Assembly: GCA_024613925.1 (NCBI GenBank)
Contig: GCA_024613925.1_4713.1
Length of the DNA stretch: 64,000 nt
Reading direction: 5' to 3' (one strand)
From: a phage
Shown here: in pieces, positions 1-64,000 of the stretch
Numbering within the stretch: the first letter of the stretch is position 1
Layout: each line of letters starts with the position of its first letter
Program-made: the position numbers and the translations under genes
The notes under the pieces: generated by a model
Database searches by the model: none
What the model was told of the DNA's origin: nothing
Seen by the model: the letters and a program-made list of their open reading frames with translations, nothing else

Positions 1-1096
1 GAGCCGCGTTGCTGATTAAAGACTGTGCCCATGCCATGCCGCTGTTCAGCGTAGCGATGGTACCAATCAGACCCAGCACGAAGCTGTTCGGTGTGAACGC
101 ATCCAGCTCCAGCGGGTAAACGCTGGTCATCACGTAACGCGGCTGGTACTGTACAGTCGGCGGTACCGGATAGCCGTTAACCAGAACAGGGCCTTGGTTG
201 AAGGTCGGGTTCTGCGGGCTGTAGGTCAGGTCAATGTAACCGGTGGTGGCGACCAGACGCTGTTGACTATCGTAATCGCTCATCGCTTGACGGATGCGGT
301 TAGAGATAGTTACAGTGATGTCAGAACGCACAGGGTTACCAACAATATCGCTGTCCTGCATACCGCTGGTGTTGTACTGAACGCTGCTGATTGGCTGATC
401 GCTTGCCATCATGCCCAGGTTGAACTGCGGCAGACCCAGTTTATCACCGAGACGGATTTCGATCGCGGTTTGGATTGCGTTATCTGCAGCAGACAGCAGG
501 GTGGTTGCCAGATGCGCAGATTCAGCGGTGATTTCATTGGTCACCACAGCCAGACCAGCGATACGAACAGTACCGTTAGACTTACCGCCAATAGCTGAAT
601 ACATTGCCGCCATGACTTCGTTGATGAACGTACCGTTCAGGTTATCAACCCAGGTACGCGGTACCAGAATGTTACCATGCGGACCTTGTTCTTCACGACG
701 CGGCAGCGGAGCCAGACCAGCAACCAGCGGCAGGACGTAACCGAAGAAGTGGTTATGATCACCAACTTTTGCACCGCTCATAACAACCAGGGTCGGATAC
801 GGTACGCTGTACTGGTTCGGGTCAACCGCAACAAAGATGAAGTCGTCTTTGAACTGGGTATCTTCCAGATATTTCTCCATCAGACGACGGAGATTCAGTA
901 CCTGCTCGGAGCCGGTATTACGGCTGATACGACGGCTCAGTGTACGGTTGATCGTACGCATCGTATGAGTTACTTTAGGACGGTCGGCAAAATCTGCAGC
1001 GGTTTCCAGCGCCTCATCAGCACGTTGTGCGGTGCGGGTTTCAGCTGCACGAATTTCTACATTATCGTTACCGTTATTACGTACGTCTAAGCCCAT
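1..1096 (-). CDS. abundant early protein, 5' part only (gene runs past window start); candidate phage-nucleus shell protein (chimallin) or other major protein
   Basis: Minus-strand ATG at 1094-1096 with GAGGAA RBS; frame open to position 1; N-terminus MGLDVRNNGNDNVEIRAAET; strongly biased codons (CGT/CTG/GGT); early-promoter-like element 70 nt upstream; ten genes from phuZ. Confidence 0.5.
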   Translation of the reverse strand, partial: MGLDVRNNGNDNVEIRAAETRTAQRADEALETAADFADRPKVTHTMRTINRTLSRRISRNTGSEQVLNLRRLMEKYLEDTQFKDDFIFVAVDPNQYSVPYPTLVVMSGAKVGDHNHFFGYVLPLVAGLAPLPRREEQGPHGNILVPRTWVDNLNGTFINEVMAAMYSAIGGKSNGTVRIAGLAVVTNEITAESAHLATTLLSAADNAIQTAIEIRLGDKLGLPQFNLGMMASDQPISSVQYNTSGMQDSDIVGNPVRSDITVTISNRIRQAMSDYDSQQRLVATTGYIDLTYSPQNPTFNQGPVLVNGYPVPPTVQYQPRYVMTSVYPLELDAFTPNSFVLGLIGTIATLNSGMAWAQSLISNAA

Positions 1097-1165
1097 TTGG
1101 GATTCCTCTTTTCTTAAACTTTATTAAATGACGTCATTGAATCAGCTTCTACTCGCTCATTCACC

Positions 1166-1200
1166 TAGGTAATATAACCCTGAAATTTTTTTCAATATTG
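1166..1200 (-). promoter_or_regulatory. early-promoter-like element (sense: TATTGAAAAAAATTTCAGGGTTATATTACCTA), core TATATTAC
   Basis: 35-nt element conserved in three copies (also 30177-30212, 53366-53400), each 70-120 nt upstream of a minus-strand start; core matches the phiKZ early promoter consensus as I recall it. Confidence 0.45.
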
Positions 1201-1350
1201 GTGTAACCACATTGAACGATATAAACCCCTAGGCGAACGCTGCCGAGAAGCAACATTCTTTCTACATATAATCAGGATATGTCTGTAAACTTTTACTTCT
1301 CTTATTGAGAGTAATGTCATATCCGTTTATTACCTTCTTACGGAGTTCGT

Positions 1351-2445
1351 ATGTTTCGTGTTTTAAATAACCTCCCGCGAACATCATCGGGTGTGCAACC
1401 CGTCCCTCAGAAAGACTATCTAATACGCGAAGTTCAAAGAAACCTACAGACAATCCAGAACCACTATCAAGGTTTTACCTTCGCGGTTCAGAGCGATCAC
1501 ATCCTTGCGTTGCTGCTCGCACAGCTCCCTATGAGATACGACATCTCAGTACAAACTTACTACGACATGATTCTCGATCTTACCCCAGAATTGGGTAATC
1601 GTGTCAAGTTGACAACATCAAGATACGCGGGTAAGTTATTCGACGGTGCTTTCTATCCGGGATTGCACGAAGCTATTATCGCAACCGGTGAAAGTCGTCT
1701 TATTTCACGTGACATTCTTGACAACTGGCGTAATTGGTCGCCGGTTAGAATCGTGACGCACCCGTACGCAAATCTTCGTTACATTCCTCTTCACCGAAAG
1801 CCGGTTGAAGAAGGACGAGGTTTTGCGGTCATTATGGTTGATGTACCTTTATTAGCGCTACAGTATCGAATGTGGTCTTTGGTCATGGGTCATAACGTCG
1901 ACGGTAAATGGGTGGTTAAAGAACCGGTTACAAGCTTCCTTGCGAGTTTTCCGTTGGTTAACGCATTATACTCACACAACGATGTTGTTATACGCAATCG
2001 TTGTTTATGGGTATCTCCGGCTAAGAATCCACTCAAATCACCCATTTACGTTAACGACCTTGATAACGTATTCAGCCAAGTCGTTCTGTCCGTACAGCAT
2101 CATTTATTACGCAGAAGACGAAGCTACACCGACATGCTTAAACAGATACCGAGTTTATACGGGGATCAGTACCAAGCAACCCGAATGGGTTACACCGTCG
2201 ATCTTCGACAAACACGATGGGCAAGGGATCTGGGTTGTCTGTCATTATGGCAACAACTCGTCACATTGCAAAACGTATCTGAAAGCGTCGGGTTCAGCAG
2301 TCAAGTCGATAATGACCTGTACCGTGCTGCCGACCGGAGTCTAAAAGAAGGTAACTGGGAATCCTCTCCGTTACCTGGTGATTTAAGACGTGAAGTTATC
2401 GCACAGGTTGCCGACCTCTTAAAAATTCTTCCTGCTGGTGCATAA
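1351..2445 (+). CDS. hypothetical protein (364 aa)
   Basis: ORF with GGAG RBS 5 nt upstream of ATG; followed by hairpin terminator. Confidence 0.55.
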   Translation: MFRVLNNLPRTSSGVQPVPQKDYLIREVQRNLQTIQNHYQGFTFAVQSDHILALLLAQLPMRYDISVQTYYDMILDLTPELGNRVKLTTSRYAGKLFDGAFYPGLHEAIIATGESRLISRDILDNWRNWSPVRIVTHPYANLRYIPLHRKPVEEGRGFAVIMVDVPLLALQYRMWSLVMGHNVDGKWVVKEPVTSFLASFPLVNALYSHNDVVIRNRCLWVSPAKNPLKSPIYVNDLDNVFSQVVLSVQHHLLRRRRSYTDMLKQIPSLYGDQYQATRMGYTVDLRQTRWARDLGCLSLWQQLVTLQNVSESVGFSSQVDNDLYRAADRSLKEGNWESSPLPGDLRREVIAQVADLLKILPAGA

Positions 2446-2450
2446 TCACC

Positions 2451-2508
2451 TCCCTCTTCCCTCGCATCCTCCCAACCCGTAAGGGAAGGGAGGATGGGGT
2501 GGTGGATT
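2451..2508. terminator. GC-rich nested hairpin (core ATCCTCCC-AACCCGTAAGGGAA-GGGAGGAT), bidirectional terminator between convergent genes
   Basis: Perfect 8-bp stem plus inner CCC/GGG pairs and GTAA loop; 36-nt core identical to 63941-63976. Confidence 0.55.
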
Positions 2509-2511
2509 ATG

Positions 2512-4665
2512 TTACTCTGCGGTTTCTCGCTTCGGTAAATAACTTGCTGCGATGTCTTGGGCTAACAATGTATTGTTTTTATTCGAGATGAAAATACCGT
2601 AACTTTCCATTAACGCGTAATACGAACGAACGAGCGTAGAGATCAATCGACGAATATCCATACCTTGAATAAAGATATCAGGAAGCCCGGAGGCTTCGAT
2701 CACCGGTAATGGTATCGTTAAGTTGCTTATCGTTTTCTTATCGTTACGTACAATCCAATCACGGAAACGTTGTTGTAACCCTTTATCCTCCCAGGAATCA
2801 ATCCAATCGTTAAGAAGCGTTTTGTTCTTCGTCGCCAACGGCACACGAACCCCAACATAGGGTGGTTCCTGGCAATGGCCGTACGATTGAGCAAACACCT
2901 CTTCCCACATATCGTAAGACTGTTTCGTTACCGCAACATGTGGTTTCACTTTAACACGTGTTAAGAAATCAGGATCACCACGTTTCATGGACTCAACGAT
3001 TTCGTTTTCTAACGAGATAATATCGTCAAGAACCAATCGAATGCTGATCTTCTCATTACGTAACAGCTTATCCATGATACCGCACATCATGCGTTCAACA
3101 CGTTTGACGATCATTTTTGGTGCTGACGCATCACGCATAACCGGACCTTTCAATTCCAGCTTCGGTGGATTGATAGGAACCCCTTCACGCATGGTCATGT
3201 AACCGTAATAGTTTTTACCCATCGAGGTTAACGACAGAATCAAGAACATATATTCGTTCTTCATTTCCATCACGTACATATGCTCTTTCGCTACACCGAT
3301 ATTACCAGAACACATCGCCATCAGATGAACCGTAATCTGCGTAACCAGATAGATAAGCGTGTTTGCTAAGCGCGTCGAAACTGGATTGATCTCCATATTT
3401 CCAAATCGCCACTGAACCCACTCCTGGCAGGTAAACACCGTCGAGTCGGTATCAGACAACACGCCCACTTCACGGATTGCCGACGGAAAAGCATAAACGC
3501 CAGCCGGTTGGTTCTCGGTACGCCAGAACGCCATAATCAAGTCAGCATAACTTTGGATGCGTTGCAGCATTAATTTTGTTGTTGCTGCGGTAAGACGATA
3601 ACCAAGCTCATTTCCTTTTTCTAGCGCTACGTAAATCGCTTCCCCATTCAAGAACTCCGTGCATTGTGCTGTAATCCAAGCGACCGTGTTGTTATCCATG
3701 GAAGCAATAATGGCTTTAGCCTCTTCCATCGTTTCAACAGGTTCGGATGCCAGCTCACACAACGAGTCAAGAAAATCTCGAACAAATTCAGGATTAAGCT
3801 CACGTAACGAGTACAGGTTATTGCTGTACATGTAGCAGGCGCGTTCCAACGGCGTTAAACCGGTAATTAACTCCCGGATAGTCAGTTCTTTCTCTGGGTC
3901 GAAAGTATACCGATGTAAGCATTTCGATACGTTAGCCCAAACCTCTTCCGGCGTAGGGTAATGCAGTTTGTATTTTACCATTACCTGCTCAATGGCTTTA
4001 CGATCGCTGTTACGGACGATGCTTACGATGTTTTCAATTGCGATATCACAATCGTAATAATGGAAATTGCCCGCAAGGAAGCGTTCGTTGTTCGCATTGG
4101 CTGAACCTGAAGCACAGCGACATGTTGTCGTTAGACTCGGATGCGCAATCGGATTATAAAAAGGGTTGAACTTGGACGCCTGGGTTCCTGACAAACTGTT
4201 GTTGTCTAACTTGGTGTTGGTTTGTCGTTTATCGTGTAGCTCCGCTTCGTCTTTACGTCCGTGTGCTTGCGCTATCGACATTTGTTTCTTTTGTTTCTTA
4301 CGCAACTTACCGTTTTCAACCGCAAAGTCGCTTAGCACACTGGAACGTGTTTCACGTGGATAACAGTTAGCCCACACCGGCGTGATAATTAAATTATTTT
4401 CTTTAATATCGTTGAAGTATTGGCTGAACTTGATGACTTCTTTTTCTCGATTTCCTTCGGTACGCTGCGTTAGTACAAGGCAGTCGGGATCAACCATCCC
4501 GTATTTTCCACCAGGACGAACCGTTTCAAGAACAAACTGCAACGCTTCCTGCTGAGATATCCCACGCATGCGCATTAAGAACAGGGTATAATCCTGTACC
4601 GCTTCTTTGGTCATATCCAACGTACGACCATATCCGTTTTCATCGTAAAAGAACGGATTTTCCAT
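2512..4665 (-). CDS. hypothetical protein (717 aa) with DTDS motif; possible divergent polymerase/nucleotidyltransferase-like
   Basis: Long ORF, GGAGG RBS; motif GVLSDTDSTVF at about residue 405 and KNYYG about 80 aa later; no clear motif A aspartate. Confidence 0.55.
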   Translation of the reverse strand: MENPFFYDENGYGRTLDMTKEAVQDYTLFLMRMRGISQQEALQFVLETVRPGGKYGMVDPDCLVLTQRTEGNREKEVIKFSQYFNDIKENNLIITPVWANCYPRETRSSVLSDFAVENGKLRKKQKKQMSIAQAHGRKDEAELHDKRQTNTKLDNNSLSGTQASKFNPFYNPIAHPSLTTTCRCASGSANANNERFLAGNFHYYDCDIAIENIVSIVRNSDRKAIEQVMVKYKLHYPTPEEVWANVSKCLHRYTFDPEKELTIRELITGLTPLERACYMYSNNLYSLRELNPEFVRDFLDSLCELASEPVETMEEAKAIIASMDNNTVAWITAQCTEFLNGEAIYVALEKGNELGYRLTAATTKLMLQRIQSYADLIMAFWRTENQPAGVYAFPSAIREVGVLSDTDSTVFTCQEWVQWRFGNMEINPVSTRLANTLIYLVTQITVHLMAMCSGNIGVAKEHMYVMEMKNEYMFLILSLTSMGKNYYGYMTMREGVPINPPKLELKGPVMRDASAPKMIVKRVERMMCGIMDKLLRNEKISIRLVLDDIISLENEIVESMKRGDPDFLTRVKVKPHVAVTKQSYDMWEEVFAQSYGHCQEPPYVGVRVPLATKNKTLLNDWIDSWEDKGLQQRFRDWIVRNDKKTISNLTIPLPVIEASGLPDIFIQGMDIRRLISTLVRSYYALMESYGIFISNKNNTLLAQDIAASYLPKRETAE

Positions 4666-4726
4666 AAATCCTCCAAAAGTTATTTAGTCTGTCTACATCA
4701 TCTCGTATATCTGTTAAAAAAGAAGG

Positions 4727-4740
4727 ACGGCATAAAAAAG
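4727..4740 (-). promoter_or_regulatory. TATG-class promoter-like motif (sense CTTTTTTATGCCGT) immediately 3' of a terminator hairpin
   Basis: Motif T(T)TATGCCG recurs five times (4727, 8776, 25338, 31082, 52201), each 20-85 nt upstream of a minus-strand start. Confidence 0.4.
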
Positions 4741-4768
4741 AACCGATCCAGCCGAAGCCAGATCGGTT
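4741..4768 (-). terminator. hairpin (AACCGATC...GATCGGTT) followed by T-tract on minus strand
   Basis: 8-bp perfect stem, then CTTTTTT on the minus strand. Confidence 0.5.
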
Positions 4769-4965
4769 AAAAAAGGATAATAACTGACAGAAAGATATCG
4801 ATGATGTTCGTGAAACAAGATCTTCTCTCGTGCACAATGATGCTAGATCAGAGGGAGGTTGTAACACGAGAGGCGATTCGCCAAAGAAGGAATAAAAAAC
4901 ACGAATCTATCTTATTTCACTGATGGCACTAACCACTCAAAATATATAGTACTGTATGTAAAAGT

Positions 4966-5379
4966 TTACTGATTAATCAAGTCGTTAGCAACAATCTTGG
5001 TGTAACCTGCCTGATTAAGAATTTGATTAATTTTCGTCACGTCGGTCGCATCCTCAATAACGATGCTGGGTTTATAGATCAGCGTCTTGGTAACGACGAT
5101 TGTACTCTCCTTAATCCAAGGAATCCCTAGAATCACATACTCGCCATCAGCTGTGATGACCTCGACGTAATTGTATTTCGTCGGATCGTTCGGTACACTG
5201 GACGGGAGCCGGGAATAAATCTGTTGATGAATAGCGTCTACATCACGGCCGTTGCGCACAGCCGTACGATAGTTGTACACGGCACTAATTTCTACTCCGT
5301 TGAAGTTAACCCCAAGTTCTGGGGCGTACACATCAAAACTCACAACAGAGCCAATCTTTTCTAAATCAGAAGCTGGCAT
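4966..5379 (-). CDS. hypothetical protein (137 aa)
   Basis: ORF in co-directional minus-strand array. Confidence 0.5.
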   Translation of the reverse strand: MPASDLEKIGSVVSFDVYAPELGVNFNGVEISAVYNYRTAVRNGRDVDAIHQQIYSRLPSSVPNDPTKYNYVEVITADGEYVILGIPWIKESTIVVTKTLIYKPSIVIEDATDVTKINQILNQAGYTKIVANDLINQ

Positions 5380-5390
5380 AATAGCATCCT

Positions 5391-5912
5391 TTATTTAAAA
5401 ATGTATTCGTATCCGAAGGTCGTCGCCGACCAGACCCGGATAGATGATAGTGTTCCGCCACGATAAAACGTTTTTGTGAATTCCATATCCTGGGCAACAC
5501 GATAATAAACACGTCCGATAATACGCACGATAAGGTTTCGTGATAACGATCTCTCCTCGCAGTATTCATCGATAAAGTCATCGTCGATATCCGATAAGAC
5601 AACATCTGCAATTTCTTGCAGTAGATTCCTCATCAGCATCTGCCTTCCTTCGGTACCCCACCCAGACAAACAGTAATCGTCTTCTGCCTGACTATAGATG
5701 TCGTTAACCGTCTGTTCGAGCAGTTGCTCAAGATAGTAGTCATCGCGTTTTATAACGTGGCGACGGCGCTCAGTGGCGTATTTTTCCATCCTGTGTTTCT
5801 CTTGTTCGGCGTATGTATTAACGACGCCACAGTCTTTTCTGGATCGTCCCACAATGCACGACGAAAACTGGATACTACCATAACGGTAGGATAGATTTGT
5901 ACAACCTCCCAT
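5391..5912 (-). CDS. hypothetical protein; start uncertain (alternative ATG at 5789)
   Basis: ORF overlaps upstream gene 5750-6238 in another frame; true start is probably internal. Confidence 0.35.
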   Translation of the reverse strand: MGGCTNLSYRYGSIQFSSCIVGRSRKDCGVVNTYAEQEKHRMEKYATERRRHVIKRDDYYLEQLLEQTVNDIYSQAEDDYCLSGWGTEGRQMLMRNLLQEIADVVLSDIDDDFIDEYCEERSLSRNLIVRIIGRVYYRVAQDMEFTKTFYRGGTLSSIRVWSATTFGYEYIFK

Positions 5913-6238
5913 CCGTAACGATGTGCGTTAGTCGTACGTCCGACATTGAACAGACATAACTGATTTAAGAAACAGAGCTGCATCTTCGTAAACAACACCC
6001 TGTCTTCACGTTTAACGTATCCGAGGATATACGCATTCTCGAACGCCTCGCGTGACAAGACGGGTCGATTAAGATACCGTAACGCTAGTACCAACAACGT
6101 TGTTATACGCAACGGATCTTCTGGGTCATTCATGGTGCTCAGCTCTGCTTGTAACCAGTCAGGGATAGTAACCGTCAGGCGATAGGTATCTGTTCCACGA
6201 TCAACCACATTCAATGTTGAAAAAGGCAACATATCCAT
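5750..6238 (-). CDS. hypothetical protein (162 aa)
   Basis: ORF with AAGGA RBS 8 nt upstream of ATG at 6238. Confidence 0.5.
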   Translation of the reverse strand: MDMLPFSTLNVVDRGTDTYRLTVTIPDWLQAELSTMNDPEDPLRITTLLVLALRYLNRPVLSREAFENAYILGYVKREDRVLFTKMQLCFLNQLCLFNVGRTTNAHRYGWEVVQIYPTVMVVSSFRRALWDDPEKTVASLIHTPNKRNTGWKNTPLSAVATL

Positions 6239-6776
6239 GAATTCCTTCTAGCTCGAGGTTGTTCTCGCCGGTCTTCGGTAATAACCCACTGGCCGTTAAC
6301 ATCTGCGTCATCGAGTAGTCAAAGCACGGAAATATCAGGTTAACGGTTTCCTGGATCGCGTCAACATAACTATAAATGGCTTCATAATACTCACCGTCAT
6401 GATCTACGCTAACCAGTTCCTGACACAGTTCTTCGCTTATCATTTCATATACCGGCGGATACCACGATTGAAATGGTCGCTGCATACGTAACGACCAGTA
6501 CTCATACGTCGTATACTGAAGCACGTCATATGCCGATACGTTAATGCGGTCGAAGAAAGCATACTTGTCCATATGCTGATACAACATCGCCAGCACGGTT
6601 TCCAAGCACACCGATATCCGCACGCCGTCATCTTTCCCGTTAAGAAAATTAGGTTTCTGCCGATAACGCACAAATGCCGACGGCTTTGATTGCATTATTC
6701 CACCACCAACCATAACGTCATACTCGTATCTAACGTAAAATTGAAATGCCACCAATCTTCTACACGTGGAACCCAC
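6201..6776 (-). CDS. hypothetical protein; start may be ATG at 6695 (TAATG coupling with upstream stop)
   Basis: ORF; N-terminal 27 codons overlap the 3' end of ORF 6695-7378. Confidence 0.4.
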   Translation of the reverse strand: MGSTCRRLVAFQFYVRYEYDVMVGGGIMQSKPSAFVRYRQKPNFLNGKDDGVRISVCLETVLAMLYQHMDKYAFFDRINVSAYDVLQYTTYEYWSLRMQRPFQSWYPPVYEMISEELCQELVSVDHDGEYYEAIYSYVDAIQETVNLIFPCFDYSMTQMLTASGLLPKTGENNLELEGIHGYVAFFNIECG

Positions 6777-7378
6777 GTACGAAGGATTTGGTTAACTTCG
6801 CTTCGCATCACCGATAAACGACAACGAAAGTCGAACTTCTCATCATGGCCGTAGTCTTCATGCATGAAAACTTCATCCAGAACGAACTCAAGTTGCATGT
6901 CGACATCACGGCCAGAGATATTCCGTTTGTACAAATACAACTCAATCGTGTCGTAAAGCAACGTATGAATATCATAATTTCCGTTCGGTGAGAAATAAGG
7001 TAATCGCTCATCGAGCATCGAAAACAGATATTCACTGTAGTTTAATAACGGGATGATGTACCGACGCCCTGTCTGTGGTGTGCGAATATGTATCGAAACC
7101 TGACTTGGGCGCGGAATAACCGATGGCTTAGAATCGTCTCTCTGAAATTGCTCTAAAGATCGCAACAAAGGTGGCCGCATTGTAACTCTCCAACGCCCAA
7201 TTGTAAGGCCCTTCCAACATGTGTTCCCATACGTGAATAAACTCACTACCGAAGACAGGCTCCAGCGCCATGGTGAGATTCGTAAGTTCTGACGCGGCCG
7301 CATGGTAAGCATCAACATGTCTTTCCATTGACGGATCGTCTTCATTGAAAATACGTTCTGTATCGCCAGCCCGTTCAA
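6695..7378 (-). CDS. hypothetical protein; N-terminal part doubtful
   Basis: C-terminal 100 aa look protein-like; N-terminal half is W/R-rich and overlaps ORF 7128-7757. Confidence 0.35.
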   Translation of the reverse strand: MNGLAIQNVFSMKTIRQWKDMLMLTMRPRQNLRISPWRWSLSSVVSLFTYGNTCWKGLTIGRWRVTMRPPLLRSLEQFQRDDSKPSVIPRPSQVSIHIRTPQTGRRYIIPLLNYSEYLFSMLDERLPYFSPNGNYDIHTLLYDTIELYLYKRNISGRDVDMQLEFVLDEVFMHEDYGHDEKFDFRCRLSVMRSEVNQILRTWVPRVEDWWHFNFTLDTSMTLWLVVE

Positions 7379-7757
7379 TAAGTTCGGTAATGAGATCTGT
7401 CCATGTCTCGTGACACGTCATCATTTCCTGTTCTCGACTTAGTATGCCGATGTCTGCGTGGACGCTGGACTCGAACCGGTCTAAAAGGACCCGAAGAACG
7501 TGCACCTTGTCGATGTATTTCACCGTTATCCAAGAAAGCGGTTGCCACCGACTCAGCATCCATCCGGTACTCGGGAACCCCAAACTCATATAGTACGGGT
7601 TGCACCGGACCGAAGACGGAGCGGCGTTGTTTAAATCGCTCCTTAAGGGCAAGGCCTTGTTTAATATAAACGGGTTCATTGGCGAGTTGTTCCGCTTTTC
7701 GTTTTGCGTGAGCCAATCGAAGTTCTTCCAATTGCCCAAGCCATTCAAATTGTTCAT
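7128..7757 (-). CDS. hypothetical protein; alternative-frame ORF, start uncertain
   Basis: C-terminal 130 aa look protein-like; overlaps both neighbours in a different frame. Confidence 0.3.
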   Translation of the reverse strand: MNNLNGLGNWKNFDWLTQNEKRNNSPMNPFILNKALPLRSDLNNAAPSSVRCNPYYMSLGFPSTGWMLSRWQPLSWITVKYIDKVHVLRVLLDRFESSVHADIGILSREQEMMTCHETWTDLITELIERAGDTERIFNEDDPSMERHVDAYHAAASELTNLTMALEPVFGSEFIHVWEHMLEGPYNWALESYNAATFVAIFRAISERRF

Positions 7758-8352
7758 CTGTTAGCTCCTGGGGACGTTCAACAATCGCGCCAGACGGGCA
7801 GATATTGATCGTAATGTTAATTGACGGCATCGCCATCACTCGAGGATTACTATTACGTACGCGGACAACGTGTTCGGTTGCTGATTTACGATCGACGCAA
7901 TACTCTGTTTCTTGGAACTCAAATGCTTTTAACGGCGTTGGTTTTGTTTGACGTTTAGGAACGCGGCCAAGATCAACAATATAGGCATAATCGCACACAC
8001 GTTCTATTCCGTAAATACGGTTATCCGACCAGTTCTTACCAAACAGCTTATTGTGATGATAAGACAGATATTCGGTTACCATACCCTGGACAACATCGAA
8101 GTCTTCTCGAAATTCAGGTTGGTACCAAATCGGGCCGAGAATATCTGCGAACGATTCATGACGATATCGAGGATCATGTCGAGTCCAGGTCATTCTCTGA
8201 TTAAGATCGAAATCCACCAACAACTCGGTTAATTGCAATTTTTCCTTCGGAGAAAGCTGGCGTTGATGATGCAAACTCAGACAATCGATAAGCGGTAATG
8301 AAACCCACGATGCTAATGTGTACAAATCGATCCTGGCTAATCTCTTGGTCAT
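7375..8352 (-). CDS. hypothetical protein (325 aa) with Arg-rich C-terminal tail
   Basis: Long ORF; ATGA overlap with downstream ORF start at 7378. Confidence 0.5.
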   Translation of the reverse strand: MTKRLARIDLYTLASWVSLPLIDCLSLHHQRQLSPKEKLQLTELLVDFDLNQRMTWTRHDPRYRHESFADILGPIWYQPEFREDFDVVQGMVTEYLSYHHNKLFGKNWSDNRIYGIERVCDYAYIVDLGRVPKRQTKPTPLKAFEFQETEYCVDRKSATEHVVRVRNSNPRVMAMPSINITINICPSGAIVERPQELTDEQFEWLGQLEELRLAHAKRKAEQLANEPVYIKQGLALKERFKQRRSVFGPVQPVLYEFGVPEYRMDAESVATAFLDNGEIHRQGARSSGPFRPVRVQRPRRHRHTKSRTGNDDVSRDMDRSHYRTY

Positions 8353-8442
8353 ACTCTTTTCCTAAGTCCCCATTGTTTATACACACGATATCTGGGAATA
8401 GTTAAAATATACGGCGTAAACGAAGCAGGAGAGTTTCTGACG

Positions 8443-8763
8443 TCATTTTCTCCCTCTTCGAATACCACCGATACCTCTTTCGTCTAAGACGTCCCAAGCA
8501 CGCTTTATTTCATCCTCCGTTGCTCTGGTATCTGGAGGGACAACCATAACACAGTCGTGGAATGGCCAATGTGCGGGTCTGGGGCTCGCGAACAAATCAT
8601 CCCATTCAAATGTCCATTCTTTCTTTGAGCGATTGTAGTAGAGCGTAAGGTACGTGTTGGTATACGCTGGATAACCACGCATAACTTCAATATCCTTACG
8701 ATCCCGCCGTTCCTGATCCCAATCGTTAAACCGCTTTCTTATTTTCTCCCACCACTTTCCCAT
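8443..8763 (-). CDS. hypothetical protein (106 aa)
   Basis: ORF with AGGAG RBS; TATG-class motif 20 nt upstream. Confidence 0.5.
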   Translation of the reverse strand: MGKWWEKIRKRFNDWDQERRDRKDIEVMRGYPAYTNTYLTLYYNRSKKEWTFEWDDLFASPRPAHWPFHDCVMVVPPDTRATEDEIKRAWDVLDERGIGGIRRGRK

Positions 8764-8775
8764 GCTTTCTCCTAC

Positions 8776-8787
8776 GCGGCATAAAAG
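8776..8787 (-). promoter_or_regulatory. TATG-class promoter-like motif (sense CTTTTATGCCGC)
   Basis: Same motif family as 4727-4740; lies between hairpin 8787-8806 and the gene start at 8763. Confidence 0.4.
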
Positions 8788-8806
8788 CCTGCCCCGAAGG
8801 ACAGGC
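8787..8806 (-). terminator. hairpin (GCCTG..CAGGC)
   Basis: Imperfect stem-loop directly downstream of ORF 8817-9017. Confidence 0.35.
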
Positions 8807-8816
8807 TCGATAGAAC

Positions 8817-9017
8817 TTAACGACCATCCAATTTCAATGAAGGATGGTTGACGATATGTGCGTGTTTTGCTGGGTCATATAGCTGATATGGAAAATAGCC
8901 ATGCCATTGACGGCCTTGGCATTTCGTACACAGAAACTGACCAACACCTTGTCGATTCTCGTAAGCGAGTTCGGTACTATCAACATGTTCGCAACGTTCG
9001 CAGATAAACAGCGACAT
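8817..9017 (-). CDS. small zinc-ribbon-like protein (66 aa)
   Basis: Two CxxC pairs (CERC...CTKC). Confidence 0.45.
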   Translation of the reverse strand: MSLFICERCEHVDSTELAYENRQGVGQFLCTKCQGRQWHGYFPYQLYDPAKHAHIVNHPSLKLDGR

Positions 9018-9054
9018 AGCGCATCCCCATTCACTTGAACCTTTTGGTTCGGCA

Positions 9055-10035
9055 TTAGAAAAGCAAGAAACCGCTATTCTTCGCTTCTGCTACAGTTTCG
9101 TCACCGACTTTCGGTGCTTGTTGACGTGCGTTACGGTGTTCGATGTAACGTTTCGCTTCGTCCGCGATTTGTTTGATAATACCCCCTAAACGATCAGTAC
9201 TTAAAACAAACGACGTCGCTTCACGAATTGGGCTGCTTTCAGGCACAAAACCATCGCAGCTGTAAATAGCGCTAACGCCCATGACTTTTGTCGCGTCTTT
9301 CGGATAAAGCGTACAGAAAGCAATCGGGCTATCGTTCTCTTTCGTCCAATCGTATCCCATGAACGTATTCAGTTCGGTGATCGTTGGTTCCAAACCGGTA
9401 ACACGTGGATGGTTTAAGAAGTTTTCCAGGTCAGCGCTGTCAAGACGGCGGTTCTCGCCAGAAAACAGAACACAAAGCTGGCTGATAACAACCTGCACGT
9501 CCAGGTTGACATCCTGCTCCGATTTCCCATTTTCGCCATTCATGTGATAGCTAACAATCACTGGACGTTTCAACCCTTCTGCAGCTGCCATCAGTCCTTT
9601 GAAGGTGCGATCGGCGTTGATCGTTTGACGCTCATCATCGAACGAGGCAACGATGCAACACACCACACGTTCACCGCGTTCCAGCAGGTTAGCAACCAAC
9701 GCAGGACCGGCAACAGAACCTGAACCACCGCTCAAACTAAAGACCACGATATTAAATTTACCTGGCGTATGCTTATTGAGAATACCTGGGATTTGTGAAC
9801 AGATCAGTTCAGCGTTCTCGTCACGCTTCTTACCAGAACCGTCTAACTCACGACCGGCTGCATCTTTAAAGATGTAAATATGATCGTCGCCCAGTGTGCT
9901 ATCGCGTAGGTTAGCGCGGCTGGTATCGACATACGTCATGCTGTGTAATCCTTTCGCGACTTCGCCTTCAAATGCCGAGCCGATTTCGCCACCACAACCA
10001 CCGACAGCCCAAATATGTACTTGGTTCTCTTGCAT
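9055..10035 (-). CDS. phuZ: PhuZ-type phage tubulin/FtsZ-like GTPase (326 aa)
   Basis: N-terminal VGGCGGEIG (FtsZ/tubulin T1 loop, GGGGxN-like) and SLSGGSGSVAGP (tubulin signature GGGTGSG-like); size matches PhuZ; AGGAG RBS. Confidence 0.8.
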   Translation of the reverse strand: MQENQVHIWAVGGCGGEIGSAFEGEVAKGLHSMTYVDTSRANLRDSTLGDDHIYIFKDAAGRELDGSGKKRDENAELICSQIPGILNKHTPGKFNIVVFSLSGGSGSVAGPALVANLLERGERVVCCIVASFDDERQTINADRTFKGLMAAAEGLKRPVIVSYHMNGENGKSEQDVNLDVQVVISQLCVLFSGENRRLDSADLENFLNHPRVTGLEPTITELNTFMGYDWTKENDSPIAFCTLYPKDATKVMGVSAIYSCDGFVPESSPIREATSFVLSTDRLGGIIKQIADEAKRYIEHRNARQQAPKVGDETVAEAKNSGFLLF

Positions 10036-10045
10036 GTGAACTCCT

Positions 10046-10061
10046 AACTTAATATGTATTT
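10046..10061 (+). promoter_or_regulatory. promoter-like motif AACTTAATATGTATTT
   Basis: Near-identical motif (AACTTAATATGTTAAT) in sense orientation upstream of minus gene start 14005 (plus coords 14029-14044). Confidence 0.3.
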
Positions 10062-10099
10062 AACGCACAATGAATCTTTCTTTGCTAAAGGGGTGACCC

Positions 10100-10942
10100 A
10101 TGGGTGCTATTGACTACAGTGTAGATCGTATCTGTCGTACAATACCGGCAGATATCCTACAGTATTGCTATATCGATCGTTACGACTGGCGTAATCGCTA
10201 TCCTCGTTCCGTAGAAGACATCATTACCGATTGGGTAATCCGTAAACGGGTTATCGGCGACATCGATATCTACGGGGGACTACAAACCGTTATCCCCCTT
10301 GATGATGCAGGTGTCACTATCGAAGAAGTCACCATTAACTGTTATGTTTTCCACATTCCGTTGGAAGCCACGCAAGGACGTTACATCACGTCTGCATTAT
10401 CCATTATTTCAGGGAGCGTGAACAACTACGGAATAAACTATAACGGGCAATGGGGTGCTTTCAACCAAACCCAGTTTCAACGTCAGCTTTGTGGGTGGAA
10501 CCCCGCAAGCAACACGTTACAGCAAGGGATGAACGCATTCGGTCCCATGAACGTTCTTAGTACAGCCAACGTTGATATCATCGCCCCTAACACCATCATG
10601 GTGAACAACGTCACGCCTGTACAATTTCCCCTGAGTCTACGTTGTTTCCTTGCCCACGATCCGGAACTTACCAACCTCAGCATGGAGGTTTGGAACGACT
10701 TCTACAAACTCTGTTTATACGCCACACAAAGCGACATCTACAACAGAACCGTTATCCGTCTTGACAGAGGTGTTACAGCACAAGGACAAGAAGTCGGTGC
10801 ATTCAAGGAATACATCGATCGCTTTGCTGATGCTGAAAACACATATCAGGAATTCCTGAACGAAACGTGGGCTGGCGTTGCTGCCTGGAACGACCCACAA
10901 ACTAAACGTCGCGCCATTCGATTACAAACCGGTTACTTCTGA
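10100..10942 (+). CDS. hypothetical protein (280 aa)
   Basis: ORF divergent from phuZ; RBS present. Confidence 0.55.
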   Translation: MGAIDYSVDRICRTIPADILQYCYIDRYDWRNRYPRSVEDIITDWVIRKRVIGDIDIYGGLQTVIPLDDAGVTIEEVTINCYVFHIPLEATQGRYITSALSIISGSVNNYGINYNGQWGAFNQTQFQRQLCGWNPASNTLQQGMNAFGPMNVLSTANVDIIAPNTIMVNNVTPVQFPLSLRCFLAHDPELTNLSMEVWNDFYKLCLYATQSDIYNRTVIRLDRGVTAQGQEVGAFKEYIDRFADAENTYQEFLNETWAGVAAWNDPQTKRRAIRLQTGYF

Positions 10943-11466
10943 TTAACAACAGCTTCCTCCCTCGGTGTTTTCGAGGGAGGTATTTGCCGTTTGAACACTT
11001 TCAGCACGTTCGCAAAATCAGCAGCAATAATACAGGCCGAGGCTGATAGCTTATTGCTGAAAATGAGATCGTCCGGTAAACAATCGAACTGAATACCATA
11101 TTGCGTCTTTGTCTCATCAACGATCAGTGACGGTGTCGATCCTGTCTTCGCGATGTCGGTGATATACAAACGTAAAAATAATTCACCGTCTTCGCTATCC
11201 ATAAAACGATAGGCGTTACCAGAAAACGCAACACTTGGCGTAACGATAAATTGAACACGATCGTCGGTCGGATGGATATTTAACCAACGTTCGATATCAC
11301 TGCTACTCACATTCCGCATATTTACTACGGTAAAAGCAAATAGCGTATCGTGATGTTTGGAATAATGCAGCACATACGCCGCACCTTTCTTTTTGTGAAT
11401 CCCTTCAATGTATTCTATTGTCGTATAGCCGGATTTATATAGCTTTACTTGCGGTTTATCACTCAT
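10933..11466 (-). CDS. hypothetical protein; start set at ATG 11466 (TGATG coupling)
   Basis: Track ORF runs to 11550, but the internal ATG overlaps the stop of upstream gene by 1 nt. Confidence 0.45.
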   Translation of the reverse strand: MSDKPQVKLYKSGYTTIEYIEGIHKKKGAAYVLHYSKHHDTLFAFTVVNMRNVSSSDIERWLNIHPTDDRVQFIVTPSVAFSGNAYRFMDSEDGELFLRLYITDIAKTGSTPSLIVDETKTQYGIQFDCLPDDLIFSNKLSASACIIAADFANVLKVFKRQIPPSKTPREEAVVNQK

Positions 11467-11765
11467 CATAACAACCCTTCCCGTTTCATCGCAGCACGCA
11501 TACTTGCGTAAAGCGCATTCTTCATTGCACCTGGACGCAACGGATAACAAATCTCATATCGACGTCCTTGTTTTACAGCAATTTTCCTTCCGTTCAGAAA
11601 CAACGTACCATTATCCAGCAACAACTCACCTTGTAGTACCATGAGTCCTGCTTTAACATGACGTCCTTCTTCTTTCGTTAAGACCTTATAGCCGTGTTTA
11701 TCCAATAACCACAATTCGTAGATACCATGCGCAGCCTTCGGCATTACTTTCTTCTTCGTCGTCAT
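11466..11765 (-). CDS. hypothetical protein (99 aa)
   Basis: ORF in co-directional array. Confidence 0.45.
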   Translation of the reverse strand: MTTKKKVMPKAAHGIYELWLLDKHGYKVLTKEEGRHVKAGLMVLQGELLLDNGTLFLNGRKIAVKQGRRYEICYPLRPGAMKNALYASMRAAMKREGLL

Positions 11766-11777
11766 GGAAGATCCTCC

Positions 11778-12152
11778 TTAAACTCCTTGTCGGATCATCA
11801 CCAACCGGAGCATGTTGTATTCCAATGTAGCGCTTTCTAATTCGAATTCATATCGATACCAGAAATTCGGCTCTAATTGACCTACAACACATTTACGAAC
11901 ATCTGTCTGCACCTTCCTCGACAACACCTGTAACAGTTGTGTTATCTCCGGCTTGAAGTAATACGCCAAACCTAACTGATCAGAATAAAACAGGCCACAA
12001 TCAAAGATGGCCTGTAAAATAACATATTCAACCATCAGGTGACGCGCATCGGGGTCAGGGAATGGTGAACGTAAAGCGAGATCTAACACATCGACAATTG
12101 GGCCGACATAAATGGCGGCACGGTACTCACGAATAACACTGATGTTATCCAT
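11778..12152 (-). CDS. hypothetical protein (124 aa)
   Basis: ORF in co-directional array. Confidence 0.45.
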   Translation of the reverse strand: MDNISVIREYRAAIYVGPIVDVLDLALRSPFPDPDARHLMVEYVILQAIFDCGLFYSDQLGLAYYFKPEITQLLQVLSRKVQTDVRKCVVGQLEPNFWYRYEFELESATLEYNMLRLVMIRQGV

Positions 12153-12165
12153 GATAACCTATTCG

Positions 12166-12990
12166 TTAACTGTCGCTTTCTGATGTATCAACGTAGTTGA
12201 AAATACGATCCCGTAAACACTCATAACGAGGCAACGCACTAAGAATGATCATCTTCAACTGCATCGCGATCGATATGCGTTCTTCATCCGATGCATCATC
12301 TCCCCATTTACCCGGCTTAACCTGAATAGGTTCATGCGGATCCTGCGGGAATATAAAACTTAACAACAGATAATCCGTACGGAACTCCCACACTTCTCGA
12401 CCGTCGTTATCGGTTTCCTTACGCAACGTGAAGAGTTGACGTTCGGTGGTTGGATCCAGCATCAGCGGTCGACCACGAACAATCTCCAGTTTACGTGGGC
12501 TGACGAACGTTGTACGTTCCGGAAGGTATTTTTCAACATCATCCGTATCCAGCAAGAACAAAATGATGTCGTCGAAATACTTCGGTGCGTACGTGTGTAT
12601 CGGTTCACCATCGCTATACGAAGAGATCTCTTGGAGTATTGGTGTCTTACACGAAAAGTTCTGGCATGAACCACGGGTGATCGGTAAGGTGGCCCATTGG
12701 TGTTCTGTAGACAACTCAACTGGCACCAACGGATAATCATCGATGAAGACCACGCACGTTGTGCTAATGGGTATTCTTCCATCATTACCTGGTTCAAAAA
12801 CCAAACGTATCTTACCGGTAATCAGCGCCATCTCGTCCGGCATTAAATGGCTTGCTGAACGGGCAAGCCTGAAACCGGCCGCCTGTTTATAAGGTTCAGG
12901 TTTATAGCCACGGACAATAAGAGAGACATCCGCAAGTTCAACGCTCACGAATACATCTTTGGTGTCTTCATTGTTCGTCGTTAACGTCAT
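12166..12990 (-). CDS. hypothetical protein (274 aa)
   Basis: ORF in co-directional array. Confidence 0.5.
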   Translation of the reverse strand: MTLTTNNEDTKDVFVSVELADVSLIVRGYKPEPYKQAAGFRLARSASHLMPDEMALITGKIRLVFEPGNDGRIPISTTCVVFIDDYPLVPVELSTEHQWATLPITRGSCQNFSCKTPILQEISSYSDGEPIHTYAPKYFDDIILFLLDTDDVEKYLPERTTFVSPRKLEIVRGRPLMLDPTTERQLFTLRKETDNDGREVWEFRTDYLLLSFIFPQDPHEPIQVKPGKWGDDASDEERISIAMQLKMIILSALPRYECLRDRIFNYVDTSESDS

Positions 12991-14005
12991 TGTTCATTTT
13001 CTCCATTGCAACGAATCGTTCAAGCTCGCGTAATAAACGCTCTTTTAACGCAGGATCAACTTCCGGAGCATGTTTATCGCGATACCATTCGGTCCCGTTG
13101 TATTGCAGGCTAACATGCCATGTTCCTAACGGGCTTTCCTCTGCAGCGGCGATGAAATTCTTAACGCCGGTTTTGGTAGGATACTCCATGATAGGAACGG
13201 CCTGCTTCAGATCCATTACGGTAAGATCCTGGAAGTTATAATCCAGAAGCGTTAATGCGCGTTTGTCGCGTAGCAGTAGCCCGCAATCTAAGATGGTGAA
13301 ATCGATACCCCAGAAACGTAACTTGCCTCCAACCCCAACAGGGGTATGGCCACGATAAACCGCGAGATAAATCTCACCTTTATCGGTTTCTTTGTTGTAC
13401 CCAGCAATAAAAGCAGCTGTGATTAATGGTTGGTGTCCTTTCGCTAAGAAGGCAGGGTGGTTATGATACAACCAGTCACTACGAATCAGATCGGTAACCT
13501 GACCTAAACGTGCTGTTGGTACCATCACCGATCCCAGAGTTTCATCAACAGGAACCTGGTAATATTCAAACAGAACACCATCAATTTCTTCGGTAGCGTA
13601 AGGCGTACGTGTGGGATCGTTAAGGAGTTTACGGAGTTTTGTGTCGATTTCGTTAACACGGCTACCCTGTTCTTTCTCGCGGCTTCCGATAACAAAAGCA
13701 ACAAGATTGCGTACGCTAACAAAAACATCATCTTTCTCGGTGTCGCTAAGATCAGCTTCATCAGGCATTGTTGTCCAATGTAGTGGACCTTCAACAACCT
13801 TAAGCCATTTATCTTCGCGTTCAGGATAAACAAAAGGCTTATGCACAGGAACACTGGTGTGCTGAACACGTAATAACAGATTGCATAACGATGGTAATGT
13901 TTTCTCTAGAGGCGGCACTATACCACTCGTGACAGCGATGACGTGACGATTAAGAACAAGAGAAGCTGAATAGGTGATGTTATCTAATCCTGGTAATTGA
14001 TCCAT
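12968..14005 (-). CDS. hypothetical protein (345 aa)
   Basis: ORF; promoter-like motif AACTTAATATGT 25 nt upstream. Confidence 0.55.
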   Translation of the reverse strand: MDQLPGLDNITYSASLVLNRHVIAVTSGIVPPLEKTLPSLCNLLLRVQHTSVPVHKPFVYPEREDKWLKVVEGPLHWTTMPDEADLSDTEKDDVFVSVRNLVAFVIGSREKEQGSRVNEIDTKLRKLLNDPTRTPYATEEIDGVLFEYYQVPVDETLGSVMVPTARLGQVTDLIRSDWLYHNHPAFLAKGHQPLITAAFIAGYNKETDKGEIYLAVYRGHTPVGVGGKLRFWGIDFTILDCGLLLRDKRALTLLDYNFQDLTVMDLKQAVPIMEYPTKTGVKNFIAAAEESPLGTWHVSLQYNGTEWYRDKHAPEVDPALKERLLRELERFVAMEKMNNDVNDEQ

Positions 14006-14028
14006 GATAGAAATCCTTATTGGTTGCG

Positions 14029-14044
14029 ATTAACATATTAAGTT
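14029..14044 (-). promoter_or_regulatory. promoter-like motif (sense AACTTAATATGTTAAT)
   Basis: Second copy of the motif seen at 10046-10061. Confidence 0.3.
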
Positions 14045-14306
14045 TAAAAGAGGTTATGTTTTACGTCATATTCGATGTATGTATTAATGAATTAGAATAC
14101 TTGTATTTTTAAGTGAGTATAATAATAGTAATAAACCTAAATTAATCTCTATTGCTTATTGTTCTATCTAAAGATAGTAAACAGATATAATGCTCCCCAC
14201 CTCCCCATTCTCCCAAGTAATACTGGCCTACCGGCCCTCTCCTTTTTAAGGGAGAGAGTAAGCATTCAGTATTGCTCAAATGAATAAGCAAAACAGTATA
14301 AACTTA

Positions 14307-14330
14307 CCGTCTCGAGATAACTCGAGACGG
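14307..14330 (-). terminator. perfect hairpin CCGTCTCGAG-ATAA-CTCGAGACGG
   Basis: 10-bp perfect stem 30 nt downstream of the stop of gene 14360-14713; T-rich on minus strand afterwards. Confidence 0.5.
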
Positions 14331-14359
14331 CGTAGTAGTATCTGTTTATCTCTTTTATG

Positions 14360-14713
14360 CTAACAGCCTATTTCTGCATGAACCTTTAACGATTCGAATA
14401 CATCTTCCTTCTTTATCATCGTCTTGTATAAACGTGATTGAGCAATGATCTTTATCCATTGTTGCGGATCGCGTAAATTCACATTTTCAAAACGGGGTGG
14501 GGTATTAGCTCCGTCGAGTCGGATATACCCTAAGAGCAATCCTTCATGGTCTCCTCGACGGATTTCGATATGCGGTTTGAGGAAGACACGATTGTCTGGT
14601 GGATACCAGCTTACGGTGTAGTAATGGTTTCCTGAAACAACGAATTCGTGAACGGTTTTTGTCTCGTCATCAATGACCGCATTTACGCTGGGAATCATTA
14701 ATTTTTGAAGCAT
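14360..14713 (-). CDS. hypothetical protein (117 aa)
   Basis: ORF. Confidence 0.45.
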   Translation of the reverse strand: MLQKLMIPSVNAVIDDETKTVHEFVVSGNHYYTVSWYPPDNRVFLKPHIEIRRGDHEGLLLGYIRLDGANTPPRFENVNLRDPQQWIKIIAQSRLYKTMIKKEDVFESLKVHAEIGC

Positions 14714-15297
14714 GGGACATAAACCTCCATCAACATCGCATAAAGCGCACCAAGCCCATGCAGGACTTGGTTAGGTGCAAAGGTCGGAGTGTAACATACT
14801 TGTTCGGTCGGTGCTTGTTGACGTAAGTCTAACGGATCTCCGTTAATAAGCATCTGCAGGAGATCAGCATCATCTTGCAATGTGTCTTCATCGATATACG
14901 CATCAACACAAAGCAGTCGGTGTAACTGTTCTGGTTTAATTGAAATACCGACAACCATGCAGTTGTTGTAAGTGGCGTTGTCCAGAAAGAAGTGAATGAC
15001 GCCCGCTTGAGGATCGCCACCGTAGTGAAGCCAACGCGTAAAACCGGCCGACATCATCCATAGCGGGTTGTGTTGTAACGCGCTGACGACGCGGGTCTCG
15101 AAATCCAAACCAAACTTCTGGAAGATTGCACCCATCTGGAAACGATCTTCATCGAGACGGTAGCGGAATATACAGGCATCCGAACCGGTTGAATTATCAT
15201 ACACCGAAAGATACCCACGATGGATTTCCACGGTAACATTGTTGTCGTCAAGCGTAGCGCTCGCAACGCCGTTAGAAAAGGTTGGAACAAAGCTCAT
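14698..15297 (-). CDS. hypothetical protein (199 aa)
   Basis: ORF. Confidence 0.5.
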   Translation of the reverse strand: MSFVPTFSNGVASATLDDNNVTVEIHRGYLSVYDNSTGSDACIFRYRLDEDRFQMGAIFQKFGLDFETRVVSALQHNPLWMMSAGFTRWLHYGGDPQAGVIHFFLDNATYNNCMVVGISIKPEQLHRLLCVDAYIDEDTLQDDADLLQMLINGDPLDLRQQAPTEQVCYTPTFAPNQVLHGLGALYAMLMEVYVPCFKN

Positions 15298-15845
15298 CTT
15301 GTAATCCTTAATTTACCTGAATGAATTATCGTTGATGGGTCCACGACGCGACCGTATTTCGCGTTACGTAATACACGATGCCCAAAGAAGTCAGCGGTTT
15401 CCAAAACAACCGTATAACAACCCAGCTGGTGTTGGTGTCCCCAAAACCGTTCAATGGGGATCCAGCAGGGCGACATACCTTTGTGTCGCCAATCCGTAAC
15501 ACAGCCGAATTCAGCAAACTGTTCAGTAAACCACTCGTCAATGTCGGTATCCGTAAAGAGAAACACGTGGTTTTTAACCAGATAAGCGAACCCAGGATAA
15601 AAAAGCTGAGGGTCATCCGGGTCACGTAGATAAATACGAAGTTTGTCTAGCGTACCCTCGACAACGATTGTATCGGGTAATCCTGGCGGCGTGAACCGAA
15701 GTTGGAAGTTATCCTCGTTTGCCGAGGCGTTAACCAAATACCCCAGTTGAAGGGGTCGATGCAGTTCGAAAAGGTTAAACGTTAATGCATATTCGATATA
15801 CTCTAATCCTATATTCATGTCTGGCCTATGTGGTATGGTCGGCAC
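15294..15845 (-). CDS. hypothetical protein (183 aa), probable GTG start
   Basis: ORF; GGAAGG 9 nt upstream of GTG at 15845. Confidence 0.45.
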   Translation of the reverse strand: MPTIPHRPDMNIGLEYIEYALTFNLFELHRPLQLGYLVNASANEDNFQLRFTPPGLPDTIVVEGTLDKLRIYLRDPDDPQLFYPGFAYLVKNHVFLFTDTDIDEWFTEQFAEFGCVTDWRHKGMSPCWIPIERFWGHQHQLGCYTVVLETADFFGHRVLRNAKYGRVVDPSTIIHSGKLRITR

Positions 15846-15872
15846 TGCATTGCCTTCCGCGAGTGTAATCAG

Positions 15873-15898
15873 GAAGGTAATGTAGGTTTATTTTAATC
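15873..15898 (-). promoter_or_regulatory. variant of early-promoter-like element (shares GAAGGTAAT...TTATTTT with 53366-53400)
   Basis: Partial match to the 35-nt early-like element, 30 nt upstream of gene start 15845. Confidence 0.25.
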
Positions 15899-15956
15899 TC
15901 CATTTCGCGATGATATGACAGTCTTTATTACGTTTACCATCTGAGGGAGCATGCTC

Positions 15957-17195
15957 ATGTCTTCTATTTTACAGGTGTTTAATGCGCATGCGGAAGGCAT
16001 TGACATCGACGAGTATTTTGTTAATCAGGTTATCCGTTACGCGACGCGCTTCCGTACGCAAGACCAAGAACATATGCGTTTTTTCGGTGGGGTTCTGTTA
16101 GGTGTACAAAAAATCCGATTCACAACAAGACATAACGATATGTGGTTTTCCGACGTCTTGATGATGGATGAAGAAAGCTTACGGCGCGATTTGAGTAAAC
16201 TGCCCTTTTACAATACGCAGACCAACCGTGTCGCCTCAAACGCCTTTAACCTAAGTTGCTGTTGGTTGCTTTATGCGATCTTCCACAGCAAACAAATCAA
16301 AAAAGAAAAGGTTCGTGAAGCCGGGATGCTTGCAGCAATGCAAGTCCTCCATTATAAATTTATTTGTGGTCTGGTAGCACGACGTTATCCTTATAACGCC
16401 GATCCGGCTATCGCCATTAAGGCGTACGATGAGTTAACACTCAAATCAGGCATCAAGCGCATGAATAGCTGGAATGAGTACATCGACGAACGCTGTAATG
16501 CCATCATTGCGCGTAATAGTACACATTTCAGTCGTTGGTCAACCCTGGAACCTGATAGCGTCGCCGAACGTTTTGTACGTGATGTGAATACCGGAATCCG
16601 TAAGGTTATCAACCGTATCACCGATACGTACTATGCGATGTATGAAGAGGGTAAGAAGATAGGCACGTCCTCTCAAACTGTAGAGTTAGACGATGGTCTC
16701 GCTGTCCGCGATATTAAACGCAACGAAACCACTTATCGTCAATATCTGTTCGAAATCGCTTATGACCGAACAAGTTTCGTTAAACGTGAACTCATGGTCG
16801 TCATACTCGACGTGCATCATACGACCAATCTTTTATCCCTTGAGCGAGCGTTAAGCTATATCAGCGCTAACGTAGAACGACCGACAAGAGACGGAAAACA
16901 GGTCTCTCAGATGTTGCGGCTTGTAATGGAGCATGCTATCGAGTATATCATCTTGAATAAGGTCGATATGCGCGATCTTACGTTCTTATTCTACATGCGT
17001 AACGTGTACACGTCTAACCGTACCAGCAACCCGAAACTGTTGGAACTGCGTAAAATTGGCTCTGAAGTCATTAAGAAAGCAACCAACGCGAGAAACGACG
17101 CTGAAGCTGCGGCGACGCGCACCGGTGTCTTTCTGTATATCCTGCTTCGTGTGTTTAGCCGTAACTATTACGTTCGACGTGCGATGTCACGTTAA
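15957..17195 (+). CDS. hypothetical protein (about 412 aa)
   Basis: ORF; start chosen at ATG 15957 (GAGGGA RBS 8 nt upstream) rather than 15951. Confidence 0.55.
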   Translation: MSSILQVFNAHAEGIDIDEYFVNQVIRYATRFRTQDQEHMRFFGGVLLGVQKIRFTTRHNDMWFSDVLMMDEESLRRDLSKLPFYNTQTNRVASNAFNLSCCWLLYAIFHSKQIKKEKVREAGMLAAMQVLHYKFICGLVARRYPYNADPAIAIKAYDELTLKSGIKRMNSWNEYIDERCNAIIARNSTHFSRWSTLEPDSVAERFVRDVNTGIRKVINRITDTYYAMYEEGKKIGTSSQTVELDDGLAVRDIKRNETTYRQYLFEIAYDRTSFVKRELMVVILDVHHTTNLLSLERALSYISANVERPTRDGKQVSQMLRLVMEHAIEYIILNKVDMRDLTFLFYMRNVYTSNRTSNPKLLELRKIGSEVIKKATNARNDAEAAATRTGVFLYILLRVFSRNYYVRRAMSR

Positions 17196-17347
17196 CAATG
17201 TAACGGTAAAACTTTACTGACGTTGGTTATTATTTGAAGCATAGGGCTTCACCCAGGAGTACCATCCCTTTAAGTCGTTTGTCCTCTCCTGGTTAACTGT
17301 CGTTCTCTCACAGTGCTCGACAGACCAAAAATGCTCAGGCCTCATAG

Positions 17348-17376
17348 CCTCCTCTGGGAATGGAACCCAGAGGAGG
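17348..17376. terminator. hairpin CCTCCTCTGGG-AATGGAA-CCCAGAGGAGG
   Basis: 11-bp perfect stem between convergent genes 15957-17195 (+) and 17389-17709 (-). Confidence 0.5.
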
Positions 17377-17388
17377 ACTATGTTTGCC

Positions 17389-17709
17389 TTAAAATTCAAT
17401 GCGACCTTTTGTCGTAAACAATACACCTCTTTGCCAACAGAAAAGATCCTCCGATTGAGCGCAAACACGAATACCCGCATCGAATAGATGTTTTGTTCTA
17501 GCGCTTAAACAATCAGGATCTTCTACATACAACAGAAGACGTTGGCATTTATTTTGAATGCGTTCGACAAGGATATTCTTATCGCTTAAAATAAAGTGCG
17601 CGTTATCTGTTAAGTTATCGTCGGTTTCCAGCTGCTTGACGAGTTTGATTAAAATACGTAATTGCTCAAGTGTGTCATGATCAAGTGAATCACCCATGGC
17701 GTACCTCAA
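17389..17709 (-). CDS. hypothetical protein (about 106 aa)
   Basis: ORF downstream of terminase. Confidence 0.4.
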   Translation of the reverse strand: MRYAMGDSLDHDTLEQLRILIKLVKQLETDDNLTDNAHFILSDKNILVERIQNKCQRLLLYVEDPDCLSARTKHLFDAGIRVCAQSEDLFCWQRGVLFTTKGRIEF

Positions 17710-17782
17710 CGTTATACGTCGTTTGTATTATAATACGCTATCGTCTCCCCGCCTGTATTAACGGGGAGTCTGCAGACTACTC

Positions 17783-20014
17783 TTAGAAAAAACCGCCCGG
17801 ACGGTATTGACCCATCGTCATCCACGCATTACGAGAAATATTCCGTTCATTCGAAGAGCGGCTTATTTGACGATAAGTATTCGCTCGTTCCTCCCTTGCT
17901 TTCGTGATCATCGCATCAATAGAAACAGCCGCTGAATCCTCCCCACGTATTTTTCCTTTATACGTAAGAAGCTCTGCCTCCAATCGATCCAAGATAAGGC
18001 CGTTGGTTTCGGTCTTAAGCAACTCATAGATTTCAGCAACGCGTTGACGTAGCTTCGCTTGCTGTTGGTTAAGATACGCTTCATACGGATCGATTTCACC
18101 CGTCACAGATGCTGGTAAACGACTCATGACTTTAAGCGGATCGATACCGTAATGAATCTGTTTCTTAGCACGCTTGATGAACCACATCGCTAACATCCAT
18201 GCGAACGTCATGTCGTCGTGCATTCCATCCTGGTGGTCAACACGCCCATCTTTAATAACCAACCCAAGAATCTCTGAACACAACATCTTGTCGCGTAACT
18301 GCCCGCGGGTTTCTACAATACCTTCCATCAAGATGTCGGAATACAACTCCATACGTTTGCGTGCATCCGTTGTGAAGCCCAAATGCCGTTTACGTTGAGC
18401 GTACCAACTTTCATCACGCATGCTCAATGGCAGTTTCAGGTCTTCGAACATCGCTGGGTTATCAGCATGTCTGTCCACAATCGTGTTGTATACACGTTTG
18501 AACACGTCGATGCCCGCTTGTCTCAGGAACTCTTCGATCGCGTCTAACAACATGATCGCACTGCTTTTACGTTCAGGAATCAACGTAACGTTCTTAAAAC
18601 GCATCATGAAGTTGGCCATCCAACGAGCAAAAGAAAGCAGGCTCAGTTTATTAAAACGTCCTGTCGCGACAACTTCTGCTGTTTCCACATCCACCATCAC
18701 CAAACCGATAGCGTCACGACCTATTGCGTCGCTGGTGTCTAGACCAGCAACCACCTTATTGTTCTGCATGTATGTCTCGATTTTACCTCGGGGTATATAC
18801 CAGTTAATGCAGTAGCCTTCAGGTGAGATCTCGATATGGTCGATTTCACGTTGTCCTGCCATGATCATCTCAACCATCTCAGCGGTTAACGGGCTTTCTG
18901 CTGAACCGTTGGTCCAGATGTTCATGTAGTCACGGTCTTTCTGAAGTTTATCACCTTCCGTTTCGTTCATGGTTTTTGCTAACCATTCATCACTGAAGCC
19001 CAGCTGAGCATGGTTCCATTGTGCCCCGATCCTGACGGTCGCTTTGCTGAGCTCGCACGGTACGTTGTTCAATACCGTCTGATGCAGATGCTTTTCGTTA
19101 CGGCAGTCAAAGAAACTTTCAGAGAACGGCGCTGAACGCATGAAAACTTCATAAGCCCATTTGCCTTCGCGTTTATCCAATTCACCTGCTGTTGTCGTAT
19201 AGATGATACTTGTCAGGTCGCCGTTGCTTAATGCTTCATCGCGTGCCGCACCCATTGCACCGATACCAGCAGGAACAATGATTTCGATGTATTTCGTAAA
19301 CGCGGTTTCGTCGCTATGGAATAGCGGGGTTGTTAGACCACGACCGATGTTTGTTGCTTGTTTCTTATCCGAACGTGGAATCTTTACCGATAACTTGTTC
19401 TTAAACCGCGTGTAGGTCACGTTCTCTTTGTTCGATGAATCCCGGCTATCCAGCGTCCAGAGATACGCAGGCAACAGATCGCGTATACTACGCACGTCTT
19501 CTACCGTTTTCGTACGGGCGTCACCGTCTTTTGTTAATTGAATAACCTCGGTGTTTCGACTACGAACATAGGTTAGATAACAGAACAACCCTAACATGGT
19601 CATGGATTTACCCGTCTGACGTATCTGTATCTGATACCAGTTCGTTCGGGTAAATATCCCCCAGAGCATCGGAATGTTACCGCGGTTAGCACGGAATGAA
19701 ATTTTGTTATCACCCGCTTTAGCCGGAACACGCATCACTTCACGGAAGAAGTACCACGGATTAAGATAGCATTCCGCACTGATCATCTGAATCTGTTCTG
19801 ACGTCAAATTCGGTGCGTGGGGATCGACACCAATCAATCTTGGGTTTAATAACGCCATGAAAAACGCAGAGTTCCGGACACCGAATTCACGACGATACAA
19901 GATCGCTAAATCACGCCAACTTGTGTTTGTTGTTTCCCAATGTGGAACAGCCTGAGGAAAATAATCCCAATCTTCCTCAAACAGGATGATTTTCTTCGGA
20001 TCGACAATCGACAT
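17783..20014 (-). CDS. terL: terminase large subunit (743 aa)
   Basis: Walker A-like IRQTGKSM in N-terminal ATPase region; C-terminal nuclease-like DGRVDHQDGMHDDMTFAWMLAMW; GGAGGAG RBS. Confidence 0.75.
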   Translation of the reverse strand: MSIVDPKKIILFEEDWDYFPQAVPHWETTNTSWRDLAILYRREFGVRNSAFFMALLNPRLIGVDPHAPNLTSEQIQMISAECYLNPWYFFREVMRVPAKAGDNKISFRANRGNIPMLWGIFTRTNWYQIQIRQTGKSMTMLGLFCYLTYVRSRNTEVIQLTKDGDARTKTVEDVRSIRDLLPAYLWTLDSRDSSNKENVTYTRFKNKLSVKIPRSDKKQATNIGRGLTTPLFHSDETAFTKYIEIIVPAGIGAMGAARDEALSNGDLTSIIYTTTAGELDKREGKWAYEVFMRSAPFSESFFDCRNEKHLHQTVLNNVPCELSKATVRIGAQWNHAQLGFSDEWLAKTMNETEGDKLQKDRDYMNIWTNGSAESPLTAEMVEMIMAGQREIDHIEISPEGYCINWYIPRGKIETYMQNNKVVAGLDTSDAIGRDAIGLVMVDVETAEVVATGRFNKLSLLSFARWMANFMMRFKNVTLIPERKSSAIMLLDAIEEFLRQAGIDVFKRVYNTIVDRHADNPAMFEDLKLPLSMRDESWYAQRKRHLGFTTDARKRMELYSDILMEGIVETRGQLRDKMLCSEILGLVIKDGRVDHQDGMHDDMTFAWMLAMWFIKRAKKQIHYGIDPLKVMSRLPASVTGEIDPYEAYLNQQQAKLRQRVAEIYELLKTETNGLILDRLEAELLTYKGKIRGEDSAAVSIDAMITKAREERANTYRQISRSSNERNISRNAWMTMGQYRPGGFF

Positions 20015-20026
20015 ATAAACTCCTCC

Positions 20027-20053
20027 GATGGAGGGTGCTCGGCACCCTCCATC
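20027..20053 (-). terminator. hairpin GATGGAGGGTGC-TCG-GCACCCTCCATC
   Basis: 12-bp perfect stem between stop of 20065-21804 and terL start; abuts terL RBS. Confidence 0.45.
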
Positions 20054-20064
20054 GTTGTATTACC

Positions 20065-21804
20065 TTATGCGACTTTACTAATAACGACTGCTGTGATACC
20101 GAGATGTAGGTCGACGCCATTCTGTACTTTAACCCAGCGGATATACAGGTTAGCGTTATCCTGTCCCGTACCACCTGGGACGTTATTGTTCCTATTCCAC
20201 TGCGAGATTTCGAAACGTTTCTGCACGTTAGGACCAACCATGATTTCAAAGTGGGTCGGTTCTGGTGCTTTCGATTCCGTTTTCTCAAGATAGAGCGGAT
20301 GTATCGGGTAGTAAAGCTGCTTCAACCATTCACCCAGATCTGAGTGTTTGTTCGTCAAGTCAACATACGCGTTACCAGCAACATCGTAAGTAAACAACGC
20401 TTTCGTGTTACGACCGTACACATCCGTTGTCGTCGGCGTTGTTTGCGAGCTGAACGTTACTGTCCAGTAGTCACCGGATGTTGCCGAACCTGCTTGCAGT
20501 AGCGTCATTCGAATAGTCTGCGTATGACGTACGCGTTTGTAAACAGTAGGATCGACTTCATCTAACCAGATGTTGTACGCAAATTCCTGAGGTTGTCCGT
20601 ATTTCTTCGGATTAAACTCAGGGCTGTTCAGCGCTAATTGTACTTTATCGGTTACGTTGTAGTATCGTTCACGGTCAACGTTATACAACCAGAACACCAG
20701 CTCGTATCCCACTGCATCAGATACCCATTGTGGATAGCAGAACAGTTTAACACTGTAAGCCCCTTTCGCTTCTTTAGAAACGACGGTATAAGGTACGCTG
20801 ATGTGTTTCACTGCGCCAGGTAACGCGTAGGATGTGTCCTCATCATCATCCAGGTAGTAGTGTAACGCCAGCGGATGTTTGCTGTTGATGACCTGGGACG
20901 TGAAGACGTTAAGGCCGTCCAACACAACCTTGTTGCCAGTAACCGGCCAATGTTTAATGGAGCCGTCGCTGTAGGTGACTTCAGCCTGAAGGTCAACGGA
21001 ATCCAGGTTGACGTTAATCGGCAACTCAAGCAGTTTGGTATCGCTGCTGCTCAGCCACGTTGATTTCAGTCGTACCCCGTCTTCCAGAATATATTTAATA
21101 CCCTGATCTGGTGTGCGTACATAGTCGGTGATACGAACAATCATACGTTTCATGGATAGCGGCTGTGGACCATCGCCATAACCTACTACCATCACCTGCT
21201 CAAAATCTTCGACGGGCTTAATGCAGTAACCTTCACGGGGTGCCCAGATGGCTTTATTTGTTCCGTCTTTGTAAGCGATAAGCTGACACGGAATGAAATC
21301 GCTGATCTTATTCCCGCTGTTATCATACATCGCACTGATGATTTCGCCTTTAGCGCTGATGTCGGAACCGCGGAACACTGCGATACGTCGAATATCCGAG
21401 CCATGCAGATGGAAACGACGATCGATATTCATCGTAGCTGGGATCGTGTTCGTATTAATCAATACGCGCCACGTATCGTACGACCATGTCGGATCAATAC
21501 CTTCGAAGGTTGTCGTCCCATCGTCCTGACCATCGAACGGAGCAGAAAGCTGACCGATAAGTTTAAGGGTACTTAGTTTAGTGCGATCGTCTACGGCGAT
21601 AACACGGTATACTGCGTTGGTATCCCAGTCTTCAACTTTATCGTCCACGTTGGGGACGTAAAGTTTCCAGTCTTCTTCAACGCCATTATAGATCTCTTTA
21701 TACGCATAGGTGGTATAGCGTCTGTCGAGATCCTGAATAGCGAGTTTATCCGGATGCTGTTGTGCATAAAGCACCGGATTGGTAATCTCTCTTCCCATTA
21801 TCAC
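20065..21804 (-). CDS. putative virion structural protein (579 aa)
   Basis: Long ORF; S/T/N/G/Y-rich beta-type composition; adjacent to 864-aa ORF. Confidence 0.5.
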   Translation of the reverse strand: MIMGREITNPVLYAQQHPDKLAIQDLDRRYTTYAYKEIYNGVEEDWKLYVPNVDDKVEDWDTNAVYRVIAVDDRTKLSTLKLIGQLSAPFDGQDDGTTTFEGIDPTWSYDTWRVLINTNTIPATMNIDRRFHLHGSDIRRIAVFRGSDISAKGEIISAMYDNSGNKISDFIPCQLIAYKDGTNKAIWAPREGYCIKPVEDFEQVMVVGYGDGPQPLSMKRMIVRITDYVRTPDQGIKYILEDGVRLKSTWLSSSDTKLLELPINVNLDSVDLQAEVTYSDGSIKHWPVTGNKVVLDGLNVFTSQVINSKHPLALHYYLDDDEDTSYALPGAVKHISVPYTVVSKEAKGAYSVKLFCYPQWVSDAVGYELVFWLYNVDRERYYNVTDKVQLALNSPEFNPKKYGQPQEFAYNIWLDEVDPTVYKRVRHTQTIRMTLLQAGSATSGDYWTVTFSSQTTPTTTDVYGRNTKALFTYDVAGNAYVDLTNKHSDLGEWLKQLYYPIHPLYLEKTESKAPEPTHFEIMVGPNVQKRFEISQWNRNNNVPGGTGQDNANLYIRWVKVQNGVDLHLGITAVVISKVA

Positions 21805-24395
21805 TCACCTTTGATTGTGTAAAACTTCGTGAAGTCCACGCGATCTTTCAAGAACTCACGACTGACGCGTTCTAAGAACCGCAGTTGTTTAACCGTAACT
21901 TCAAGCGGCGTCCAACTGTCGTGTGGATGAATAGAGACCATCCGCCAATCGTAATTACGTAACGCAGGATCGTAGTCATAGAACCATTTATACGGCTCCA
22001 TGAAATCCATCAGTTTAACGTCCTGCATATCGGGATCGGGATCGATAACACCGTTGATAAGATCGTACGTTACCGCCATCAACGTTGGGCTGATAAGCTG
22101 GTATTTGTTTTCAATCGTTACCGGCGTATCATACTTCACACGAGGGAAATACAAGGACATATAGTCTTCAACGCGTTTATCGGTTTCAAGACTTTTGTCG
22201 CGTAGATAATACGTGTCTGTGTTCACGAGACCACGGATAGGGGCAATAACATGGTAAATCGCATAAGGCACCCCATCGTTGACTTTGATGTCGGCAGGGT
22301 ATTGCGTGTCCTCTGCGGTAACCACTTCGCTACGATCGTAAATACGTCCACCAACCACAATACGAACAACATGGTCATCACGAACATTGAACACGTCGTC
22401 GTAAGAAAGCTGATTATGCATCGTCCAACCGGTATCGTAAACGGTTTCGCCGGTTAAGTCCGTACGTGGAAAACCGGTGCATCTCACGGTAACCGTGTGT
22501 GTGTTCCCTTCACTGAAATACCGTTTCGCGTTGATTACGATCGTTGGCCATTTTACGATATAATCAATATCGCGTACCAAGCTGTAGCTTTTGGTTGCTC
22601 GCTCGTCACCTAACCATACTTCGATTTGACCGGGTTCGAAAGGCAGCGGATATTCAACATCAATACCCGTCGTAACATCCAACCATACGGTATGGTTACG
22701 ATGTTGTATTGTGGTCTTATACGCTAAGAAGTAGGTGTCGAACAATACTAAACCGGTTTGCTTTCTTCCATCCAACGACCATTTTATTACCCCGTTCTCT
22801 TCCGTTACCACAGAAGCATCGTCGGTAACATCCTTCCATGTGTTCGCAACAGGTTGTCCGTTACGAAGGTTTACGCTATAACAGCGGTAACTCGCCCATT
22901 CACGGATTGGGACGTCGGCAACACCCATCACGTAATCAAGCGTTCTTCCACCAACACCCGATCGACCCTCAACATAGGACGTGGTTTCATATTGCGGATA
23001 AAAATGCCGACCTGCCGGATGTTGCGTGATACCCAATAATAGACCATCACTGTCGTACTCGAAGAACGTCGCATTTGCACGCAAACCCCATGGTACTTCA
23101 GCGGTAGGTGTACCCATATCGTCAGTAACGCGTTGTGGACTATCTGCAACCAGTTTTGCCATCGCGTTATACCCGTAAGCGGAGGTCACCATGTCGATCG
23201 TGATATTGCTTTCCTTATTACGCATGATGCGCGTATAATCACTGGCTTCAAGGGTACGTGCAAAGAACTCAGGTATATTAGCGTTCTGTTCTAACATCGC
23301 ACCGACGATGACGTCGTCTGGAAGTTTATACAACTCGTGGATGCGGTTATGTTCAAAGGTTAACTGCGTTTTCAAACCGCTATCACGGACAACCACTTCC
23401 AGGGTTAAATCACGAAGCGATTCTGCCCCATCAACCCGTTCAACGAAGTAGCTGACATAATCAACAGGAATCCCGTAATCACGATGTGTGAGCATGCGGA
23501 TACTATTTTCCTGGTTGGTATGGTAATAACGTCCTTTTCCGTTAGGCCCTTTCACGTAGATATCAACGTCATCACGATACCGGATCTTGGTATCCACTTC
23601 ATCTTTCGGTGGATGAATAAGGTACTTGACTTTTTTGTCCAGATCGCTGTTGTACGTTTTAAGATCTTCTACACGGAAGCTGTACCGATGAACAACCGTA
23701 CCGTCATAGACGACCTGAATGCTATCGCCGATCTTAAAACTTGACGGTGGGATGTCTTCAACCGCCTCGCCGTTGATACTGCAGTGCGTCCAGCCGATAC
23801 CGGTTTCCTGGATCTTTTTACGCCAGGCGTATAGCTGACGCTGCCACTGTAGAACCTGCGTTGAACTGGTTACAATCCCCCCAAGGACATGCACTTCACG
23901 CCCCGTCGGTTTCGTGTATGATGGATAGCCTTCTGCGAAGTCAGCATTGAGATAAGTGCGCCAGTAATAATCACCAACGCCAAGGTCAGCGATATTCGGC
24001 TGGTCTAGCACACAGACCAGCATCGTTTCGTTTTCCAGATTACCCGTCCACGTTAATGTCAACGGGAATTCTTTACCGTCCTCGGTATAGATGTTGTAAT
24101 ACGATCCCTTCACCTCACAGAACTTGCTGAGTTCTCGCCACCACAACCGCCCAGCCCCGACATTAAAATCCTCTCCCATATGTCGTCCAATAACAAACAC
24201 ATGGAACGTATTCGTATCGTCAGGAAGATTGAATGTACGATGCCAAGCCGTAAAGTTTTTTACTGCGCCGGTCTTTCCGGTAATACGACGCATCTTGATA
24301 CGATGCTGGTTGTCCATTAATGGACGGCAGTTCACATTCAGCGCAGCATGATTTATCAAGTATTGCGCTGTAGGATTAGAAGCGTTCAACACCAC
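21801..24395 (-). CDS. putative virion structural protein (864 aa), possibly tail/baseplate
   Basis: Long ORF; ATGA overlap with downstream gene; composition as above. Confidence 0.5.
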   Translation of the reverse strand: MVLNASNPTAQYLINHAALNVNCRPLMDNQHRIKMRRITGKTGAVKNFTAWHRTFNLPDDTNTFHVFVIGRHMGEDFNVGAGRLWWRELSKFCEVKGSYYNIYTEDGKEFPLTLTWTGNLENETMLVCVLDQPNIADLGVGDYYWRTYLNADFAEGYPSYTKPTGREVHVLGGIVTSSTQVLQWQRQLYAWRKKIQETGIGWTHCSINGEAVEDIPPSSFKIGDSIQVVYDGTVVHRYSFRVEDLKTYNSDLDKKVKYLIHPPKDEVDTKIRYRDDVDIYVKGPNGKGRYYHTNQENSIRMLTHRDYGIPVDYVSYFVERVDGAESLRDLTLEVVVRDSGLKTQLTFEHNRIHELYKLPDDVIVGAMLEQNANIPEFFARTLEASDYTRIMRNKESNITIDMVTSAYGYNAMAKLVADSPQRVTDDMGTPTAEVPWGLRANATFFEYDSDGLLLGITQHPAGRHFYPQYETTSYVEGRSGVGGRTLDYVMGVADVPIREWASYRCYSVNLRNGQPVANTWKDVTDDASVVTEENGVIKWSLDGRKQTGLVLFDTYFLAYKTTIQHRNHTVWLDVTTGIDVEYPLPFEPGQIEVWLGDERATKSYSLVRDIDYIVKWPTIVINAKRYFSEGNTHTVTVRCTGFPRTDLTGETVYDTGWTMHNQLSYDDVFNVRDDHVVRIVVGGRIYDRSEVVTAEDTQYPADIKVNDGVPYAIYHVIAPIRGLVNTDTYYLRDKSLETDKRVEDYMSLYFPRVKYDTPVTIENKYQLISPTLMAVTYDLINGVIDPDPDMQDVKLMDFMEPYKWFYDYDPALRNYDWRMVSIHPHDSWTPLEVTVKQLRFLERVSREFLKDRVDFTKFYTIKGE

Positions 24396-25323
24396 GGCAT
24401 GCCTCCAGGAGGTATTTCATGTTGGCTTGGAAATCATTGACGTCACGCGCCATACGACGCTGATCCGCCATGAGACGAGCCAACACGGTATCACGGTAAC
24501 CACGATCGTGGTCGGCAGCAGAGCATAAAAGAATAAATGTTGGTGGATGCTCTAAAGCAATCCCAGCAACTTCTTTACTATAACCCCCAACCCAACTGTA
24601 AGCGGTGATTTCAAACAACAACGCCTGGGTTAACGTGTTCAAACGGGGACTAATATTACTTTCTTTTAATGCTGTTACGAAAGCTGCCATGTTAGGGATA
24701 TAACCCAGGTTTTCGGTTACGATACCGATGCTCGCAAAATCGTAACGAAGCGTTGTCTGGATGGTGCGCACCATAGTTAGTCTTTCATTATTTGTAAGGC
24801 TATCTTTAAACAAGCAAAGATAATACCATGCTGTTATGATGGCAACATCACGACGTTGTTGAAGGTCCAGCCCTAAACGTTGTGTGATTTGTCCGCTAAT
24901 CCAATCACAAAAGACACGCATCGGGATAGGGCCAAGACGTTCAAAAGGACGTGTGCCCAAGGATTCCCATCCTACCTGAAGATACGCACGTGATTGAAGA
25001 AAGTTATATTCACGTTCGTTAACAACGGTAGTACGCGATCCTGGGCGTGAAGTATCTGTTGGGGTGCGTGCGTAAGCGCGTTGGTCGATAACAACGCGCT
25101 GTCCGTCCATCACTGTTTTAATGACCAACGGATGGCCGAAAGAAGGGATATCGTCCAACGTATTTTTGTTGCCGATGACTTCGAGAACGGGAGTGTTTAC
25201 GCCACTTTCTTCACCGGGTGCACTTAACAATCCGCCGACGTAAGCAACTTCGATAGCGGTTCGGATACGGTCAATGCCTTTTAGTTTTGTTCCAACAGTT
25301 GTGTCGTAAGGAGAGATGAACAT
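24376..25323 (-). CDS. hypothetical protein (315 aa)
   Basis: ORF; TATG-class motif 22 nt upstream. Confidence 0.5.
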   Translation of the reverse strand: MFISPYDTTVGTKLKGIDRIRTAIEVAYVGGLLSAPGEESGVNTPVLEVIGNKNTLDDIPSFGHPLVIKTVMDGQRVVIDQRAYARTPTDTSRPGSRTTVVNEREYNFLQSRAYLQVGWESLGTRPFERLGPIPMRVFCDWISGQITQRLGLDLQQRRDVAIITAWYYLCLFKDSLTNNERLTMVRTIQTTLRYDFASIGIVTENLGYIPNMAAFVTALKESNISPRLNTLTQALLFEITAYSWVGGYSKEVAGIALEHPPTFILLCSAADHDRGYRDTVLARLMADQRRMARDVNDFQANMKYLLEACRGVERF

Positions 25324-25337
25324 ATGTAATTCCTTTA

Positions 25338-25351
25338 TTACGGCATATAAG
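25338..25351 (-). promoter_or_regulatory. TATG-class promoter-like motif (sense CTTATATGCCGTAA)
   Basis: Motif family member upstream of gene start 25323. Confidence 0.35.
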
Positions 25352-25466
25352 AAAACGGGTTAAGCACACAGATTTACGCATAATTGTAATATTTTACGTT
25401 ATGCCTATGACATTGTGTCACGTGTGCAATTATGTCATACAATTTCCTTAAATTAAGGAGAGTTCC

Positions 25467-27539
25467 ATGAGGCTTAAGAATAGCACGCCTCGCGCGATTT
25501 TTACGGGCTTTAAAGAGGGTCTTACCACGGATCCGGTTACAGCCCCAGAGATCACGCCCATTCACCTCCCGTATGTTTTCATTCAGGGTGGTCGTGGTAA
25601 AGAGGACACCTTGCTGTTAACAGGGGACGCCCTGTCTACAGTCTACGGTGAAGATATGCTGAACTACCGCAGTAAGTACGCTTCTCCAGCAACACTGATT
25701 GCTCGCCAGGCTGCTTCTACAGGTAGCGCGATCTTCACAAAACGTTTGGTTGCACCGGATGCAACGGCAGCACGCATCCGTATCGGTGTTGAAGTGGTCG
25801 CCGATAAACTGGTCGTTTACCAGCGTAACGCTGACGGGTCTTTCAAAAAGGACACCGGCGGCAACAAAATCCCTGACGGCGATAAAACCGTTGACGGGTT
25901 GAAAATGCGTTGGGTTGTTAACCACGACAAAGATGCCGAAACACCGAATGCTTTCGGTAAAGATGAAGTGGTTCTCGGACAACTGACTGCAACAGGTGGT
26001 GCCCAGAGCAACTACTATCCTATTCTGGATGGATTGGTGAGCTGGCGTGGTGCTGACGGGGACAACATCGGCTTACGTCTGGAAGCACCGACCGCGCTGA
26101 GCAGTAACCCTACCCGTACCGATATTATCGAACGCATCGGTGCTTTCCTGTACCGCATTCAGTTCGTGGAACGCAAGTCTTCACGAACTGCGCCGACGGT
26201 CATTCGTACGATCGGCGGTATGGAACAAGAAACCTTCGCGTTGCAGGAAGGTGTTATCCAGCCTGATGACGAAACCGATCTGTCCTTCGGTAAAGTGGTC
26301 GTTGATGCCTACGAGTATAATGAAACGGGTAACACCCCAATCTTTGCTCCAATGGATCAGATGCATCTTTATCAGAAGAACATCGATGACGTCGTCAAGA
26401 TGCTGTACGAATCTGAAAGCAAAGTTAACAACGATCTGTTAACCGACGTCGAATTCGTCGAAGGTCAGATGAACATCTTCACCGGTGTCGATTACAACGG
26501 CATTCCGTATCAAACCATCGAAGTTCTCGATGCGGATCAGGGCGGTGCTATCTTCGACGGTACCAGCACCTTCTACGCGATCGATGGTAGCGACGGCGAC
26601 GTCAGCTGGGATACCTTCGATGCGTTAGCGAAGCAGCAGTTCGAATCGTTCGGCAACATGGGCGAAGATCTGGAAGACATGGCTTTCTATCCGTTCTCTA
26701 TCGTGTATGACATTGGTTACAAAGTCGACACGAAGAAAGCGATGGCAAACGTCTTGTCTCTGCGTCCGGATGTCATGATCATTGCGTCAACCCATACCTG
26801 GAAGGGTGTGGAACTGAATGTCGATGAAGAAAGCTCCATGGGCGCAATGCTGCGTAACTACTATCGTCTGCATCCAGAAAGCGTGCTTTACAATACCCCA
26901 GCCTGTCGTGCTGCCGTATTCATGCAATACGGGGAGAGCATCGAAGCGCCAAGCCTGGGTAAAGTTCCGTTGACGCTGGAAGTTGCGAATAAACTGGCAA
27001 CTTACATGGGTGCTTCGGATGGTGTTATCCGTGGTACTCGCATCGATAACAACCCTGGTAACGTTGTCACAACGATGCGTAAAATCAACAAGACGTATCG
27101 TAACGCAACGGTCCGTGATCGTGATTGGGAAAACGGCTTGAACTATGTTCAGACCTACAACCGTAATTCCAACTTCTTCCCGGCTTGGGGCACGATCTAC
27201 AATAACGACCGTTCGGTATGGCGTTCGTTGATCAACGTGATCATCGGTTGCGATCTGACTCGTGTCTGCTATCGTCTCTGGGCAGAAACCACCGGTACCA
27301 CAGGAATGGATGAAGCGCTGTTCCTGAAACTGATGGGCGAACGTTTCCTGGAATACACCACGGGCCGTTACAACGACCACGTGACTGTTAAGGGGCGTTT
27401 CTACCTGGATAAAGAAGACGGCTATAACGGCTTCAGCTATCACGGCGATATCAGCCTGATCGGCGATCCAGGCATGACCGTGGGTACGTTTACCATCACC
27501 GGGCTGCGTCGTAACACCGAAGCAGCAGAAGCGGCGTAA
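25467..27539 (+). CDS. putative tail sheath protein (690 aa)
   Basis: AAGGAG RBS; strong codon bias; about 700 aa followed 15 nt later by a 296-aa ORF (sheath-tube arrangement); size close to phiKZ-type sheath. Confidence 0.45.
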   Translation: MRLKNSTPRAIFTGFKEGLTTDPVTAPEITPIHLPYVFIQGGRGKEDTLLLTGDALSTVYGEDMLNYRSKYASPATLIARQAASTGSAIFTKRLVAPDATAARIRIGVEVVADKLVVYQRNADGSFKKDTGGNKIPDGDKTVDGLKMRWVVNHDKDAETPNAFGKDEVVLGQLTATGGAQSNYYPILDGLVSWRGADGDNIGLRLEAPTALSSNPTRTDIIERIGAFLYRIQFVERKSSRTAPTVIRTIGGMEQETFALQEGVIQPDDETDLSFGKVVVDAYEYNETGNTPIFAPMDQMHLYQKNIDDVVKMLYESESKVNNDLLTDVEFVEGQMNIFTGVDYNGIPYQTIEVLDADQGGAIFDGTSTFYAIDGSDGDVSWDTFDALAKQQFESFGNMGEDLEDMAFYPFSIVYDIGYKVDTKKAMANVLSLRPDVMIIASTHTWKGVELNVDEESSMGAMLRNYYRLHPESVLYNTPACRAAVFMQYGESIEAPSLGKVPLTLEVANKLATYMGASDGVIRGTRIDNNPGNVVTTMRKINKTYRNATVRDRDWENGLNYVQTYNRNSNFFPAWGTIYNNDRSVWRSLINVIIGCDLTRVCYRLWAETTGTTGMDEALFLKLMGERFLEYTTGRYNDHVTVKGRFYLDKEDGYNGFSYHGDISLIGDPGMTVGTFTITGLRRNTEAAEAA

Positions 27540-27554
27540 TGAGAGGAGTCCATA

Positions 27555-28445
27555 ATGCGTCCTGATAATACCCTACTCGGTGAACAGGGTGTTGGTGCTC
27601 TTAGCAACGCGGCTATGGTCGATATTCGTGCGGGTGCCCAAAACGGGTACATCAGCAATATCGGTACGTACGTTGCTAACGCCAACTACATTCCGAACCA
27701 AATGTTCTGTCTCCTGCTGGAGGCACCACGTGGTTTCAACTATCTACCTAACCCGGATGTACAGATTGGTTATCTGAAGGCGCTGGTAGAAGAGGTTGCG
27801 CATTCGATTACCGGTCTGCAACGCGGACTGGAAGTTGAATTCGTTAGCGTCCCGGTTTCTGGTTCCGGTGAAATCCAGGAAGAAGTCTCTGACGTTAAAC
27901 GTCCTCGCTCTAACCCGACTTTCGGGATCTATGAGAAAGAAGGTCGTTCCGTTAGTTACTTCCTGGAACAATGGATCACGTATCTGTTGATGGATCCGGA
28001 TGCCAAATATCCGATGTTGTCGTCTATCGTATCCACCGGTGGTCCAACCGACCTGCTGGCGGATTATCGTAGCGCAACAATGCTGTTCGTTGAGCCAGAC
28101 CGTCAACACAAGAAAGTGGTTAACGCCTGGCTGTGCACGAACATGATGCCTCACGGTACCGGTGACTGGACATCACGTCGTAACAAGAACGATGCGCCAA
28201 ACGTGGTAGAATTGAGCATTCAGTTCACTGCGTTAACACAGACCAACTATGGCGTGCGTGCTTTTGCACAACGTCTGCTGGATAAGATGAACCTGCTTAA
28301 AGTGAACCCGGATTTCCGTCCGGCTTATCTGAGTGACATCGATCCGGCTGTGGCAGCGCAGAAGGTTGGCTATACCTTCGACTTTGATAACAACGATACC
28401 TTTGAGGTACCGAATACTTATCAAAACGTAACACCTCGCGTGTAA
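27555..28445 (+). CDS. putative tail tube protein (296 aa)
   Basis: Tightly coupled downstream of the sheath-like gene; GAGGAG RBS; terminator follows. Confidence 0.4.
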   Translation: MRPDNTLLGEQGVGALSNAAMVDIRAGAQNGYISNIGTYVANANYIPNQMFCLLLEAPRGFNYLPNPDVQIGYLKALVEEVAHSITGLQRGLEVEFVSVPVSGSGEIQEEVSDVKRPRSNPTFGIYEKEGRSVSYFLEQWITYLLMDPDAKYPMLSSIVSTGGPTDLLADYRSATMLFVEPDRQHKKVVNAWLCTNMMPHGTGDWTSRRNKNDAPNVVELSIQFTALTQTNYGVRAFAQRLLDKMNLLKVNPDFRPAYLSDIDPAVAAQKVGYTFDFDNNDTFEVPNTYQNVTPRV

Positions 28446-28468
28446 CGTAAAAAAAAAAAGCATATTAA

Positions 28469-28509
28469 CCTCCCTTCCTTCCCTAGCCGTCAAGGCCGGG
28501 GAAGGAAGG
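28469..28509. terminator. GC-rich nested hairpin CCTTCCTTCCC...GGGAAGGAAGG flanked by A-tract (plus) and T-tract (minus)
   Basis: 11-bp stem with inner GCC/GGC; between convergent genes. Confidence 0.55.
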
Positions 28510-28521
28510 TTTATGGTTTAT

Positions 28522-29061
28522 TTACTGTGTGTTCTTAGCTTCACGAATGAAAATGACATCAGGATATTCTTGGGATTCAATGAATTCAGGATTACGATAA
28601 CGACGAATATGACGCATCGTTGTACAAGCAAGTTTGTAAAGATGTTCCTCCTCACGTTGTGTTAATAACATCAGTTGCGCGTCTGGAATCACGAACGGGA
28701 GTCTTTCACGCACATATTCCTGAAGGTCATCGAGATCATCGTGATGAATGCCCTCTGAGAGCTTATATAACGCTTCCAGCAATTCTAATCCACCGAACTG
28801 GTAACTTCCTATTGTTGTCTTAAACAGTGCGCCAGAACGCGTGGTGGATGCTCTATCGGCGACATCGTATTGTTCTAACATATATCCGTAGACCATGCTA
28901 CGTCGATCCAGTGTATCCGTAACGAGATTACGCCACCGTTCCAATCTTTCGAGCGCTTTGTCGATAGAGTAAACGATCATGCCATGTTCATCCAACTCTT
29001 CCGCAATACCCAATAGTTCGTTGTTGTTAGGTTTTGCTGCACCGATAAGAAAAACACTCAT
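28522..29061 (-). CDS. hypothetical protein (179 aa)
   Basis: ORF; TAATG coupling with upstream gene. Confidence 0.5.
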   Translation of the reverse strand: MSVFLIGAAKPNNNELLGIAEELDEHGMIVYSIDKALERLERWRNLVTDTLDRRSMVYGYMLEQYDVADRASTTRSGALFKTTIGSYQFGGLELLEALYKLSEGIHHDDLDDLQEYVRERLPFVIPDAQLMLLTQREEEHLYKLACTTMRHIRRYRNPEFIESQEYPDVIFIREAKNTQ

Positions 29062-29474
29062 TACTCAAACTCCTTATTCCAAAACTCGATTAATGAATCG
29101 AGCTGTTCCTTACTGGTTATCTCACCTCCCCTAACAAAATGAAATCGTTCTTGAATGGCGATCTTTTCCAGGATATCGGTAAGCAAATGACGGTGACAGA
29201 AATTTCCTGCAGGACAATAACACCCTAACACCACAACCGGATGGGAGAATAAAGCCAGCCACTCCGATGTATGATCAACAAAGCTTTTGCGCATAAGCGT
29301 GTAATAGCCTGAGGTATATTCATCCTCGGTTAACGTTTTTGATTTGATTCCTGTAACAAGTTCCCACGATGGTGCGAAGAGTGGGTTACCTGTTTTCACC
29401 GTCGTGTCCAGTAGGAACGCTCGTGTGTCTGAAAGCCAACGATATTTGGCTAATTGAAGGGTGTATAAAAACAC
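29061..29474 (-). CDS. hypothetical protein (137 aa) with Cys/His motif GCYCPAGNFCHRH
   Basis: ORF; C-x-C-x5-C-H-x-H cluster. Confidence 0.5.
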   Translation of the reverse strand: MFLYTLQLAKYRWLSDTRAFLLDTTVKTGNPLFAPSWELVTGIKSKTLTEDEYTSGYYTLMRKSFVDHTSEWLALFSHPVVVLGCYCPAGNFCHRHLLTDILEKIAIQERFHFVRGGEITSKEQLDSLIEFWNKEFE

Positions 29475-29577
29475 AGCGCTAACCCCAAAGGATAAAAATA
29501 AAACCTTGACATAACCACCACCGCAACCCCATACAGGGCTACGGTGGGGTCATACAGAGAGACGTGTTAGGTTACAA

Positions 29578-30057
29578 TCAGTCTTTCAGCAGCTCAGCCG
29601 CATACGCACTGATGTTGTCGCGAATATGCTTAACCTGAGTTGTCGGGAAAGATTTCTTATACGCGGTGGTCAGGCGTCCGTAAACCTGTTTCTTCTCGTT
29701 AGAGCCGAAACCAACTTCAGCGCTACGTTGAACCGTTGCGGACACAACGTCTTTGCCCAGCGGCAGGGTTACAGAAACAACGTCAACCTGTTTGTTATCC
29801 GCCATGAACTGCGCGCCAACGCGGCCAACCGCCAGACCGTGAGCCAGACCGATATCGGTGGTCAGTTTCTGTGCTTTTTCCAGGATTTCTTTTTCTTCCG
29901 GCGTTACCAGAGTACCCAGGAAATCACTACCTAACTTCTGGCTACCAGATTCGTCCAGTTTAATACCAGCGGCGATTTTATCAGAAAGAGCCTGAACTTC
30001 CGGACGTACGTTAGAAGTGGTTTCAGTCGCTACGGTGGTTTCTACAGCTTCAGACAT
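29578..30057 (-). CDS. small abundant early protein (159 aa), function unknown
   Basis: GGAG RBS; strong codon bias; early-promoter-like element 120 nt upstream. Confidence 0.55.
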   Translation of the reverse strand: MSEAVETTVATETTSNVRPEVQALSDKIAAGIKLDESGSQKLGSDFLGTLVTPEEKEILEKAQKLTTDIGLAHGLAVGRVGAQFMADNKQVDVVSVTLPLGKDVVSATVQRSAEVGFGSNEKKQVYGRLTTAYKKSFPTTQVKHIRDNISAYAAELLKD

Positions 30058-30176
30058 GTTAATACTCCAATTAGTTTTTTCGATCGATCAAAAGGATAAA
30101 ATCAGAAGATTCTTTCTTCATAGGGAAAACACAAGTCGGTTAAGGTTTACTTCTTAAACTCCTTGCGTTCTATCAG

Positions 30177-30212
30177 TTAGGTAATATAGACCTCAACTTT
30201 TTTCCAATAATG
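30177..30212 (-). promoter_or_regulatory. early-promoter-like element (sense CATTATTGGAAAAAAGTTGAGGTCTATATTACCTAA)
   Basis: Second copy of the 35-nt element; overlaps the last codons of gene 30193-30993. Confidence 0.45.
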
Positions 30213-30993
30213 CCGCAACGTTCCGCGCGAAACGAATTACCTTGTAATTGCGGGTCTGTTTGATATCTTCTTCCCCATCACTGTCACCTTCTGACGGATC
30301 TTCCCACATGAAGTCTTGTTCGTCCGCTTTCTGTAAGTAGCGGTATAACTGCACCATGCTGCGTGCGGTCGGAGAGATAGCGCGAAGCTCATCCAATTCT
30401 TCATCCGTCAACAGAACGTGCGATGAACGCAGCGGCTCCATTGTCGTATTACACAACAGACGAATCAGCAGATCGACGCACGGAATAACAGAACCTGGCG
30501 ATGCGATTTCTGGATGTAACGTATAACCCCAATATACGGTGTTAAAATACGTCAAAACAGCAGGTAGTGACGGATGTTCCATCGCACGGCCAATTTGTTG
30601 TCTTACGATAGATGCACGATCGTTCAACACATCGAAAGTAATCTGCTGCGGTTCCATAACCGCAAGTGAAATACCGTACGCGTCAGCCACGCCCAGGATT
30701 TCATGAAGGGTCGAACGTTCTTCTTCGGCGGATATTGTCCCGATTGCTTTACGCCCTGCAAGGTCAATCAGCATCGGTGAAACAGCTTCTTTAACCGCAT
30801 TAAAAGAAGCCTGGTAAGCGTGTTTGTGAATATACAGTGTCCACGCTAATGCGCGCTCAGCCGCATGAAGCAGATCGACATAAGACAGTTCTTGATGGCA
30901 TGGGCCATACACACTCACAGCAAGCTTGGTGGCTTTCTCAGAGGCTTGCATAATAACATCTGGTGATTTAGGCATATCGCGTTCTTCTTGCAT
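30193..30993 (-). CDS. hypothetical protein (266 aa)
   Basis: ORF; TATG-class motif 85 nt upstream. Confidence 0.5.
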   Translation of the reverse strand: MQEERDMPKSPDVIMQASEKATKLAVSVYGPCHQELSYVDLLHAAERALAWTLYIHKHAYQASFNAVKEAVSPMLIDLAGRKAIGTISAEEERSTLHEILGVADAYGISLAVMEPQQITFDVLNDRASIVRQQIGRAMEHPSLPAVLTYFNTVYWGYTLHPEIASPGSVIPCVDLLIRLLCNTTMEPLRSSHVLLTDEELDELRAISPTARSMVQLYRYLQKADEQDFMWEDPSEGDSDGEEDIKQTRNYKVIRFARNVAALLEKS

Positions 30994-31081
30994 CTTTTTA
31001 AATTCCTACTTAACAATAAAGTTCATATACGGCGTATGTATCCGTAGAATAATGGGTTCTGGTAAGATCTTACATCAAAAT

Positions 31082-31095
31082 GACGGCATAAAAAG
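31082..31095 (-). promoter_or_regulatory. TATG-class promoter-like motif (sense CTTTTTATGCCGTC)
   Basis: Motif family member immediately 3' of hairpin 31098-31123. Confidence 0.4.
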
Positions 31096-31097
31096 TA

Positions 31098-31123
31098 CCT
31101 CCTTACCCACATGGGTAAGGAGG
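31098..31123 (-). terminator. hairpin CCTCCTTACCC-ACAT-GGGTAAGGAGG
   Basis: 11-bp perfect stem followed by T-tract on minus strand. Confidence 0.5.
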
Positions 31124-31275
31124 TTCGTCCATCACGACGAAAGGACGTTATGTGACGCGGTGTCCATAACGGCCCTGGTAGCAGGCATTAAAGATAACAA
31201 AAAGGATGTAAGTTGAGCTAAACCACCTAAATACGGTAACGATTACTTCCGTACACAATATAACGCAACATCTTT

Positions 31276-32085
31276 TTACCAATGATTAAAGCTGCCCGCT
31301 TTAACGACGTCGCAACGCAGATGGTTACGTAACTGATCCAGGAAGACAACCGGACTGTCGCCAGACAACATAGCCAGCGCGTGTTGACCGCCTGAACGAA
31401 CAACAAGCTCATCAACCATTGGTGCTGTAATCGGGAGATCATACGCATCCATGATTGCTTTAGCTTGTTGTTCTACGTCTTTCTGGAACCCTTCCATCGT
31501 CGGAGAGTCATATTTGGTTGCAAACTCGATCCCTGGCAAGTTAACGTAATCATAAGTCATGACGCGGGTCATAACACGACGGCGCTCACGTTGCCAGATC
31601 TGAGGATCGGTTAACGCGCGAACCGAAAAACACACGTTCACCAGCGGCGTTTCAAAATCTTTACGTAATGGATCGCCGTACGGCCCGCAAGGAATAACAT
31701 CCCCCATCACCATCACGACAGGACGCCCACGACGATCACGTCCAGCTTCTTCTAACCAAATCTTAGAAAAACAGTGGCTCACCTTCGTTTCTTCGATTCG
31801 TAATGCTCGCTGCAAAAAGCTGGTTGCATCCTGACCGATCTCTGGTTTAGGGTGACCGTATTCCCCTTTCAACGAACGATTGCGTGCGTTTGTTTGCAAT
31901 AAGCTGTTTTCCAGGAACAACGGTTTCGAACGCTCAAGTTCGTAATACTCTTCGGTATTGTTAAAACAGTTAAATCCGCCTATAACACAGGTGTAGGCAC
32001 CGTCAGCATTAGGACGGATAATACCTTTCTTATTCACACCAAGATAACTGGTGCAAACAAGATTACTAATTGGTGGTTGCATCAT
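31276..32085 (-). CDS. hypothetical protein (269 aa)
   Basis: ORF. Confidence 0.5.
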   Translation of the reverse strand: MMQPPISNLVCTSYLGVNKKGIIRPNADGAYTCVIGGFNCFNNTEEYYELERSKPLFLENSLLQTNARNRSLKGEYGHPKPEIGQDATSFLQRALRIEETKVSHCFSKIWLEEAGRDRRGRPVVMVMGDVIPCGPYGDPLRKDFETPLVNVCFSVRALTDPQIWQRERRRVMTRVMTYDYVNLPGIEFATKYDSPTMEGFQKDVEQQAKAIMDAYDLPITAPMVDELVVRSGGQHALAMLSGDSPVVFLDQLRNHLRCDVVKAGSFNHW

Positions 32086-32164
32086 AACCCCTTTATAAGC
32101 AACTGAGTGAAAAAAGCGTTACATTCCCGCTTTTACGTCAAGAAGGTGACGCGTAAGCGTTATA

Positions 32165-32896
32165 TCACCATTCATACGATCCGGCGCACTGATGCCCCAA
32201 TAGTACCAACGCGTCGTCTTTGGCCGCCAGATATTTTTCTAACGTTATCCGTGAAACAGACACATTAGAGAAATCCATCACCCCTAAGCGATGATCGTAA
32301 TGGTTAATTTGCATCCGGTAATAACCTTTCTTTACCACCAGAAACTCACCTTGACGCAACCATAGCGGAACGTTATCAACCTCCGCATGGATATAAAACA
32401 CCGGACATTCTGTCGTAACGGAGTTTTCCTTCCCATCGCTATCTGTAATCTTCCCTTTGGGAACAGCCGCGATAAAACATTCTCCGATACGCTCGGTTTG
32501 GTACCCGTTTGGATAGCGCGGATCGTGAAATAACCAATGTTCGTCGCTAATATCAACATCGGATAATAACGTACGATGCGGACGTAGGGCGATATCAAAC
32601 GGAACACGATAGATAACGTACCCACCTAACCAATGGGCTAAATGACCACCAGAATAGTACTGCTTGATTGCGGTACTGTATCCGTATATACAACCCATCA
32701 AACTGCTAGATACACAGATCCTTGGAAACGACCCGTCTTCCATACGCAAGGTACGTTGTGGGATACGCGGCATCATCGTTTTCAGTTCGGTATCGGTGCT
32801 AATATGCAATAAACCGAAAGGAAGCGTTTTACTCGGCACCCACGCGCAACGTTCCATAATCGCTCTTGGGACAATAGTCTCGATAGACGATAACAT
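32165..32896 (-). CDS. hypothetical protein (243 aa)
   Basis: ORF. Confidence 0.5.
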   Translation of the reverse strand: MLSSIETIVPRAIMERCAWVPSKTLPFGLLHISTDTELKTMMPRIPQRTLRMEDGSFPRICVSSSLMGCIYGYSTAIKQYYSGGHLAHWLGGYVIYRVPFDIALRPHRTLLSDVDISDEHWLFHDPRYPNGYQTERIGECFIAAVPKGKITDSDGKENSVTTECPVFYIHAEVDNVPLWLRQGEFLVVKKGYYRMQINHYDHRLGVMDFSNVSVSRITLEKYLAAKDDALVLLGHQCAGSYEW

Positions 32897-32897
32897 A

Positions 32898-33608
32898 TCA
32901 CCCCCTCAGAATCGCTTCTGTTTCGCTGATCGTATCCGCAGGATAAACCAAACTACTATCGATTGCGTTATTCACGTAACCACCCATTAAGTTGGTGATG
33001 GTGTTTGTACCACTATCGATAATGTTTCGTAATCCGATATCGATGGCTTTTAAGGTGCTGCGTTCCTCATCCGAAAGCAGACGCCACGCTCGACGACGAT
33101 CGTTGGGGTCACGTGTGGTGATAGACGCCAGAACAGAATAGATGCTGCTGTCTGCGTTCAATTTAACGCCCGCCAATTTCGCTGACGTATAGAGCAGCTG
33201 ATATTTTTCTTTTTCGGTGTACCACCATGGCACCTTACCGAGCGTATAGATCTCGTTATACATCAGCCATGGGAAAGAGTTTCGCATCACGACATCGGTT
33301 GACACCAACACCGTGTCGCCGGGAAGAAACACAAATTCATAAAACGGCTGACCATCCATGGTAATCTCACGGATGTCAGACGGGTCGATATGGAGCTGGG
33401 TCAATGCGTGGCTGACACCATACTGACCATCGGGAAGAATAATCGGGCAGCACGCACAAACCCGGTTCTCACTCCCGATGATAGATAAACCCAATCCCTC
33501 GTAACGGACGGGTGTCAGAATCGAACACCCGCCACGAGTAACAACAGATTTATCTTCTTGTATGTCCCAGTCCGCAAGCACCGCAGCACCGTTGCGGACA
33601 AGCGCCAT
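32898..33608 (-). CDS. hypothetical protein (236 aa)
   Basis: ORF. Confidence 0.5.
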   Translation of the reverse strand: MALVRNGAAVLADWDIQEDKSVVTRGGCSILTPVRYEGLGLSIIGSENRVCACCPIILPDGQYGVSHALTQLHIDPSDIREITMDGQPFYEFVFLPGDTVLVSTDVVMRNSFPWLMYNEIYTLGKVPWWYTEKEKYQLLYTSAKLAGVKLNADSSIYSVLASITTRDPNDRRRAWRLLSDEERSTLKAIDIGLRNIIDSGTNTITNLMGGYVNNAIDSSLVYPADTISETEAILRG

Positions 33609-35132
33609 TTACACCTCGCTAACCTGGATAACGTAAAGCTGTTGGGCCACGTAATCGGTGGTCAGATGCATTGTTGCGATGGTCGCAGCTTCGAATACCG
33701 TGAGTTCAGGACGTTCACGCATAATCAAATCGATCTCGTCGATGAGACGGTTAACGCCTTGAGCGTCTTCGTGATGCATGGTTTTCACGTACAGCGTACG
33801 GAAATACTGCTGGAAGTTAGCTACGTCGGTATCGGTAAGGGTAGCAACTTCACCACGTACGATTTCCATAACCTTCTTACGGGTATCTTCATCGAGGTCC
33901 ACTGTAATCAGGTCAGCAAATACGCCCTGCAATGCCAACGCGTATGCACGTAAACGGTTTGCAGCTTGCTGGCTGGCTTTCATGTTGATGTAGTTACGGT
34001 AATGTTGCATGAAACCAGCACCGTTAGCCAACAGTTCGTCTTTACTGATGAGTTCGCGTTCTAACAGGACAGCTGCGGTCAGTGCTTCCGGCGAACCACC
34101 TTCTTGCAGATAACCCATGTAGACATCTGCGTTAACGAAAATCGTCATCGCTGACGCGTCTTCAGCACGTTGAATCTGAGAAGCTGACGGTGCAGAAAGA
34201 ATCAGTTCACCACGCTCCATACGCAGGATACGATCACGACCGACGCGGGCCATCCCGTTGATCGCCGCAGCACGAGCTTGTTGCATTTTAGCGCGGTAGT
34301 TTTCAAGCATCATGTCGTTGCCGTCCTGGATATCTTCCAGCAGGTTAACGGCCCACATATAGCAGAGGAATGCAGGAGTTGCCGCAGCGCGGGAACCGTG
34401 GAATGCAACATTATCGCTATCCGGATATGTAATCAGATAAGCGGTGTTGTTTGAAGAAGGAGCAGAACCACGGAAGAAATAGTTGTAGATGTCTTCCAGT
34501 GCCTGATCGCTCATCCCTTCCGTCGCTTGCTGCACAAAACGATCCAGGTTTTCATTACCGGTATACAGCAACGTACGCAGCTTATCACCGGTGATAAACG
34601 CAAGCTTTCCGGTTGGGGTGAAATCGTTATTAATCGAAATCAAGCCGTTGAGGTCGTAATCGCTAACTAAGGTCTGGTACTCTTCGGAGTTATAAAACTC
34701 AGGATAGTAACTCAGACTTACTGTCGGGATCAGTTTCGGTGCCAGGATGATCGAATCGATACGTTTTTCCAGTTCCGGGTACAGCGCACGGCATTTCGGC
34801 AGGATGGTATTACGCGCCAACTCTTTGGCATACACCACTTTTTCCACCACGTCTTGAACTGCGGTCTGTAAAACTTCATCGTGGATATAAACCTCGCGTT
34901 CGCTGGCAGGTGCTACAGCGCCATCTTCGGTTTCATCAAGTGTTTCAGCAACAACCATACGTTCAGCACTAAGCTGCACCAACGCATCCGCGTCTTCCGG
35001 TGGCTGGTTCCAATGCATGGTTTCACAAACCGCGGCTAACGGCGTACCTGGAATGGCTGCGACGATTTGGTTACGTTTGATAAACCCTTCGACAATGGGT
35101 TCAACGGCATAAACGGTTTTATTGGTGATCAT
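33609..35132 (-). CDS. hypothetical protein (507 aa)
   Basis: ORF; ATGA coupling with upstream 77-aa ORF. Confidence 0.5.
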   Translation of the reverse strand: MITNKTVYAVEPIVEGFIKRNQIVAAIPGTPLAAVCETMHWNQPPEDADALVQLSAERMVVAETLDETEDGAVAPASEREVYIHDEVLQTAVQDVVEKVVYAKELARNTILPKCRALYPELEKRIDSIILAPKLIPTVSLSYYPEFYNSEEYQTLVSDYDLNGLISINNDFTPTGKLAFITGDKLRTLLYTGNENLDRFVQQATEGMSDQALEDIYNYFFRGSAPSSNNTAYLITYPDSDNVAFHGSRAAATPAFLCYMWAVNLLEDIQDGNDMMLENYRAKMQQARAAAINGMARVGRDRILRMERGELILSAPSASQIQRAEDASAMTIFVNADVYMGYLQEGGSPEALTAAVLLERELISKDELLANGAGFMQHYRNYINMKASQQAANRLRAYALALQGVFADLITVDLDEDTRKKVMEIVRGEVATLTDTDVANFQQYFRTLYVKTMHHEDAQGVNRLIDEIDLIMRERPELTVFEAATIATMHLTTDYVAQQLYVIQVSEV

Positions 35133-35365
35133 TACTGCGCTCCCTCCAACGCATTACTACCTACGGGTTCTTTGGTTTCCAGACGGCTGTTTAAGCGCGC
35201 AGCAACCGCATCTTCCAATCCCAACGGCATAACCTTTTTGTTCACGTCAGGATCGGCGGCATCATTACCAACGGTTTGACGTACGACCTCAGCAACCAAC
35301 GTTACCGCGTTCGTCAGCGCAACAAAGCTCGCTGCCCGAGCTGTGTTAAGTTGTTCTTGGTTCAT
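35132..35365 (-). CDS. hypothetical small protein (77 aa)
   Basis: ORF with AAGGAAAA RBS. Confidence 0.4.
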   Translation of the reverse strand: MNQEQLNTARAASFVALTNAVTLVAEVVRQTVGNDAADPDVNKKVMPLGLEDAVAARLNSRLETKEPVGSNALEGAQ

Positions 35366-35466
35366 TCACTTTTCCTTTTAATGTCAGAGCATCGCATTCT
35401 TGACGTACGTCAAGAAGGTATTGCGTTCAGCGAAATAAACGAGCAGGGGCATGAAGCCCCTTGCTC

Positions 35467-36597
35467 TTATTTAGCGTCGTTAAAGTAAATATCAACAGCT
35501 CGTTCCGTTGCGTAGAGGAGACCAAGATTCACAGTCCCAACCACTTCCGGTGAACCGATGATACGGTTAGCGATACTGGTGCCACTGAAGATAGCATCAA
35601 GGGTGTGCCCGTCTTCGGTTTTGTTCACACCATGACCCACGGAAGAGACAACGGATTTCGCTTGTGCTGCGAAGGTACCTTTATCACCCATCCCCGCACC
35701 AAGGTCGTAACGCATGAAAATACGGATAGCGATCTGGTTCTCGCCTAACGGATTGCCGTCTATTCTCACGTTACTATTGTTGATACGCCCTGTTGCTGCC
35801 TCGTTGAGTTTCAGTTCCTTAACGCGTTTAGCTCGCGCTTTATCCGCTTCACCGACGAGCGCCGCCATGGTTTCACTCATATCCTCAATCTGAGCACGGT
35901 ACAGTACATCGATCTGTACAACTTCACCATGAACGTCAGCACGTGGGTTATACTGACTCATACGACGTAATGCTTCAACGGCTTCCTGACTCTCATCACT
36001 CAGATCGGTTGCAATCGGTTCTTCCAGTGTTGCAAGAATCGTTCGTGGTTCAACGTGATCACCGATTTTCACAAGACCACGAATATTGAGATGGGCGTCA
36101 ACGATGAGCGTACGGCTCTTAATCGATGGTGTTACGAGACGATCGGCAAGATTGTCGAAGATATACGAACTGTCCTCGTGCGTCTCTGGAATATCCAGAA
36201 TACCGACAAGAGACAGCACACCTGCGCGCCAAACAACCTGGCCTGGGTTCCACCAATCGCGTTTGAAATAAAGACGATGGAAAACCACCACATCCTGATC
36301 CTTAACGCGATCCCCGACTTTATAATCGGTAATGAGATCGTGAGGATAATACTTACCTGGCCCTTTCCCGATTATCGTACCGAGCTGGAAAACCTCTTCC
36401 CCTAACTCTGGATCGTCGTATTGTATCGTAAGCGCAGTTTTGGTGACCTTCTTAACAACACCATCGCCTTGGGCGGCGGCCGCGAAGAGTTTACCAACAC
36501 GATGCGCGATAACAGTCTCACCGCCGGTGCGCCACGGTTGTACATCGTAACCCTCAGCGGCAATCATGCGGTTGTGCTGTATACCTATAAATACCAA
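35467..36597 (-). CDS. RNA polymerase beta-like subunit, downstream exon (catalytic double-psi barrel region); true exon probably begins near 36545
   Basis: GMGDKGTFAAQAKSVVSSV (beta GDKxxxRHGNKG region) and DGHTLDAIFSGTSIANRIIG (beta [21 protein letters not shown]-like); N-terminal TGGETVIAHRVGK...GDGVVKKV resembles beta [14 protein letters not shown]...GGVVQYV; no RBS before the apparent TTG/ATG start. Confidence 0.6.
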   Translation of the reverse strand: MVFIGIQHNRMIAAEGYDVQPWRTGGETVIAHRVGKLFAAAAQGDGVVKKVTKTALTIQYDDPELGEEVFQLGTIIGKGPGKYYPHDLITDYKVGDRVKDQDVVVFHRLYFKRDWWNPGQVVWRAGVLSLVGILDIPETHEDSSYIFDNLADRLVTPSIKSRTLIVDAHLNIRGLVKIGDHVEPRTILATLEEPIATDLSDESQEAVEALRRMSQYNPRADVHGEVVQIDVLYRAQIEDMSETMAALVGEADKARAKRVKELKLNEAATGRINNSNVRIDGNPLGENQIAIRIFMRYDLGAGMGDKGTFAAQAKSVVSSVGHGVNKTEDGHTLDAIFSGTSIANRIIGSPEVVGTVNLGLLYATERAVDIYFNDAK

Positions 36598-37090
36598 TCT
36601 CTTGGGCGAATTTAGTTCTTATTCAACATAATCGTACTATTACCAGAATAAGACTGAGATTAGATTGTTCAGATAAGGTCGTTAATCTTATCCCGGAGGC
36701 GACGATAGGCACATCACCTCCCGCTTGCGCTCTCACGCAAGAGCAGACTATATCACATCTCGTTTCAAACGGTGCTTCTTCAGCACCTCAACGAGAGTTC
36801 ACTTCTTCCCAGCGCATCCAGCGCCATTCTCTTATCCAAGGAGAATGCCTCACTCGAGGGGTACAGGGGGATGAATCCCTTAGTCGTTGAACCTTTACCT
36901 TAGAACGCTTCACAGCGATCCTTAGGTACTTGGCTGCGGATTGTCCTTAAGCTATTATCTGTTTTTATAACCATACCGTCTTTCTTTTCAGAATCCGTTT
37001 TGGTCGATAACAGCGATGGATGTCTTCGCAATTCAGTGAATCTCATCTACATGTCGCCACATAGACGGACCCTGCTATTAAAAGCGTTAA
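36545..37090 (-). ncRNA. group I self-splicing intron (no intron ORF); boundaries approximate
   Basis: On minus strand in order: P-like AATTGCGAAG (37024-37033), Q AATCCGCAGCC (36932-36942), R GTTCAACGACTA (36881-36892), S GATATAGTCTG (36744-36754); flanking ORFs together give a contiguous RNAP beta sequence. Confidence 0.6.
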
Positions 37091-40000
37091 TCATCTCTAT
37101 CAGCAGCAGGTACTGCAAGCGCCGACGTACTCATTATTGACGAGCTACCATCCGTTTTCTCGTCGTAAGGTTTCGTTTCACCGTATACAGACACAATGTT
37201 TGCGTTAGGTGCGAGGTAAGCAGAAATACCTACGTCCCCACTATCCTTCGTACCTTCGGATACAACACCAATGTCCGACTTGTCGTATTCACGATCGCGT
37301 GCGCGTCGAAGCGATGTCTTTGAACGACCCCCGATACCGGTCATCGTCGCTTCTTCACCCTGCTTGATATCCAGCATCGGGTTGGTTTCATCGATTACGA
37401 TGGAAGCGCTGTCGTCGAGAATCTGGTTCCAGACGCTTACCGGACTGATTGAGATTTTCTGGCGGTTTCCTTGACTGCTGTTCTCATTCTGACGAATAGC
37501 GCCAACCAGATCCTTATACACCAACTCAGCGAACTTATCGTACGTTTTAAAACGTTGGTAGTTCACATCGTTCGTGTTAGGTGCCCAATCATCCAGAAGC
37601 AGTTCGACGGCACGCAGTAACAACATGGCGAAATCGGTAGGTTCTCCCATGTTCTGCAGCAACGTACGGCTTACCGGATCAACGAAAAGACGCTCCATGA
37701 GTTCAAGTTCGCGTAAATGGCGAACCTTAAGTCCAGCCCCATCGACAACGTTAAAATAGATATCTCGATTGTCAAAAGCGCCGCGAGCGTAACCAATGTA
37801 GTTACGGTATTCGTTAAACCCACCCAGCAACAACGTCGTCATGCGATCGTCTTTACTGAAGATCAGACTTTCGTCGTCAAAGCTCACCGCGAATTCATCG
37901 GGTGCTAACCCCATACGAGAGCCGCGAGGTACCGTACGATAGTTCGCTTTAAGATGTTCTAATAACGGGGTAAGCCCACCCAGATAACTTAGAACAACAC
38001 CGACCGGAATACGTACACCCATGAATTCAAGATCGGCGGCTTCGATCGGCATCTTAGCCGCATTGATACCGAAGAAATCAGGGAACGTCCCTACAGGTGT
38101 TGGTGTTTGTCCTGACTGACAGATATAGAGCTGATTGCGTTTATCGATTGCTAAGAATTCACCCAGCGTGTTACGCGCAAACGTCAGGAGTCCTTCGGCT
38201 AACTGTTCGTTGAACCGATCTTCCCCAATGAACTCCGGCAATGTCTTTGTATCGAGACGTATATCCCAATCAGCAAATTGGATTTGGGTATAGTTGCGTG
38301 CAAGCACAGCGAAGTAATACGGAACTTTGACAGCTGGATCAAAGACGTTACCACGTTTCAACGTGGTTAAGGGTGAGGACTTATCGTAATACATCGCCGT
38401 AAGTTGACGTGTTAGCCAACGACCCGCATTATTAACGACACGCTCTGAACGTTTAACAAACACCTTACCGTAGGCGGTACTCAACGCAACTTCAGATGAC
38501 GATACCTTTCTAATAGGTTTATCAACACGTTGTTTACGCATCCGGTATTTGATGCCGTTAACGACATAAATGCCGTCCTTACGAACCTTCGGCAACATCA
38601 CCGGGAACGTGGTCGGGACACCGCCTACAGGAGCCAGTTTAATCGTGATGACTTGATAATCCCCCATCACGTCAACAACATCTTCAACTTTATATCCCGT
38701 GACAGGGTAACCTGCCTGCTGTACCGCAACGACGGCAGCTGCGATGTCCTTTTGCATTACGTGTTCAACGTAATGTTTATCCCACACCGCAAGCGTCGAT
38801 TTACACAGGCTCTTATCGACGATAACATCCGCTTCCGGCATAACCTTTGCAGGCGCTAATTTTGCGGCTTTTGGTTTAACTTCAACATACTCAGCAAGTG
38901 TTAATCCAGAACCGTCGGGTGCTTCGATTTCATGGATGGCGTCAGCATTACGCATCGCTGCTTTATATTGGACACCGCTTAACTGACCCGCATCCGCCAG
39001 ATCGCTCGCGCGTACCAACACCGCATCCGATAACGACTGAATATATTCGCCATGCGTTTTCGGTAACGTTGCCGCGTCAAAGACATCAACCTTTTCTTCT
39101 TCGGTATCGTCGGTAACGACTTCGAAGAGATCGTCGGTAATGTCCTGATCTTCATCGGGCTGGAAATCTGGTTGTACTTCTACCCCGGGTACTTCACGGA
39201 CATCTTCGAACGAGCGTTCTACAATGGCGTTCCACGCATCGGCATCATCGTCTTCATCCGACCCACCGACCAACTCCGCTTCTAACTCGTCGGGATCAAG
39301 AACGGTAGCGAGATCCTCACCGTTAGGAAGCACGACGTCGCGATCATCATACTCCGCATCCGGGCTGTCCGCAAGAATATCTCGCTCTTGACGAAGAACC
39401 TGTTCCTCTTCTTGTTTCTGTTCTTCTTCATTCGCGCTCTGCGACCACAGACGTGTTACCGCCATCATCCAACGACGTTGGAAGGTTTCAAGTGTCGTTT
39501 TATCGAGTTCTTCCCCTTCCTTCACAAGTCCGGTACGCCATTCTTCCAGCAGGCCGAGATTCAGCGTAAAGAAGTACACACCGTCTGTAAATACGATGTT
39601 AAGCTTATCCAGCGTGGCTCTGTCTAACGAAGCCATCGTGCTGTTCTCACGATCGGTTCCCAACCAGCGGAAGAAGTCAAAGAACGACAGCTCCTCCGGT
39701 GTGGCGAAATTCATGAGGTTATTACGGGTCGGTGCCTGTTGCGTGGTACGCATCAACGAAATCTTCGGCAATGTTGACGGTATACGGAACAACAAAAAGT
39801 GTTGGCGATCGCTTTGCTGTGCGATTTCGTTGGCTTTCGACCAAATTGTTTTACGTACGTTGAACCATTCATCATACCAACGGGTGAGCGTTGGACGATA
39901 AATGTACATGTGGTTAAGATGCGCGTAGTTAGCAACGATCTGAGCGTTGATGTTTTTCTCCACCGTGCTTAGATCGGTAACCAAACGAAAACGACGATGT

Positions 40001-40296
40001 GATGCACGATAATCCAATTTCGCTCGTGGGAGTTGGAATCGTTGATCACGTCGAGGTGCACCCTGTTTGGTTGCGAGATCATCAGCAAACGAAATCCATA
40101 GTTGAGCACTTTCTTTACTCAGCATGTATTCGTTTTCTGGAGGACCTATCAATGAAGGATCCGTTGCGGTGTAATGATAGACAGCATAACGCGGCAGCTG
40201 CAATAGCTGCACTAAACGTAATCTTGGTGATAGTAACTCTTGGTAGCGTCTGACACCAAACTGTCGGTAGTAATCAAGGTATTTAAGTTTTGCCAT
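37087..40296 (-). CDS. RNA polymerase beta-like subunit, upstream exon (N-terminal and middle regions, with acidic N-terminal extension)
   Basis: KDGIYVVNGIKYR (beta DNGTFIINGTERV-like), CQSGQTPTPVG (CPIETPEG-like), PLLEHLKANY (PFLEHDDANR-like), terminal ALAVPAADRDD (RQAVPTLRAD-like); GGAG RBS; start 3 nt after the beta-prime stop. Confidence 0.6.
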   Translation of the reverse strand: MAKLKYLDYYRQFGVRRYQELLSPRLRLVQLLQLPRYAVYHYTATDPSLIGPPENEYMLSKESAQLWISFADDLATKQGAPRRDQRFQLPRAKLDYRASHRRFRLVTDLSTVEKNINAQIVANYAHLNHMYIYRPTLTRWYDEWFNVRKTIWSKANEIAQQSDRQHFLLFRIPSTLPKISLMRTTQQAPTRNNLMNFATPEELSFFDFFRWLGTDRENSTMASLDRATLDKLNIVFTDGVYFFTLNLGLLEEWRTGLVKEGEELDKTTLETFQRRWMMAVTRLWSQSANEEEQKQEEEQVLRQERDILADSPDAEYDDRDVVLPNGEDLATVLDPDELEAELVGGSDEDDDADAWNAIVERSFEDVREVPGVEVQPDFQPDEDQDITDDLFEVVTDDTEEEKVDVFDAATLPKTHGEYIQSLSDAVLVRASDLADAGQLSGVQYKAAMRNADAIHEIEAPDGSGLTLAEYVEVKPKAAKLAPAKVMPEADVIVDKSLCKSTLAVWDKHYVEHVMQKDIAAAVVAVQQAGYPVTGYKVEDVVDVMGDYQVITIKLAPVGGVPTTFPVMLPKVRKDGIYVVNGIKYRMRKQRVDKPIRKVSSSEVALSTAYGKVFVKRSERVVNNAGRWLTRQLTAMYYDKSSPLTTLKRGNVFDPAVKVPYYFAVLARNYTQIQFADWDIRLDTKTLPEFIGEDRFNEQLAEGLLTFARNTLGEFLAIDKRNQLYICQSGQTPTPVGTFPDFFGINAAKMPIEAADLEFMGVRIPVGVVLSYLGGLTPLLEHLKANYRTVPRGSRMGLAPDEFAVSFDDESLIFSKDDRMTTLLLGGFNEYRNYIGYARGAFDNRDIYFNVVDGAGLKVRHLRELELMERLFVDPVSRTLLQNMGEPTDFAMLLLRAVELLLDDWAPNTNDVNYQRFKTYDKFAELVYKDLVGAIRQNENSSQGNRQKISISPVSVWNQILDDSASIVIDETNPMLDIKQGEEATMTGIGGRSKTSLRRARDREYDKSDIGVVSEGTKDSGDVGISAYLAPNANIVSVYGETKPYDEKTDGSSSIMSTSALAVPAADRDD

Positions 40297-40299
40297 GGG

Positions 40300-41946
40300 T
40301 TAGGCTCCACGAGGTCCCGTTAAGTTGCGTAATAGGAACGCAACCGTATCGTAACCAATATCAATGTTGAATTTATTTTTACCACTTACCCAGAAAGCTC
40401 GCTTCTTGTGCGAGTTGGTAATTTCGTCAATAGCTTCCATGGAATAAAGAACGTTAACCGAGACCGTATCACCGTCGAAGTCCGCCCCGAGGCCAGCTAG
40501 AAACACCTGGCCGACTTGGGTCGTTTCTACAAATGACGCTTTCAATGACCAATCTGGGTATTCCCATGCCATATACCGATCGCCTTCTAACGGTTGCCAA
40601 TCGACACCGAGTTCTCTTCTTGGCTTCGTGTTAACTGTCGTCCGCACATAGCAGGTTAACGGTATAACTGATTGCATTCCCGATACTGGATAACGTGTCA
40701 CCATCGCACCGAGTTTATTCCAAAGATGATAACCGCTCAGATAAACCAATTCGCAGTATGTAACCGGATGAACATTAGCGCCAGGTTTGTTCAGCATCTC
40801 TGGGGGTATTTCACTCATGCCACGGAATAACCGAAACGAATCGTTGTTCACATAGACGAGGCAAAGATAACGCCCATTAACCATGATAGGTTCGTTACGC
40901 ACACCAGGATCGCTTAGCGTGTTCAGTAAACGTTCGATACCGTCCCACGTTGTAAAGTCATCGATGGTATCTGGGTCTAACGTGACGCGTTCACGTTCCA
41001 TCGTTTCGGTATCGATAAGCTCAGCTTCAGTAACATCACGAACAAATATTTCCTGCAAAATCCCCGTACGTAATGCGTGCTGTGTGATAGGAAGAGCAGC
41101 CTTGCTCATCTGATATAGACCAAGTTGTACTGATGTACACGAAGTCTGGTTCGGTGAGCCGAGAACCTCTGTAGTTGGGATGACAGCCGAAATAACGTTA
41201 CGGGTTGAGTTCCAAACGCGACGTGAACCGAACTTCCCTTGGAAGATCCCTTTCTTACCTTGGAACATATCCAACAACAAAGCGTAGATATCGTTGAATG
41301 TTCTCTGTAAGCTCCAGCGCTGGCCGTCGTAAACGGGATCGGAATAATCTTTTAATCCATCAGGGACGGTGTTAGAAATTGCAAGGAAACGACGATACAA
41401 CTCCGTGATTTCTTGCTCGCTTTCATACCCGCCTTCTTTTACTTCTATTTCACGTAAGCCTGCAGGTAATACCAGTAAGTGACGGGTCATCGCTTTGAAC
41501 ATGTTCTCTTCGACAACTTTAATTCGTAGCTCTCGTTGAGCTGAACCCGTTGAAACGAACTTGATATCCGCGACGTGTTGTGCAAAGAACCCGTATCCTG
41601 TTTGTCCTGTTAACGCATCAGACGCAACGAAGTCGCGTTGTTCAGGATCCCAACGAGCATACGCCTTTCCCGACATGATATCACCATAGAGGTGTTTTAG
41701 TCGAATGAGGCGGTCGTAAATGACAGGGTGCAGGATTTCAACCTTGCATTCAATCACCGCAAATCGACGGTCTCGATCTTCACTACCTGCACTACCAAAG
41801 ATGGTGTAAGAATAGAAACCATCATCGTGGAAATTACCGGTGCTTGGGTCACGAATGCTCATGCTCGTGATCTTGGGGAGAAAACGTAACTGCTGTTTAT
41901 CGAGGTGTAAAATACTAATGTTAAACGGCTCTCTGACTTTAGCCAT
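40300..41946 (-). CDS. RNA polymerase beta-prime-like subunit, N-terminal catalytic part (548 aa from ATG 41946)
   Basis: GADFDGDTVSVNVLYSMEA matches the universal beta-prime NADFDGDQMAVHVPLTLEA; GKFGSRRVWNSTRNVIS resembles GKRVDYSGRSVIT; AGAGGAG RBS before ATG 41946. Confidence 0.7.
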   Translation of the reverse strand: MAKVREPFNISILHLDKQQLRFLPKITSMSIRDPSTGNFHDDGFYSYTIFGSAGSEDRDRRFAVIECKVEILHPVIYDRLIRLKHLYGDIMSGKAYARWDPEQRDFVASDALTGQTGYGFFAQHVADIKFVSTGSAQRELRIKVVEENMFKAMTRHLLVLPAGLREIEVKEGGYESEQEITELYRRFLAISNTVPDGLKDYSDPVYDGQRWSLQRTFNDIYALLLDMFQGKKGIFQGKFGSRRVWNSTRNVISAVIPTTEVLGSPNQTSCTSVQLGLYQMSKAALPITQHALRTGILQEIFVRDVTEAELIDTETMERERVTLDPDTIDDFTTWDGIERLLNTLSDPGVRNEPIMVNGRYLCLVYVNNDSFRLFRGMSEIPPEMLNKPGANVHPVTYCELVYLSGYHLWNKLGAMVTRYPVSGMQSVIPLTCYVRTTVNTKPRRELGVDWQPLEGDRYMAWEYPDWSLKASFVETTQVGQVFLAGLGADFDGDTVSVNVLYSMEAIDEITNSHKKRAFWVSGKNKFNIDIGYDTVAFLLRNLTGPRGA

Positions 41947-42068
41947 GGAGACACTCCTCTTTACCACCACCGGCTGCGGCGGTATCATCTGAACACACGA
42001 GAGACGTAATGGGTGATGGCGTCACCCATCGCTTCCTTGCCTGATGCCAGGAAGTTATTAGGTTACGT

Positions 42069-42093
42069 GCCTGCTTGATAAAATCAAGCAGGC
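42069..42093. promoter_or_regulatory. perfect palindrome GCCTGCTTGA-TAAAA-TCAAGCAGGC in divergent intergenic region
   Basis: 10-bp perfect inverted repeat between divergently transcribed RNAP and giant virion protein genes; a second palindrome ATGGGTGA/TCACCCAT lies at 42009-42029. Confidence 0.3.
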
Positions 42094-42191
42094 GATGTGT
42101 GAAGTTACGCTTCAACATTATCAATGCCGAAGGTAAGCTTCGTGCATCACGTTCCAACGTAACATGGGAACGTATCGAACTGGAGGTATAC

Positions 42192-45100
42192 ATGGTAGAT
42201 AAAACCCGTGTTGAGGGTGATGATAATTGGGATAACTGGGATGATGACTTCTCCCTGGATCTCGATTTTGATGAGCCTAAAGACGATCGTAAGCCAATAA
42301 CACGCTTTGCGGTAGGGGCGGTTAAAGGTGCTGCTGAGGATCTTACTTCCTACGAAAGAATGAAGGAGATCGCCAGAAACGCATTGCCTAAGGGCTACAG
42401 CGACGGTATGGATCTTATTGATTCCGCCGTCGGATCCACGAAGGAACTATACAATGAAGCCGTTCGTGACGTTCTTCCTAAGGTCCAAAGCTCAAAACGG
42501 TTAGCAGCACAACTAACCAAGAAATACCGTGCGAGCATGCCCGATTTCTCGAAGAAAATTCTCGAGCAATGGGAGCGAGAAGCCAAGGAAGAAGACGAAC
42601 GTAAACAGGCTGAAGCAGAACTCAAGCAACGCATGGCGAGCGCGGGAGATAATGAAATCGCCCGTAAGGTTGCCGAAGCGTTAGGCGAATCAGCAAACCA
42701 AAGCGCGGATCAGTTTGCCGAACAGCAAGCAAAAGAAAGTATCCGTGACGATATCGCTGACAAACGGTACGCTGTAACCAACAAACAAATGAGTGCGATG
42801 CAAGAAGGCGTCGCCAAGATGGTTGGTTTCAACAATGAATTCGCTGCGCGCTACATGCGTAAAAGCCTGGAACTGAAATATCGTTCCTTAGCGATTCAAC
42901 GTGCAAGTTTTGATCAGCATAAAAAGTTAGCCGAAGTCTATATCGGTTTATTACAAAACATCCAGAAGAACACGGCTTTACCTGATGCGGCTAAAGCGAA
43001 AATGTCGGAAGAATTCCGTCGTAGTGCATACCAACGTTTCTTTGGTAATACGTTAGATGCGATGAGTTCTTTCGAGAACCGTTTCTTTGCCGATGTTAAG
43101 AAAAACCTATCCAGGAACATCGTCGGAGCTTTATCGGGATTCGCTGAAAGCAGTCGAGACGCACTGTCTGGCCTCGCCGAAGTGAAAGACGGTATGTCCA
43201 TGATGGATGGAATTGGTTCGGAAGGCGATATAAAGGAGATGAAGGGGAGAATGCTGGGCCAGCTTATCGGCACGGCAGTAACCCCATGGCTTGCCGAGAA
43301 AGGATCGACAGCACTACGTGATTTTGCAAAACGCCATCCTAACTCAAAAATCGCATCCGCAATAAAAACCATTGATGCTGGTGGCGATGCGGCCGCATTT
43401 ACCAGTCGTAACATCGGTAAAATTCTTCAAGAGGACATTCGGAAAAACCAGTTTAATCTCAGCGATCCGTGGTATAAACGTTTCTTACGGGATACCGGAA
43501 GCATGATGTTCAACATGGACACCGGACGTAACTTCCGTGTGATGAACGACACCGCTGAAACACTGGCGGAGCAAACGTCTTTCGACGGTTTAACTTACCG
43601 CAGCATCAATGAAGTTATTCCTGGTTTTCTTGCACGCATTCTGAAAAGCAGTGAAGGCATCCGTACGGGAAACAGCGATCCTGACTACGAGGTCTATGAC
43701 AGCATCAGCGGGCAATTCGTGGCTCAGCGCACGCGTGAACAAAGCGTCAATGACACGCTGTTTAACAAACGTACATTTGGTTATTACGCCAGCCGTTTCA
43801 ACGAGGTTATCTCGGTCATCGATCCCGATAAGAAATTATCGGATAACGCAAGAAAAGGATTAGCAAAACAGCTAGCTCGTGACAGCGACGCAAACATTGC
43901 ATTCGACCCGGCTCGTTTTACGGATGAAAGCAACTTCGATCGTAGTATCGACCGTGACGCTATTAAGGAACTTTCTAATTACTTCCGTAACCGTTACGGT
44001 ATCGACTACGTACCCGATGAAAAAGGACAACGCCATCAGGTCATTGGAAACCGCGGGCAATATTACACGGAACGTAACCGAGCTGACCTTCGCTACGGTA
44101 ATTTGAAATCGTTACAACCGGATATCCAGCGTAACCTTAACCTACTGAAACGTACTGGTGACGTCCAATATCTGGAACGGATTGGGATTGTAACGAGAAA
44201 TAGCGACGGAAGCTACTCGGTTAATCACGATCGGTATTTCTCTGAAATCGATCGATACATCGACCGACCGGAGTACGCTGAACGCAGTGATGTTAATACG
44301 CGATTAACCGCTCAGGAAACAAGAGCGCTGGCGCTGGGTTATCGTGACGCAAAACCATCAGTTGATGACGTGCAAAATGCGGGTCGGCCACACATCGATC
44401 GTAAGGCTGTTGGAACAGTAACCGTTGATGAAAACATCGGTTACGATAAATGGTGGAACGACACAGGTGTTATCACCACATCGCTTGAAGAACAGAATCG
44501 AGCGTGGCAAGAGCTTTATCTCGAAGCGTTATCTGAAGCATCCGAACAACGTACTGAAATGCTTGCGTTGCTGAAAGCCATTTCTGAGAAAGACTGGTCT
44601 AATAACGTTTCGTTGGATGGCGAAGATGTACCTGAAGGTGCGGCACCCATTTCATTTATCGATCGCGCCAAACAAAAACTCGGTGCACGCAACCTCTTTA
44701 AAGGCGGTCGTAATCTCCTCTGGAAAGGAATTAAAAATACCGCACGTCTGGGTGTTAAAGGCGCACGCTGGGGTGCAGAACGCACGTTGGGCAGTTTGGT
44801 AAATTCTGGCCGACGCATTATCAATTTCAACCGTTTTGTGTTCGGTGCATTATCCAAGGTTGATCAGGTTCCGTTTGACATTTACGTTAAAGGGGAATCC
44901 CAGCCACGCATATTGGCTGCCAAACTTCGTCAGGGGTTATACTTCGACGAAGCGACAGGAAAAGCTGTAAAACGGATGAAGGATATCAAAGGTCCACTCG
45001 TTGATGCGGATGGAAATATCGTAATCAGTAACGAGGATATCGAGAAAGGGTTGGTCACTCGCGCTGGTCGTGCCTTTGAGAATTCAGGACTTAAGGCGTG

Positions 45101-48100
45101 GGCACGTGAAGGTCTTAATGGAATCACAACGGTATTAAGTCTGCCACGGATGTTAAAACGCGGTGCGGTCGAGATCTACAAACAGCTTGACAAAACACCC
45201 GACGTTTACGTCAAGGGAGAATCAACGCCTCGTCTGTTGTCCACGGTGTTAGCAGCGGGTGGGTATTTCCGTCGGTCGGATGGACAAGTCATCAAAAATC
45301 TTGAAGACATCGATGGTGATGTTGTTGATGCACAAGGTAACGTCGTACTTACGCTTGCCGATATGCAGAAAGGACTTGTCGATAAATACGGTAAAGCGGT
45401 TCGTCGCTTAAAAGAAAAGCTCATCAACTTCGGTGTAAAAGCTTTTACGTTACCGTTAACGCTGCTGCGTAAGACGAAGGACATCCTTAAAGCCCTTCCA
45501 GGTAAAACCGTTAACGGTCTACGACGGATGGGATTAAATTTCCAATCACCTGACGCATTACTGGTGGGAACAACGTCGAGCATGGTAGATCGTCTCGATG
45601 CGATTTATAAGCTCCTCGACCAGCGTATGCCGGGAGGCGATAAGGATTACCGCGATTGGAATGGCGATGGTGTTCGAGAAGGATCGTTGGAAGACCTGAA
45701 ACGTAAGCGCGCGGCCAAGGAAAACGGTAAGGATGACACCGGCAAAGATTCCGGTAAAGGAGAAGAAAAGGAGAAGAAACGAGGATTACTCGGAAGCCTT
45801 TTCGATATGCTTGGCGATACCGCATTAGGTAAACGACTCATGGCGAGTCCGCTTGGAAAAATTCTAGGTGGTCTTGGGGCGGTGTTAAGCGGCGGAGCAT
45901 CGTTAACCGGATTGTTGGGTAAGGGTCTCATTAGTGGAACCGGCGCGCTAGTCAAGGGAGGACTAAGTGTGGCAGGATGGTTAGGACGTGGTGCGTTAAT
46001 GGCGGGCGGGGCCGCATTGAACGCCGTTGGTGGGTTATCGGGATTAGGTGCATTCCTCATCTCACCTGTTGGGCTTGCTATTGCAGGTGGTGCATTGGCT
46101 GCTTATGCTGGATGGAAGATCTATCAGCATTTCGCCGAGAAGCCTGACCCGATGCAGAAGCTCCGTCTTATTGCATACGGTGCAAAAGGGGACGATAAAG
46201 ACTTCAATAAGAAGCTGCTTGCGACAGAAACATACCTCACCGACCATGTGGTTATGACCGGGGATACCATCGGATTCGATCCGAAAGCCGATTCTGAAAA
46301 GATTCTCGAAATCTGGGAATTGTCCCTGGAAGATTCCGACCGAATGAACGAATGGAAACGCTGGTATCTGCATCGTTTTATTCCTGTTTTCGCTCGCGCG
46401 TACAAACTCTGGAAAGAGCATATGCCGGACGAGAAGAAATACATGGAAATGGATAAATATCCAAACGGTGAGAACAAAGTGAAATGGTCGGAAGCGTTTA
46501 TCTGGCCTTCCGATAGTCCTGACGGTCCGTATTACGTCGAAGCTAACCCGTTGGGTTCTTCTGGTGCGACGCGTTATATTGCTGGTCAAGACGTCAAAAC
46601 CTTGATGCTGAAACAACTCGAAGCCATCAAGAAAGAGTACCAGAATCAGATCAAACAATACACTCATGATGAGGCTATTGCTGATTGGTCACGGATGTCT
46701 GACACACAACGTAAATCCGTTGCGCCTAACGCATTACGCGGTCAGAAAGCGTCGTTACGTTTTAACGATAAGCGTTACAACAGCGCTGGCGCTAAAGGAC
46801 GACAGAAGCTTGACGCAACCGCCGTTATTGAAAGCGTAGACCGCCGTGGTAGGAAATGGGTTGCTGGTGGATACATCGATGAACTCACCAGTCTCCGTGT
46901 TCGCGCGTACGGTATCAAGGTTCCGTTGTTAAGTCAGATAAAAGTGCTGATGGAACTTGAAGACGCCGTAGAACCCGGCGTTGTCGCTGAAGGTAAAGGT
47001 GTTAAATACGGTGGCGATCTTGTTGCGCTCTACAAGAAATTCGCGACGAAGTTCGGAAGAGACGTTAACAGCAAGCGGGATCAGGATATCTGGTTTGCTT
47101 GGATGAATAACCGTTTCCTACCCGTCTTTTTAACCTACTACCAACAAGTTAGCGAAATGGGCGGTCAAGGTCTTCTGTCCGACGTGGTACAGAACCTGAA
47201 AGACAGCCAACGTTGGGAAATCGGTGAAGCACTTGTCGCAACGCAATACCGTGATGAGAAAGGTACACTGCAGCCTGTATGGTCCTGGAATAGTTGTGGT
47301 TTCTCCGGTACTGAAGCTAACACCATCAGCAGTTCAACAAAGAGCCAACTCGATCTGTTAAAAGAATATGCGGATAAAGAGAAGGTTCGTGAGAAGAACG
47401 CGGAAGCATCGCAAGAGGATACCGATAAATTATCGAAGATCCAAGAGCTGATGATGAAGCAGGCTGGGTACGAGAAGAAAGACGGTGTCTGGCAGAAGAA
47501 ATCTCGCATTACCGGCGGGATGAGTAACTCCGAAGCGAATTACAACCCCAGTGGGAATAGGGTGGGTGAAAGCAGCTTTACGGCTTCGGCTACCTCCAAT
47601 GCGGGATTAGGGTCAACCGGCGATGTTACTGGATTGCCTAACATGGGCTTACAGAAACCTGCAACGGGACCAGGTCCTGAAGCTGGACGTCGTGCGCTTG
47701 TTAAATCCGCTGTAAAACGCGGCATTACCGATCCAATGGAAATGGCGATGTTCCTTGCGAATATCGAACATGAATCGGGGAACTACACTCACGTACGTGA
47801 GGGGAACTATAAGACACCAGAGCGTCTTAAACAGGTCTTCCCTTACAAATTCCGTGATGTGCAGGATGCCGCACAGACGATCAGCATGGGGCCGGAAGCG
47901 GTATTCGAACGTGTGTACGGTAATCGTAAAGATCTCGGAAACACACAGAAAGGGGACGGGGCGAAGTATTTAGGGCGTGGCTTCATTCAGGTTACCGGTA
48001 AAGCTAACTACGCTCGTTTGTCTAAGACCTTGAATAAGGATCTTGTCAGCGATCCGACCTACCTGGAAACGCCGGAAGGTGCAGCGGAAGGTAGTGTTGC

Positions 48101-48857
48101 ATGGTGGCTCAACCGAGGTAACGTATTACGCGATCCCGCAAAACGGGGTGACGTACGCCAAGTTCGTTATCTGGTTAACGGCGGCTATAACGGATTACGT
48201 GATGTTGAACAACGTTCTGCTTATTGGATTCAGGCGGCTAAGAACGGCACCCTGAAGAAAATGATGGACGAGTTATCAGGGTCAACATCGGACGATCAAG
48301 CTGAAGGACCGACCACTGCCGAACAGGTGAAGAACGAAGCAGCACAAGAGGCAAACGGAACACCTGCTGTAAGCAACGATCCGCAAGCTCCAGCGCCTTC
48401 TACCACCCCTGAAGCTAAACCGTCTGCGGCTGCCGGGACGGCTCCAGCGCCAGGAGAAGCATCGCCGACACCTGGAAGTTTCGAAACAGCAAAAGCCGCG
48501 GCAGGACAACCGACATCAACTCCAGCACCTAGCGATTTGCCGTCAAACCCGGGCGCAAATCGAGGGATATCGGTTCCGAATACGCCTGCACAGGTTGCGC
48601 AGTCTGCGACACAAACATCGGTTGCAAGTGAGAACTTCTACGGCAGCGCAGGTGAAATTCTCCGACAGCAGCTGACCACACAGCAGAACATCGAGAAGAA
48701 CACCGGTAGAACCAATGAACTTATTTCGGAATTAATCCAAGCCGTTAAAGGTTCTTCTATCGGTAAGGGTTCTGCAGGTCCTTCTCAACAACAGACGATG
48801 TCGCTACCTAATCGTCCGCAAGGAATCTCTCCAACACGGACAAGGTACGCACAGTAG
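42192..48857 (+). CDS. giant virion protein (2221 aa) with GH19-type lysozyme domain; phiKZ gp181-like tail/ejection lysin
   Basis: GGAGG RBS before ATG 42192; lysozyme domain at about 47721-48250 (ANIEHESGNY...YLGRGFIQVTGKANY); Gly-rich hydrophobic segment at about 45780-46120; low-complexity A/P/T/S C-terminus. Confidence 0.7.
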   Translation: MVDKTRVEGDDNWDNWDDDFSLDLDFDEPKDDRKPITRFAVGAVKGAAEDLTSYERMKEIARNALPKGYSDGMDLIDSAVGSTKELYNEAVRDVLPKVQSSKRLAAQLTKKYRASMPDFSKKILEQWEREAKEEDERKQAEAELKQRMASAGDNEIARKVAEALGESANQSADQFAEQQAKESIRDDIADKRYAVTNKQMSAMQEGVAKMVGFNNEFAARYMRKSLELKYRSLAIQRASFDQHKKLAEVYIGLLQNIQKNTALPDAAKAKMSEEFRRSAYQRFFGNTLDAMSSFENRFFADVKKNLSRNIVGALSGFAESSRDALSGLAEVKDGMSMMDGIGSEGDIKEMKGRMLGQLIGTAVTPWLAEKGSTALRDFAKRHPNSKIASAIKTIDAGGDAAAFTSRNIGKILQEDIRKNQFNLSDPWYKRFLRDTGSMMFNMDTGRNFRVMNDTAETLAEQTSFDGLTYRSINEVIPGFLARILKSSEGIRTGNSDPDYEVYDSISGQFVAQRTREQSVNDTLFNKRTFGYYASRFNEVISVIDPDKKLSDNARKGLAKQLARDSDANIAFDPARFTDESNFDRSIDRDAIKELSNYFRNRYGIDYVPDEKGQRHQVIGNRGQYYTERNRADLRYGNLKSLQPDIQRNLNLLKRTGDVQYLERIGIVTRNSDGSYSVNHDRYFSEIDRYIDRPEYAERSDVNTRLTAQETRALALGYRDAKPSVDDVQNAGRPHIDRKAVGTVTVDENIGYDKWWNDTGVITTSLEEQNRAWQELYLEALSEASEQRTEMLALLKAISEKDWSNNVSLDGEDVPEGAAPISFIDRAKQKLGARNLFKGGRNLLWKGIKNTARLGVKGARWGAERTLGSLVNSGRRIINFNRFVFGALSKVDQVPFDIYVKGESQPRILAAKLRQGLYFDEATGKAVKRMKDIKGPLVDADGNIVISNEDIEKGLVTRAGRAFENSGLKAWAREGLNGITTVLSLPRMLKRGAVEIYKQLDKTPDVYVKGESTPRLLSTVLAAGGYFRRSDGQVIKNLEDIDGDVVDAQGNVVLTLADMQKGLVDKYGKAVRRLKEKLINFGVKAFTLPLTLLRKTKDILKALPGKTVNGLRRMGLNFQSPDALLVGTTSSMVDRLDAIYKLLDQRMPGGDKDYRDWNGDGVREGSLEDLKRKRAAKENGKDDTGKDSGKGEEKEKKRGLLGSLFDMLGDTALGKRLMASPLGKILGGLGAVLSGGASLTGLLGKGLISGTGALVKGGLSVAGWLGRGALMAGGAALNAVGGLSGLGAFLISPVGLAIAGGALAAYAGWKIYQHFAEKPDPMQKLRLIAYGAKGDDKDFNKKLLATETYLTDHVVMTGDTIGFDPKADSEKILEIWELSLEDSDRMNEWKRWYLHRFIPVFARAYKLWKEHMPDEKKYMEMDKYPNGENKVKWSEAFIWPSDSPDGPYYVEANPLGSSGATRYIAGQDVKTLMLKQLEAIKKEYQNQIKQYTHDEAIADWSRMSDTQRKSVAPNALRGQKASLRFNDKRYNSAGAKGRQKLDATAVIESVDRRGRKWVAGGYIDELTSLRVRAYGIKVPLLSQIKVLMELEDAVEPGVVAEGKGVKYGGDLVALYKKFATKFGRDVNSKRDQDIWFAWMNNRFLPVFLTYYQQVSEMGGQGLLSDVVQNLKDSQRWEIGEALVATQYRDEKGTLQPVWSWNSCGFSGTEANTISSSTKSQLDLLKEYADKEKVREKNAEASQEDTDKLSKIQELMMKQAGYEKKDGVWQKKSRITGGMSNSEANYNPSGNRVGESSFTASATSNAGLGSTGDVTGLPNMGLQKPATGPGPEAGRRALVKSAVKRGITDPMEMAMFLANIEHESGNYTHVREGNYKTPERLKQVFPYKFRDVQDAAQTISMGPEAVFERVYGNRKDLGNTQKGDGAKYLGRGFIQVTGKANYARLSKTLNKDLVSDPTYLETPEGAAEGSVAWWLNRGNVLRDPAKRGDVRQVRYLVNGGYNGLRDVEQRSAYWIQAAKNGTLKKMMDELSGSTSDDQAEGPTTAEQVKNEAAQEANGTPAVSNDPQAPAPSTTPEAKPSAAAGTAPAPGEASPTPGSFETAKAAAGQPTSTPAPSDLPSNPGANRGISVPNTPAQVAQSATQTSVASENFYGSAGEILRQQLTTQQNIEKNTGRTNELISELIQAVKGSSIGKGSAGPSQQQTMSLPNRPQGISPTRTRYAQ

Positions 48858-48868
48858 TCATTAGTTAA

Positions 48869-48887
48869 GGGCGGGAGATTCCCGCCC
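48869..48887 (+). terminator. hairpin GGGCGGGA-GAT-TCCCGCCC followed by T-rich tract
   Basis: 8-bp GC stem directly after the stop of the 2221-aa gene. Confidence 0.5.
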
Positions 48888-48906
48888 TCTTCTTGAGGAA
48901 TGTTAC

Positions 48907-51048
48907 ATGGGTATTCTTGTTCAAAACGCCCTAATAACCAAACAAGCGTTTTTATTACCTGGCGATAGCAGCACGCTTAGTGCTGACATGATTAAAGCGA
49001 GACATACACCGTATTCCTACGATAACGTCGATGATACCACCTTAGGTGGGAACTGGGTGCTTAACCCGCCACCGCAATACACCAAATTTGCCGACATCAA
49101 AGAACGCCGACGTGCGGTTATGCCGGGATCAACAGGCATGGGTCGAGGCTACAGTGAAAGCATTAACAGCTTTAAAGAAGTCGTTACGTTACGATTCGGT
49201 AAACCTCGCTTTACAGGCGCAAGTATCTTCTTTACTGATTTCTACGATGCGGATGTTGCCGTAACGGTTAAAACCGGTCGCGATCCCGGTATTCTTTATT
49301 ACGCAGCCAAAGCGTATACCACCGTTCTTTCTTACCTCACGCCTCTACCTTACCTGTATATGGTTGGACGTATTGGTCGATATTTCCTGGGTAAACCTAC
49401 CAGTCAATATTACTATCAAGTACCAACCATGCACGTGTATTGGGCGTCTTTCCAGACGCTGGTAAACCAAACAGCGATAAACATGGGTCTTATCGCCGGT
49501 GCCGGTAAAGATAAAGGCTATGTGGAAGAAGGGGGTACCGTACTCCACCAATATTCAATCGGTGGTCAGAACGTTGAAGAATTCATCAACTACGCCTCTA
49601 AGACACTACCGGGGATTTATAAGAAAGGTGGTGGGATCGATATCTATCAGATCGCAACACGCCGTCAGCGTATACAGAACGCATGGGTACGCCGTATTCA
49701 ATCCATGATGGAAAACGATTACTCGTCTTACGAGGAGTTCTGGAACGATCTTGATAAACGACTTGATAGCGGGGCATTTCCATCGGATGTGACAGGTCGT
49801 ACGTTAACGCAGTATCTCGCCGACACACAGAAGTCTGCTGTTTACAGTGCGACAGCTGGTGATAATAAACAAACGATGGACGACCTTTTATTCGGAAGGG
49901 CCACATACACCAACAAGGATGCTGATGCCAACTTCAATGTCTCGGCGGCTACCTCCGACGGCGGTACGTCAACACAGAGTCAGGGCACAACAGCCAATGT
50001 CGGTAATTCAACATCGGGGACAACGCAGGCTTCAACAGCAGCATCCACGGCTGGAGGCGCGAACGTACAGAGCAAAGGAATCGGACAAACGAATGCAGCC
50101 GAAGAAGCTACGTTTCTTGATCTGATGGATGCTGAACTGGCTGACGGTGCTCAGTTCATCAGTTTTCGAGTCGACTCTGTCACCAGTGTAACCGAAACGT
50201 TTTCAAACAGCGCATCAGAAAGTTCAATCGCGCAGACGATGAACAGTCGTGCGCAAGCGAACATCGAACGTCGTTTCACCCTTTCCGGTGGTAATACAGG
50301 TTGGGCTATATTGGACGAAGCAATCAAAGCCGGTTCCGATCTCGTTAATGGCGCTATTTCCGGGATGGGCCTGGATGGTATTTTTGGTGCTTTCATGGGT
50401 TCCGGCTTCGCAGACATTCCGAAATTCTATTCTGGGTCGTCAGTAAGTCTACCGCGTGCCGATCTGACGATGGAATTGCGTTCCTGGAGCGGGGATCGTT
50501 GGTCGATCTTTACGAACCTCATGGTACCTCTTTTAGCCATTCTTGCAGGTGGTTTACCTCAGGCTACCGGTAAATCGTCCTACGGGATGCCGTTCATGTG
50601 TGAGTGTTATATTCCCGGTAAAGTCCAGATTAAAATGGGTCTTATCGATAACATCACTGTGACTCGCCATGTTGGAAACGTACCATCAACACGCGAGCGA
50701 TTACCGTTGGGTATCGATGTCAGCTTCAGTGTTTATGACCTGTCGTCCATCGTCGCCATGCCGATCACAACGACAGCCGCATCGATCGCAAAATTGGATC
50801 CTCGTGGCTTCTTAAGCGATCTTCTTGCTGACGATACGCCACTCAACAACTATCTTGCTGTATTATCGGCATTGACGCTTACGGAACAAGTTTACATGAT
50901 TCCGGATTTAAGTCGTCGTATGCATAAAACCATGGCTGATATCGATAGTTTCTGGAGCAAAGGTAATTTTGCTAGCTGGTTGTCTGACACCATGCCTGGC
51001 AGGATAGCATCAGGGCTGTTATGGAAACGCACAGAACGACCGTTCTGA
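48907..51048 (+). CDS. putative virion structural protein (713 aa)
   Basis: GAGGA RBS; directly downstream of the giant virion protein; S/T/G/A-rich central segment. Confidence 0.5.
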   Translation: MGILVQNALITKQAFLLPGDSSTLSADMIKARHTPYSYDNVDDTTLGGNWVLNPPPQYTKFADIKERRRAVMPGSTGMGRGYSESINSFKEVVTLRFGKPRFTGASIFFTDFYDADVAVTVKTGRDPGILYYAAKAYTTVLSYLTPLPYLYMVGRIGRYFLGKPTSQYYYQVPTMHVYWASFQTLVNQTAINMGLIAGAGKDKGYVEEGGTVLHQYSIGGQNVEEFINYASKTLPGIYKKGGGIDIYQIATRRQRIQNAWVRRIQSMMENDYSSYEEFWNDLDKRLDSGAFPSDVTGRTLTQYLADTQKSAVYSATAGDNKQTMDDLLFGRATYTNKDADANFNVSAATSDGGTSTQSQGTTANVGNSTSGTTQASTAASTAGGANVQSKGIGQTNAAEEATFLDLMDAELADGAQFISFRVDSVTSVTETFSNSASESSIAQTMNSRAQANIERRFTLSGGNTGWAILDEAIKAGSDLVNGAISGMGLDGIFGAFMGSGFADIPKFYSGSSVSLPRADLTMELRSWSGDRWSIFTNLMVPLLAILAGGLPQATGKSSYGMPFMCECYIPGKVQIKMGLIDNITVTRHVGNVPSTRERLPLGIDVSFSVYDLSSIVAMPITTTAASIAKLDPRGFLSDLLADDTPLNNYLAVLSALTLTEQVYMIPDLSRRMHKTMADIDSFWSKGNFASWLSDTMPGRIASGLLWKRTERPF

Positions 51049-51063
51049 TATTCACTGCATAAA

Positions 51064-51097
51064 CCCCCTCTCCCTTCCCTGATGGGTTGGGAGAGGG
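51064..51097. terminator. GC-rich nested hairpin CCCTCTCCC...GGGAGAGGG
   Basis: 9-bp stem with inner CCC/GGG; between convergent genes. Confidence 0.5.
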
Positions 51098-51103
51098 ATT
51101 ATG

Positions 51104-52171
51104 TTAACCTAATGTCACCGTAGGTAAATCAGGATAAAGTTTCTTCAAGCCTGCCATCGTGGTGGTAGTTGTATAATTCTTACCCATCACAGCAAGAGAT
51201 GCGTATTTCCTACTGCGGGAGAAAAGGGAATAGAACCCACTGGATGTTTCCATCCACATCGTGAGGAGTTCTGCATCATTACCGTGATAGTTCGTTTTAC
51301 CCCATCCGGGTTTAAACGCATCGGCAAAATCAATTAAACGCGAGGCTTCAGCGTCGTATTCTTTAAGGGTAAGGTACGATGGGATACGGTAGTTACGGAA
51401 CAGTAACGTAATGAGTTCAGGGACAACGCTACGGGCACGTTCAGCCGTAATGAGTTCGGTGATAACAGCAGCTGTACGGAAATCGCCGTTAAGACCAACG
51501 CTGCTTAACGATTCCGCTAAAGTGGTTGCCATCGCCACTTTATCCTCCGCTGACCCAGAGTCATACAGACTACGTACATCGATATAGTTGCCTGCTAATG
51601 CGGCTTGACGAATCAACGACGTGACAACCGTCCGGTTCGTCTTATAGTCGTTGTAGCTGAATTCGGTTCGCGTTTTCCCTTGATCCTCGAGATACCGATC
51701 AACAATCGTCGACAGTTTATAATACTCATCGCCAGACATCAGACTATCGAGAAGCTTAACATTTCCATCTTTATCGATAAGCTTCCCTAACGCACCATTG
51801 GATTGCTGGTTAATGGTGCTGTAAATCTGGTCTTTTACTTGCGATAGGATGTTATCGGTTGACGATATATTCAGGCCAGTAACATCTTTGATCTTATTCA
51901 TCAACGCGTTTTCATTCAGGGAGATTTTGCCTCCGCCGATATCGATGAAAGAATTAAGATCGCTTATGGAAATCAGGTTTCCTGTTAACGCCGATAATGT
52001 ACTATTGATACTGTTCGTAATACTGCTACGAAAACTGGTTAACGCATCCGCCGCCGAAACAGCGGTACCGCTAACCGCTTTAAGGAGCGTATCACGCCCT
52101 GTCGAAAAATCGCTGGTGATGGTTTTGATCTTGGACGTATCTATACTCGGCAGTTTGTCGTAAAGACTCAT
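51104..52171 (-). CDS. putative structural protein (355 aa from ATG 52171)
   Basis: AGGAGG RBS 6 nt before ATG 52171 (track start 52222 overlaps hairpin and is rejected); S/T/N-rich. Confidence 0.5.
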   Translation of the reverse strand: MSLYDKLPSIDTSKIKTITSDFSTGRDTLLKAVSGTAVSAADALTSFRSSITNSINSTLSALTGNLISISDLNSFIDIGGGKISLNENALMNKIKDVTGLNISSTDNILSQVKDQIYSTINQQSNGALGKLIDKDGNVKLLDSLMSGDEYYKLSTIVDRYLEDQGKTRTEFSYNDYKTNRTVVTSLIRQAALAGNYIDVRSLYDSGSAEDKVAMATTLAESLSSVGLNGDFRTAAVITELITAERARSVVPELITLLFRNYRIPSYLTLKEYDAEASRLIDFADAFKPGWGKTNYHGNDAELLTMWMETSSGFYSLFSRSRKYASLAVMGKNYTTTTTMAGLKKLYPDLPTVTLG

Positions 52172-52200
52172 CACGTCCTCCTGAAAAAGAAAAAAGAAAT

Positions 52201-52211
52201 ACGGCATAAAG
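52201..52211 (-). promoter_or_regulatory. TATG-class promoter-like motif (sense CTTTATGCCGT)
   Basis: Motif family member between hairpin 52211-52236 and gene start 52171. Confidence 0.4.
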
Positions 52212-52236
52212 CCTACCCACACAATGGTGGGTAGGC
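52211..52236 (-). terminator. hairpin GCCTACCCAC-ACAATG-GTGGGTAGGC
   Basis: 10-bp perfect stem downstream of gene 52254-52766. Confidence 0.5.
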
Positions 52237-52253
52237 TAAGATCAACATCGATG

Positions 52254-52766
52254 TTAAACTTCTTCGTTTTCTGAACCTAATGATTCAGCATCTGGATCGT
52301 CAACAGGAATAGTTGCGTCAAAATACCGTTTCGTATGCGTGGTTGTATAACCTACGCTATCTGTGATGGAAATCGTAAACGTGACTTCTCTTGCACGGAT
52401 TAAGCGTAGTTTATTCATGAAGTTACGGAACGGCATCGATCCCCGATTCAACTCCTTAATGACGTTTCCCCGAATACTGGAAATGTCTTTATTCGTTTTA
52501 TCAGGATGTCGTTTCTTCACATCACGCATATGTCGGGTAATATACGAATTGAGCTGATTTGCGCCGATCCCTCTCTCCGTATAAATCTGCAACAGGAACT
52601 CCGTAAGGAAATCCTGTCTACCCGTAGGCGTCCAGAAATTGTTACCGTGATGGTAGTTAGTCGCTCGTCCTCGATTGCTTTGAGGATTTTCATCATCGCT
52701 TTCGTCACGACGCTTAAGCGGATTAATGCGCGCGCGAAAAGAGACTTCATTATATTTATTTGTCAT
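52254..52766 (-). CDS. hypothetical protein (170 aa from ATG 52766)
   Basis: ATGA overlap with stop of upstream gene 52763-53278. Confidence 0.45.
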   Translation of the reverse strand: MTNKYNEVSFRARINPLKRRDESDDENPQSNRGRATNYHHGNNFWTPTGRQDFLTEFLLQIYTERGIGANQLNSYITRHMRDVKKRHPDKTNKDISSIRGNVIKELNRGSMPFRNFMNKLRLIRAREVTFTISITDSVGYTTTHTKRYFDATIPVDDPDAESLGSENEEV

Positions 52767-53278
52767 AATACACCAGTGTACTGACTGAGTGCGAAGGTTA
52801 GGAGTTCGCAACAGTCTCTCGCTAGTTTCCTTGTTTTGCGTAATCCATAAGCCGCATCCAAATCGTCACGTTCCGCCAGCGCGTCTAACCACGTCGCAAG
52901 TATGCGTCCATACTCGATAACGTCACGCATGAGAACGTCGAACTGGATAACACGACCATCGGCATCAGCAAGCCAACGATTGAATGTGATTTGTGGTGCT
53001 AGTATTGCATATGTTCTCTCCTCTAATGCTATTATGTTTATGTTGCCTTCGTTATCGAACGCTTGATGCCAACGGCGAAGGTCAAGCATCAACGACTCAG
53101 CGTCCATATACCACAACGGTAAATACGTTTTACGTGCAACGCGTATATCGTAGATGTTGTGAACCCAGGACGTTGTTTTGTAAAGCAACAAGAGTTCGTT
53201 TAACCGTTGCCTATCATCTTGAAACGTCTTCCTTTTATAACGTTGGAATGCACGTCTCAAGAAAAAGCGATGTAACAT
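52763..53278 (-). CDS. hypothetical early protein (171 aa)
   Basis: ORF; early-promoter-like element 88 nt upstream. Confidence 0.5.
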   Translation of the reverse strand: MLHRFFLRRAFQRYKRKTFQDDRQRLNELLLLYKTTSWVHNIYDIRVARKTYLPLWYMDAESLMLDLRRWHQAFDNEGNINIIALEERTYAILAPQITFNRWLADADGRVIQFDVLMRDVIEYGRILATWLDALAERDDLDAAYGLRKTRKLARDCCELLTFALSQYTGVL

Positions 53279-53365
53279 GGCATCACCTATGTATCATTCT
53301 TGCAGGCATCAATGAAGCCATCACAAGAAGGTAACGTTATACGTCGCCTTCATGACAGTCATCAT

Positions 53366-53400
53366 GAAGGTAATATAGTCCTGTTATTTTTTTCAATACG
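53366..53400 (-). promoter_or_regulatory. early-promoter-like element (sense CGTATTGAAAAAAATAACAGGACTATATTACCTTC)
   Basis: Third copy of the 35-nt element with TATATTACC core. Confidence 0.45.
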
Positions 53401-53411
53401 GAGAATGTAAA

Positions 53412-54041
53412 ATGAGCGAATATGGTGTTGCCCCCGTAGATGATGAACCGCAAGAAGCACCTGATAAATTCGAGGTCCGTCTTGACGAAACCCGTAATAT
53501 CCGCCAACGATTTATTCAACGCCTTGAAATGCTGTTAGATAGCGAATTCAAAGAATTTGAGCATAACCCCGGTGCTGATAATAAAGCCATCGTTGACGTC
53601 GAAAACGTCGACCGCATAGGTAAGCTGTTATTGAAATCGTTGGGTGATAACGACAAAGTCGACTTAACGTTGAAACGTATCAGCGCCGACCAGGCCATGA
53701 ACGACAGCGCATTGAAAACAGCACAGGCCCTAACCGAAACCATGCTGCGCCGCTTAGGTCAGATGGATCAACATCCTCTCGCAGCAGGGGCTGTTTATGA
53801 AGGCGAAGTCGTGAAGCCAGTCACGCCTGAAGAACGTGATCGTCGACTTGGTTTTGCGTCATTGGAAGAGTTCGACAGCAAGGAGTTTTCACCAGGCGTT
53901 CTCATCCAGGGACGTGTCGAAGAAACAAGTGATGCTTTCTATGCTAGAATGGCTCAACTGACGGCGTCGGTTCGTGAGGAGGTATCTCAGAAGATGGCTG
54001 CAGATCATCAATCTTCGGAGGCGTCACACGAGGAGGAATAA
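53412..54041 (+). CDS. hypothetical acidic protein (209 aa)
   Basis: ORF with GGAG RBS; 3' end overlaps the convergent gene 53944-54732 by 98 nt. Confidence 0.5.
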   Translation: MSEYGVAPVDDEPQEAPDKFEVRLDETRNIRQRFIQRLEMLLDSEFKEFEHNPGADNKAIVDVENVDRIGKLLLKSLGDNDKVDLTLKRISADQAMNDSALKTAQALTETMLRRLGQMDQHPLAAGAVYEGEVVKPVTPEERDRRLGFASLEEFDSKEFSPGVLIQGRVEETSDAFYARMAQLTASVREEVSQKMAADHQSSEASHEEE

Positions 54042-54732
54042 AATAACTGAACCATTTTATTCCAAAGAACCGCATGAACATCACAGGTGCGTTAGAAAGT
54101 TCGATTGCTTCGTAAAGTTTGTCGTAAGCCAGATCGGAATCAGGGATGGTTTCGCTGATTCGTCTGGCTACCACCAATACGTTACAAATCGGATTGTCTT
54201 CTAACAGCATCTGATTGGGGAGGTGCCAGCGTTTGAAATCGTAAAAGAACATCGCGTTATACGTCTTACGGATTTCTGACGGATGCAGTGTGGCCGGATG
54301 ACGGTAAATAATCTCAACGCTATCTTGCGCGCCGAGATATTGCTGGATGCCTTCTTTTAACGCCGTCGCTGCATCTCCCACAAATTCAAACGGGTACGTA
54401 TTCACATGAACCGAAAAATCCGGTGCAGCAATCCCTGTCAAGCGGTCTTTCATGTAGTCCGCAACCACGTAACATAATCGCCACATCAACTCCGTCGGAA
54501 TGCATTTATCGAGAATGGTTTCATCGATATTTGCCAACGCACCCTTAAACTCTTCGTAAGTGTAAGTAACACCCGCCTGCTTCTCCGGCTCCAGGTTATA
54601 GGGTCGGTAGTGCCATTTCTTCCCCCACTTTCTGATAGCCTCCGGATCCAACGTTGTTGCTACCGCCATTTCGATATCAAGCAGCGCCTCGAGTTCTACG
54701 TACACCGTCACTAACGCCGCATTTCCAGTCAT
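53944..54732 (-). CDS. hypothetical protein (262 aa)
   Basis: ORF; ATGA-type overlap with downstream gene. Confidence 0.45.
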   Translation of the reverse strand: MTGNAALVTVYVELEALLDIEMAVATTLDPEAIRKWGKKWHYRPYNLEPEKQAGVTYTYEEFKGALANIDETILDKCIPTELMWRLCYVVADYMKDRLTGIAAPDFSVHVNTYPFEFVGDAATALKEGIQQYLGAQDSVEIIYRHPATLHPSEIRKTYNAMFFYDFKRWHLPNQMLLEDNPICNVLVVARRISETIPDSDLAYDKLYEAIELSNAPVMFMRFFGIKWFSYFIPPRVTPPKIDDLQPSSEIPPHEPTPSVEPF

Positions 54733-55436
54733 CGTTGCTCTCCAGCTTCACCGGTTAACATCTGCATATCGGGAGACGTTTTAATTTTCTTCTCGTACTC
54801 TTTTGTTTGTTTGAATACCAATTCACCGATTTCTTCCAATTCTTCAACGGTGACGGTATGCAAATAGAGCAACGGAATAAACCAGGTATTCGCACGAAGC
54901 ATATCCCGAATATCATCAACAGTGGGTAATTCCGTAAAGAACTGTTCGTCTACCGCGAATAAATCCCGGGCGATACCATCCACCAGTTTATGGTTGCTTT
55001 CATGGATCCATGCAAAACTTCCAGCAAGATGATCGATAAGCATATCGATGTCATCGTCCGTTGAGAACACTGTACGGCGAACATGCGTTGTGAGGTCCAT
55101 CGTAAAACCCATTAACGAAGGGGTTTCCTCAGAACGGAGTTCACGCCAAAGACGGATCATGTTTTCAGGGATAAACAAATCATGGATGAACGTCACACTG
55201 AATTTCGTAACCCAGTCACGAATTGTCGCACCTTTGGAATATTGTTGCGGTGGGGAATACAAATACACCCAACGTTTTGTGTACGCGATAACTTCCTTTC
55301 GCATCGCTGCATCTAAAACAAGCACGTAACGATCGGAAGCAAGCTCTTCTAATAAAAGCTCGAACGCATCATCACTCTCTGGAGAGAACGATCGTTTTAT
55401 TTCTGCGATACGTCGTGATAACCGACCACGTAACAT
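54729..55436 (-). CDS. hypothetical protein (235 aa)
   Basis: ORF. Confidence 0.5.
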   Translation of the reverse strand: MLRGRLSRRIAEIKRSFSPESDDAFELLLEELASDRYVLVLDAAMRKEVIAYTKRWVYLYSPPQQYSKGATIRDWVTKFSVTFIHDLFIPENMIRLWRELRSEETPSLMGFTMDLTTHVRRTVFSTDDDIDMLIDHLAGSFAWIHESNHKLVDGIARDLFAVDEQFFTELPTVDDIRDMLRANTWFIPLLYLHTVTVEELEEIGELVFKQTKEYEKKIKTSPDMQMLTGEAGEQR

Positions 55437-55438
55437 AA

Positions 55439-56113
55439 TTAGCCCTCATCAAGGTTATTCTGGAGATGCATCGCGGTGAGAATAACACCAACCGCCGAAA
55501 CCGATTTTGCCTTGCTGTCTTCAGGAAGCTGCTCCAAGCTTACGGTGCCTGTTTCTAACAGCATGCGGTTCATCGCGTTGAACTTCTTATCATCACCACC
55601 GCGAGCCTGCATCAGCTCGCGGTTCACGTTCGGCATCGACCGTCCTAACGTCGCCTGCATTTCCGGCTGGCTCCAAGTGGAACCTTTACTATCACCCGTC
55701 GGCTGATTGGTGAGCTGGTCCTTGGTGTTGTTGTTTTTCGGAATCGAAATTTTAGCACTCAACGTTTCGGCTTGTCGGCGGTTTGGAATCAGGTACAATC
55801 TGGTTGGGCGGTCACGAAGCACCAATTGCCCTGTTTTCTGGTCGGTGAGATAAATACGCTGGAAGAAGGGGAAACCGTATTTCTTACCGACTTCCAACGC
55901 CCGTTTTATCGTCACCTCGTTTTTGTTCATATTGGGTACCCAGATGGGTAGAATCTCTTTCTTATCCCGACATAAACGCATGTAGGCATCAAACGTCTCA
56001 TCATCGATTTCGGCAAAACGTTTTTTGTAAATAGCGTAAGTCGGGCTCGATTCACCCACCAGGTCTTTGATATACCCAAGAATGAATTTTTCTGCTGCAG
56101 CGCGGTTGGACAT
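55439..56113 (-). CDS. hypothetical protein (224 aa)
   Basis: ORF. Confidence 0.5.
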   Translation of the reverse strand: MSNRAAAEKFILGYIKDLVGESSPTYAIYKKRFAEIDDETFDAYMRLCRDKKEILPIWVPNMNKNEVTIKRALEVGKKYGFPFFQRIYLTDQKTGQLVLRDRPTRLYLIPNRRQAETLSAKISIPKNNNTKDQLTNQPTGDSKGSTWSQPEMQATLGRSMPNVNRELMQARGGDDKKFNAMNRMLLETGTVSLEQLPEDSKAKSVSAVGVILTAMHLQNNLDEG

Positions 56114-56122
56114 AAACGTCTC

Positions 56123-56464
56123 CTATTGTCGTGTCTGTTGCGGAAATACCCGAAACACCTGGACAATGATGTTCTTGTCCTCGCGGTTGGCGATGTCGAT
56201 CATGTGTTTTGTTCCAGGACTTTTGAAATCCCAGAACGCAATTAGATGCGTAATGACATCGCCCATCCACTCATTGCGTCTGAATCCAGCACCTTTACGA
56301 TAAGGACCATCCCAATCGGCAGGAAACGTGGTGTATTTAAACCCGTAATCCTTCGCGTAGCGGCGCACATGCAAATCAGCGCCTGAATGCGCACCGCCAG
56401 CAATGAGATGAACTTTGTCGTGAGGAAGGTTGTGTAACATCTGGTTCATACGCTTTTCGAACAA
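56123..56464 (-). CDS. SLOG/DUF2493-like Rossmann-fold protein (113 aa)
   Basis: Motifs GGAHSGADLHVRRYA, FPADWDGPYRKGAGFRRN, LIAFWDFKSPGTKHMI match the DUF2493 pattern (ADW...G.AG.RN...FWDG.S.GT.H) as I recall it. Confidence 0.5.
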   Translation of the reverse strand: MFEKRMNQMLHNLPHDKVHLIAGGAHSGADLHVRRYAKDYGFKYTTFPADWDGPYRKGAGFRRNEWMGDVITHLIAFWDFKSPGTKHMIDIANREDKNIIVQVFRVFPQQTRQ

Positions 56465-56517
56465 GGGATAATCATCCCAGTAGCGTGATCCTGATACCCC
56501 TACACGATAGGGTTCGC

Positions 56518-56838
56518 TTATCTTCCACCGCGCAATGACTTTACGTTGCGTGCAATAAAGGGCGCAACGTAATCACGGAAATTATGGATCCATCCTTTAA
56601 TGGGTTGGTTGTCGAGTAAGCACTCACGTACCGAAAACGTACTTACTTCTAATACACCAAACTGTAGTCGCCAATAGCGATTGATTTCAGCTTGGGTATG
56701 TTCTAATGTCATGTACTCAGGAACACGAGCCAATAGGTCGTGTTTAAATTGCTCAGCAATCGCTGGCTGATGTGACGCAATTGTCTGCGTGATAACATCA
56801 ATCAGTTCATGTGCATGCTTGATAGCAGGTGCGGTCAT
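56518..56838 (-). CDS. hypothetical protein (106 aa)
   Basis: ORF. Confidence 0.45.
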   Translation of the reverse strand: MTAPAIKHAHELIDVITQTIASHQPAIAEQFKHDLLARVPEYMTLEHTQAEINRYWRLQFGVLEVSTFSVRECLLDNQPIKGWIHNFRDYVAPFIARNVKSLRGGR

Positions 56839-56850
56839 TTATTTAGCCTT

Positions 56851-58341
56851 TTATTTTTTACTCGGACGATTTAATGCGGGTACCGGGTTCTTTGGTTGTT
56901 TTGTCTTTTCATCCATCCAGTACGGAAAGTACTCACCAGTACGCATACGCAATAAGTCCATTGTAGACAGGAACGGCAGTGGGTTAGGATCGTCCAAATA
57001 CGTCCAGTAACCACGCGTGTTTAACAATACATCCCAATCGAAACCTTTTGCTTTAAGATCGTCGTACAGTTCCTGTGGGGTGCAATACAGTTGTGGGTTT
57101 TCGTAAACCTCTTGACGCCAGAGATTATGCATCTGACACAGCTCCGACGTAATTTCCAGAGCACGCTGTAAATACTCATCCTCTTCGCAGAGTGAACGAA
57201 TGGTCGTACGCTGCAACGCAACATCCGGATAAATATCCAAATACACGGTTGAAGCACCATCCGCTGACTTACCACCTGACGCATGCATACCCCAACCACG
57301 CATCCAATCTTTATCACGCAGGTAGTGGTATTCCGTTAATGATGGTTTAACCCCTTCGCTCTGACTAACCACAATCGGGAACGGTAAACCGGTAGGTCCG
57401 TTTTTAGCGCGCATGTTGAAGACTTGAATCAACTGCAGATCGGTATCCCCGATAAGGTTGTCACCAGGCCCACGCGGATAAAGGACGCGTTTATCGGCGT
57501 TCTGAAGAATCGTCAGTTTATCGATTTTCCAGAGGTTATTCGTATAAAACGTGAAGCGTTCCGGGACGTTCTTAAACTTCTCATCGCCCTTAAACCCTTT
57601 CAGTTTTCGTACCGGCTGCTGTCCCGGCATACCACCAACGTTTACACCGTCACCAAGGTGGGCGGTCATGGTAATGTAGATACCCGCCGACGCTGTGAGT
57701 ACTGGCATCTGTGATAGAATCTGGCTTTTCGCTGCTGCTGAACGCATCGCTTCGGCATTCAGTTTTGCACCACCTGCGGTTTCTTTATCGAACAGTGCAT
57801 CAACGGCATCGATTGGTAACCCAGAGAAACTGTCGATGAGTACGACGGTCGGCAACCACCAGGTATAGTTCTCACCATGTTTATTAATAAACGGAACGGC
57901 TTTGCGTTGAGATTTATCTTTGACCTTGTCGTCACGGAATTTCTTAATCGCATCAAACCAAATGTTACCGCTCATCTGAACAGCATCGGTGATAAACACG
58001 CGTTCTTCTTCGAAAAGATCAACACCTGCGATATTAGACATGTTCATCGCAAGCGTTAAGATACGCGTTGTTGTTAACGACATTTCTGTGTCGTAAACGC
58101 TACTATTGCTGTTTGCGTAACGATCGATAACGCGTAACAAGCGAAACATTATGAACGTGGTTTTGTTCATGTTGCCGCGAGCGCCTGCGCCCTCAACAAG
58201 CATCATGCCGCCGTTACAAATGCTTTCACCGTGTTTACCGACATAGTACCGACCACCAGATGTGGGAATATCCATTAAGCAGCCAATGTTGAGATTAAAA
58301 CGCATCTCTTCACCGGGAGAAAGGTACTTATTAAGATTCAT
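56851..58341 (-). CDS. hypothetical protein (496 aa); weak RecA-fold-like features, unconfirmed
   Basis: Long ORF next to RNase H and SLOG genes; LMDIPTSGG and VVLIDSFSGL loosely recall RecA segments but no canonical Walker A. Confidence 0.5.
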   Translation of the reverse strand: MNLNKYLSPGEEMRFNLNIGCLMDIPTSGGRYYVGKHGESICNGGMMLVEGAGARGNMNKTTFIMFRLLRVIDRYANSNSSVYDTEMSLTTTRILTLAMNMSNIAGVDLFEEERVFITDAVQMSGNIWFDAIKKFRDDKVKDKSQRKAVPFINKHGENYTWWLPTVVLIDSFSGLPIDAVDALFDKETAGGAKLNAEAMRSAAAKSQILSQMPVLTASAGIYITMTAHLGDGVNVGGMPGQQPVRKLKGFKGDEKFKNVPERFTFYTNNLWKIDKLTILQNADKRVLYPRGPGDNLIGDTDLQLIQVFNMRAKNGPTGLPFPIVVSQSEGVKPSLTEYHYLRDKDWMRGWGMHASGGKSADGASTVYLDIYPDVALQRTTIRSLCEEDEYLQRALEITSELCQMHNLWRQEVYENPQLYCTPQELYDDLKAKGFDWDVLLNTRGYWTYLDDPNPLPFLSTMDLLRMRTGEYFPYWMDEKTKQPKNPVPALNRPSKK

Positions 58342-58439
58342 TGGGTAAAGACTCCTTCGATTCTTCGACTAATTCTTAGTGTTCAGAGAATAACTATTTT
58401 TAGTTAAGACTGACAACCGCTATTTCCACGAGGACAATC

Positions 58440-59282
58440 ATGCATAAATTTACCATTCCTGAAGACCCGATTACACTGCAGACCCTTTGGGATTCACATC
58501 GTGCTTTATCAATGGAAGGCTTTGCGCAAGACTTCGCTTCACTTACCGCAGTAACGAACCTTCGTAGTATGTTTACTAACGGTAAGAAGTTTGTTACCGA
58601 CTGGCTTAAGAAACGTGATGAGACGGTTTATCCTAAAGTCTTCGATGACCTCGATACCATCTTTAGCAACAACGCTTACAGCGATCTCATTGGGTATCGC
58701 GCTTTTATTCCGAATGGTTTAAATGCGCCGATGTCAGATTATGTTGTTGCTTTAACCCAGAGTCTGGATAGCGTAATTGGCACCATCCTACCTGATTTGG
58801 ATAAGTTGACCGTAACGTGCGCTAAAGCCGTCAATGACGTCAACTTCCGTCGTAGTAGTGGTATGGCTCAAACGCTACCTAAAAACGACCCAGAGAACGT
58901 TCTAGAGACGTTACGTGCGATGTTCAAACAAGGGACGGTAACACAGACCACTGTAGGCCGTGCATATAAGAACGAAGACGATATTCGTCAGATCGGAAAA
59001 GATCTGGATGCTTCCCGTATCCGTGCGCTTGACGTTAATCCTAAAGACGTGAAGAAGGCAATCGAACGTTTCATGGAGGTGGCTGACCGTTTAACCGAAA
59101 TCCTGGTTCAAGACTACAACGAAGGTGCAGTGAGCAACGCGATGATTCGCGATATTAGCGACGCTATCTACCAAACAGCCAAGCAGGCCGAACTGTATGC
59201 GTTTCTCGTGAACGCGTTGGCTGAGGCGATCATCGCATATAACGATACCTGGGACGCCGTTAAAAAGAACGCGAAAAAATAA
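58440..59282 (+). CDS. hypothetical protein (280 aa)
   Basis: ORF with GAGGA RBS; terminator hairpin follows. Confidence 0.55.
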   Translation: MHKFTIPEDPITLQTLWDSHRALSMEGFAQDFASLTAVTNLRSMFTNGKKFVTDWLKKRDETVYPKVFDDLDTIFSNNAYSDLIGYRAFIPNGLNAPMSDYVVALTQSLDSVIGTILPDLDKLTVTCAKAVNDVNFRRSSGMAQTLPKNDPENVLETLRAMFKQGTVTQTTVGRAYKNEDDIRQIGKDLDASRIRALDVNPKDVKKAIERFMEVADRLTEILVQDYNEGAVSNAMIRDISDAIYQTAKQAELYAFLVNALAEAIIAYNDTWDAVKKNAKK

Positions 59283-59290
59283 CATAATAA

Positions 59291-59327
59291 CCCACCCTAC
59301 TACCCCGTTAAGGGCGGTAGGGTGGGA
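59291..59327. terminator. GC-rich hairpin CCCACCCTAC...GTAGGGTGGG
   Basis: 10-bp stem between convergent genes. Confidence 0.5.
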
Positions 59328-59333
59328 TAAGGT

Positions 59334-59765
59334 TTATTTGCCGTATAGATGTACCACTCGTTGTGTCGTAGGAACGCAGACTCTTACCAGGAGTTTCTTA
59401 ATCTCCTGACGAATCGTTGCTTTATCGTCATAATAAAGCCATGGTGGAACGCGCTGCATTATGCACTGCACAGCGTCATCGTAGTTTGTCGTCCCATTAA
59501 GTAACGTCTCACTATCCAGATCTTTCCATGCAGTAATACCAAGTCGCGCAGCAAACATCAACGCTGAAACCGACTCAGCTATCTCCAATCGCTCATTCAT
59601 ATCCGCAAGACCTTTTAGCATGATGTAATTATCATCATGCTGATGTAAGGTGCCATACAAACTTCCGAAGAGAAGTATGCGTTTAGCTTTTGCGGTTAAG
59701 AGGAACGATAGGAGAGCGTGTTTCAACGGTTGTTTCTCACGTTCTACCTGTTCGACCATCACCAT
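59334..59765 (-). CDS. hypothetical protein (143 aa)
   Basis: ORF. Confidence 0.45.
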   Translation of the reverse strand: MVMVEQVEREKQPLKHALLSFLLTAKAKRILLFGSLYGTLHQHDDNYIMLKGLADMNERLEIAESVSALMFAARLGITAWKDLDSETLLNGTTNYDDAVQCIMQRVPPWLYYDDKATIRQEIKKLLVRVCVPTTQRVVHLYGK

Positions 59766-59768
59766 TGA

Positions 59769-61295
59769 TTACTCCAACACATAACGTGGGTTACTGTATA
59801 TGTTAGCCCATATACCAACGTCGTCCCCCGACTCAATAATCACAGCGAAACGAAACGCAACATCAGACTCGCGATAAGTTACCGCGTACGCTTTCGTTTC
59901 TGGAGATGCTAAATAGCTCAAGTTCAGACGTTGAGGCAGGTCTAACCCCAAGGACATGGTACAAGACGTAACACCCTGCTTATCAGGGTTCAGTCTGTAA
60001 TTCACGTCCACCTTCAGGCTTTTCGTAACCTGCGTAATCGCACTATGCACTTTGGTAACCGTTTTGCCTTTCTTATCCTTTTCTGTTTCGAAAAGAACGT
60101 CGGTAATTTCGGTTACGACCAGACGCGGTGTGGATTCGCGGTTAGCGTCAAGCCATTCATCCAGTAACGTCTTTAAGAAGTTCAAGGAATCAATCGCACG
60201 CCAAGCAAGGTTAGGCGGGTTGCACGCTTCCATTAAAATGGCTGTGTTCGATCCACCTAGCGGAAGATGCACGCTCTTACCGAGGCCTGTCGGACGCATC
60301 GTAAGATCGCACTCACCCTCAAGAATATCGCGATGATATTGACGATGATGAAGGTTATCCGTGTATGCGATATACACTGACTCCGTTGTCCCATGCTCTA
60401 ATACCCGAGATGCATGCGTACGCATAATCTCAACAGCATCATCCGGCTTGCTTAAATAGATAACACTGTACGCACTATCGCTAATCCTTTTCCCTAACTC
60501 AAGACGTCCCTTGTTGTCTTTATCGGTGTTACCACCGAAATAGATGTAGCGGCCATCTTTCGCACGCTCTTGCTGCTGGTTGGTGGTAAAGTAGCAGCGT
60601 GAGAACGTAAAGAACGGGCTTATTTCCGGTTCGGGGCTCCAATACCCCTTAGCCGGAAGTTCGCGACGTATTTGGGTTCTTACAGCCCAATCCTGGTTTT
60701 GTGACAGATATGTTCCACGCGTTGCCAGCATATCCGCACGTTCGTTACCAACATTGCCCTCATGTCCAGGAACGTAGCGCAGCGAAATATCGATAGCGTC
60801 GCGCTTCGCATCCCTTATCGCGCTATCGAGTTTCCGCCACCGTTCCGCATTCATTAACGGTTTATTGTCGGATTTAACCCAGTTGTTCTCTCGCCAGTTA
60901 GCAAGATGGTTGGTGGCACCAACAACAACATATTGGCTGTCCGACAACAGCTGGATCCGTTTTGCCCCCTTTGCTTTTCCAAGTTCAATCGCACGTATTG
61001 CGGCATCCAACTCAGCCTGATTGTTCGTTACGTTGAAACCCAAAGCCTCTAACTCATCCACATATTCCTTGGGTTCGACCAGCACAGCGTCTTTAGGAAA
61101 GTCGAGTTTAGGGTCAACATAACCGTATTGCGTTGGTTTGGGCTTCCCACTTTTTGAGGGTTCCAAGGTGCCTTTTATTTCTTTCACCATATCGTAGGTG
61201 TAGCCGTGCACGCCGTAACCACCATACCCACTCGATGTTGGACGGGATCCTCCATCGCAGTAGAAAACGGCACCCAGCTCAGTATTTCCTGCCAT
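59769..61295 (-). CDS. ribonuclease H domain protein with about 320-aa C-terminal extension
   Basis: FYCDGGSRP..GYGGYGV, TNNQAELDAAIRAIE, LLSDSQYVV, GHEGNVGNERADMLA match RNase HI catalytic motifs; GAGG RBS before ATG 61295. Confidence 0.75.
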   Translation of the reverse strand: MAGNTELGAVFYCDGGSRPTSSGYGGYGVHGYTYDMVKEIKGTLEPSKSGKPKPTQYGYVDPKLDFPKDAVLVEPKEYVDELEALGFNVTNNQAELDAAIRAIELGKAKGAKRIQLLSDSQYVVVGATNHLANWRENNWVKSDNKPLMNAERWRKLDSAIRDAKRDAIDISLRYVPGHEGNVGNERADMLATRGTYLSQNQDWAVRTQIRRELPAKGYWSPEPEISPFFTFSRCYFTTNQQQERAKDGRYIYFGGNTDKDNKGRLELGKRISDSAYSVIYLSKPDDAVEIMRTHASRVLEHGTTESVYIAYTDNLHHRQYHRDILEGECDLTMRPTGLGKSVHLPLGGSNTAILMEACNPPNLAWRAIDSLNFLKTLLDEWLDANRESTPRLVVTEITDVLFETEKDKKGKTVTKVHSAITQVTKSLKVDVNYRLNPDKQGVTSCTMSLGLDLPQRLNLSYLASPETKAYAVTYRESDVAFRFAVIIESGDDVGIWANIYSNPRYVLE

Positions 61296-61345
61296 TGTAA
61301 ACCTCATTAATCATTGTCCGTATGATAGCCCAAAGTTGTACGGTA

Positions 61346-61897
61346 TTACCGATTACCGTCGGTTGACGTCGGTTGATCGCGATTGACTTTCATTGACTGC
61401 AGTTTTCCACCGTTAATTACGCATTGATCGCGTTGTTTGGCGGAGGTCAGACTATTACAGACGTAATAGGTATCGATAAAACGTTCAACGCGTTCTTGAA
61501 ACTCCCTCTCGTCAACTTTCTCTTTTTCAAAAGTTCGTAACGCTCGATCAACCTCACCCTGGAGAATCCGGTTCTGTTCAACCATACTGTCGATTAAACG
61601 GCCTCGTACTTCGTTCGATGTGTAGAGTTGACGAATCAGTTCTCGGTTGGTGTCTCGCGCATAACGCAATGTTGCATTTTCCTGACGTAAACTCGTCACG
61701 TCAGCCATCAAGGTAATGATTTTTTCGCCAGCGAATAACGTCACGATACCCAATACGATGAAAAAGCCCGTAATCAAGAATATCGAGGACTGTCGAGCTC
61801 CATCTCGACGAAAACGTGTGGGCGGTCGCTTACTTCGCCGAAACAACTCGCGAAGAAAAGGGAAAAGCCAGGGCAACGCCTTGAGTGTAGTAAACAT
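61346..61897 (-). CDS. putative membrane protein (183 aa from ATG 61897)
   Basis: AAGGA RBS; hydrophobic segment SIFLITGFFIVLGIVTLFAG then coiled-coil-like region. Confidence 0.4.
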   Translation of the reverse strand: MFTTLKALPWLFPFLRELFRRSKRPPTRFRRDGARQSSIFLITGFFIVLGIVTLFAGEKIITLMADVTSLRQENATLRYARDTNRELIRQLYTSNEVRGRLIDSMVEQNRILQGEVDRALRTFEKEKVDEREFQERVERFIDTYYVCNSLTSAKQRDQCVINGGKLQSMKVNRDQPTSTDGNR

Positions 61898-61951
61898 GCG
61901 TGTGTCCTTGATAGTATGAAATTTCCAATACAACTTAACCGAGGACGTCGA

Positions 61952-63292
61952 ATGATTAGTATTTTTGGTTTTTATACGTACAAAGGGTACGCTAATAACC
62001 ACCCAAAAACCACGGCGAAATTCGGTGAGTTCAGTCAGCACAGTGCTACGTTCAGTCGCGAAATCGGCATCTATACCAACACGGCGTACGCACGTACGAC
62101 CTTATTAGTGTTGAATGCCGAAAACGAAGCTGGTGAAGCACAAACGCTGAATGACGACACCGCAGGCCGCATTCTTCAGGTTGGTCAATGGTTGCTGGAA
62201 AAAGCCGCATCGGGCGAAATCCAGGAAGACCGAGACCAAGTTATCAGTTACCTAAAAGACGACTTCACAACGTATCTGGATTCTATCGACATCCCAACAC
62301 CCACCACCGATGGTACCGTCTATCTACCGGCGTGGATCAGTTTCAAGATAACCGCCACCGGCGATGTTGTCAAGATTTGGTTGTCTGATAGCGTATTCCA
62401 AAGTCAATATCCAAAATACGAATATGAAGTCGTTCCCCCTGTTCCTAAGGATCAGTTAGATACCTTCTTCGAAGATCTGGCAACATTGAAGAAACTGGTT
62501 GACAGTCGAAGCAGCGAGAAACTGACCGAAGAAATCAACGAGGTGCGCGACCAATTCCCAGACACACAATTGTGGACGAAAACCTATAAAGCGTACGATT
62601 ACACCGACGATTCGAAATACATTAATACCGATTGGACGGTGATTATCTACGGTGCGGCAGGTAACAACATTGATAATATCAAGGAGTTCCTGCAAAACTG
62701 GATTCTTAGCAATAGCACACACGGACGTCCAGACTGGGAAATCGTTCTGCCGGATCTTTTTATCCCGACAGAACACATCTTCATCCCGATCTGGAACCGC
62801 CACAGTGCGCCAGAGATGACCAATCAGGCACGTATCTATAGTCCTATCTTCGATGATTCGTTGATGGATACCTACCTGAAAAACTTTGCTGACGGTTACG
62901 GTGAAACCGCCGAAGTCCGTAAGTCGCTTCAAGCGGTGCCGACGTTGTGGCGTTCGATCGGTTTCTTAAGTGTTGGTAACTCACGTAACCGTGACGGTAA
63001 ACTTAAGTTCTACGATCGTTGGCCACAATACGCGCTCATCAGCACAACCAGCATCGACATTAACCGTATCGATGATGCGACACGTGAATTCATCACGTTC
63101 ACTTACGAAATGCTGAAACTGGCAGAATCGCTCACCGAAGACGACCCGGTACCGTTGGGTTATAGTCGTGTTACGCGTGGTAGCAATAGCTTCTTAGCGA
63201 AAAGCCACAACGATGTTCAGTATCTCTTCTTAACAAAAGAAGCGTTCCTGAAGAAAATGCCGGATGAAGCCGACACGCCTGTTGGAGGTTGA
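61952..63292 (+). CDS. hypothetical protein (446 aa)
   Basis: GAGGA RBS before ATG 61952 (track start 61916 rejected). Confidence 0.5.
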   Translation: MISIFGFYTYKGYANNHPKTTAKFGEFSQHSATFSREIGIYTNTAYARTTLLVLNAENEAGEAQTLNDDTAGRILQVGQWLLEKAASGEIQEDRDQVISYLKDDFTTYLDSIDIPTPTTDGTVYLPAWISFKITATGDVVKIWLSDSVFQSQYPKYEYEVVPPVPKDQLDTFFEDLATLKKLVDSRSSEKLTEEINEVRDQFPDTQLWTKTYKAYDYTDDSKYINTDWTVIIYGAAGNNIDNIKEFLQNWILSNSTHGRPDWEIVLPDLFIPTEHIFIPIWNRHSAPEMTNQARIYSPIFDDSLMDTYLKNFADGYGETAEVRKSLQAVPTLWRSIGFLSVGNSRNRDGKLKFYDRWPQYALISTTSIDINRIDDATREFITFTYEMLKLAESLTEDDPVPLGYSRVTRGSNSFLAKSHNDVQYLFLTKEAFLKKMPDEADTPVGG

Positions 63293-63294
63293 TT

Positions 63295-63921
63295 ATGGCT
63301 GTAACACGCATGACGCCAAGTCCCGGTGCGGTCGGGGTTTTCACAGTATCAGCGCCGTTTACCGTTGGTGCGTCAACGCTATATACCGTTACAGCGTTGC
63401 GAAGATTCAGCGAAGTCATCGGTAGTGGAATCGATCTATTTACGGAACTGTACGAACCGTTATCAATAGACAAATCCACGTTCGAAGCGCATCTCGAAGC
63501 GAATGCTTATCTCGTCACGTTGCAACCGGATTACGGTGCGCCCGTACTGGTACCTGATACGTATATCACGTCGTACCCAAAGAACGATTCATTGCGGTAT
63601 CGTCGCATTATTCTGGGTATCGATTTCGGGCCTCTTCCTCCCGGTCTTGACCTTTCGTATCTAACAACGATATTGAAAGGTAAGGCCAGTGATATTCTTG
63701 GTGTCGAACCTGAAGTTAAAACGATGGAAATCACTCTCGATGATACCGTTACTCAGGAACAACATCAGATAAACGAAGCCCGTCGTCAGGCTGCGATAAA
63801 AGAGCGAGATACCATATACGCACGTTGTGAAACGCAAGAGAAGCAGATAACGGCTTTACTTGCAACCCAAAAGCAACTTATCAAATTGCTTCAAGACGCC
63901 GGTATCAACCCTACACCTTAA
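63295..63921 (+). CDS. hypothetical protein (208 aa)
   Basis: GGAGG RBS 8 nt before ATG 63295; followed by hairpin. Confidence 0.5.
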   Translation: MAVTRMTPSPGAVGVFTVSAPFTVGASTLYTVTALRRFSEVIGSGIDLFTELYEPLSIDKSTFEAHLEANAYLVTLQPDYGAPVLVPDTYITSYPKNDSLRYRRIILGIDFGPLPPGLDLSYLTTILKGKASDILGVEPEVKTMEITLDDTVTQEQHQINEARRQAAIKERDTIYARCETQEKQITALLATQKQLIKLLQDAGINPTP

Positions 63922-63927
63922 CATATT

Positions 63928-63986
63928 CCCTCCTCCTTCCCTTGCATCCTCCCAACCCGTAAGGGAAGGGAGGATGGGGAGGAGGG
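63928..63986. terminator. long GC-rich nested hairpin; second copy of the 36-nt palindromic core
   Basis: GCATCCTCCCAACCCGTAAGGGAAGGGAGGATGGGG identical to 2464-2499; outer arms CCCTCCTCC/GGAGGAGGG extend the stem. Confidence 0.55.
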
Positions 63987-64000
63987 TTATGCCGTCAAGC

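Follow-up and report, generated by a model that had tools for sequence, protein, structure and literature searches.

The closest described relative of the tubulin analysed here is PhuZ of Escherichia phage vB_EcoM_Goslar, the filaments of which form a vortex that rotates the phage nucleus, and not a bipolar spindle (PMC9891218; PMC12908238). The Goslar PhuZ variant D202A hyper-assembles, is dominant negative and abolishes the vortex (PMC9891218); in its presence, rotating nuclei fall from 97% to 29%, with the remainder slowed (PMC9891218). The Goslar nucleus is not enriched at midcell, and its position is unaffected by D202A (PMC9891218; PMC12908238). In Pseudomonas and Erwinia phages, the canonical task of PhuZ is to position the nucleus (PMC12908238). 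PhuZ is an accessory protein, being non-essential and missing from around one-third of the Chimalliviridae (PMC12908238; PMC11724907), and the phages that do without it include Asesino and Ariel (PMC11724907; PMC12908238).

Here we examined an intact minus-strand open reading frame in a phage window (the whole 64,000-nucleotide stretch of DNA that was analysed) that the initial annotation, which gave no strand, had called a PhuZ-type phage tubulin. That call is correct. We assign a probability of about 95% to the reading that the ORF encodes the PhuZ of a Goslar-like Escherichia coli chimallivirus, a GTPase of the tubulin/FtsZ superfamily that works by the mechanism set out below. Nothing in the data contradicts this reading. 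The protein is already known, because a relative that differs from it by a single conservative substitution has been imaged in cells, studied by mutation and solved structurally; the gene marks the window as DNA of a nucleus-forming jumbo phage and adds no new biology.

The family assignment is carried by a full-length match to PHROG 4733 (phrog_4733, 'tubulin PhuZ'; E = 2.9e-68, residues 1–323 of 326). In a search of all PDB chains, the best match was 9pm9/9pmk, deposited as 'Tubulin/FtsZ GTPase domain-containing protein' (E = 4e-220), from which the query departs at a single residue; the same query found the PhuZ structures of phiKZ (3zbp; E = 8e-29, residues 5–292) and 201phi2-1 (3r4v/3rb8/3j5v; E = 6e-15). 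Such matches greatly exceed what chance would give. The Goslar ortholog HOV27_gp234, annotated 'tubulin PhuZ' in RefSeq, is identical at 325 of 326 positions (99.7%), the exception being D229 in the window and E229 in Goslar. Pfam Tubulin (PF00091) matches at E = 8e-7, with a score of 29.9 bits that falls just below the 33-bit gathering score. A single-sequence AlphaFold2 model was poor (mean pLDDT 38.8, pTM 0.40); we infer a two-domain tubulin/FtsZ fold because the protein is nearly identical to the solved 9pm9/9pmk and homologous to 3zbp and 3r4v.

The sequence features of the protein agree with this assignment (Table 1). The ORF, which ends in a TAA/TGA stop, contains the two glycine-rich loops in the order that had first been noted, T1 (residues 11–19) and then T4 (residues 100–111), as in tubulin. 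Within them, GGCGGEIG (residues 12–19) has the GGxG form and SGGSGS (residues 102–107) is GGGTGSG-like. The Pfam Tubulin GTPase-domain match (residues 9–151) encloses the T1 loop, and in HMMER alignments the T4 loop pairs with 'sMGGASGSTIGP' of phiKZ and 'sLGGGSGSVLGP' of 201phi2-1. Further along the chain, D199-x-x-D202 and N205 align with 'LDvhDvaNW' of 201phi2-1 PhuZ.

Table 1 Coordinates of the PhuZ gene, its sequence features and its neighbours in the window
Feature	Coordinates	Strand	Description
Chimallin (nuclear shell protein ChmA), N-terminal 365 codons	1..1096	minus	Cut by window start
Intrinsic-terminator-like hairpin and U run	8781..8808	minus	10-bp stem, -18 kcal/mol, z -3.6
66-aa CxxC...CxxC zinc-ribbon-like ORF	8817..9017	minus	37 nt downstream of PhuZ; ortholog of Goslar HOV27_gp235
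PhuZ coding sequence	9055..10035	minus	326 aa, ATG start, stop included; intact ORF
C-terminal tail DETVAEAKNSGFLLF	9058..9102	minus	Residues 312-326; conserved G322 and hydrophobic tip
Codon 229	9349..9351	minus	Asp here, Glu in Goslar and PDB 9pm9; sole amino-acid difference
T7-type catalytic loop D199-S-A-D202-L-E-N205	9421..9441	minus	D202 codon 9430..9432
T4 tubulin-signature loop SLSGGSGSVAGP	9703..9738	minus	Residues 100-111
T1-type glycine loop VGGCGGEIG	9979..10005	minus	Residues 11-19; nucleotide-phosphate binding
Shine-Dalgarno AGGAG	10041..10045	minus	5 nt upstream of PhuZ ATG; reverse complement of GTGAACTCCTAAC...; same in Goslar
DUF7484 / PHROG 3179 gene, 280 aa	10100..10942	plus	Pfam E 1.4e-87; divergent from PhuZ, 64-bp spacer

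We aligned five PhuZ proteins: that of the window and those of a phiKZ-like phage, PhiPA3, Erwinia phage Ea35-70 and Serratia phage Moabite. The window protein is 24–27% identical to the other four. To the invariant positions the T1 loop contributes G12 and G13, the T4 signature G103, G106 and S107, the T7 loop D199, D202 and N205, and the C-terminal tail G322; G66, G68, K69 and R71 are invariant as well. When a profile built from this alignment was run against PDB chains, it ranked PhuZ structures highest (E = 1e-138 to 1e-83), then TubZ of phage c-st (5e-13) and then FtsZ (4e-6), with tubulins, BtubA and Asgard tubulins at E = 0.1 or weaker; the best matches are thus to PhuZ and not to unrelated GTPases. 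FtsZ and the eukaryotic, bacterial and Asgard tubulins share the superfamily GTPase domain with the window protein (PF00091, E = 8e-7; FtsZ chains, E = 4e-6) but are very distant, the tubulins at E = 0.1 or weaker, and their C-terminal domain and biological role are unlike those of PhuZ.

The PhuZs of the Pseudomonas phages phiKZ (gp39; 3zbp/3zbq), 201phi2-1 (gp59; 3r4v/3rb8/3j5v) and PhiPA3 (gp28) resemble the window protein in family, domain order, the T1, T4 and T7 loops and a C-terminal glycine with a hydrophobic tip, and they too are encoded by chimallin-bearing jumbo phages. They differ in being only 24–27% identical to it, and in two features of the C-terminal half. Pfam PF22334 (TubZ_C_2, the phage tubulin-like C-terminal domain) matches the other four of the five aligned PhuZs (best E = 3e-43), whereas it gave no match in the window protein even at E ≤ 1. 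This miss reflects a C-terminal half that has diverged in the Goslar lineage; that half nonetheless aligns to PhuZ in the PHROG and phmmer comparisons. The tail of the window protein is also less acidic, with only three acidic residues (D312, E313 and E317), fewer than in the other four aligned PhuZs, and a hydrophobic terminus is kept across all five (GFLLF, GLVFD, GFVV, GMFL and GMFFS). Work on PhuZ201 reportedly describes an extended C-terminal tail, with an acidic 'knuckle' and a hydrophobic end, that is used for filament contacts. By analogy, the tail of the window protein may take part in longitudinal contacts.

Because its C-terminal domain is invisible to PF22334, its tail is less acidic and its identity to other phage tubulins is at most around 33%, the Goslar-type PhuZ, a deep, divergent branch, could form a filament architecture unlike the three-stranded PhuZ201 polymer. 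We regard this idea as tentative and rather doubtful. If it were true, a non-three-stranded architecture might explain why Goslar makes a vortex instead of a bipolar spindle, and the insight would come from the deposited 9pm9/9pmk rather than from the window. A search of the available literature found no paper describing 9pm9/9pmk or the filament structure of Goslar PhuZ. The Goslar lineage is an outlier among PhuZs, and a helpful one when vortex architectures are to be compared with spindles.

The window as a whole comes from a close relative of Goslar. In a megablast search, Goslar matched the PhuZ locus at 97.9% identity, and an alignment of 63,414 columns shows the window to be colinear throughout with Goslar positions 171,805–237,260 and 96.3% identical in nucleotide sequence. 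The phage is Goslar-like (genus Goslarvirus) and only distantly phiKZ-like. The initial placement in a phiKZ-like jumbo phage holds in so far as the phage is a chimallivirus; close kinship with phiKZ falls away, given the 24–27% identity to the PhuZs of the phiKZ-like phage and PhiPA3. Goslar PhuZ (gp201 in MK327938, HOV27_gp234 in NC_048170; PDB 9pm9/9pmk) agrees with that of the window in length, position, neighbours, ribosome-binding site, terminator and GTPase motifs, including D202. It differs in the conservative change at residue 229 and at 22 of 981 nucleotides, and the two phages differ by around 3.7% across the genome and in the intron content of their virion RNA polymerase (RNAP) genes.

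The two phuZ genes differ at 22 nucleotides, every one of them a third codon position in the minus-strand frame, and 21 of these changes are synonymous. This third-position pattern confirms that the minus-strand frame is the coding one, rather than the short plus-strand ORFs (59–74 aa) inside 9055..10035, which we rejected as non-coding because variation follows the minus-strand codon positions. The same comparison indicates, at the level of sequence, purifying selection on phuZ. Across eight genomes, 54 of 55 variable sites in phuZ lie at third positions; as a test of selection this wider count is circular, because six of the genomes were picked by exact protein identity, so that variation among those six is synonymous throughout, and only the comparison between the window and Goslar is unbiased. 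Outside phuZ, the insertions and deletions of at least 6 bp relative to Goslar in the 63 kb are confined to a cluster at 14052..14115, a deletion at 13558 and two intron loci. The cluster consists of small, in-frame-sized insertions (15, 6 and 9 bp) just upstream of a 345-aa ORF at 12968..14005, and the 6-bp deletion at 13558 lies inside that ORF.

The surroundings of the gene are those of a chimallivirus. A nucleus shell gene had been predicted nearby, and chimallin is indeed present around 8 kb from PhuZ: the fragment at the window start matches Goslar chimallin (PDB 7sqt; E = 4e-238, residues 4–368), which the Goslar annotation names 'nuclear shell protein'. The split RNAP and gp181-like protein that had been noted were also borne out, as orthologs of multisubunit RNAP genes at 35467..41988 and a large ORF at 42075..48857, so that PhuZ sits in a chimallin-bearing genome with multisubunit phage RNAPs. 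The hallmark that defines such phages is chimallin. The initial annotation gave PhuZ that rank, and what stands is that PhuZ is a strong indicator of a chimallivirus; absence from around one-third of them speaks against a defining hallmark.

Downstream of phuZ, the small zinc-ribbon-like ORF gave only sub-threshold matches in PHROGs and Pfam (Zn_ribbon_Elf1, E = 1e-3; PHROG 'transposase', E = 5.6e-4). The hairpin that follows it is kept in Goslar and carries a terminator annotation there, although a simple terminator scan of the locus did not return it. It is likely to be the end of the PhuZ transcription unit and, given this conserved hairpin beyond it, the 66-aa ORF is probably co-transcribed with PhuZ as one unit. 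A scan of the PhuZ locus for sigma-70 promoters and terminators gave counts that were not above those of shuffled sequences, and we made no promoter call because phages of the chimallivirus type use their own RNA polymerases. On the other side, the DUF7484 gene diverges from phuZ. PhuZ of Erwinia phage Ea35-70 (Ea357_207) is also flanked by a divergent neighbour (Ea357_206), to which the Goslar annotation terms its own DUF7484 ortholog 'weakly similar'. In the corresponding position, Serratia phage Moabite has a gene with the annotation of a phiKZ042-like virion head protein. The arrangement may represent a conserved pair of divergent genes.

With this identity, the following mechanism can be proposed. 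PhuZ would bind GTP through its T1 and T4 glycine loops and polymerise head to tail, the T7 loop (D199/D202) of one subunit completing the GTPase site of the next. GTP hydrolysis would render the filaments dynamic, and the conserved C-terminal tail probably strengthens the longitudinal contacts between subunits. In infected cells, a vortex-like filament array is expected to wrap the chimallin-enclosed nucleus, push on the cell membrane and so rotate the nucleus, a movement thought to spread capsids over the nuclear surface for DNA packaging. The formation of filaments and a vortex, the dependence on D202 and rotation without positioning were established for the 99.7%-identical Goslar PhuZ and would extend by analogy to the window variant; the conservative difference between D229 and E229 presumably changes nothing functionally.

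A different division of labour would follow if this were a PhuZ of the Pseudomonas type, building a bipolar spindle with the main job of centring the phage nucleus at midcell. The homology to the phiKZ and 201phi2-1 proteins agrees with that idea, as does the canonical positioning role in Pseudomonas and Erwinia phages (PMC12908238); the Pseudomonas-phage spindle both rotates and centres the nucleus, whereas the Goslar type forms a vortex and rotates it (PMC9891218, PMC12908238). It is the Goslar protein, however, that stands one residue from that of the window, and by microscopy it makes a vortex in cells in which the phage nucleus is not midcell-enriched and D202A has no effect on positioning (PMC9891218; PMC12908238). 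We consider a spindle of this kind very improbable here. The earlier statement that PhuZ positions the nucleus accordingly does not carry over to this lineage, in which rotation has been demonstrated and D202A leaves positioning unchanged (PMC9891218; PMC12908238).

Two further readings have next to no probability in our view. The five-PhuZ profile finds TubZ of Clostridium botulinum phage c-st (4xcq, 3v3t) at E = 5e-13 over the GTPase domain, and this protein and plasmid TubZ share that tubulin/FtsZ domain, around 200 residues, with the window protein; on that likeness, the gene could encode the motor of a type III partition system, segregating phage or plasmid DNA by way of a TubR/centromere adaptor. 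However, PhuZ matches are stronger by 70–125 orders of magnitude and extend over the full length, a similarity that TubZ lacks. TubZ segregates DNA together with TubR and a centromere, whereas the neighbours here are the DUF7484 gene and the small zinc-ribbon-like ORF, with no DNA-binding or partition match in PHROGs or Pfam, and the phage belongs to the lytic chimalliviruses and is no plasmid-prophage. The dispensability of PhuZ, which is non-essential and lost in around one-third of chimalliviruses (PMC11724907; PMC12908238), could instead suggest a decaying or functionless accessory gene. Against decay, the full-length ORF retains every catalytic motif, together with a good ribosome-binding site and a conserved terminator, it has accumulated 21 synonymous changes and one conservative change relative to Goslar, and the identical protein recurs in hundreds of assemblies. 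We therefore retain the reading of a functional, vortex-forming PhuZ.

We searched 50,697 phage records for this PhuZ with tblastn. Homologs were found in 173, and all 40 of the 40 records listed are jumbo phages of 203–309 kb. PhuZ at least 99% identical was found in two Goslar records only; all other records were below 60%, the highest among the matches listed being 33% (tblastn). Goslar is the only Goslar-like phage in the curated phage collection, and a megablast search of complete E. coli genomes and PLSDB plasmids with the PhuZ locus gave no match. Public assemblies gave another picture: the exact window protein occurs in 850 blocks of assemblies, 156 of them with contigs longer than 200 kb. 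We examined six near-complete contigs of 236–241 kb with the exact protein (ENA ERZ27268788, ERZ28577443, ERZ28566068 and ERZ28648121; NCBI GCA_024682255.1 and GCA_024608925.1). In the region of PhuZ, each shows around 98% identity to the window, and no exact match occurs among the six. Because they were picked by exact protein match, these contigs carry D229 by construction and are uninformative on the frequency of E229. Goslar-like phages are thus common in metagenomes, with the D229 form widespread among them, and they look far commoner there than in isolate collections. The recurrence of one protein on DNA backgrounds around 2% apart, in hundreds of assemblies, points to tight conservation of an accessory cytoskeletal gene.

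Apart from the PhuZ finding, the most interesting thing we saw concerns the virion RNAP genes, in which two group I intron polymorphisms account for all of the structural difference between the window and Goslar. The RNAP proteins gp205 and gp207 are reported among the Goslar virion proteins (Goslar structure preprint). In the window, an Rfam search identified a group I intron (RF00028) at 36724..37091 on the minus strand (56.2 bits against a gathering score of 50; E = 1.4e-11). It is contained in a 507-bp insertion (36597..37103) at a point where Goslar is uninterrupted. The insertion splits the ortholog of Goslar gp207, the large virion RNAP subunit (1448 aa), into ORFs at 37087..40296 and 35467..36597, with gp207 residues 1–1069 mapping to 40296..37090 and residues 1071–1448 to 36603..35470. 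It contains no ORF of at least 120 aa.

Conversely, the window is without 2,084 bp of Goslar (NC_048170 211754..213837) that hold an annotated group I intron and gp206, a homing endonuclease with HNH_3 and NUMOD1 domains in Pfam. The intron-free gene in the window (40300..41988; junction at 40480..40519) is intact and encodes 562 aa. Residues 1–503 map to Goslar gp205, which is annotated as 502 aa, and residues 504–562 are 100% identical to Goslar 211753..211577, which lies past the intron; because these 59 residues match there, the Goslar gp205 annotation appears to miss a second exon of 59 codons. These two 96%-identical phages thus both have group I introns in their virion RNAP genes, at sites that differ between them. 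Next to these genes, the 2260-aa plus-strand ORF at 42075..48857 is the ortholog of Goslar gp204 ('tail fiber protein', with a lysozyme domain; gp181-like). The sole stretch of the window in which both GC skew and AT skew are strongly positive coincides with this ORF, and fits a long plus-strand gene among mostly minus-strand genes.

Follow-up and report, generated by a model that had tools for sequence, protein, structure and literature searches.

A putative group I intron of the T4 td-like IA type interrupting virion RNA polymerase beta in a Goslar-like E. coli phage

The gene coding the beta subunit of the multisubunit virion RNA polymerase (RNAP) in the 64 kb stretch of DNA analysed here (the window), which comes from a nucleus-forming jumbo phage, is very probably interrupted by a group I self-splicing intron of 483 nt (37089..36607, minus strand), which sequence features place in the T4-td-like IA type. 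An intron at this position was to be expected, as the same conserved site is already intron-bearing in related phages. The coordinates of the exons and intron elements are listed in Table 1.

The interrupted gene and its predicted product

The region lies between two ORFs of the minus strand, 40296..37087 and 36597..35467, separated by 489 nt (490 in a previous sequence-only reading, which had proposed that a group I intron splits an RNAP beta-like gene). The search with the Rfam covariance model suggested in that reading gave a match to RF00028 (Intron_gpI) at 37091..36724 (minus strand) that covers the complete model (1-253/253) at E 1.4e-11 and 56.2 bits, where the gathering score is 50. 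The score exceeds the threshold by 6 bits for the window copy while the copy of the related phage L017 remains below it. It is the sole gathering-level Rfam match in the 64 kb. A sensitive scan of the whole window otherwise yielded just a sub-threshold S15-leader match (42923-43028; 25.8 bits, threshold 39.5) that was taken as chance. With a fold z-score of −5.07 for the intron, the resemblance is well outside what chance would give. When the intron by itself was searched as DNA against deposited phages, core fragments were retrieved but no full-length copy.

Exon 1 matches positions 2-1050 of the RNAP beta profile PHROG 3148 (E 1e-290) and exon 2 its positions 1055-1420. The identity of the two ORFs was provided by PHROGs, as Pfam had no match for them or for their neighbours. 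A single-sequence PDB search with the beta protein had no match either; bacterial beta was reached with a 5-sequence profile. Exon 1 is 98.6% identical in amino acid sequence to residues 1-1069 of Goslar gp207 and exon 2 shows 99.2% identity to the same protein.

The last base of exon 1, U37090, is the 5′ splice-site U. The intron begins with an in-frame UAA stop codon (37089..37087) and terminates with the omega-G at 36607. These boundaries were selected because they are the sole choice that has a U at −1 and a G at the intron end and keeps the reading frame. The −1 U, the terminal G and the guide sequence GGGUC are invariant in the four copies found at the same site; in all of them G is the last intron base, in the context ...UYCG/CC (slashes mark splice junctions). 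Splicing at U37090/U37089 and G36607/C36606 would create one 1448-aa frame without internal stop that is colinear with the uninterrupted gp207 of Goslar (95% DNA identity) and has the same length. The insert accounts exactly for the difference from the gp207 gene (4830 − 4347 = 483 nt). The ligated exons would read GATAGAGATGAT/CCCAAGAGATTG, with the junction ...GAUGAU/CCCAAGAGA, and the junction-spanning protein sequence would be ...AADRDDPKRLVF... (also given as ...AVPAADRDDPKRLVF...). Exon 2 opens with Pro, Lys, Arg and Leu codons whose differences among the copies are all synonymous (CCC/CCA/CCG, AGA/CGT, TTG/CTC). This implies that Pro-Lys-Arg, which lies before the presumed start codon of the downstream ORF, is translated within one protein.

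The split motif is EHDD/ANR of RNAP beta (E. coli RpoB D675): ...AADRDD/PKRLVFIGIQ aligns with E. coli ...LEHDD/ANRALMGSNMQ (PMC11620839), and the spliced junction EHDD/PKR fits the uninterrupted phiKZ-type gene (EHDDPKR). The sequence-only reading was right in joining the ORFs into one RNAP beta protein and in setting the 5′ site near 37090. Its 3′ site near 36545 has to be moved to 36607/36606, and the E. coli motif that it had aligned (RQAVP...ADKP) was shifted by about 18 residues. The gene model is corrected from two ORFs to a single virion RNAP beta subunit of 1448 aa.

Table 1. Exons and putative intron elements in the window (nt, intron numbering)
Feature	Position	Strand	Remarks
Exon 1, virion RNAP beta gene	37090..40296	-	1069 codons, ends ...AVPAADRDD; from ORF list
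Putative group I intron, 483 nt, ORF-less	36607..37089	-	RF00028 match; length difference to Goslar gp207
Exon 2, RNAP beta gene	35467..36606	-	starts CCC AAG AGA UUG (PKRL); 379 codons + stop
Internal guide sequence GGGUC, nt 18-22	37068..37072	-	invariant in four same-site copies
P2 hairpin, nt 23-46	37044..37067	-	10 bp, GCGA loop; 10/10 pairs in all copies
P element, nt 57-66	37033..37024	-	AAUUGCGAAG
P4-P5-P5a/b domain, nt 60-155	36935..37030	-	compensatory changes; P4 is the P/Q pair
Q element, nt 148-158	36942..36932	-	AAUCCGCAGCC
P6/P6a/P6b, nt 157-198	36892..36933	-	compensatory U-A to C-G (P6a), C-G to U-A (P6b)
R element, nt 198-209	36892..36881	-	GUUCAACGACUA
P7 5′ strand (R), nt 203-209	36881..36887	-	pairs nt 340-345 (36750..36745), 6/6, invariant
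P7.1 (nt 211-222) and branched P7.2 (nt 223-282)	36808..36879	-	fully paired, invariant
P8/P8a, nt 294-332	36758..36796	-	helices in structure test on four copies
S element, nt 336-346	36754..36744	-	GAUAUAGUCUG
P9 (nt 349-366, GAGA loop), P9.1 (nt 369-395), P9.2 (nt 398-418)	36672..36741	-	structure test
Intron 3′ tail, nt 419-483	36607..36671	-	holds window-specific 8-bp hairpin (36653..36617)

Secondary structure and proposed splicing pathway

The elements P, Q, R and S occur in canonical order at the positions initially assigned to them. The proposed pairings of P with Q as P4 and of R with S as P7 also hold, with five of six standard pairs in P4 (the remaining one is A.C) and six of six in P7. 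The guide GUC pairs with GAU at the end of exon 1 (37092..37090), including the U.G wobble U37090-G20, to form P1, while the guide GG pairs with CC of exon 2 (36606..36605) in P10. Both helices, of three exon pairs and two pairs respectively, are paired at 100% in the four copies and invariant, and are thus beyond the reach of covariation. In an unconstrained minimum-free-energy fold the guide GGGUC is paired to the P3 strand; P1/P3 was preferred on comparative grounds.

The structure was assessed on the four same-site copies, which are related sequences and include the one from which it was derived: 96.6% of cells are paired, against 34-44% when the structure is slid, double changes are found in 11 pairs (0-2 in the slid controls), and the covariation score was reached by none of 500 shuffles. 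Compensatory changes affect P4 pair 5 (A.C/A-U/G-C), P5 (U-A to C-G), P5a/b and P9.1 (A-U to U-A), in addition to those of P6a and P6b. Five pairs of P2 vary on one side and one on both. Mismatches of the window copy are the A.C in P4 and a U.U in P6b.

Insertions between P7 and P3′ are typical of subgroup IA. The presence of P7.1/P7.2 at this location, together with a 32-nt identity to the P9.2 region of td, supports an IA2-like assignment on sequence grounds. P7-P7.1 is common to the window intron, the Goslar beta′ intron and a Vibrio phage intron. By likeness to the Tetrahymena pair G264-C311, the guanosine-binding pair would be G205-C344, which adjoins the bulged C204.

Guanosine-dependent self-splicing is predicted from these features and could proceed as follows. 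The pre-mRNA would fold into the P3-P9 core and the guide GGGUC would form P1 with the last three bases of exon 1. A free guanosine accommodated at G205-C344 would attack after U37090, and the terminal G36607 would next take the same P7 site. Exon 2, held by the 2-bp P10 (CC/GG) and probably also by a 6-bp helix with the intron tail, would then be ligated to exon 1. The product would read ...AVPAADRDD-PKRLVFIGIQHNRM... and have the EHDD-ANR-type motif restored that is invariant in RNAP beta. In unspliced RNA, translation would end where the intron begins, its first three bases being UAA.

The helix of tail and exon 2 would join the tail hexamer AAUCUC (36661..36656) to GAGAUU at +6 to +11 of exon 2 (36601..36596), and its pairing is maintained through three double changes across the four copies. 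The window tail is unlike those of L006, L007 and L017, the three other carriers, and no match to its specific sequence was found in IMG/VR. The helix was also sought in phage Haymo, where it is absent, showing that it is not general to introns inserted after the two conserved Asp codons (the DD site). This covarying tail-exon 2 pairing is possibly a new detail of such introns. It is conceivable, though we consider it doubtful, that the helix is selected, either to anchor the 3′ exon and set the 3′ splice site, making up for the 2-bp P10, or to gate the second splicing step, and that the ORF-less intron gives its carrier a resistance allele when co-infecting Goslar-like phages compete by means of intron endonucleases. 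This proposal draws on the tail helix, the diverged flanks and the way in which two RNAP introns are reciprocally distributed among phages that are 95% identical. A selected helix would imply that the intron limits synonymous codon choice in its host gene.

Alleles of the insertion site and alternative explanations

Eight Goslar-like genomes, 87-97% identical to the window, were compared. The site is empty in four of them, occupied by an intron with a gp210-like HNH endonuclease ORF in one (L007) and by an ORF-less intron in three, including the window. Empty alleles code VDRDD/GKRLVFVG (in Goslar the DNA reads GACCGTGACGAT/GGAAAACGTCTG) and occupied ones ADRDD/intron/PKRLVFIG, with the same codon boundary. 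Within 30 nt of the junction the exons have 65% identity between intron-plus and intron-minus alleles but 87-98% within each class. A same-site presence/absence polymorphism with a linked flanking-exon haplotype is the pattern of a mobile intron. The window copy does not code its own homing endonuclease, in agreement with the sequence-only reading: its longest internal ORF has 48 aa, less than the size of an endonuclease. The L007 ORF codes a 403-aa HNH/NUMOD protein, which in deposited phages is matched best by PhiPA3 gp210 (36% identity, E 5e-46). We interpret the window intron as a descendant or relative, lacking an endonuclease, of the L007 intron with its ORF; the direction of ORF gain or loss at the DD site is one that we infer. 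The window intron occupies the homing site of a nicking HNH endonuclease of the PhiPA3 gp210 type, and would persist because its precise loss is rare and because the enzyme should not target a site that is already occupied and has diverged in sequence, and that is presumably immune to it.

Instead of being a stranded remnant, the intron could still be actively mobile, using an endonuclease that a co-infecting relative provides in trans or that is coded elsewhere in the genome. The gp210-like HNH enzyme coded at the same site by the close relative L007, the exon haplotype that travels with the intron, and the three ORF-less copies that share one site while differing in their peripheral insertions are in its favour; no endonuclease ORF is found in or beside the intron of the window, whose gene order is that of Goslar. 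We regard mobility in trans as a tentative reading, which is compatible with the descendant-or-relative interpretation and does not exclude it.

It is most improbable that the beta gene is truly split into two polypeptides around a dead intron relic of 489 nt that is never removed. Natural splitting of beta and beta′ genes is frequent in jumbo phages (PMC7598289), exon 1 runs into an in-frame UAA, and from 36597 an ORF with a TTG start can be drawn. However, the ribozyme core is intact and scores above the Rfam threshold, and the compensatory substitutions among copies imply selection on the RNA fold. The conserved Pro-Lys-Arg upstream of the TTG, with its synonymous variation, is translatable only after splicing. 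The break also falls inside the invariant EHDD-ANR motif and not at a domain boundary, the gene is uninterrupted in close relatives, and the intron at the same site in phage 201phi2-1 gives a joined product. A functional group I intron with other splice sites is likewise very unlikely. Examples would be a 3′ site after AAG (36598/36597), leading to ...DRDD-RLVF..., or a 5′ site one GAU upstream. With 3 bp in P1 and 2 bp in P10, pairing alone leaves the sites unfixed, and further G residues precede in-frame codons (AAG/AGA). Ligation in PhiPA3 and 201phi2-1 may be to ...DD-(M)KR, and the BONAISHI site appears to lie one codon downstream. Against this, only GAU/...UCG/CCC matches both the length of the four intron-less alleles and the phiKZ-type EHDDPKR, the RDD and PKR codons vary synonymously as translated sequence does, the CC at +1/+2 of exon 2 pairs with the invariant guide GG in all copies, and the same junction is found in Haymo (...UUUCG/CCAAAACG). 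The 5′ sites after GAUGAUU, after GAUGAUUA or one or two GAU codons upstream, and the alternative guides GUCUAU and UUAAU, were rejected because they break the frame, end the intron by a base other than G, remove synonymously conserved codons or lose the U.G wobble. An excised intron with the boundaries of Table 1 remains the preferred reading.

Nucleus-forming phages are studied in the laboratory with Goslar as a model. The natural series of empty, gp210-like ORF-carrying and three ORF-less alleles, along with a second intron in the adjacent beta′ gene that is distributed differently, provides a ready E. coli system in which to test how introns home, how their ORFs are lost and how endonucleases mediate interference competition.

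Comparison with known introns

The present case extends the DD-site intron known from the virion RNAP genes of the chimalliviruses PhiPA3 and 201phi2-1 to the Goslar group of E. coli phages. The site is occupied in PhiPA3 (67.8 bits with the Rfam model), 201phi2-1 (87.4 bits) and Haymo (82.6 bits), and the latter shares the window's junction. In the Pseudomonas phage PhiPA3, the gp211/209 gene for virion RNAP beta hosts a group I intron that contains gp210 (Birkholz et al., Science 2024, PMC11620839). The host gene is the same, a homologue of phiKZ gp178, as is the insertion directly after two conserved Asp (E. coli RpoB D675), and the cores share 73% identity over P4′-P6-P7. The gp210 and L007 ORFs are alike in being upstream of the ribozyme core, whereas the intron of the Goslar-like window lacks an endonuclease ORF and is set apart at its periphery by a large P5 extension, P9.1-P9.2 and an extra tail. 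Exon 2 starts with Pro in the window while PhiPA3 appears to ligate to (M)KR. The competition and nicking phenotype concerns PhiPA3; the window intron is known here from its sequence.

Phage 201phi2-1 provides the only direct splicing evidence found for the DD site: gp273/274 is annotated as a joined CDS, which is backed by proteomics and by two ONT reads that are spliced (PMC11512511). Gene and site are the same and the intron is also ORF-less, but it is much shorter (about 336 nt), has neither the P5 extension nor the long 3′ tail, and shows no detectable DNA similarity to the window intron outside the core.

The td intron of T4 and T-even phages (IA2) resembles the window intron in the in-frame UAA directly after the splice-site U, in P7.1/P7.2 between P7 and P3′, and in a P10 of 2 bp. 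Nucleotides 393-424 (36697..36666; P9.1 3′ end, P9.2 and CUGAACA) are identical at 32/32 positions to the td 3′ region, and so is a 15-nt P7′ stretch. Past CUGAACA, td ends after 8 nt while the window intron runs on for about 60 nt. The P1 helix of td has 6 bp, against 3 bp here. Its host gene codes thymidylate synthase rather than RNAP beta, and it carries I-TevI (GIY-YIG) in P6, whereas the window intron is ORF-less and the HNH enzymes of its relatives are coded in the P1 loop.

The intron of the Goslar beta′ gene (gp205/gp206, annotated as ncRNA Intron_gpI) is of the same phage lineage and structural type, with 30/33 nt in common with the window intron over P7-P7.1 and 42/52 nt over P7′-P9. 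It carries an HNH/NUMOD ORF upstream of the core and interrupts another gene at another site, inside the catalytic ADFDGD motif of beta′; that site is empty in the window.

Intron identity and splice boundaries

The two minus-strand ORFs listed in the table are separated by 489 nt and match consecutive parts of PHROG 3148 (RNAP β subunit, 1424 positions), with the upstream ORF aligned to positions 2-1050 of the profile and the downstream one to 1055-1420. Annotations of their homologues across jumbo phages read virion-associated RNAP β. The window is ~95% identical to the nucleus-forming jumbo phage vB_EcoM_Goslar of Escherichia, which codes the orthologous gp207 (98.6% and 99.2% amino acid identity to the upstream and downstream ORFs, respectively) as one CDS of 4347 nt (1448 aa) without interruption. 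The gene spans 4830 nt in the window, an excess of exactly 483 nt.

The sequence-only reading had assigned the gap to a group I intron from four core elements (P-like, Q, R and S), which were found in the order and at the coordinates it gave. The covariance-model search that it proposed, carried out on the whole window with Rfam 15, matched the full RF00028 model (Intron_gpI; 56.2 bits, gathering threshold 50 bits; E 1.4e-11), and this was the sole gathering-level match. A permissive scan of the whole window added only a sub-threshold S15 leader (RF00114; 25.8 bits, gathering 39.5; E 0.075), most likely a chance match. The minimum free energy of the intron RNA (-158 kcal/mol; z = -5.07) corresponds to a fold far more stable than shuffled controls. 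The longest ORF inside the intron has 48 aa, in agreement with the reported lack of a homing endonuclease gene. The group I assignment is thus supported, with two corrections that concern the 3′ splice site and the β motif that is split.

To set the boundaries, all frame-keeping pairs in which the 5′ exon ends in U and the intron ends in G were enumerated. Protein length is kept only by U37090^U37089 with G36607^C36606 (carets mark junctions), which therefore delimit the intron. The 5′ site had been correctly placed near 37090 while the 3′ site, proposed near 36545, lies ~62 nt away. The window junction reads GAT GAT^(UAACGC...AAAUUCG)^CCC AAG AGA UUG and the Goslar one GAC GAT^GGA AAA CGT CTG. 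As anticipated, the two ORFs join into one β protein, a spliced product of 1448 aa (...AVPAADRDD-PKRLVFIGIQHNRM...). A profile of five spliced homologues searched against the PDB matched bacterial RNAP β (Thermus, E 3.9e-9; E. coli, E 1.1e-3), aligning ...aaEHDD^PKR... with ...LEHDD^ANRALMGSNMQTQAVP... The earlier equivalences of RTGGE with GTGME and of GDGVVKKV with GGVVQYV hold, but the pairing given for AVPAADRDD is shifted by ~18 residues. The window DD (residues 1068-1069) is the Asp pair at the PhiPA3 intron site, whose second Asp is E. coli RpoB D675 and phiKZ gp178 D1072 (PMC11620839).

Coordinates of the intron, its same-site copies and associated features (window positions unless another locus is named)
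Feature	Position (strand)	Length
Upstream ORF	40296..37087 (-)	1069 aa
Downstream ORF	36597..35467 (-)	376 aa
Window intron	37089..36607 (-)	483 nt
RF00028 match	37091..36724 (-)	
L006 intron		461 nt
L017 intron	L017 11784..12286 (-)	503 nt
L007 intron		1583 nt
Identity to td, P9.1 3′ end, P9.2 and CUGAACA	36697..36666 (-)	32 nt
Identity to td, P7′ strand	36754..36740 (-)	15 nt
Tail hexamer	36661..36656 (-)	
Exon 2 +6..+11	36601..36596 (-)	
β′-like gene	40300..41988 (-)	562 aa
S15 leader match	42923..43028 (+)	
vB_pir03 intron	L003 4806..5185	
Three-intron contig	L005 4770..5824 (-)	

Occupied and empty alleles in Goslar-like genomes

Scanning IMG/VR and metagenome contigs for intron and exon patterns yielded seven further Goslar-like genomes. 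The site is empty in four (Goslar and contigs L011, L014, L015; all VDRDD^GKRLVFVG) and occupied at an identical codon boundary in the other four (the window and contigs L006, L017, L007; all ADRDD^...^PKRLVFIG). The first exon-2 codons of occupied alleles differ only synonymously (CCC/CCA/CCG; AGA/CGT; TTG/CTC) and must accordingly be translated; since there are in-frame stops immediately upstream, only a spliced RNA would allow this. In phage PA7, whose phiKZ-type gene is uninterrupted, the sequence is EHDDPKR; the Pro created at the junction is therefore the wider family consensus. Intron-plus and intron-minus alleles share 65% exon identity within 30 nt of the junction on each side and 68-84% as far as about -120 nt, as compared to 87-98% inside each class; past ~150 nt the values of all comparisons come together. 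Such a dip would be expected from exon flanks that move together with the intron, or from divergence of the occupied allele away from the endonuclease target.

In L007 the intron contains an ORF of 403 aa, which begins in the P1 loop and runs through P2-P6. It has a NUMOD1 domain above the Pfam cut-off and weaker matches to I-TevI DNA-binding, I-HmuI-like and HNH_3 domains. Among deposited phages, PhiPA3 gp210 matches it best (36% identity, E 5e-46), ahead of endonucleases of Haymo and relatives.

The neighbouring β′-like RNAP subunit (...GLGADFDGDTVSV...) is intact in the window. In the Goslar β′ gene (L001 1-3000), an insert of ~2 kb, comprising the HNH/NUMOD ORF gp206 (490 aa) and a group I core (Rfam 67.7 bits), interrupts the catalytic ADFDGD motif. 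Thus, at β the window is intron-plus and at β′ intron-minus, and Goslar is the reverse. L006 has both introns and L011 neither, while the β′ intron of L014 is ORF-less (61.9 bits).

Folding and exon contacts

Helices were derived by hand and tested by aligning the four copies found at this site. In these four related sequences, from one of which the structure was drawn, 96.6% of pair cells hold standard pairs versus 34-44% in controls with the 3′ partners shifted by 1-3 columns, and both sides change in 11 pairs versus 0-2 in the shifted controls; none of 500 shuffles reached the observed covariation score. Compensatory changes are located in P2, P4, P5, P5a/b, P6a, P6b and P9.1, while P3, P7, P7.1, P7.2, P8 and P9.2 are paired and invariant. 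The position of P7.1 and P7.2 between P7 and P3′ is a mark of subgroup IA. The guide sequence GGGUC (nt 18-22) is also invariant. Its GUC pairs with exon-1 GAU (U.G wobble included) and its GG with exon-2 CC, which limits P1 to three exon pairs and P10 to two. The Azoarcus P1 has 3 bp and the td P10 2 bp; these helices are therefore short but not unprecedented.

Past P9.2, the Goslar-like introns run 40-65 nt further to the 3′ splice site. The window tail is unlike that of the other three copies, and exon-2 positions +6 to +12 also differ, synonymously. A tail hexamer is complementary to exon 2 +6..+11 in the same alignment columns of both versions (AAUCUC/GAGAUU in the window; AGACGC/GCGUCU in L006, L007, L017). 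All cells pair, with double changes at three of the six pairs, and the exon changes are synonymous. This helix may be a 3′-exon tether where P10 is weak, and possibly a new detail; it is treated as a lead because it comes from two independent haplotypes only and was absent when sought in Haymo.

The short P1 and P10 leave other splice registers possible in principle, though length conservation and the codon evidence disfavour them. A true split into two polypeptides with a dead intron is very unlikely given that the core is intact and covarying, that the PKR codons upstream of TTG are conserved and that the break falls within an invariant motif. Mobilisation in trans by the endonuclease of a relative would be compatible with the main explanation, a spliced group I intron. 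The corrected gene model and the natural allele series, in a group of E. coli jumbo phages that serves as a model, are the main value of the analysis.

Introns at the same site and related introns

The PhiPA3 intron carries the HNH nickase gp210 (Birkholz et al., PMC11620839). Its ORF lies upstream of a group I core (67.8 bits) that is 73% identical to the one of the window over P4′-P6-P7. The same site is occupied in 201phi2-1 (about 336 nt, 87.4 bits), whose record annotates a joined CDS and for which PMC11512511 reports proteomics and two spliced ONT reads, in Haymo (endonuclease ORF and core of 82.6 bits; junction UUUCG^CCAAAACG) and, by tblastn, in several other phages. The window's element thus adds to a class already described, at an established homing site; a search of deposited phages did not find this particular intron. 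In Vibrio phage BONAISHI an insert of about 515 nt, without Rfam match, appears to lie one codon downstream (DDG^KR). Insertions in P8 and P9.2 bring the L017 copy below the Rfam gathering threshold. Annotation that relies on such thresholds will therefore overlook some of these introns.

The Vibrio jumbo phage vB_pir03 also has a group I intron (54.7 bits), with an "RNA polymerase beta prime" ORF on each side. This intron's 79% identity to the window intron over P4′-P6-P7-P7.1 and similar P5 extension assign it to the same lineage, in a different gene and host genus. The P7-P7.1 pattern also retrieved an unrelated 8-kb viral contig (L005; IMGVR_UViG_3300022332_000002) in which an apparent terminase large-subunit gene is cut into four exons, the first with a Walker A motif (GGAAGSGKT), by group I introns that number three, score 98, 86 and 76 bits and lie inside ~1 kb.

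Two stretches of the window intron are identical to the T-even td intron (see table), the longer one being found in thymidylate synthase introns of many T-even phages of E. coli, Shigella, Salmonella and Klebsiella; the rest is not alignable to td at the DNA level. These sequence identities suggest shared ancestry, or that T-even and Goslar-like coliphages have exchanged intron modules.

What the first reader, a model, noticed from the sequence alone, without database searches (positions are those of the whole stretch)
42192..48857. 2221-aa virion protein combining a Gly-rich membrane-type segment with an internal GH19-type lysozyme domain
The ORF has a central Gly/Ala/Leu-rich hydrophobic stretch (about 45780-46120), a lysozyme-like domain with the GH19-type pattern (EHESGNY ... 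YLGRGFIQVTGKANY, about 47721-48250) and a low-complexity A/P/T/S tail. This architecture resembles the 2237-aa phiKZ gp181, a virion peptidoglycan hydrolase. The track ORF start at 42075 runs through two upstream palindromes and lacks an RBS, so the start was moved to 42192.
Basis: partly seen in the sequence, partly recalled or inferred. Interest (0 to 1): 0.5.

Follow-up and report, generated by a model that had tools for sequence, protein, structure and literature searches.

The report
Giant phage tail protein with lysozyme
This is the 2221-residue tail protein of a Goslar-like jumbo phage of E. coli, a near-identical copy of a protein already annotated and detected in Goslar virions and a relative of phiKZ gp181, so it is real but ordinary.

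Summary
ORF 42192-48857 (+) encodes 2221 aa behind a GGAGG ribosome-binding site. It has a Gly/Ala/Leu-rich hydrophobic stretch (residues 1197-1314), a GH19-type lysozyme domain (about 1828-2020) and an A/P/T/S-rich tail.

The window comes from a close relative of Escherichia phage Goslar. The protein is 95.2% identical to Goslar HOV27_gp204 ('putative chitinase'). It is a colinear, syntenic homologue of phiKZ gp181 and SPN3US gp239.

The GH19 assignment holds by three tests:
- sequence match to solved GH19 endolysins (E = 1e-22);
- a predicted fold (pLDDT 89) that matches them;
- conservation of the active site of a proven GH19 muramidase.

Published Goslar virion mass spectrometry finds the orthologue at about 3-8 copies per virion. 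Cryo-EM of Goslar and phiKZ assigns the spike to other proteins, which argues against the old 'puncturing needle' idea. SPN3US gp239 is a tail protein. phiKZ orf181 is essential and 'likely the tape measure'.

Most likely it is a tail-lumen tape-measure/ejection protein, analogous to T5 Pb2, that carries a muramidase. That location and the membrane role are inferred, not shown.

Across the family the lytic module varies (SLT, GH19, M23, CHAP, VanY) on a conserved scaffold. Already known; low interest.

The parts
41989..42191 (.). Divergent intergenic region between the virion RNA polymerase beta gene (- strand, starts at 41988) and the giant gene. It holds four palindromes (42009-42029, 42032-42054, 42069-42093, 42149-42173) and the RBS GGAGG at 42182-42186.
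   Evidence: 98% identical to Goslar over the aligned 41980-42260 stretch. Any function for the palindromes is untested.
42192..48857 (+). Coding sequence of the 2221-aa giant tail protein, stop codon included. Orthologue of Goslar HOV27_gp204 / Goslar_00232, phiKZ gp181 and SPN3US gp239.
   Evidence: PHROG 3201, E = 5e-291
42294..43667 (+). Residues 35-492: long, almost continuous alpha-helices (17 to 79 residues each), 89% helix. Candidate rod or ruler part.
   Evidence: AlphaFold2 DSSP, low pLDDT
43092..43511 (+). Residues 301-440: mosaic, variable patch inside the helical part. It is 65.7% identical to Goslar but 88.6% identical to another Goslar-like protein (P0002).
43689..44291 (+). Residues about 500-700: compact alpha/beta domain predicted with confidence (pLDDT 79-92). 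The family-conserved motif RSINEVIPGFLARIL lies just upstream of it, at about residues 470-484. No match to any solved fold.
44856..45479 (+). Two tandem copies of a roughly 100-residue beta-rich module (residues 889-989 and 998-1096; 'D[IV]YVKGE..PR...G.Y......G..I....DI.G.V.D..GN.V'). Conserved across the family, including phiKZ gp181.
   Evidence: 41% identity, E = 9e-24
45780..46133 (+). Residues 1197-1314: Gly/Ala/Leu-rich, nearly uncharged hydrophobic segment with two transmembrane-like stretches (1224-1243 and 1271-1308).
   Evidence: The richest Gly/Ala-rich, low-charge window lies at about 45-65% of the length in about 75 of 93 family members.
46146..47144 (+). Two copies of a second conserved module (residues 1319-1405 and 1563-1651; 'LR..[AQ]YG ... 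W..W...RF.PV[FY]'). Function unknown.
   Evidence: 28% identity, E = 5e-6; invariant R1325, Y1329, G1330, W1391, R1395, F1396, P1398 and V1399
47673..48251 (+). Residues 1828-2020: GH19-type muramidase (lysozyme) domain. Predicted catalytic residues are E1861 (47772-47774) and E1870 (47799-47801), with T1935 (47994-47996).
   Evidence: active-site mapping to PaGH19Lys
48279..48629 (+). Residues 2030-2146: A/P/T/S-rich low-complexity linker.
   Evidence: The Goslar virion peptide AAAGQPTSTPAPSDLPSNPGANR (residues 2102-2124) shows this region is present in particles.
48630..48854 (+). Residues 2147-2221: C-terminal helix ('L.QQL..Q...') plus a Pro/Arg-rich end. It is conserved across the family whatever the lytic domain. 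Candidate anchor to the baseplate hub.
   Evidence: the anchoring role is inference by analogy with T5 Pb2
48907..51048 (+). Downstream gene, 713 aa. Orthologue of Goslar gp203 (tail-tube initiator complex) and phiKZ gp182 (hexameric 'spacer' ring between tube initiator and hub).
   Evidence: colinear with Goslar 222225-224366; structural roles

Best explanation
The gene encodes the giant tail protein of a Goslar-like nucleus-forming jumbo phage (Chimalliviridae). It is the orthologue of Goslar gp204, phiKZ gp181 and SPN3US gp239.

Most likely a few copies (3 or 6) lie inside the wide tail-tube lumen as the tape-measure/ejection protein. In this model the long N-terminal helices run along the tube, and the conserved C-terminal helix is held at the baseplate hub next to the gp203/gp62 rings.

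When the sheath contracts and the spike leaves, the protein is expelled. Its GH19 domain, a muramidase using E1861 and E1870, cuts the peptidoglycan locally. The Gly-rich hydrophobic segment inserts into a host membrane to help form the DNA conduit.

Shown here: orthology, synteny, the GH19 fold and active site, helical content, and family-wide conservation of the hydrophobic segment and C-terminus. Taken from papers on orthologues: presence in virions, tail location, essentiality. Inferred only: lumen location, ruler function, membrane insertion, and the order of events.

The confidence of 0.7 is for the whole statement. Orthology and the GH19 muramidase domain are near certain (about 0.97). 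The tail-lumen tape-measure/ejection mechanism is about 0.6.
For: Identity.
- 93.4% nt and 95.2% aa identity to Goslar Goslar_00232 / HOV27_gp204.
- PHROG 3201, E = 5e-291.
- phiKZ gp181: 3e-43 and 6e-37, colinear over residues 23-1730.
- SPN3US gp239: 4.6e-19 and 5.9e-9.
- Same gene neighbourhood in all four phages.

Enzyme.
- PHROG 181 'endolysin', 1e-53.
- PDB 9EOI at 1.3e-22, and 7R6S, 9MS6, 4OK7.
- Most of the 99 homologues carry PF00182.
- E1861, E1870 and T1935 are invariant in 46 sequences.
- AF2 model with pLDDT 89.3; top Foldseek hits are GH19 endolysins, then GH19 chitinases.
- Of the nine active-site residues of PaGH19Lys, eight are identical (H50, E51, E60, Y103, Q127, T129, N188, R197 map to H1860, E1861, E1870, Y1909, Q1933, T1935, N1996, R2008) and I187 maps conservatively to V1995. 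That enzyme was shown to be a muramidase with no chitinase activity.

Virion and tail.
- Goslar virion LC-MS/MS found YP_009820915 with 34 peptides, 24% coverage and an estimated 3.4-8.0 copies, labelled 'Tail protein'. Peptides from residues 771-787 and 2102-2124 were seen.
- SPN3US gp239 ('tape measure protein', 259 kDa) is missing from, or more than 10-fold depleted in, tailless particles.

Not the spike. The spike, tip and hub are Goslar gp13/gp48 and phiKZ gp164/gp163.1/gp101. Neither atlas models gp204 or gp181. A family profile matches no solved PDB chain outside the lytic domain.

Tape-measure-like anatomy.
- The N-terminal 1196 residues are 64% helix, and residues 35-492 are 89% helix in very long helices.
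- The order rod, hydrophobic stretch, muralytic domain, C-terminal helix is the same as in T5 Pb2.
- The gene is adjacent to the tube-initiator/spacer gene.
- The 68 Å lumen reported for phiKZ could hold folded 25-kDa domains.
Against: - No structure places this protein anywhere. Large parts of the peripheral baseplate of Goslar and phiKZ are still unmodelled, so a baseplate location is not excluded.
- Length does not scale simply with the tail. The Goslar tube is 46 x 39.16 Å = 180 nm and the phiKZ tube is 43 x 37.73 Å = 162 nm. Yet phiKZ gp181 is slightly longer overall, and longer before its hydrophobic segment.
- At 1.5 Å per residue the whole protein would be 333 nm, so at most about half can act as an extended ruler.
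- The AF2 model of the N-terminal part has low confidence (mean pLDDT 56). It is also not all helix: it contains a compact domain and two beta-rich modules.
- In TP901-1, hydrophobic regions of the tape measure were argued to serve chaperone binding in assembly rather than membrane insertion.
- The Pfam GH19 score is below the gathering threshold and NCBIfam gives no hit.
- Enzyme activity was not measured for this protein or for its Goslar orthologue.
Confidence: 0.7

Rival explanations
1. It is a component of the still unmodelled peripheral baseplate or fibre network. There it would present its lysozyme at the cell surface rather than travelling through the tube.
For: Both cryo-EM studies leave major parts of the peripheral baseplate unassigned. 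RefSeq and PHROG 3201 call the family 'tail fiber protein'. The copy number of about 3-8 would also fit a six-fold baseplate position. Protein length does not scale with tail length.
Against: An external lysozyme could not reach peptidoglycan through the outer membrane. The nearly uncharged roughly 120-residue Gly-rich hydrophobic segment is hard to place in a soluble external structure. The N-terminal part is predicted as long helices, not the beta-rich trimeric folds of fibres. In Goslar the fibre-like filaments are attributed to DUF7941 proteins. SPN3US and phiKZ workers treat it as the tape measure.
Confidence: 0.13
2. It is a capsid-internal ejection protein, like T7 gp16. It would be packaged in the head and extruded through the tail to build a trans-envelope channel with a lytic domain.
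For: Chimalliviruses package and inject many proteins. T7-type gp16 also combines a lytic domain with a channel-forming role. The gene lies next to genes for head-packaged virion RNA polymerase subunits.
Against: The SPN3US orthologue gp239 is absent from, or more than 10-fold depleted in, DNA-filled tailless heads and is grouped with tail proteins. The phiKZ RefSeq record notes gp181 as 'tail-associated endolysin', while its neighbours carry 'structural head protein' notes. The copy number is low.
Confidence: 0.06
3. It forms the central needle-like cell-puncturing device of the baseplate. This is the older model for phiKZ gp181.
For: Reviews based on work from 2007-2008 list gp181 as a 'needle-like cell-puncturing device, putative trimer'.
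Against: High-resolution structures assign the spike, spike tip, hub and pin to other proteins: Goslar gp13 and gp48; phiKZ gp164, gp163.1, gp101 and gp174. All density of the hub and inner baseplate is accounted for.
Confidence: 0.03
4. The hydrophobic Gly-rich segment is an assembly element, for example a binding site for a tail-assembly chaperone or a plug inside the tube. On this view it is not a membrane-inserting segment, and the rest of the best explanation is unchanged.
For: In TP901-1 only one of two hydrophobic regions of the tape measure is needed for infection. The authors favour chaperone recruitment over membrane insertion.
Against: In T5 Pb2 the equivalent stretch is modelled as inserting into the outer membrane after expulsion. 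The segment is conserved in composition and position across about 90 very divergent family members. That shows it is important but does not discriminate between the two roles.
Confidence: 0.25

Closest known systems
Escherichia phage vB_EcoM_Goslar HOV27_gp204 / Goslar_00232 (YP_009820915, QBO64023; 'putative chitinase' / 'tail fiber protein')
   Same: Orthologue with 95.2% amino-acid identity, no gaps over 2221 residues, and the same neighbours. The GH19 domain is 99.5% identical to P0001, the 2252-aa cluster representative with the length of Goslar's annotated product, and residues 801-2221 are 99.4% identical.
   Different: Residues 301-440 are only 65.7% identical and resemble another Goslar-like phage instead. 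GenBank starts the Goslar gene 31 codons upstream at a GTG. The ATG with the GGAGG site is the better start.
Pseudomonas phage phiKZ gp181 (NP_803747, 2237 aa; structural peptidoglycan hydrolase, Briers et al. 2008)
   Same: Homologous and colinear over about 1700 residues. It shares the two 'YVKGE' modules, the Gly-rich hydrophobic segment at mid-length, the two 'LR..YG / W..RF.PV' modules, a lytic domain at about residue 1850-2000, a low-complexity linker and a C-terminal helix. Synteny is the same.
   Different: Only about 24% identity. The lytic domain is an SLT-type lytic transglycosylase (PF01464, similar to phiKZ gp144), not GH19.
Salmonella phage SPN3US gp239 (2372 aa, 'tail tape measure protein')
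   Same: Homologous (E = 4.6e-19 and 5.9e-9) and in the same genomic position. It has been shown experimentally to belong to the tail.
   Different: More distant. BLASTP detects only residues 29-572 and 1321-1724.
Phage T5 tape measure protein Pb2
   Same: Same order of parts: long helical rod, hydrophobic stretch compatible with transmembrane helices, muralytic domain, and C-terminal helices held in the hub. Pb2 is expelled from the tube on infection. This is what the window protein most likely works like.
   Different: No sequence homology was detected. Pb2 is about half the size (cleavage site at R1127) and has a metallopeptidase motif rather than a glycosidase. It belongs to a non-contractile tail and is proteolytically processed.
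GH19 endolysins: PaGH19Lys (PDB 9EOI), SPN1S endolysin (4OK7), KTN6 gp46 (8P8E)
   Same: Same fold and active site. Sequence E-values are 1e-22 to 4e-16, with about 28-29% identity over the structural alignments.
   Different: Those are free-standing proteins of about 200 residues that lyse the cell from within at the end of infection. Here the domain is embedded at residues 1828-2020 of a virion protein.

Membership tests
phiKZ gp181 / SPN3US gp239 / Goslar gp204 giant tail protein family (PHROG 3201) | Sequence homology across the non-enzymatic scaffold (N-terminal about 1700 residues) | tested here: met
   PHROG 3201, 5e-291. phiKZ gp181, 3e-43 and 6e-37. SPN3US gp239, 4.6e-19. 93 database homologues of 1331-3129 aa.
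phiKZ gp181 / SPN3US gp239 / Goslar gp204 giant tail protein family (PHROG 3201) | Conserved position: divergent from the virion RNA polymerase beta-subunit genes and followed by the gp182-type baseplate spacer gene | tested here: met
phiKZ gp181 / SPN3US gp239 / Goslar gp204 giant tail protein family (PHROG 3201) | A peptidoglycan-degrading domain in the C-terminal quarter, downstream of a Gly/Ala-rich hydrophobic segment | tested here: met
   GH19 at 1828-2020, after the segment at 1197-1314. In other members the slot holds SLT (54 of 93), GH19 (7), M23 (5), CHAP (5) or VanY (5).
phiKZ gp181 / SPN3US gp239 / Goslar gp204 giant tail protein family (PHROG 3201) | Low-copy structural protein of the tail | not testable with these tools
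   Known only for orthologues: Goslar virion MS, about 3-8 copies, and SPN3US tailless particles.
Glycoside hydrolase family 19, endolysin (muramidase) subfamily | GH19 alpha-helical two-lobe fold | tested here: met
   AF2 pLDDT 89.3. Foldseek hits 9EOI, 4OK7, 8P8E and 8XCL (TM-scores normalised to target 0.67-0.72), then ChiC and plant GH19 chitinases.
Glycoside hydrolase family 19, endolysin (muramidase) subfamily | Catalytic Glu pair nine residues apart, plus the Ser/Thr of the GRG..Q..[ST] motif | tested here: met
   E1861, E1870 and T1935 are invariant in 46 homologues. They align with E51, E60 and T129 of PaGH19Lys.
Glycoside hydrolase family 19, endolysin (muramidase) subfamily | Score above the Pfam PF00182 gathering threshold | tested here: not met
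   18.2 bits against a 25.5-bit cut-off, matching only residues 1922-1960. The model is built mainly on chitinases. Most close homologues do carry PF00182, and NCBI names an identical fragment 'glycoside hydrolase family 19 protein' (P0094).
Glycoside hydrolase family 19, endolysin (muramidase) subfamily | Hydrolysis of the MurNAc-GlcNAc bond of peptidoglycan | not testable with these tools
   Shown for PaGH19Lys. Not measured for this protein or for Goslar gp204.
Tail tape measure proteins (functional class) | Located in the tail-tube lumen, with the C-terminus at the hub | not testable with these tools
   Not modelled in either cryo-EM atlas. No solved homologue of the scaffold exists.
Tail tape measure proteins (functional class) | Protein length determines tail length | tested here: inconclusive
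   Two data points only. Goslar: 2221 aa, 46 tube rings, 180 nm. phiKZ: 2237 aa, 43 rings, 162 nm. There is no simple proportionality.
Tail tape measure proteins (functional class) | Predominantly long alpha-helical (coiled-coil-like) region and hydrophobic stretch(es) | tested here: met
   Residues 35-492 are 89% helix in helices of up to 79 residues. The hydrophobic segment is at 1197-1314.

The most novel reading that the evidence does not exclude
The giant protein is more than a ruler with a lysin. After expulsion it would span the outer membrane, peptidoglycan and inner membrane as the DNA conduit. Its conserved Gly/Ala-rich segment, inserted in the inner membrane, would help seed or shape the early-infection (EPI) membrane vesicle that is specific to chimalliviruses. 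On this reading the variable patch at residues 301-440 would reflect host-specific interactions. Nothing here tests this. It is only not excluded.
Probability: 0.08. Interest if true: 0.7.

Novelty: already known. Interest (0 to 1): 0.18.

Why it matters
For this window it matters little. The protein is a 95%-identical copy of an annotated Goslar protein that has been detected by mass spectrometry, and its family (phiKZ gp181, SPN3US gp239) is in the literature as the tail lysin and probable tape measure.

Three points are still useful.
- 'Putative chitinase' and 'tail fiber protein' are poor names. 'Tail tape-measure-like protein with GH19 muramidase domain' fits the evidence better, and the start codon should be the ATG at 42192.
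- Family-wide, one conserved scaffold of roughly 2200 residues carries interchangeable cell-wall-degrading modules (SLT, GH19, M23, CHAP, VanY, tail lysozyme) in the same slot. These could be a source of virion-associated lysins.
- This essential, largest protein of chimalliviruses is absent from both 2026 virion atlases. Its location and its role in getting DNA into the EPI vesicle remain open experimental questions.

Tried and rejected
- NCBIfam gave no hit for the giant protein or for its downstream neighbour.
- Besides the sub-threshold GH19 match, Pfam gave only a meaningless DUF2753 hit (E = 0.08).
- A profile of 24 family members searched against all PDB sequences hit only lytic domains (phiKZ gp144 SLT, 1.6e-50) and low-complexity noise. 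It hit no tape-measure chains, so there is no sequence link to known tape measures.
- Foldseek of the N-terminal 1196-residue model against the PDB found nothing (best E = 0.48). The model is low-confidence, so this is uninformative rather than negative.
- Neither the Goslar nor the phiKZ atlas paper mentions gp204/gp181, a tape measure or density in the lumen.
- I tried to test the start codon with the Goslar virion peptide list. The predicted peptides of the 31-residue upstream extension and of the true N-terminus were not found. The stored table is cut off alphabetically (only about A to B/C is held), so this says nothing.
- Thomas et al. 2012 (phiKZ head/tail proteomics) is not held.
- A 57-sequence full-length alignment failed, so a 24-sequence one was used.
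- No terminator-like site was found in the upstream region, and only weak sigma-70-like matches.
- No meaningful DNA tandem repeats lie in the gene.
- I considered whether the Avs5 anti-jumbo-phage system senses this protein. It senses a different protein, JADA.
- Whether GH19 entered the family once or several times could not be resolved. Giant-protein GH19 domains (38-46% identity) are no closer to this one than free-standing endolysins are (41-46%).

Full report
**What is in the sequence.** The longest ORF in the region runs 42075-48857 on the + strand, from a TTG. The ATG at 42192 is preceded by GGAGG at 42182-42186, five bases upstream, and gives a 2221-residue product. The TTG lies inside a perfect 11-bp palindrome (42069-42093), and a second palindrome (42149-42173) lies between the TTG and the ATG. 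Two more palindromes occupy 42009-42054. This 203-nt stretch (41989-42191) is the divergent intergenic region between the giant gene and a minus-strand RNA polymerase gene that starts at 41988. In a 24-member family alignment Met1 of the 42192 start is at least 90% conserved as the first residue.

**The three described features are all present.**
- The Gly/Ala/Leu-rich segment covers residues 1197-1314 (nt 45780-46133). It is G 28%, A 14%, L 21%, with 8% charged residues, and Kyte-Doolittle peaks of 1.6 and 1.9.
- The motifs EHESGNY (47766-47786) and YLGRGFIQVTGKANY (47967-48011) lie in a domain spanning residues 1828-2020.
- An A/P/T/S-rich stretch covers residues about 2030-2146.

**Where the window comes from.** The gene is 93.4% identical in DNA and 95.2% in protein to Escherichia phage vB_EcoM_Goslar. 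There it is Goslar_00232 ('putative chitinase', COG3179) in GenBank and HOV27_gp204 ('tail fiber protein') in RefSeq. The window is colinear with Goslar over at least 31753-60857. This is a Goslar-like nucleus-forming jumbo phage (Chimalliviridae).

**Relation to phiKZ gp181.** phiKZ gp181 (2237 aa) aligns colinearly over residues 23-693 (E = 3e-43) and 887-1730 (E = 6e-37). PHROG 3201 matches at 5e-291. The neighbourhood is the same in phiKZ, Goslar, SPN3US and the window: the giant gene diverges from the virion RNA polymerase beta-subunit genes and is followed by the gp182-type gene. SPN3US gp239 (2372 aa) is also homologous (4.6e-19 and 5.9e-9).

One thing differs. phiKZ gp181 carries an SLT lytic-transglycosylase domain (PF01464, residues 1885-1978), where the window protein has GH19.

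**Test of the GH19 claim.** The Pfam GH19 model scores below its gathering threshold (18.2 against 25.5 bits), and NCBIfam finds nothing. Every other test is positive.
- PHROG 181 'endolysin' scores 1e-53.
- Solved GH19 endolysins match over the whole domain: 9EOI at 1.3e-22, and 7R6S, 9MS6, 9MS7, 4OK7 and 8P8E.
- Most of the 99 database homologues of the domain carry PF00182. A 161-residue fragment identical to the window is named 'glycoside hydrolase family 19 protein' by NCBI.
- In an alignment of 46 homologues E1861, E1870 and T1935 are invariant.
- An AlphaFold2 model built on that alignment has mean pLDDT 89.3. Its best Foldseek matches in the PDB are the GH19 endolysins, followed by bacterial and plant GH19 chitinases.
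- The published active site of PaGH19Lys (9EOI) is H50, E51, E60, Y103, Q127, T129, I187, N188 and R197. Eight residues map to identical residues H1860, E1861, E1870, Y1909, Q1933, T1935, N1996 and R2008, and I187 maps conservatively to V1995.

PaGH19Lys cleaves the MurNAc-GlcNAc bond and does not act on chitin. 'Muramidase' is therefore a better name than 'chitinase'. Activity of this particular domain is inferred.

**Anatomy of the rest.** A family alignment and self-comparison show a conserved scaffold, in this order:
- an acidic N-terminus;
- a long helical region;
- the motif RSINEVIPGFLARIL (about residues 470-484), just upstream of a compact domain (about residues 500-700);
- two copies of a roughly 100-residue beta-rich module (889-989 and 998-1096; 41% identical, E = 9e-24);
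- the Gly-rich hydrophobic segment;
- two copies of a second module (1319-1405 and 1563-1651, E = 5e-6);
- the lytic domain;
- a Pro-rich linker;
- a conserved C-terminal helix with a Pro/Arg-rich end.

AlphaFold2 on residues 1-1196 is of low confidence overall (mean pLDDT 56). It predicts 64% helix. Residues 35-492 are 89% helical, in helices of up to 79 residues. The 500-700 domain and the two repeat modules are predicted with more confidence. Neither Foldseek nor a family profile searched against all PDB sequences finds any solved relative of the scaffold.

**The family.** A search with residues 1-1800 found 93 proteins of 1331-3129 residues. In about 75 of them the richest Gly/Ala-rich, low-charge 100-residue window lies at about 45-65% of the length, and about 75 have at least one transmembrane-like window. 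The enzyme slot downstream varies:
- SLT in 54 of 93;
- GH19 in 7 (five Goslar-like proteins plus P0025 and P0060);
- Peptidase_M23 in 5;
- CHAP in 5, some with a phage tail lysozyme domain;
- VanY in 5, of which 4 also carry SLT (counts; domain names and positions checked on four proteins).

**What is known experimentally about orthologues.**
- Goslar: a 2026 preprint (doi 10.64898/2026.04.21.720040) reports LC-MS/MS of purified virions. YP_009820915 was found with 34 peptides, 24% coverage and an estimated 3.4-8.0 copies per virion, and was labelled 'Tail protein'. The peptide AAAGQPTSTPAPSDLPSNPGANR lies in the low-complexity tail and AWQELYLEALSEASEQR at residues 771-787. The same calibration gives 2.3-6.0 for proteins known to be present in six copies, so 3 or 6 copies is a fair reading.
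- Goslar cryo-EM: the model assigns the spike to gp13, the spike cap to gp48, and the tube-initiator rings to gp62 and gp203. Gp203 is the gene immediately downstream of ours. Gp204 is never mentioned.
- phiKZ: the atlas (PMC13250141) likewise assigns the spike, tip, hub, pin, spacer and initiator to gp164, gp163.1, gp101, gp174, gp182 and gp88, and does not mention gp181. The older view of gp181 as the needle-like puncturing device is therefore not supported.
- SPN3US: gp239 is called the tail tape measure protein. It is missing from, or more than 10-fold depleted in, tailless DNA-filled heads.
- phiKZ genetics: genome-wide transposon mutagenesis found no insertion in the 6714-bp orf181. [quoted passage not shown]

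**Most likely mechanism.** The order of parts is helical rod, hydrophobic stretch, muralytic domain, C-terminal helix. This is the same as in the T5 tape measure Pb2. In T5 the C-terminal helices sit as a trimer in the hub. Receptor binding then expels the protein, the hydrophobic stretch is modelled as entering the membrane, and the released muralytic part is proposed to digest peptidoglycan.

By analogy, I propose the following for this protein. A few copies lie in the tube lumen, which is 68 Å wide in phiKZ. The C-terminal helix is held near the gp203/gp62/gp48 assembly. After sheath contraction and loss of the spike the protein is expelled, the GH19 domain cuts the wall locally, and the Gly-rich segment helps form the conduit. 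All of these steps are inference.

**What speaks against a simple ruler.** The Goslar tube is 46 x 39.16 Å = 180 nm, and the phiKZ tube is 43 x 37.73 Å = 162 nm. Yet phiKZ gp181 is slightly longer, both overall and before its hydrophobic segment. Fully helical, the protein would measure 333 nm. The 1196 residues before the hydrophobic segment would give 179 nm, which matches the Goslar tube, but given the phiKZ numbers this may be coincidence. In TP901-1 the hydrophobic regions of the tape measure were attributed to chaperone binding rather than membrane insertion. Much of the peripheral baseplate is still unmodelled, so a baseplate location cannot be excluded.

**Novelty and score.** The gene, its GH19 annotation, its presence in virions, and the family's role as tail lysin and probable tape measure are all already on record. 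What this analysis adds is a firmer GH19/muramidase assignment with catalytic residues, a domain map, the family-wide view of module swapping, support for the corrected start, and evidence that 'tail fiber' and 'puncturing needle' are poor labels. A specialist would not be surprised. Interest is low (0.18). The one open question is where this essential giant protein sits and what it does during DNA delivery into the EPI vesicle. That question needs experiments, not more sequence analysis.

**Seen in passing.**
- The window has a group I intron (Rfam RF00028, 56.2 bits) at 36724-37091 on the minus strand. It lies inside a 507-nt insertion that interrupts the large virion RNA polymerase subunit gene and is absent from Goslar.
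- Conversely, Goslar's annotated group I intron with its ORF gp206 (record 211754-213837) is absent from the window. Here the other polymerase subunit gene (40300-41988, 562 aa) is uninterrupted.
- Within the giant protein, 49 of the 107 differences from Goslar fall in residues 301-500. Residues 301-440 are 65.7% identical to Goslar but 88.6% identical to another Goslar-like phage, against 99.4% identity to Goslar for residues 801-2221. This indicates a recombined or fast-evolving patch.

Noticed in passing
window 36597-37103 (Rfam hit 36724-37091, - strand): A group I intron (RF00028, 56.2 bits, E = 1.5e-12) lies in a 507-nt insertion that interrupts the large virion RNA polymerase subunit gene. 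ORF 37087-40296 ends inside it, and the coding sequence resumes below 36596. Goslar has no insertion at this site.
   Followed up: partly
window 40480-40519; Goslar MK327938 211754-213837 (L001 8245-10328): Goslar's annotated group I intron plus its ORF (Goslar_00230 / gp206, similar to phiKZ ORF179) is absent from the window. Here the neighbouring RNA polymerase beta gene is one uninterrupted ORF of 562 aa (40300-41988), against 502 aa annotated in Goslar. The two close relatives thus carry introns at different sites.
   Followed up: partly
window 43092-43511 (residues 301-440 of the giant protein): A mosaic patch: 65.7% identical to Goslar but 88.6% identical to another Goslar-like protein (P0002, on a 248-kb contig), while residues 801-2221 are 99.4% identical to Goslar. 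It may reflect recombination or fast evolution inside the predicted helical rod. The reason is unknown.
   Followed up: partly
window 41989-42191: The divergent intergenic region carries four palindromes (42009-42029, 42032-42054, 42069-42093, 42149-42173). The aligned 41980-42260 stretch that contains it is 98% identical to Goslar, higher than the 93.4% of the adjacent gene. These may be regulatory or 5'-UTR structures. No terminator-like site was found, and only weak sigma-70-like matches.
   Followed up: partly
window 47889-48371 (residues 1900-2060); protein P0094: A 161-residue fragment 100% identical to this part of the protein is deposited at NCBI as 'glycoside hydrolase family 19 protein, partial [Escherichia coli]' on a 484-nt contig. 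This is probably phage DNA in a bacterial assembly.
   Followed up: no
window 44856-45479 and 46146-47144: The protein contains two different internal duplications: residues 889-989 / 998-1096 (41% identity) and residues 1319-1405 / 1563-1651 (28% identity). Both are conserved in phiKZ gp181 and across the family, and neither has a known function or a solved relative.
   Followed up: partly
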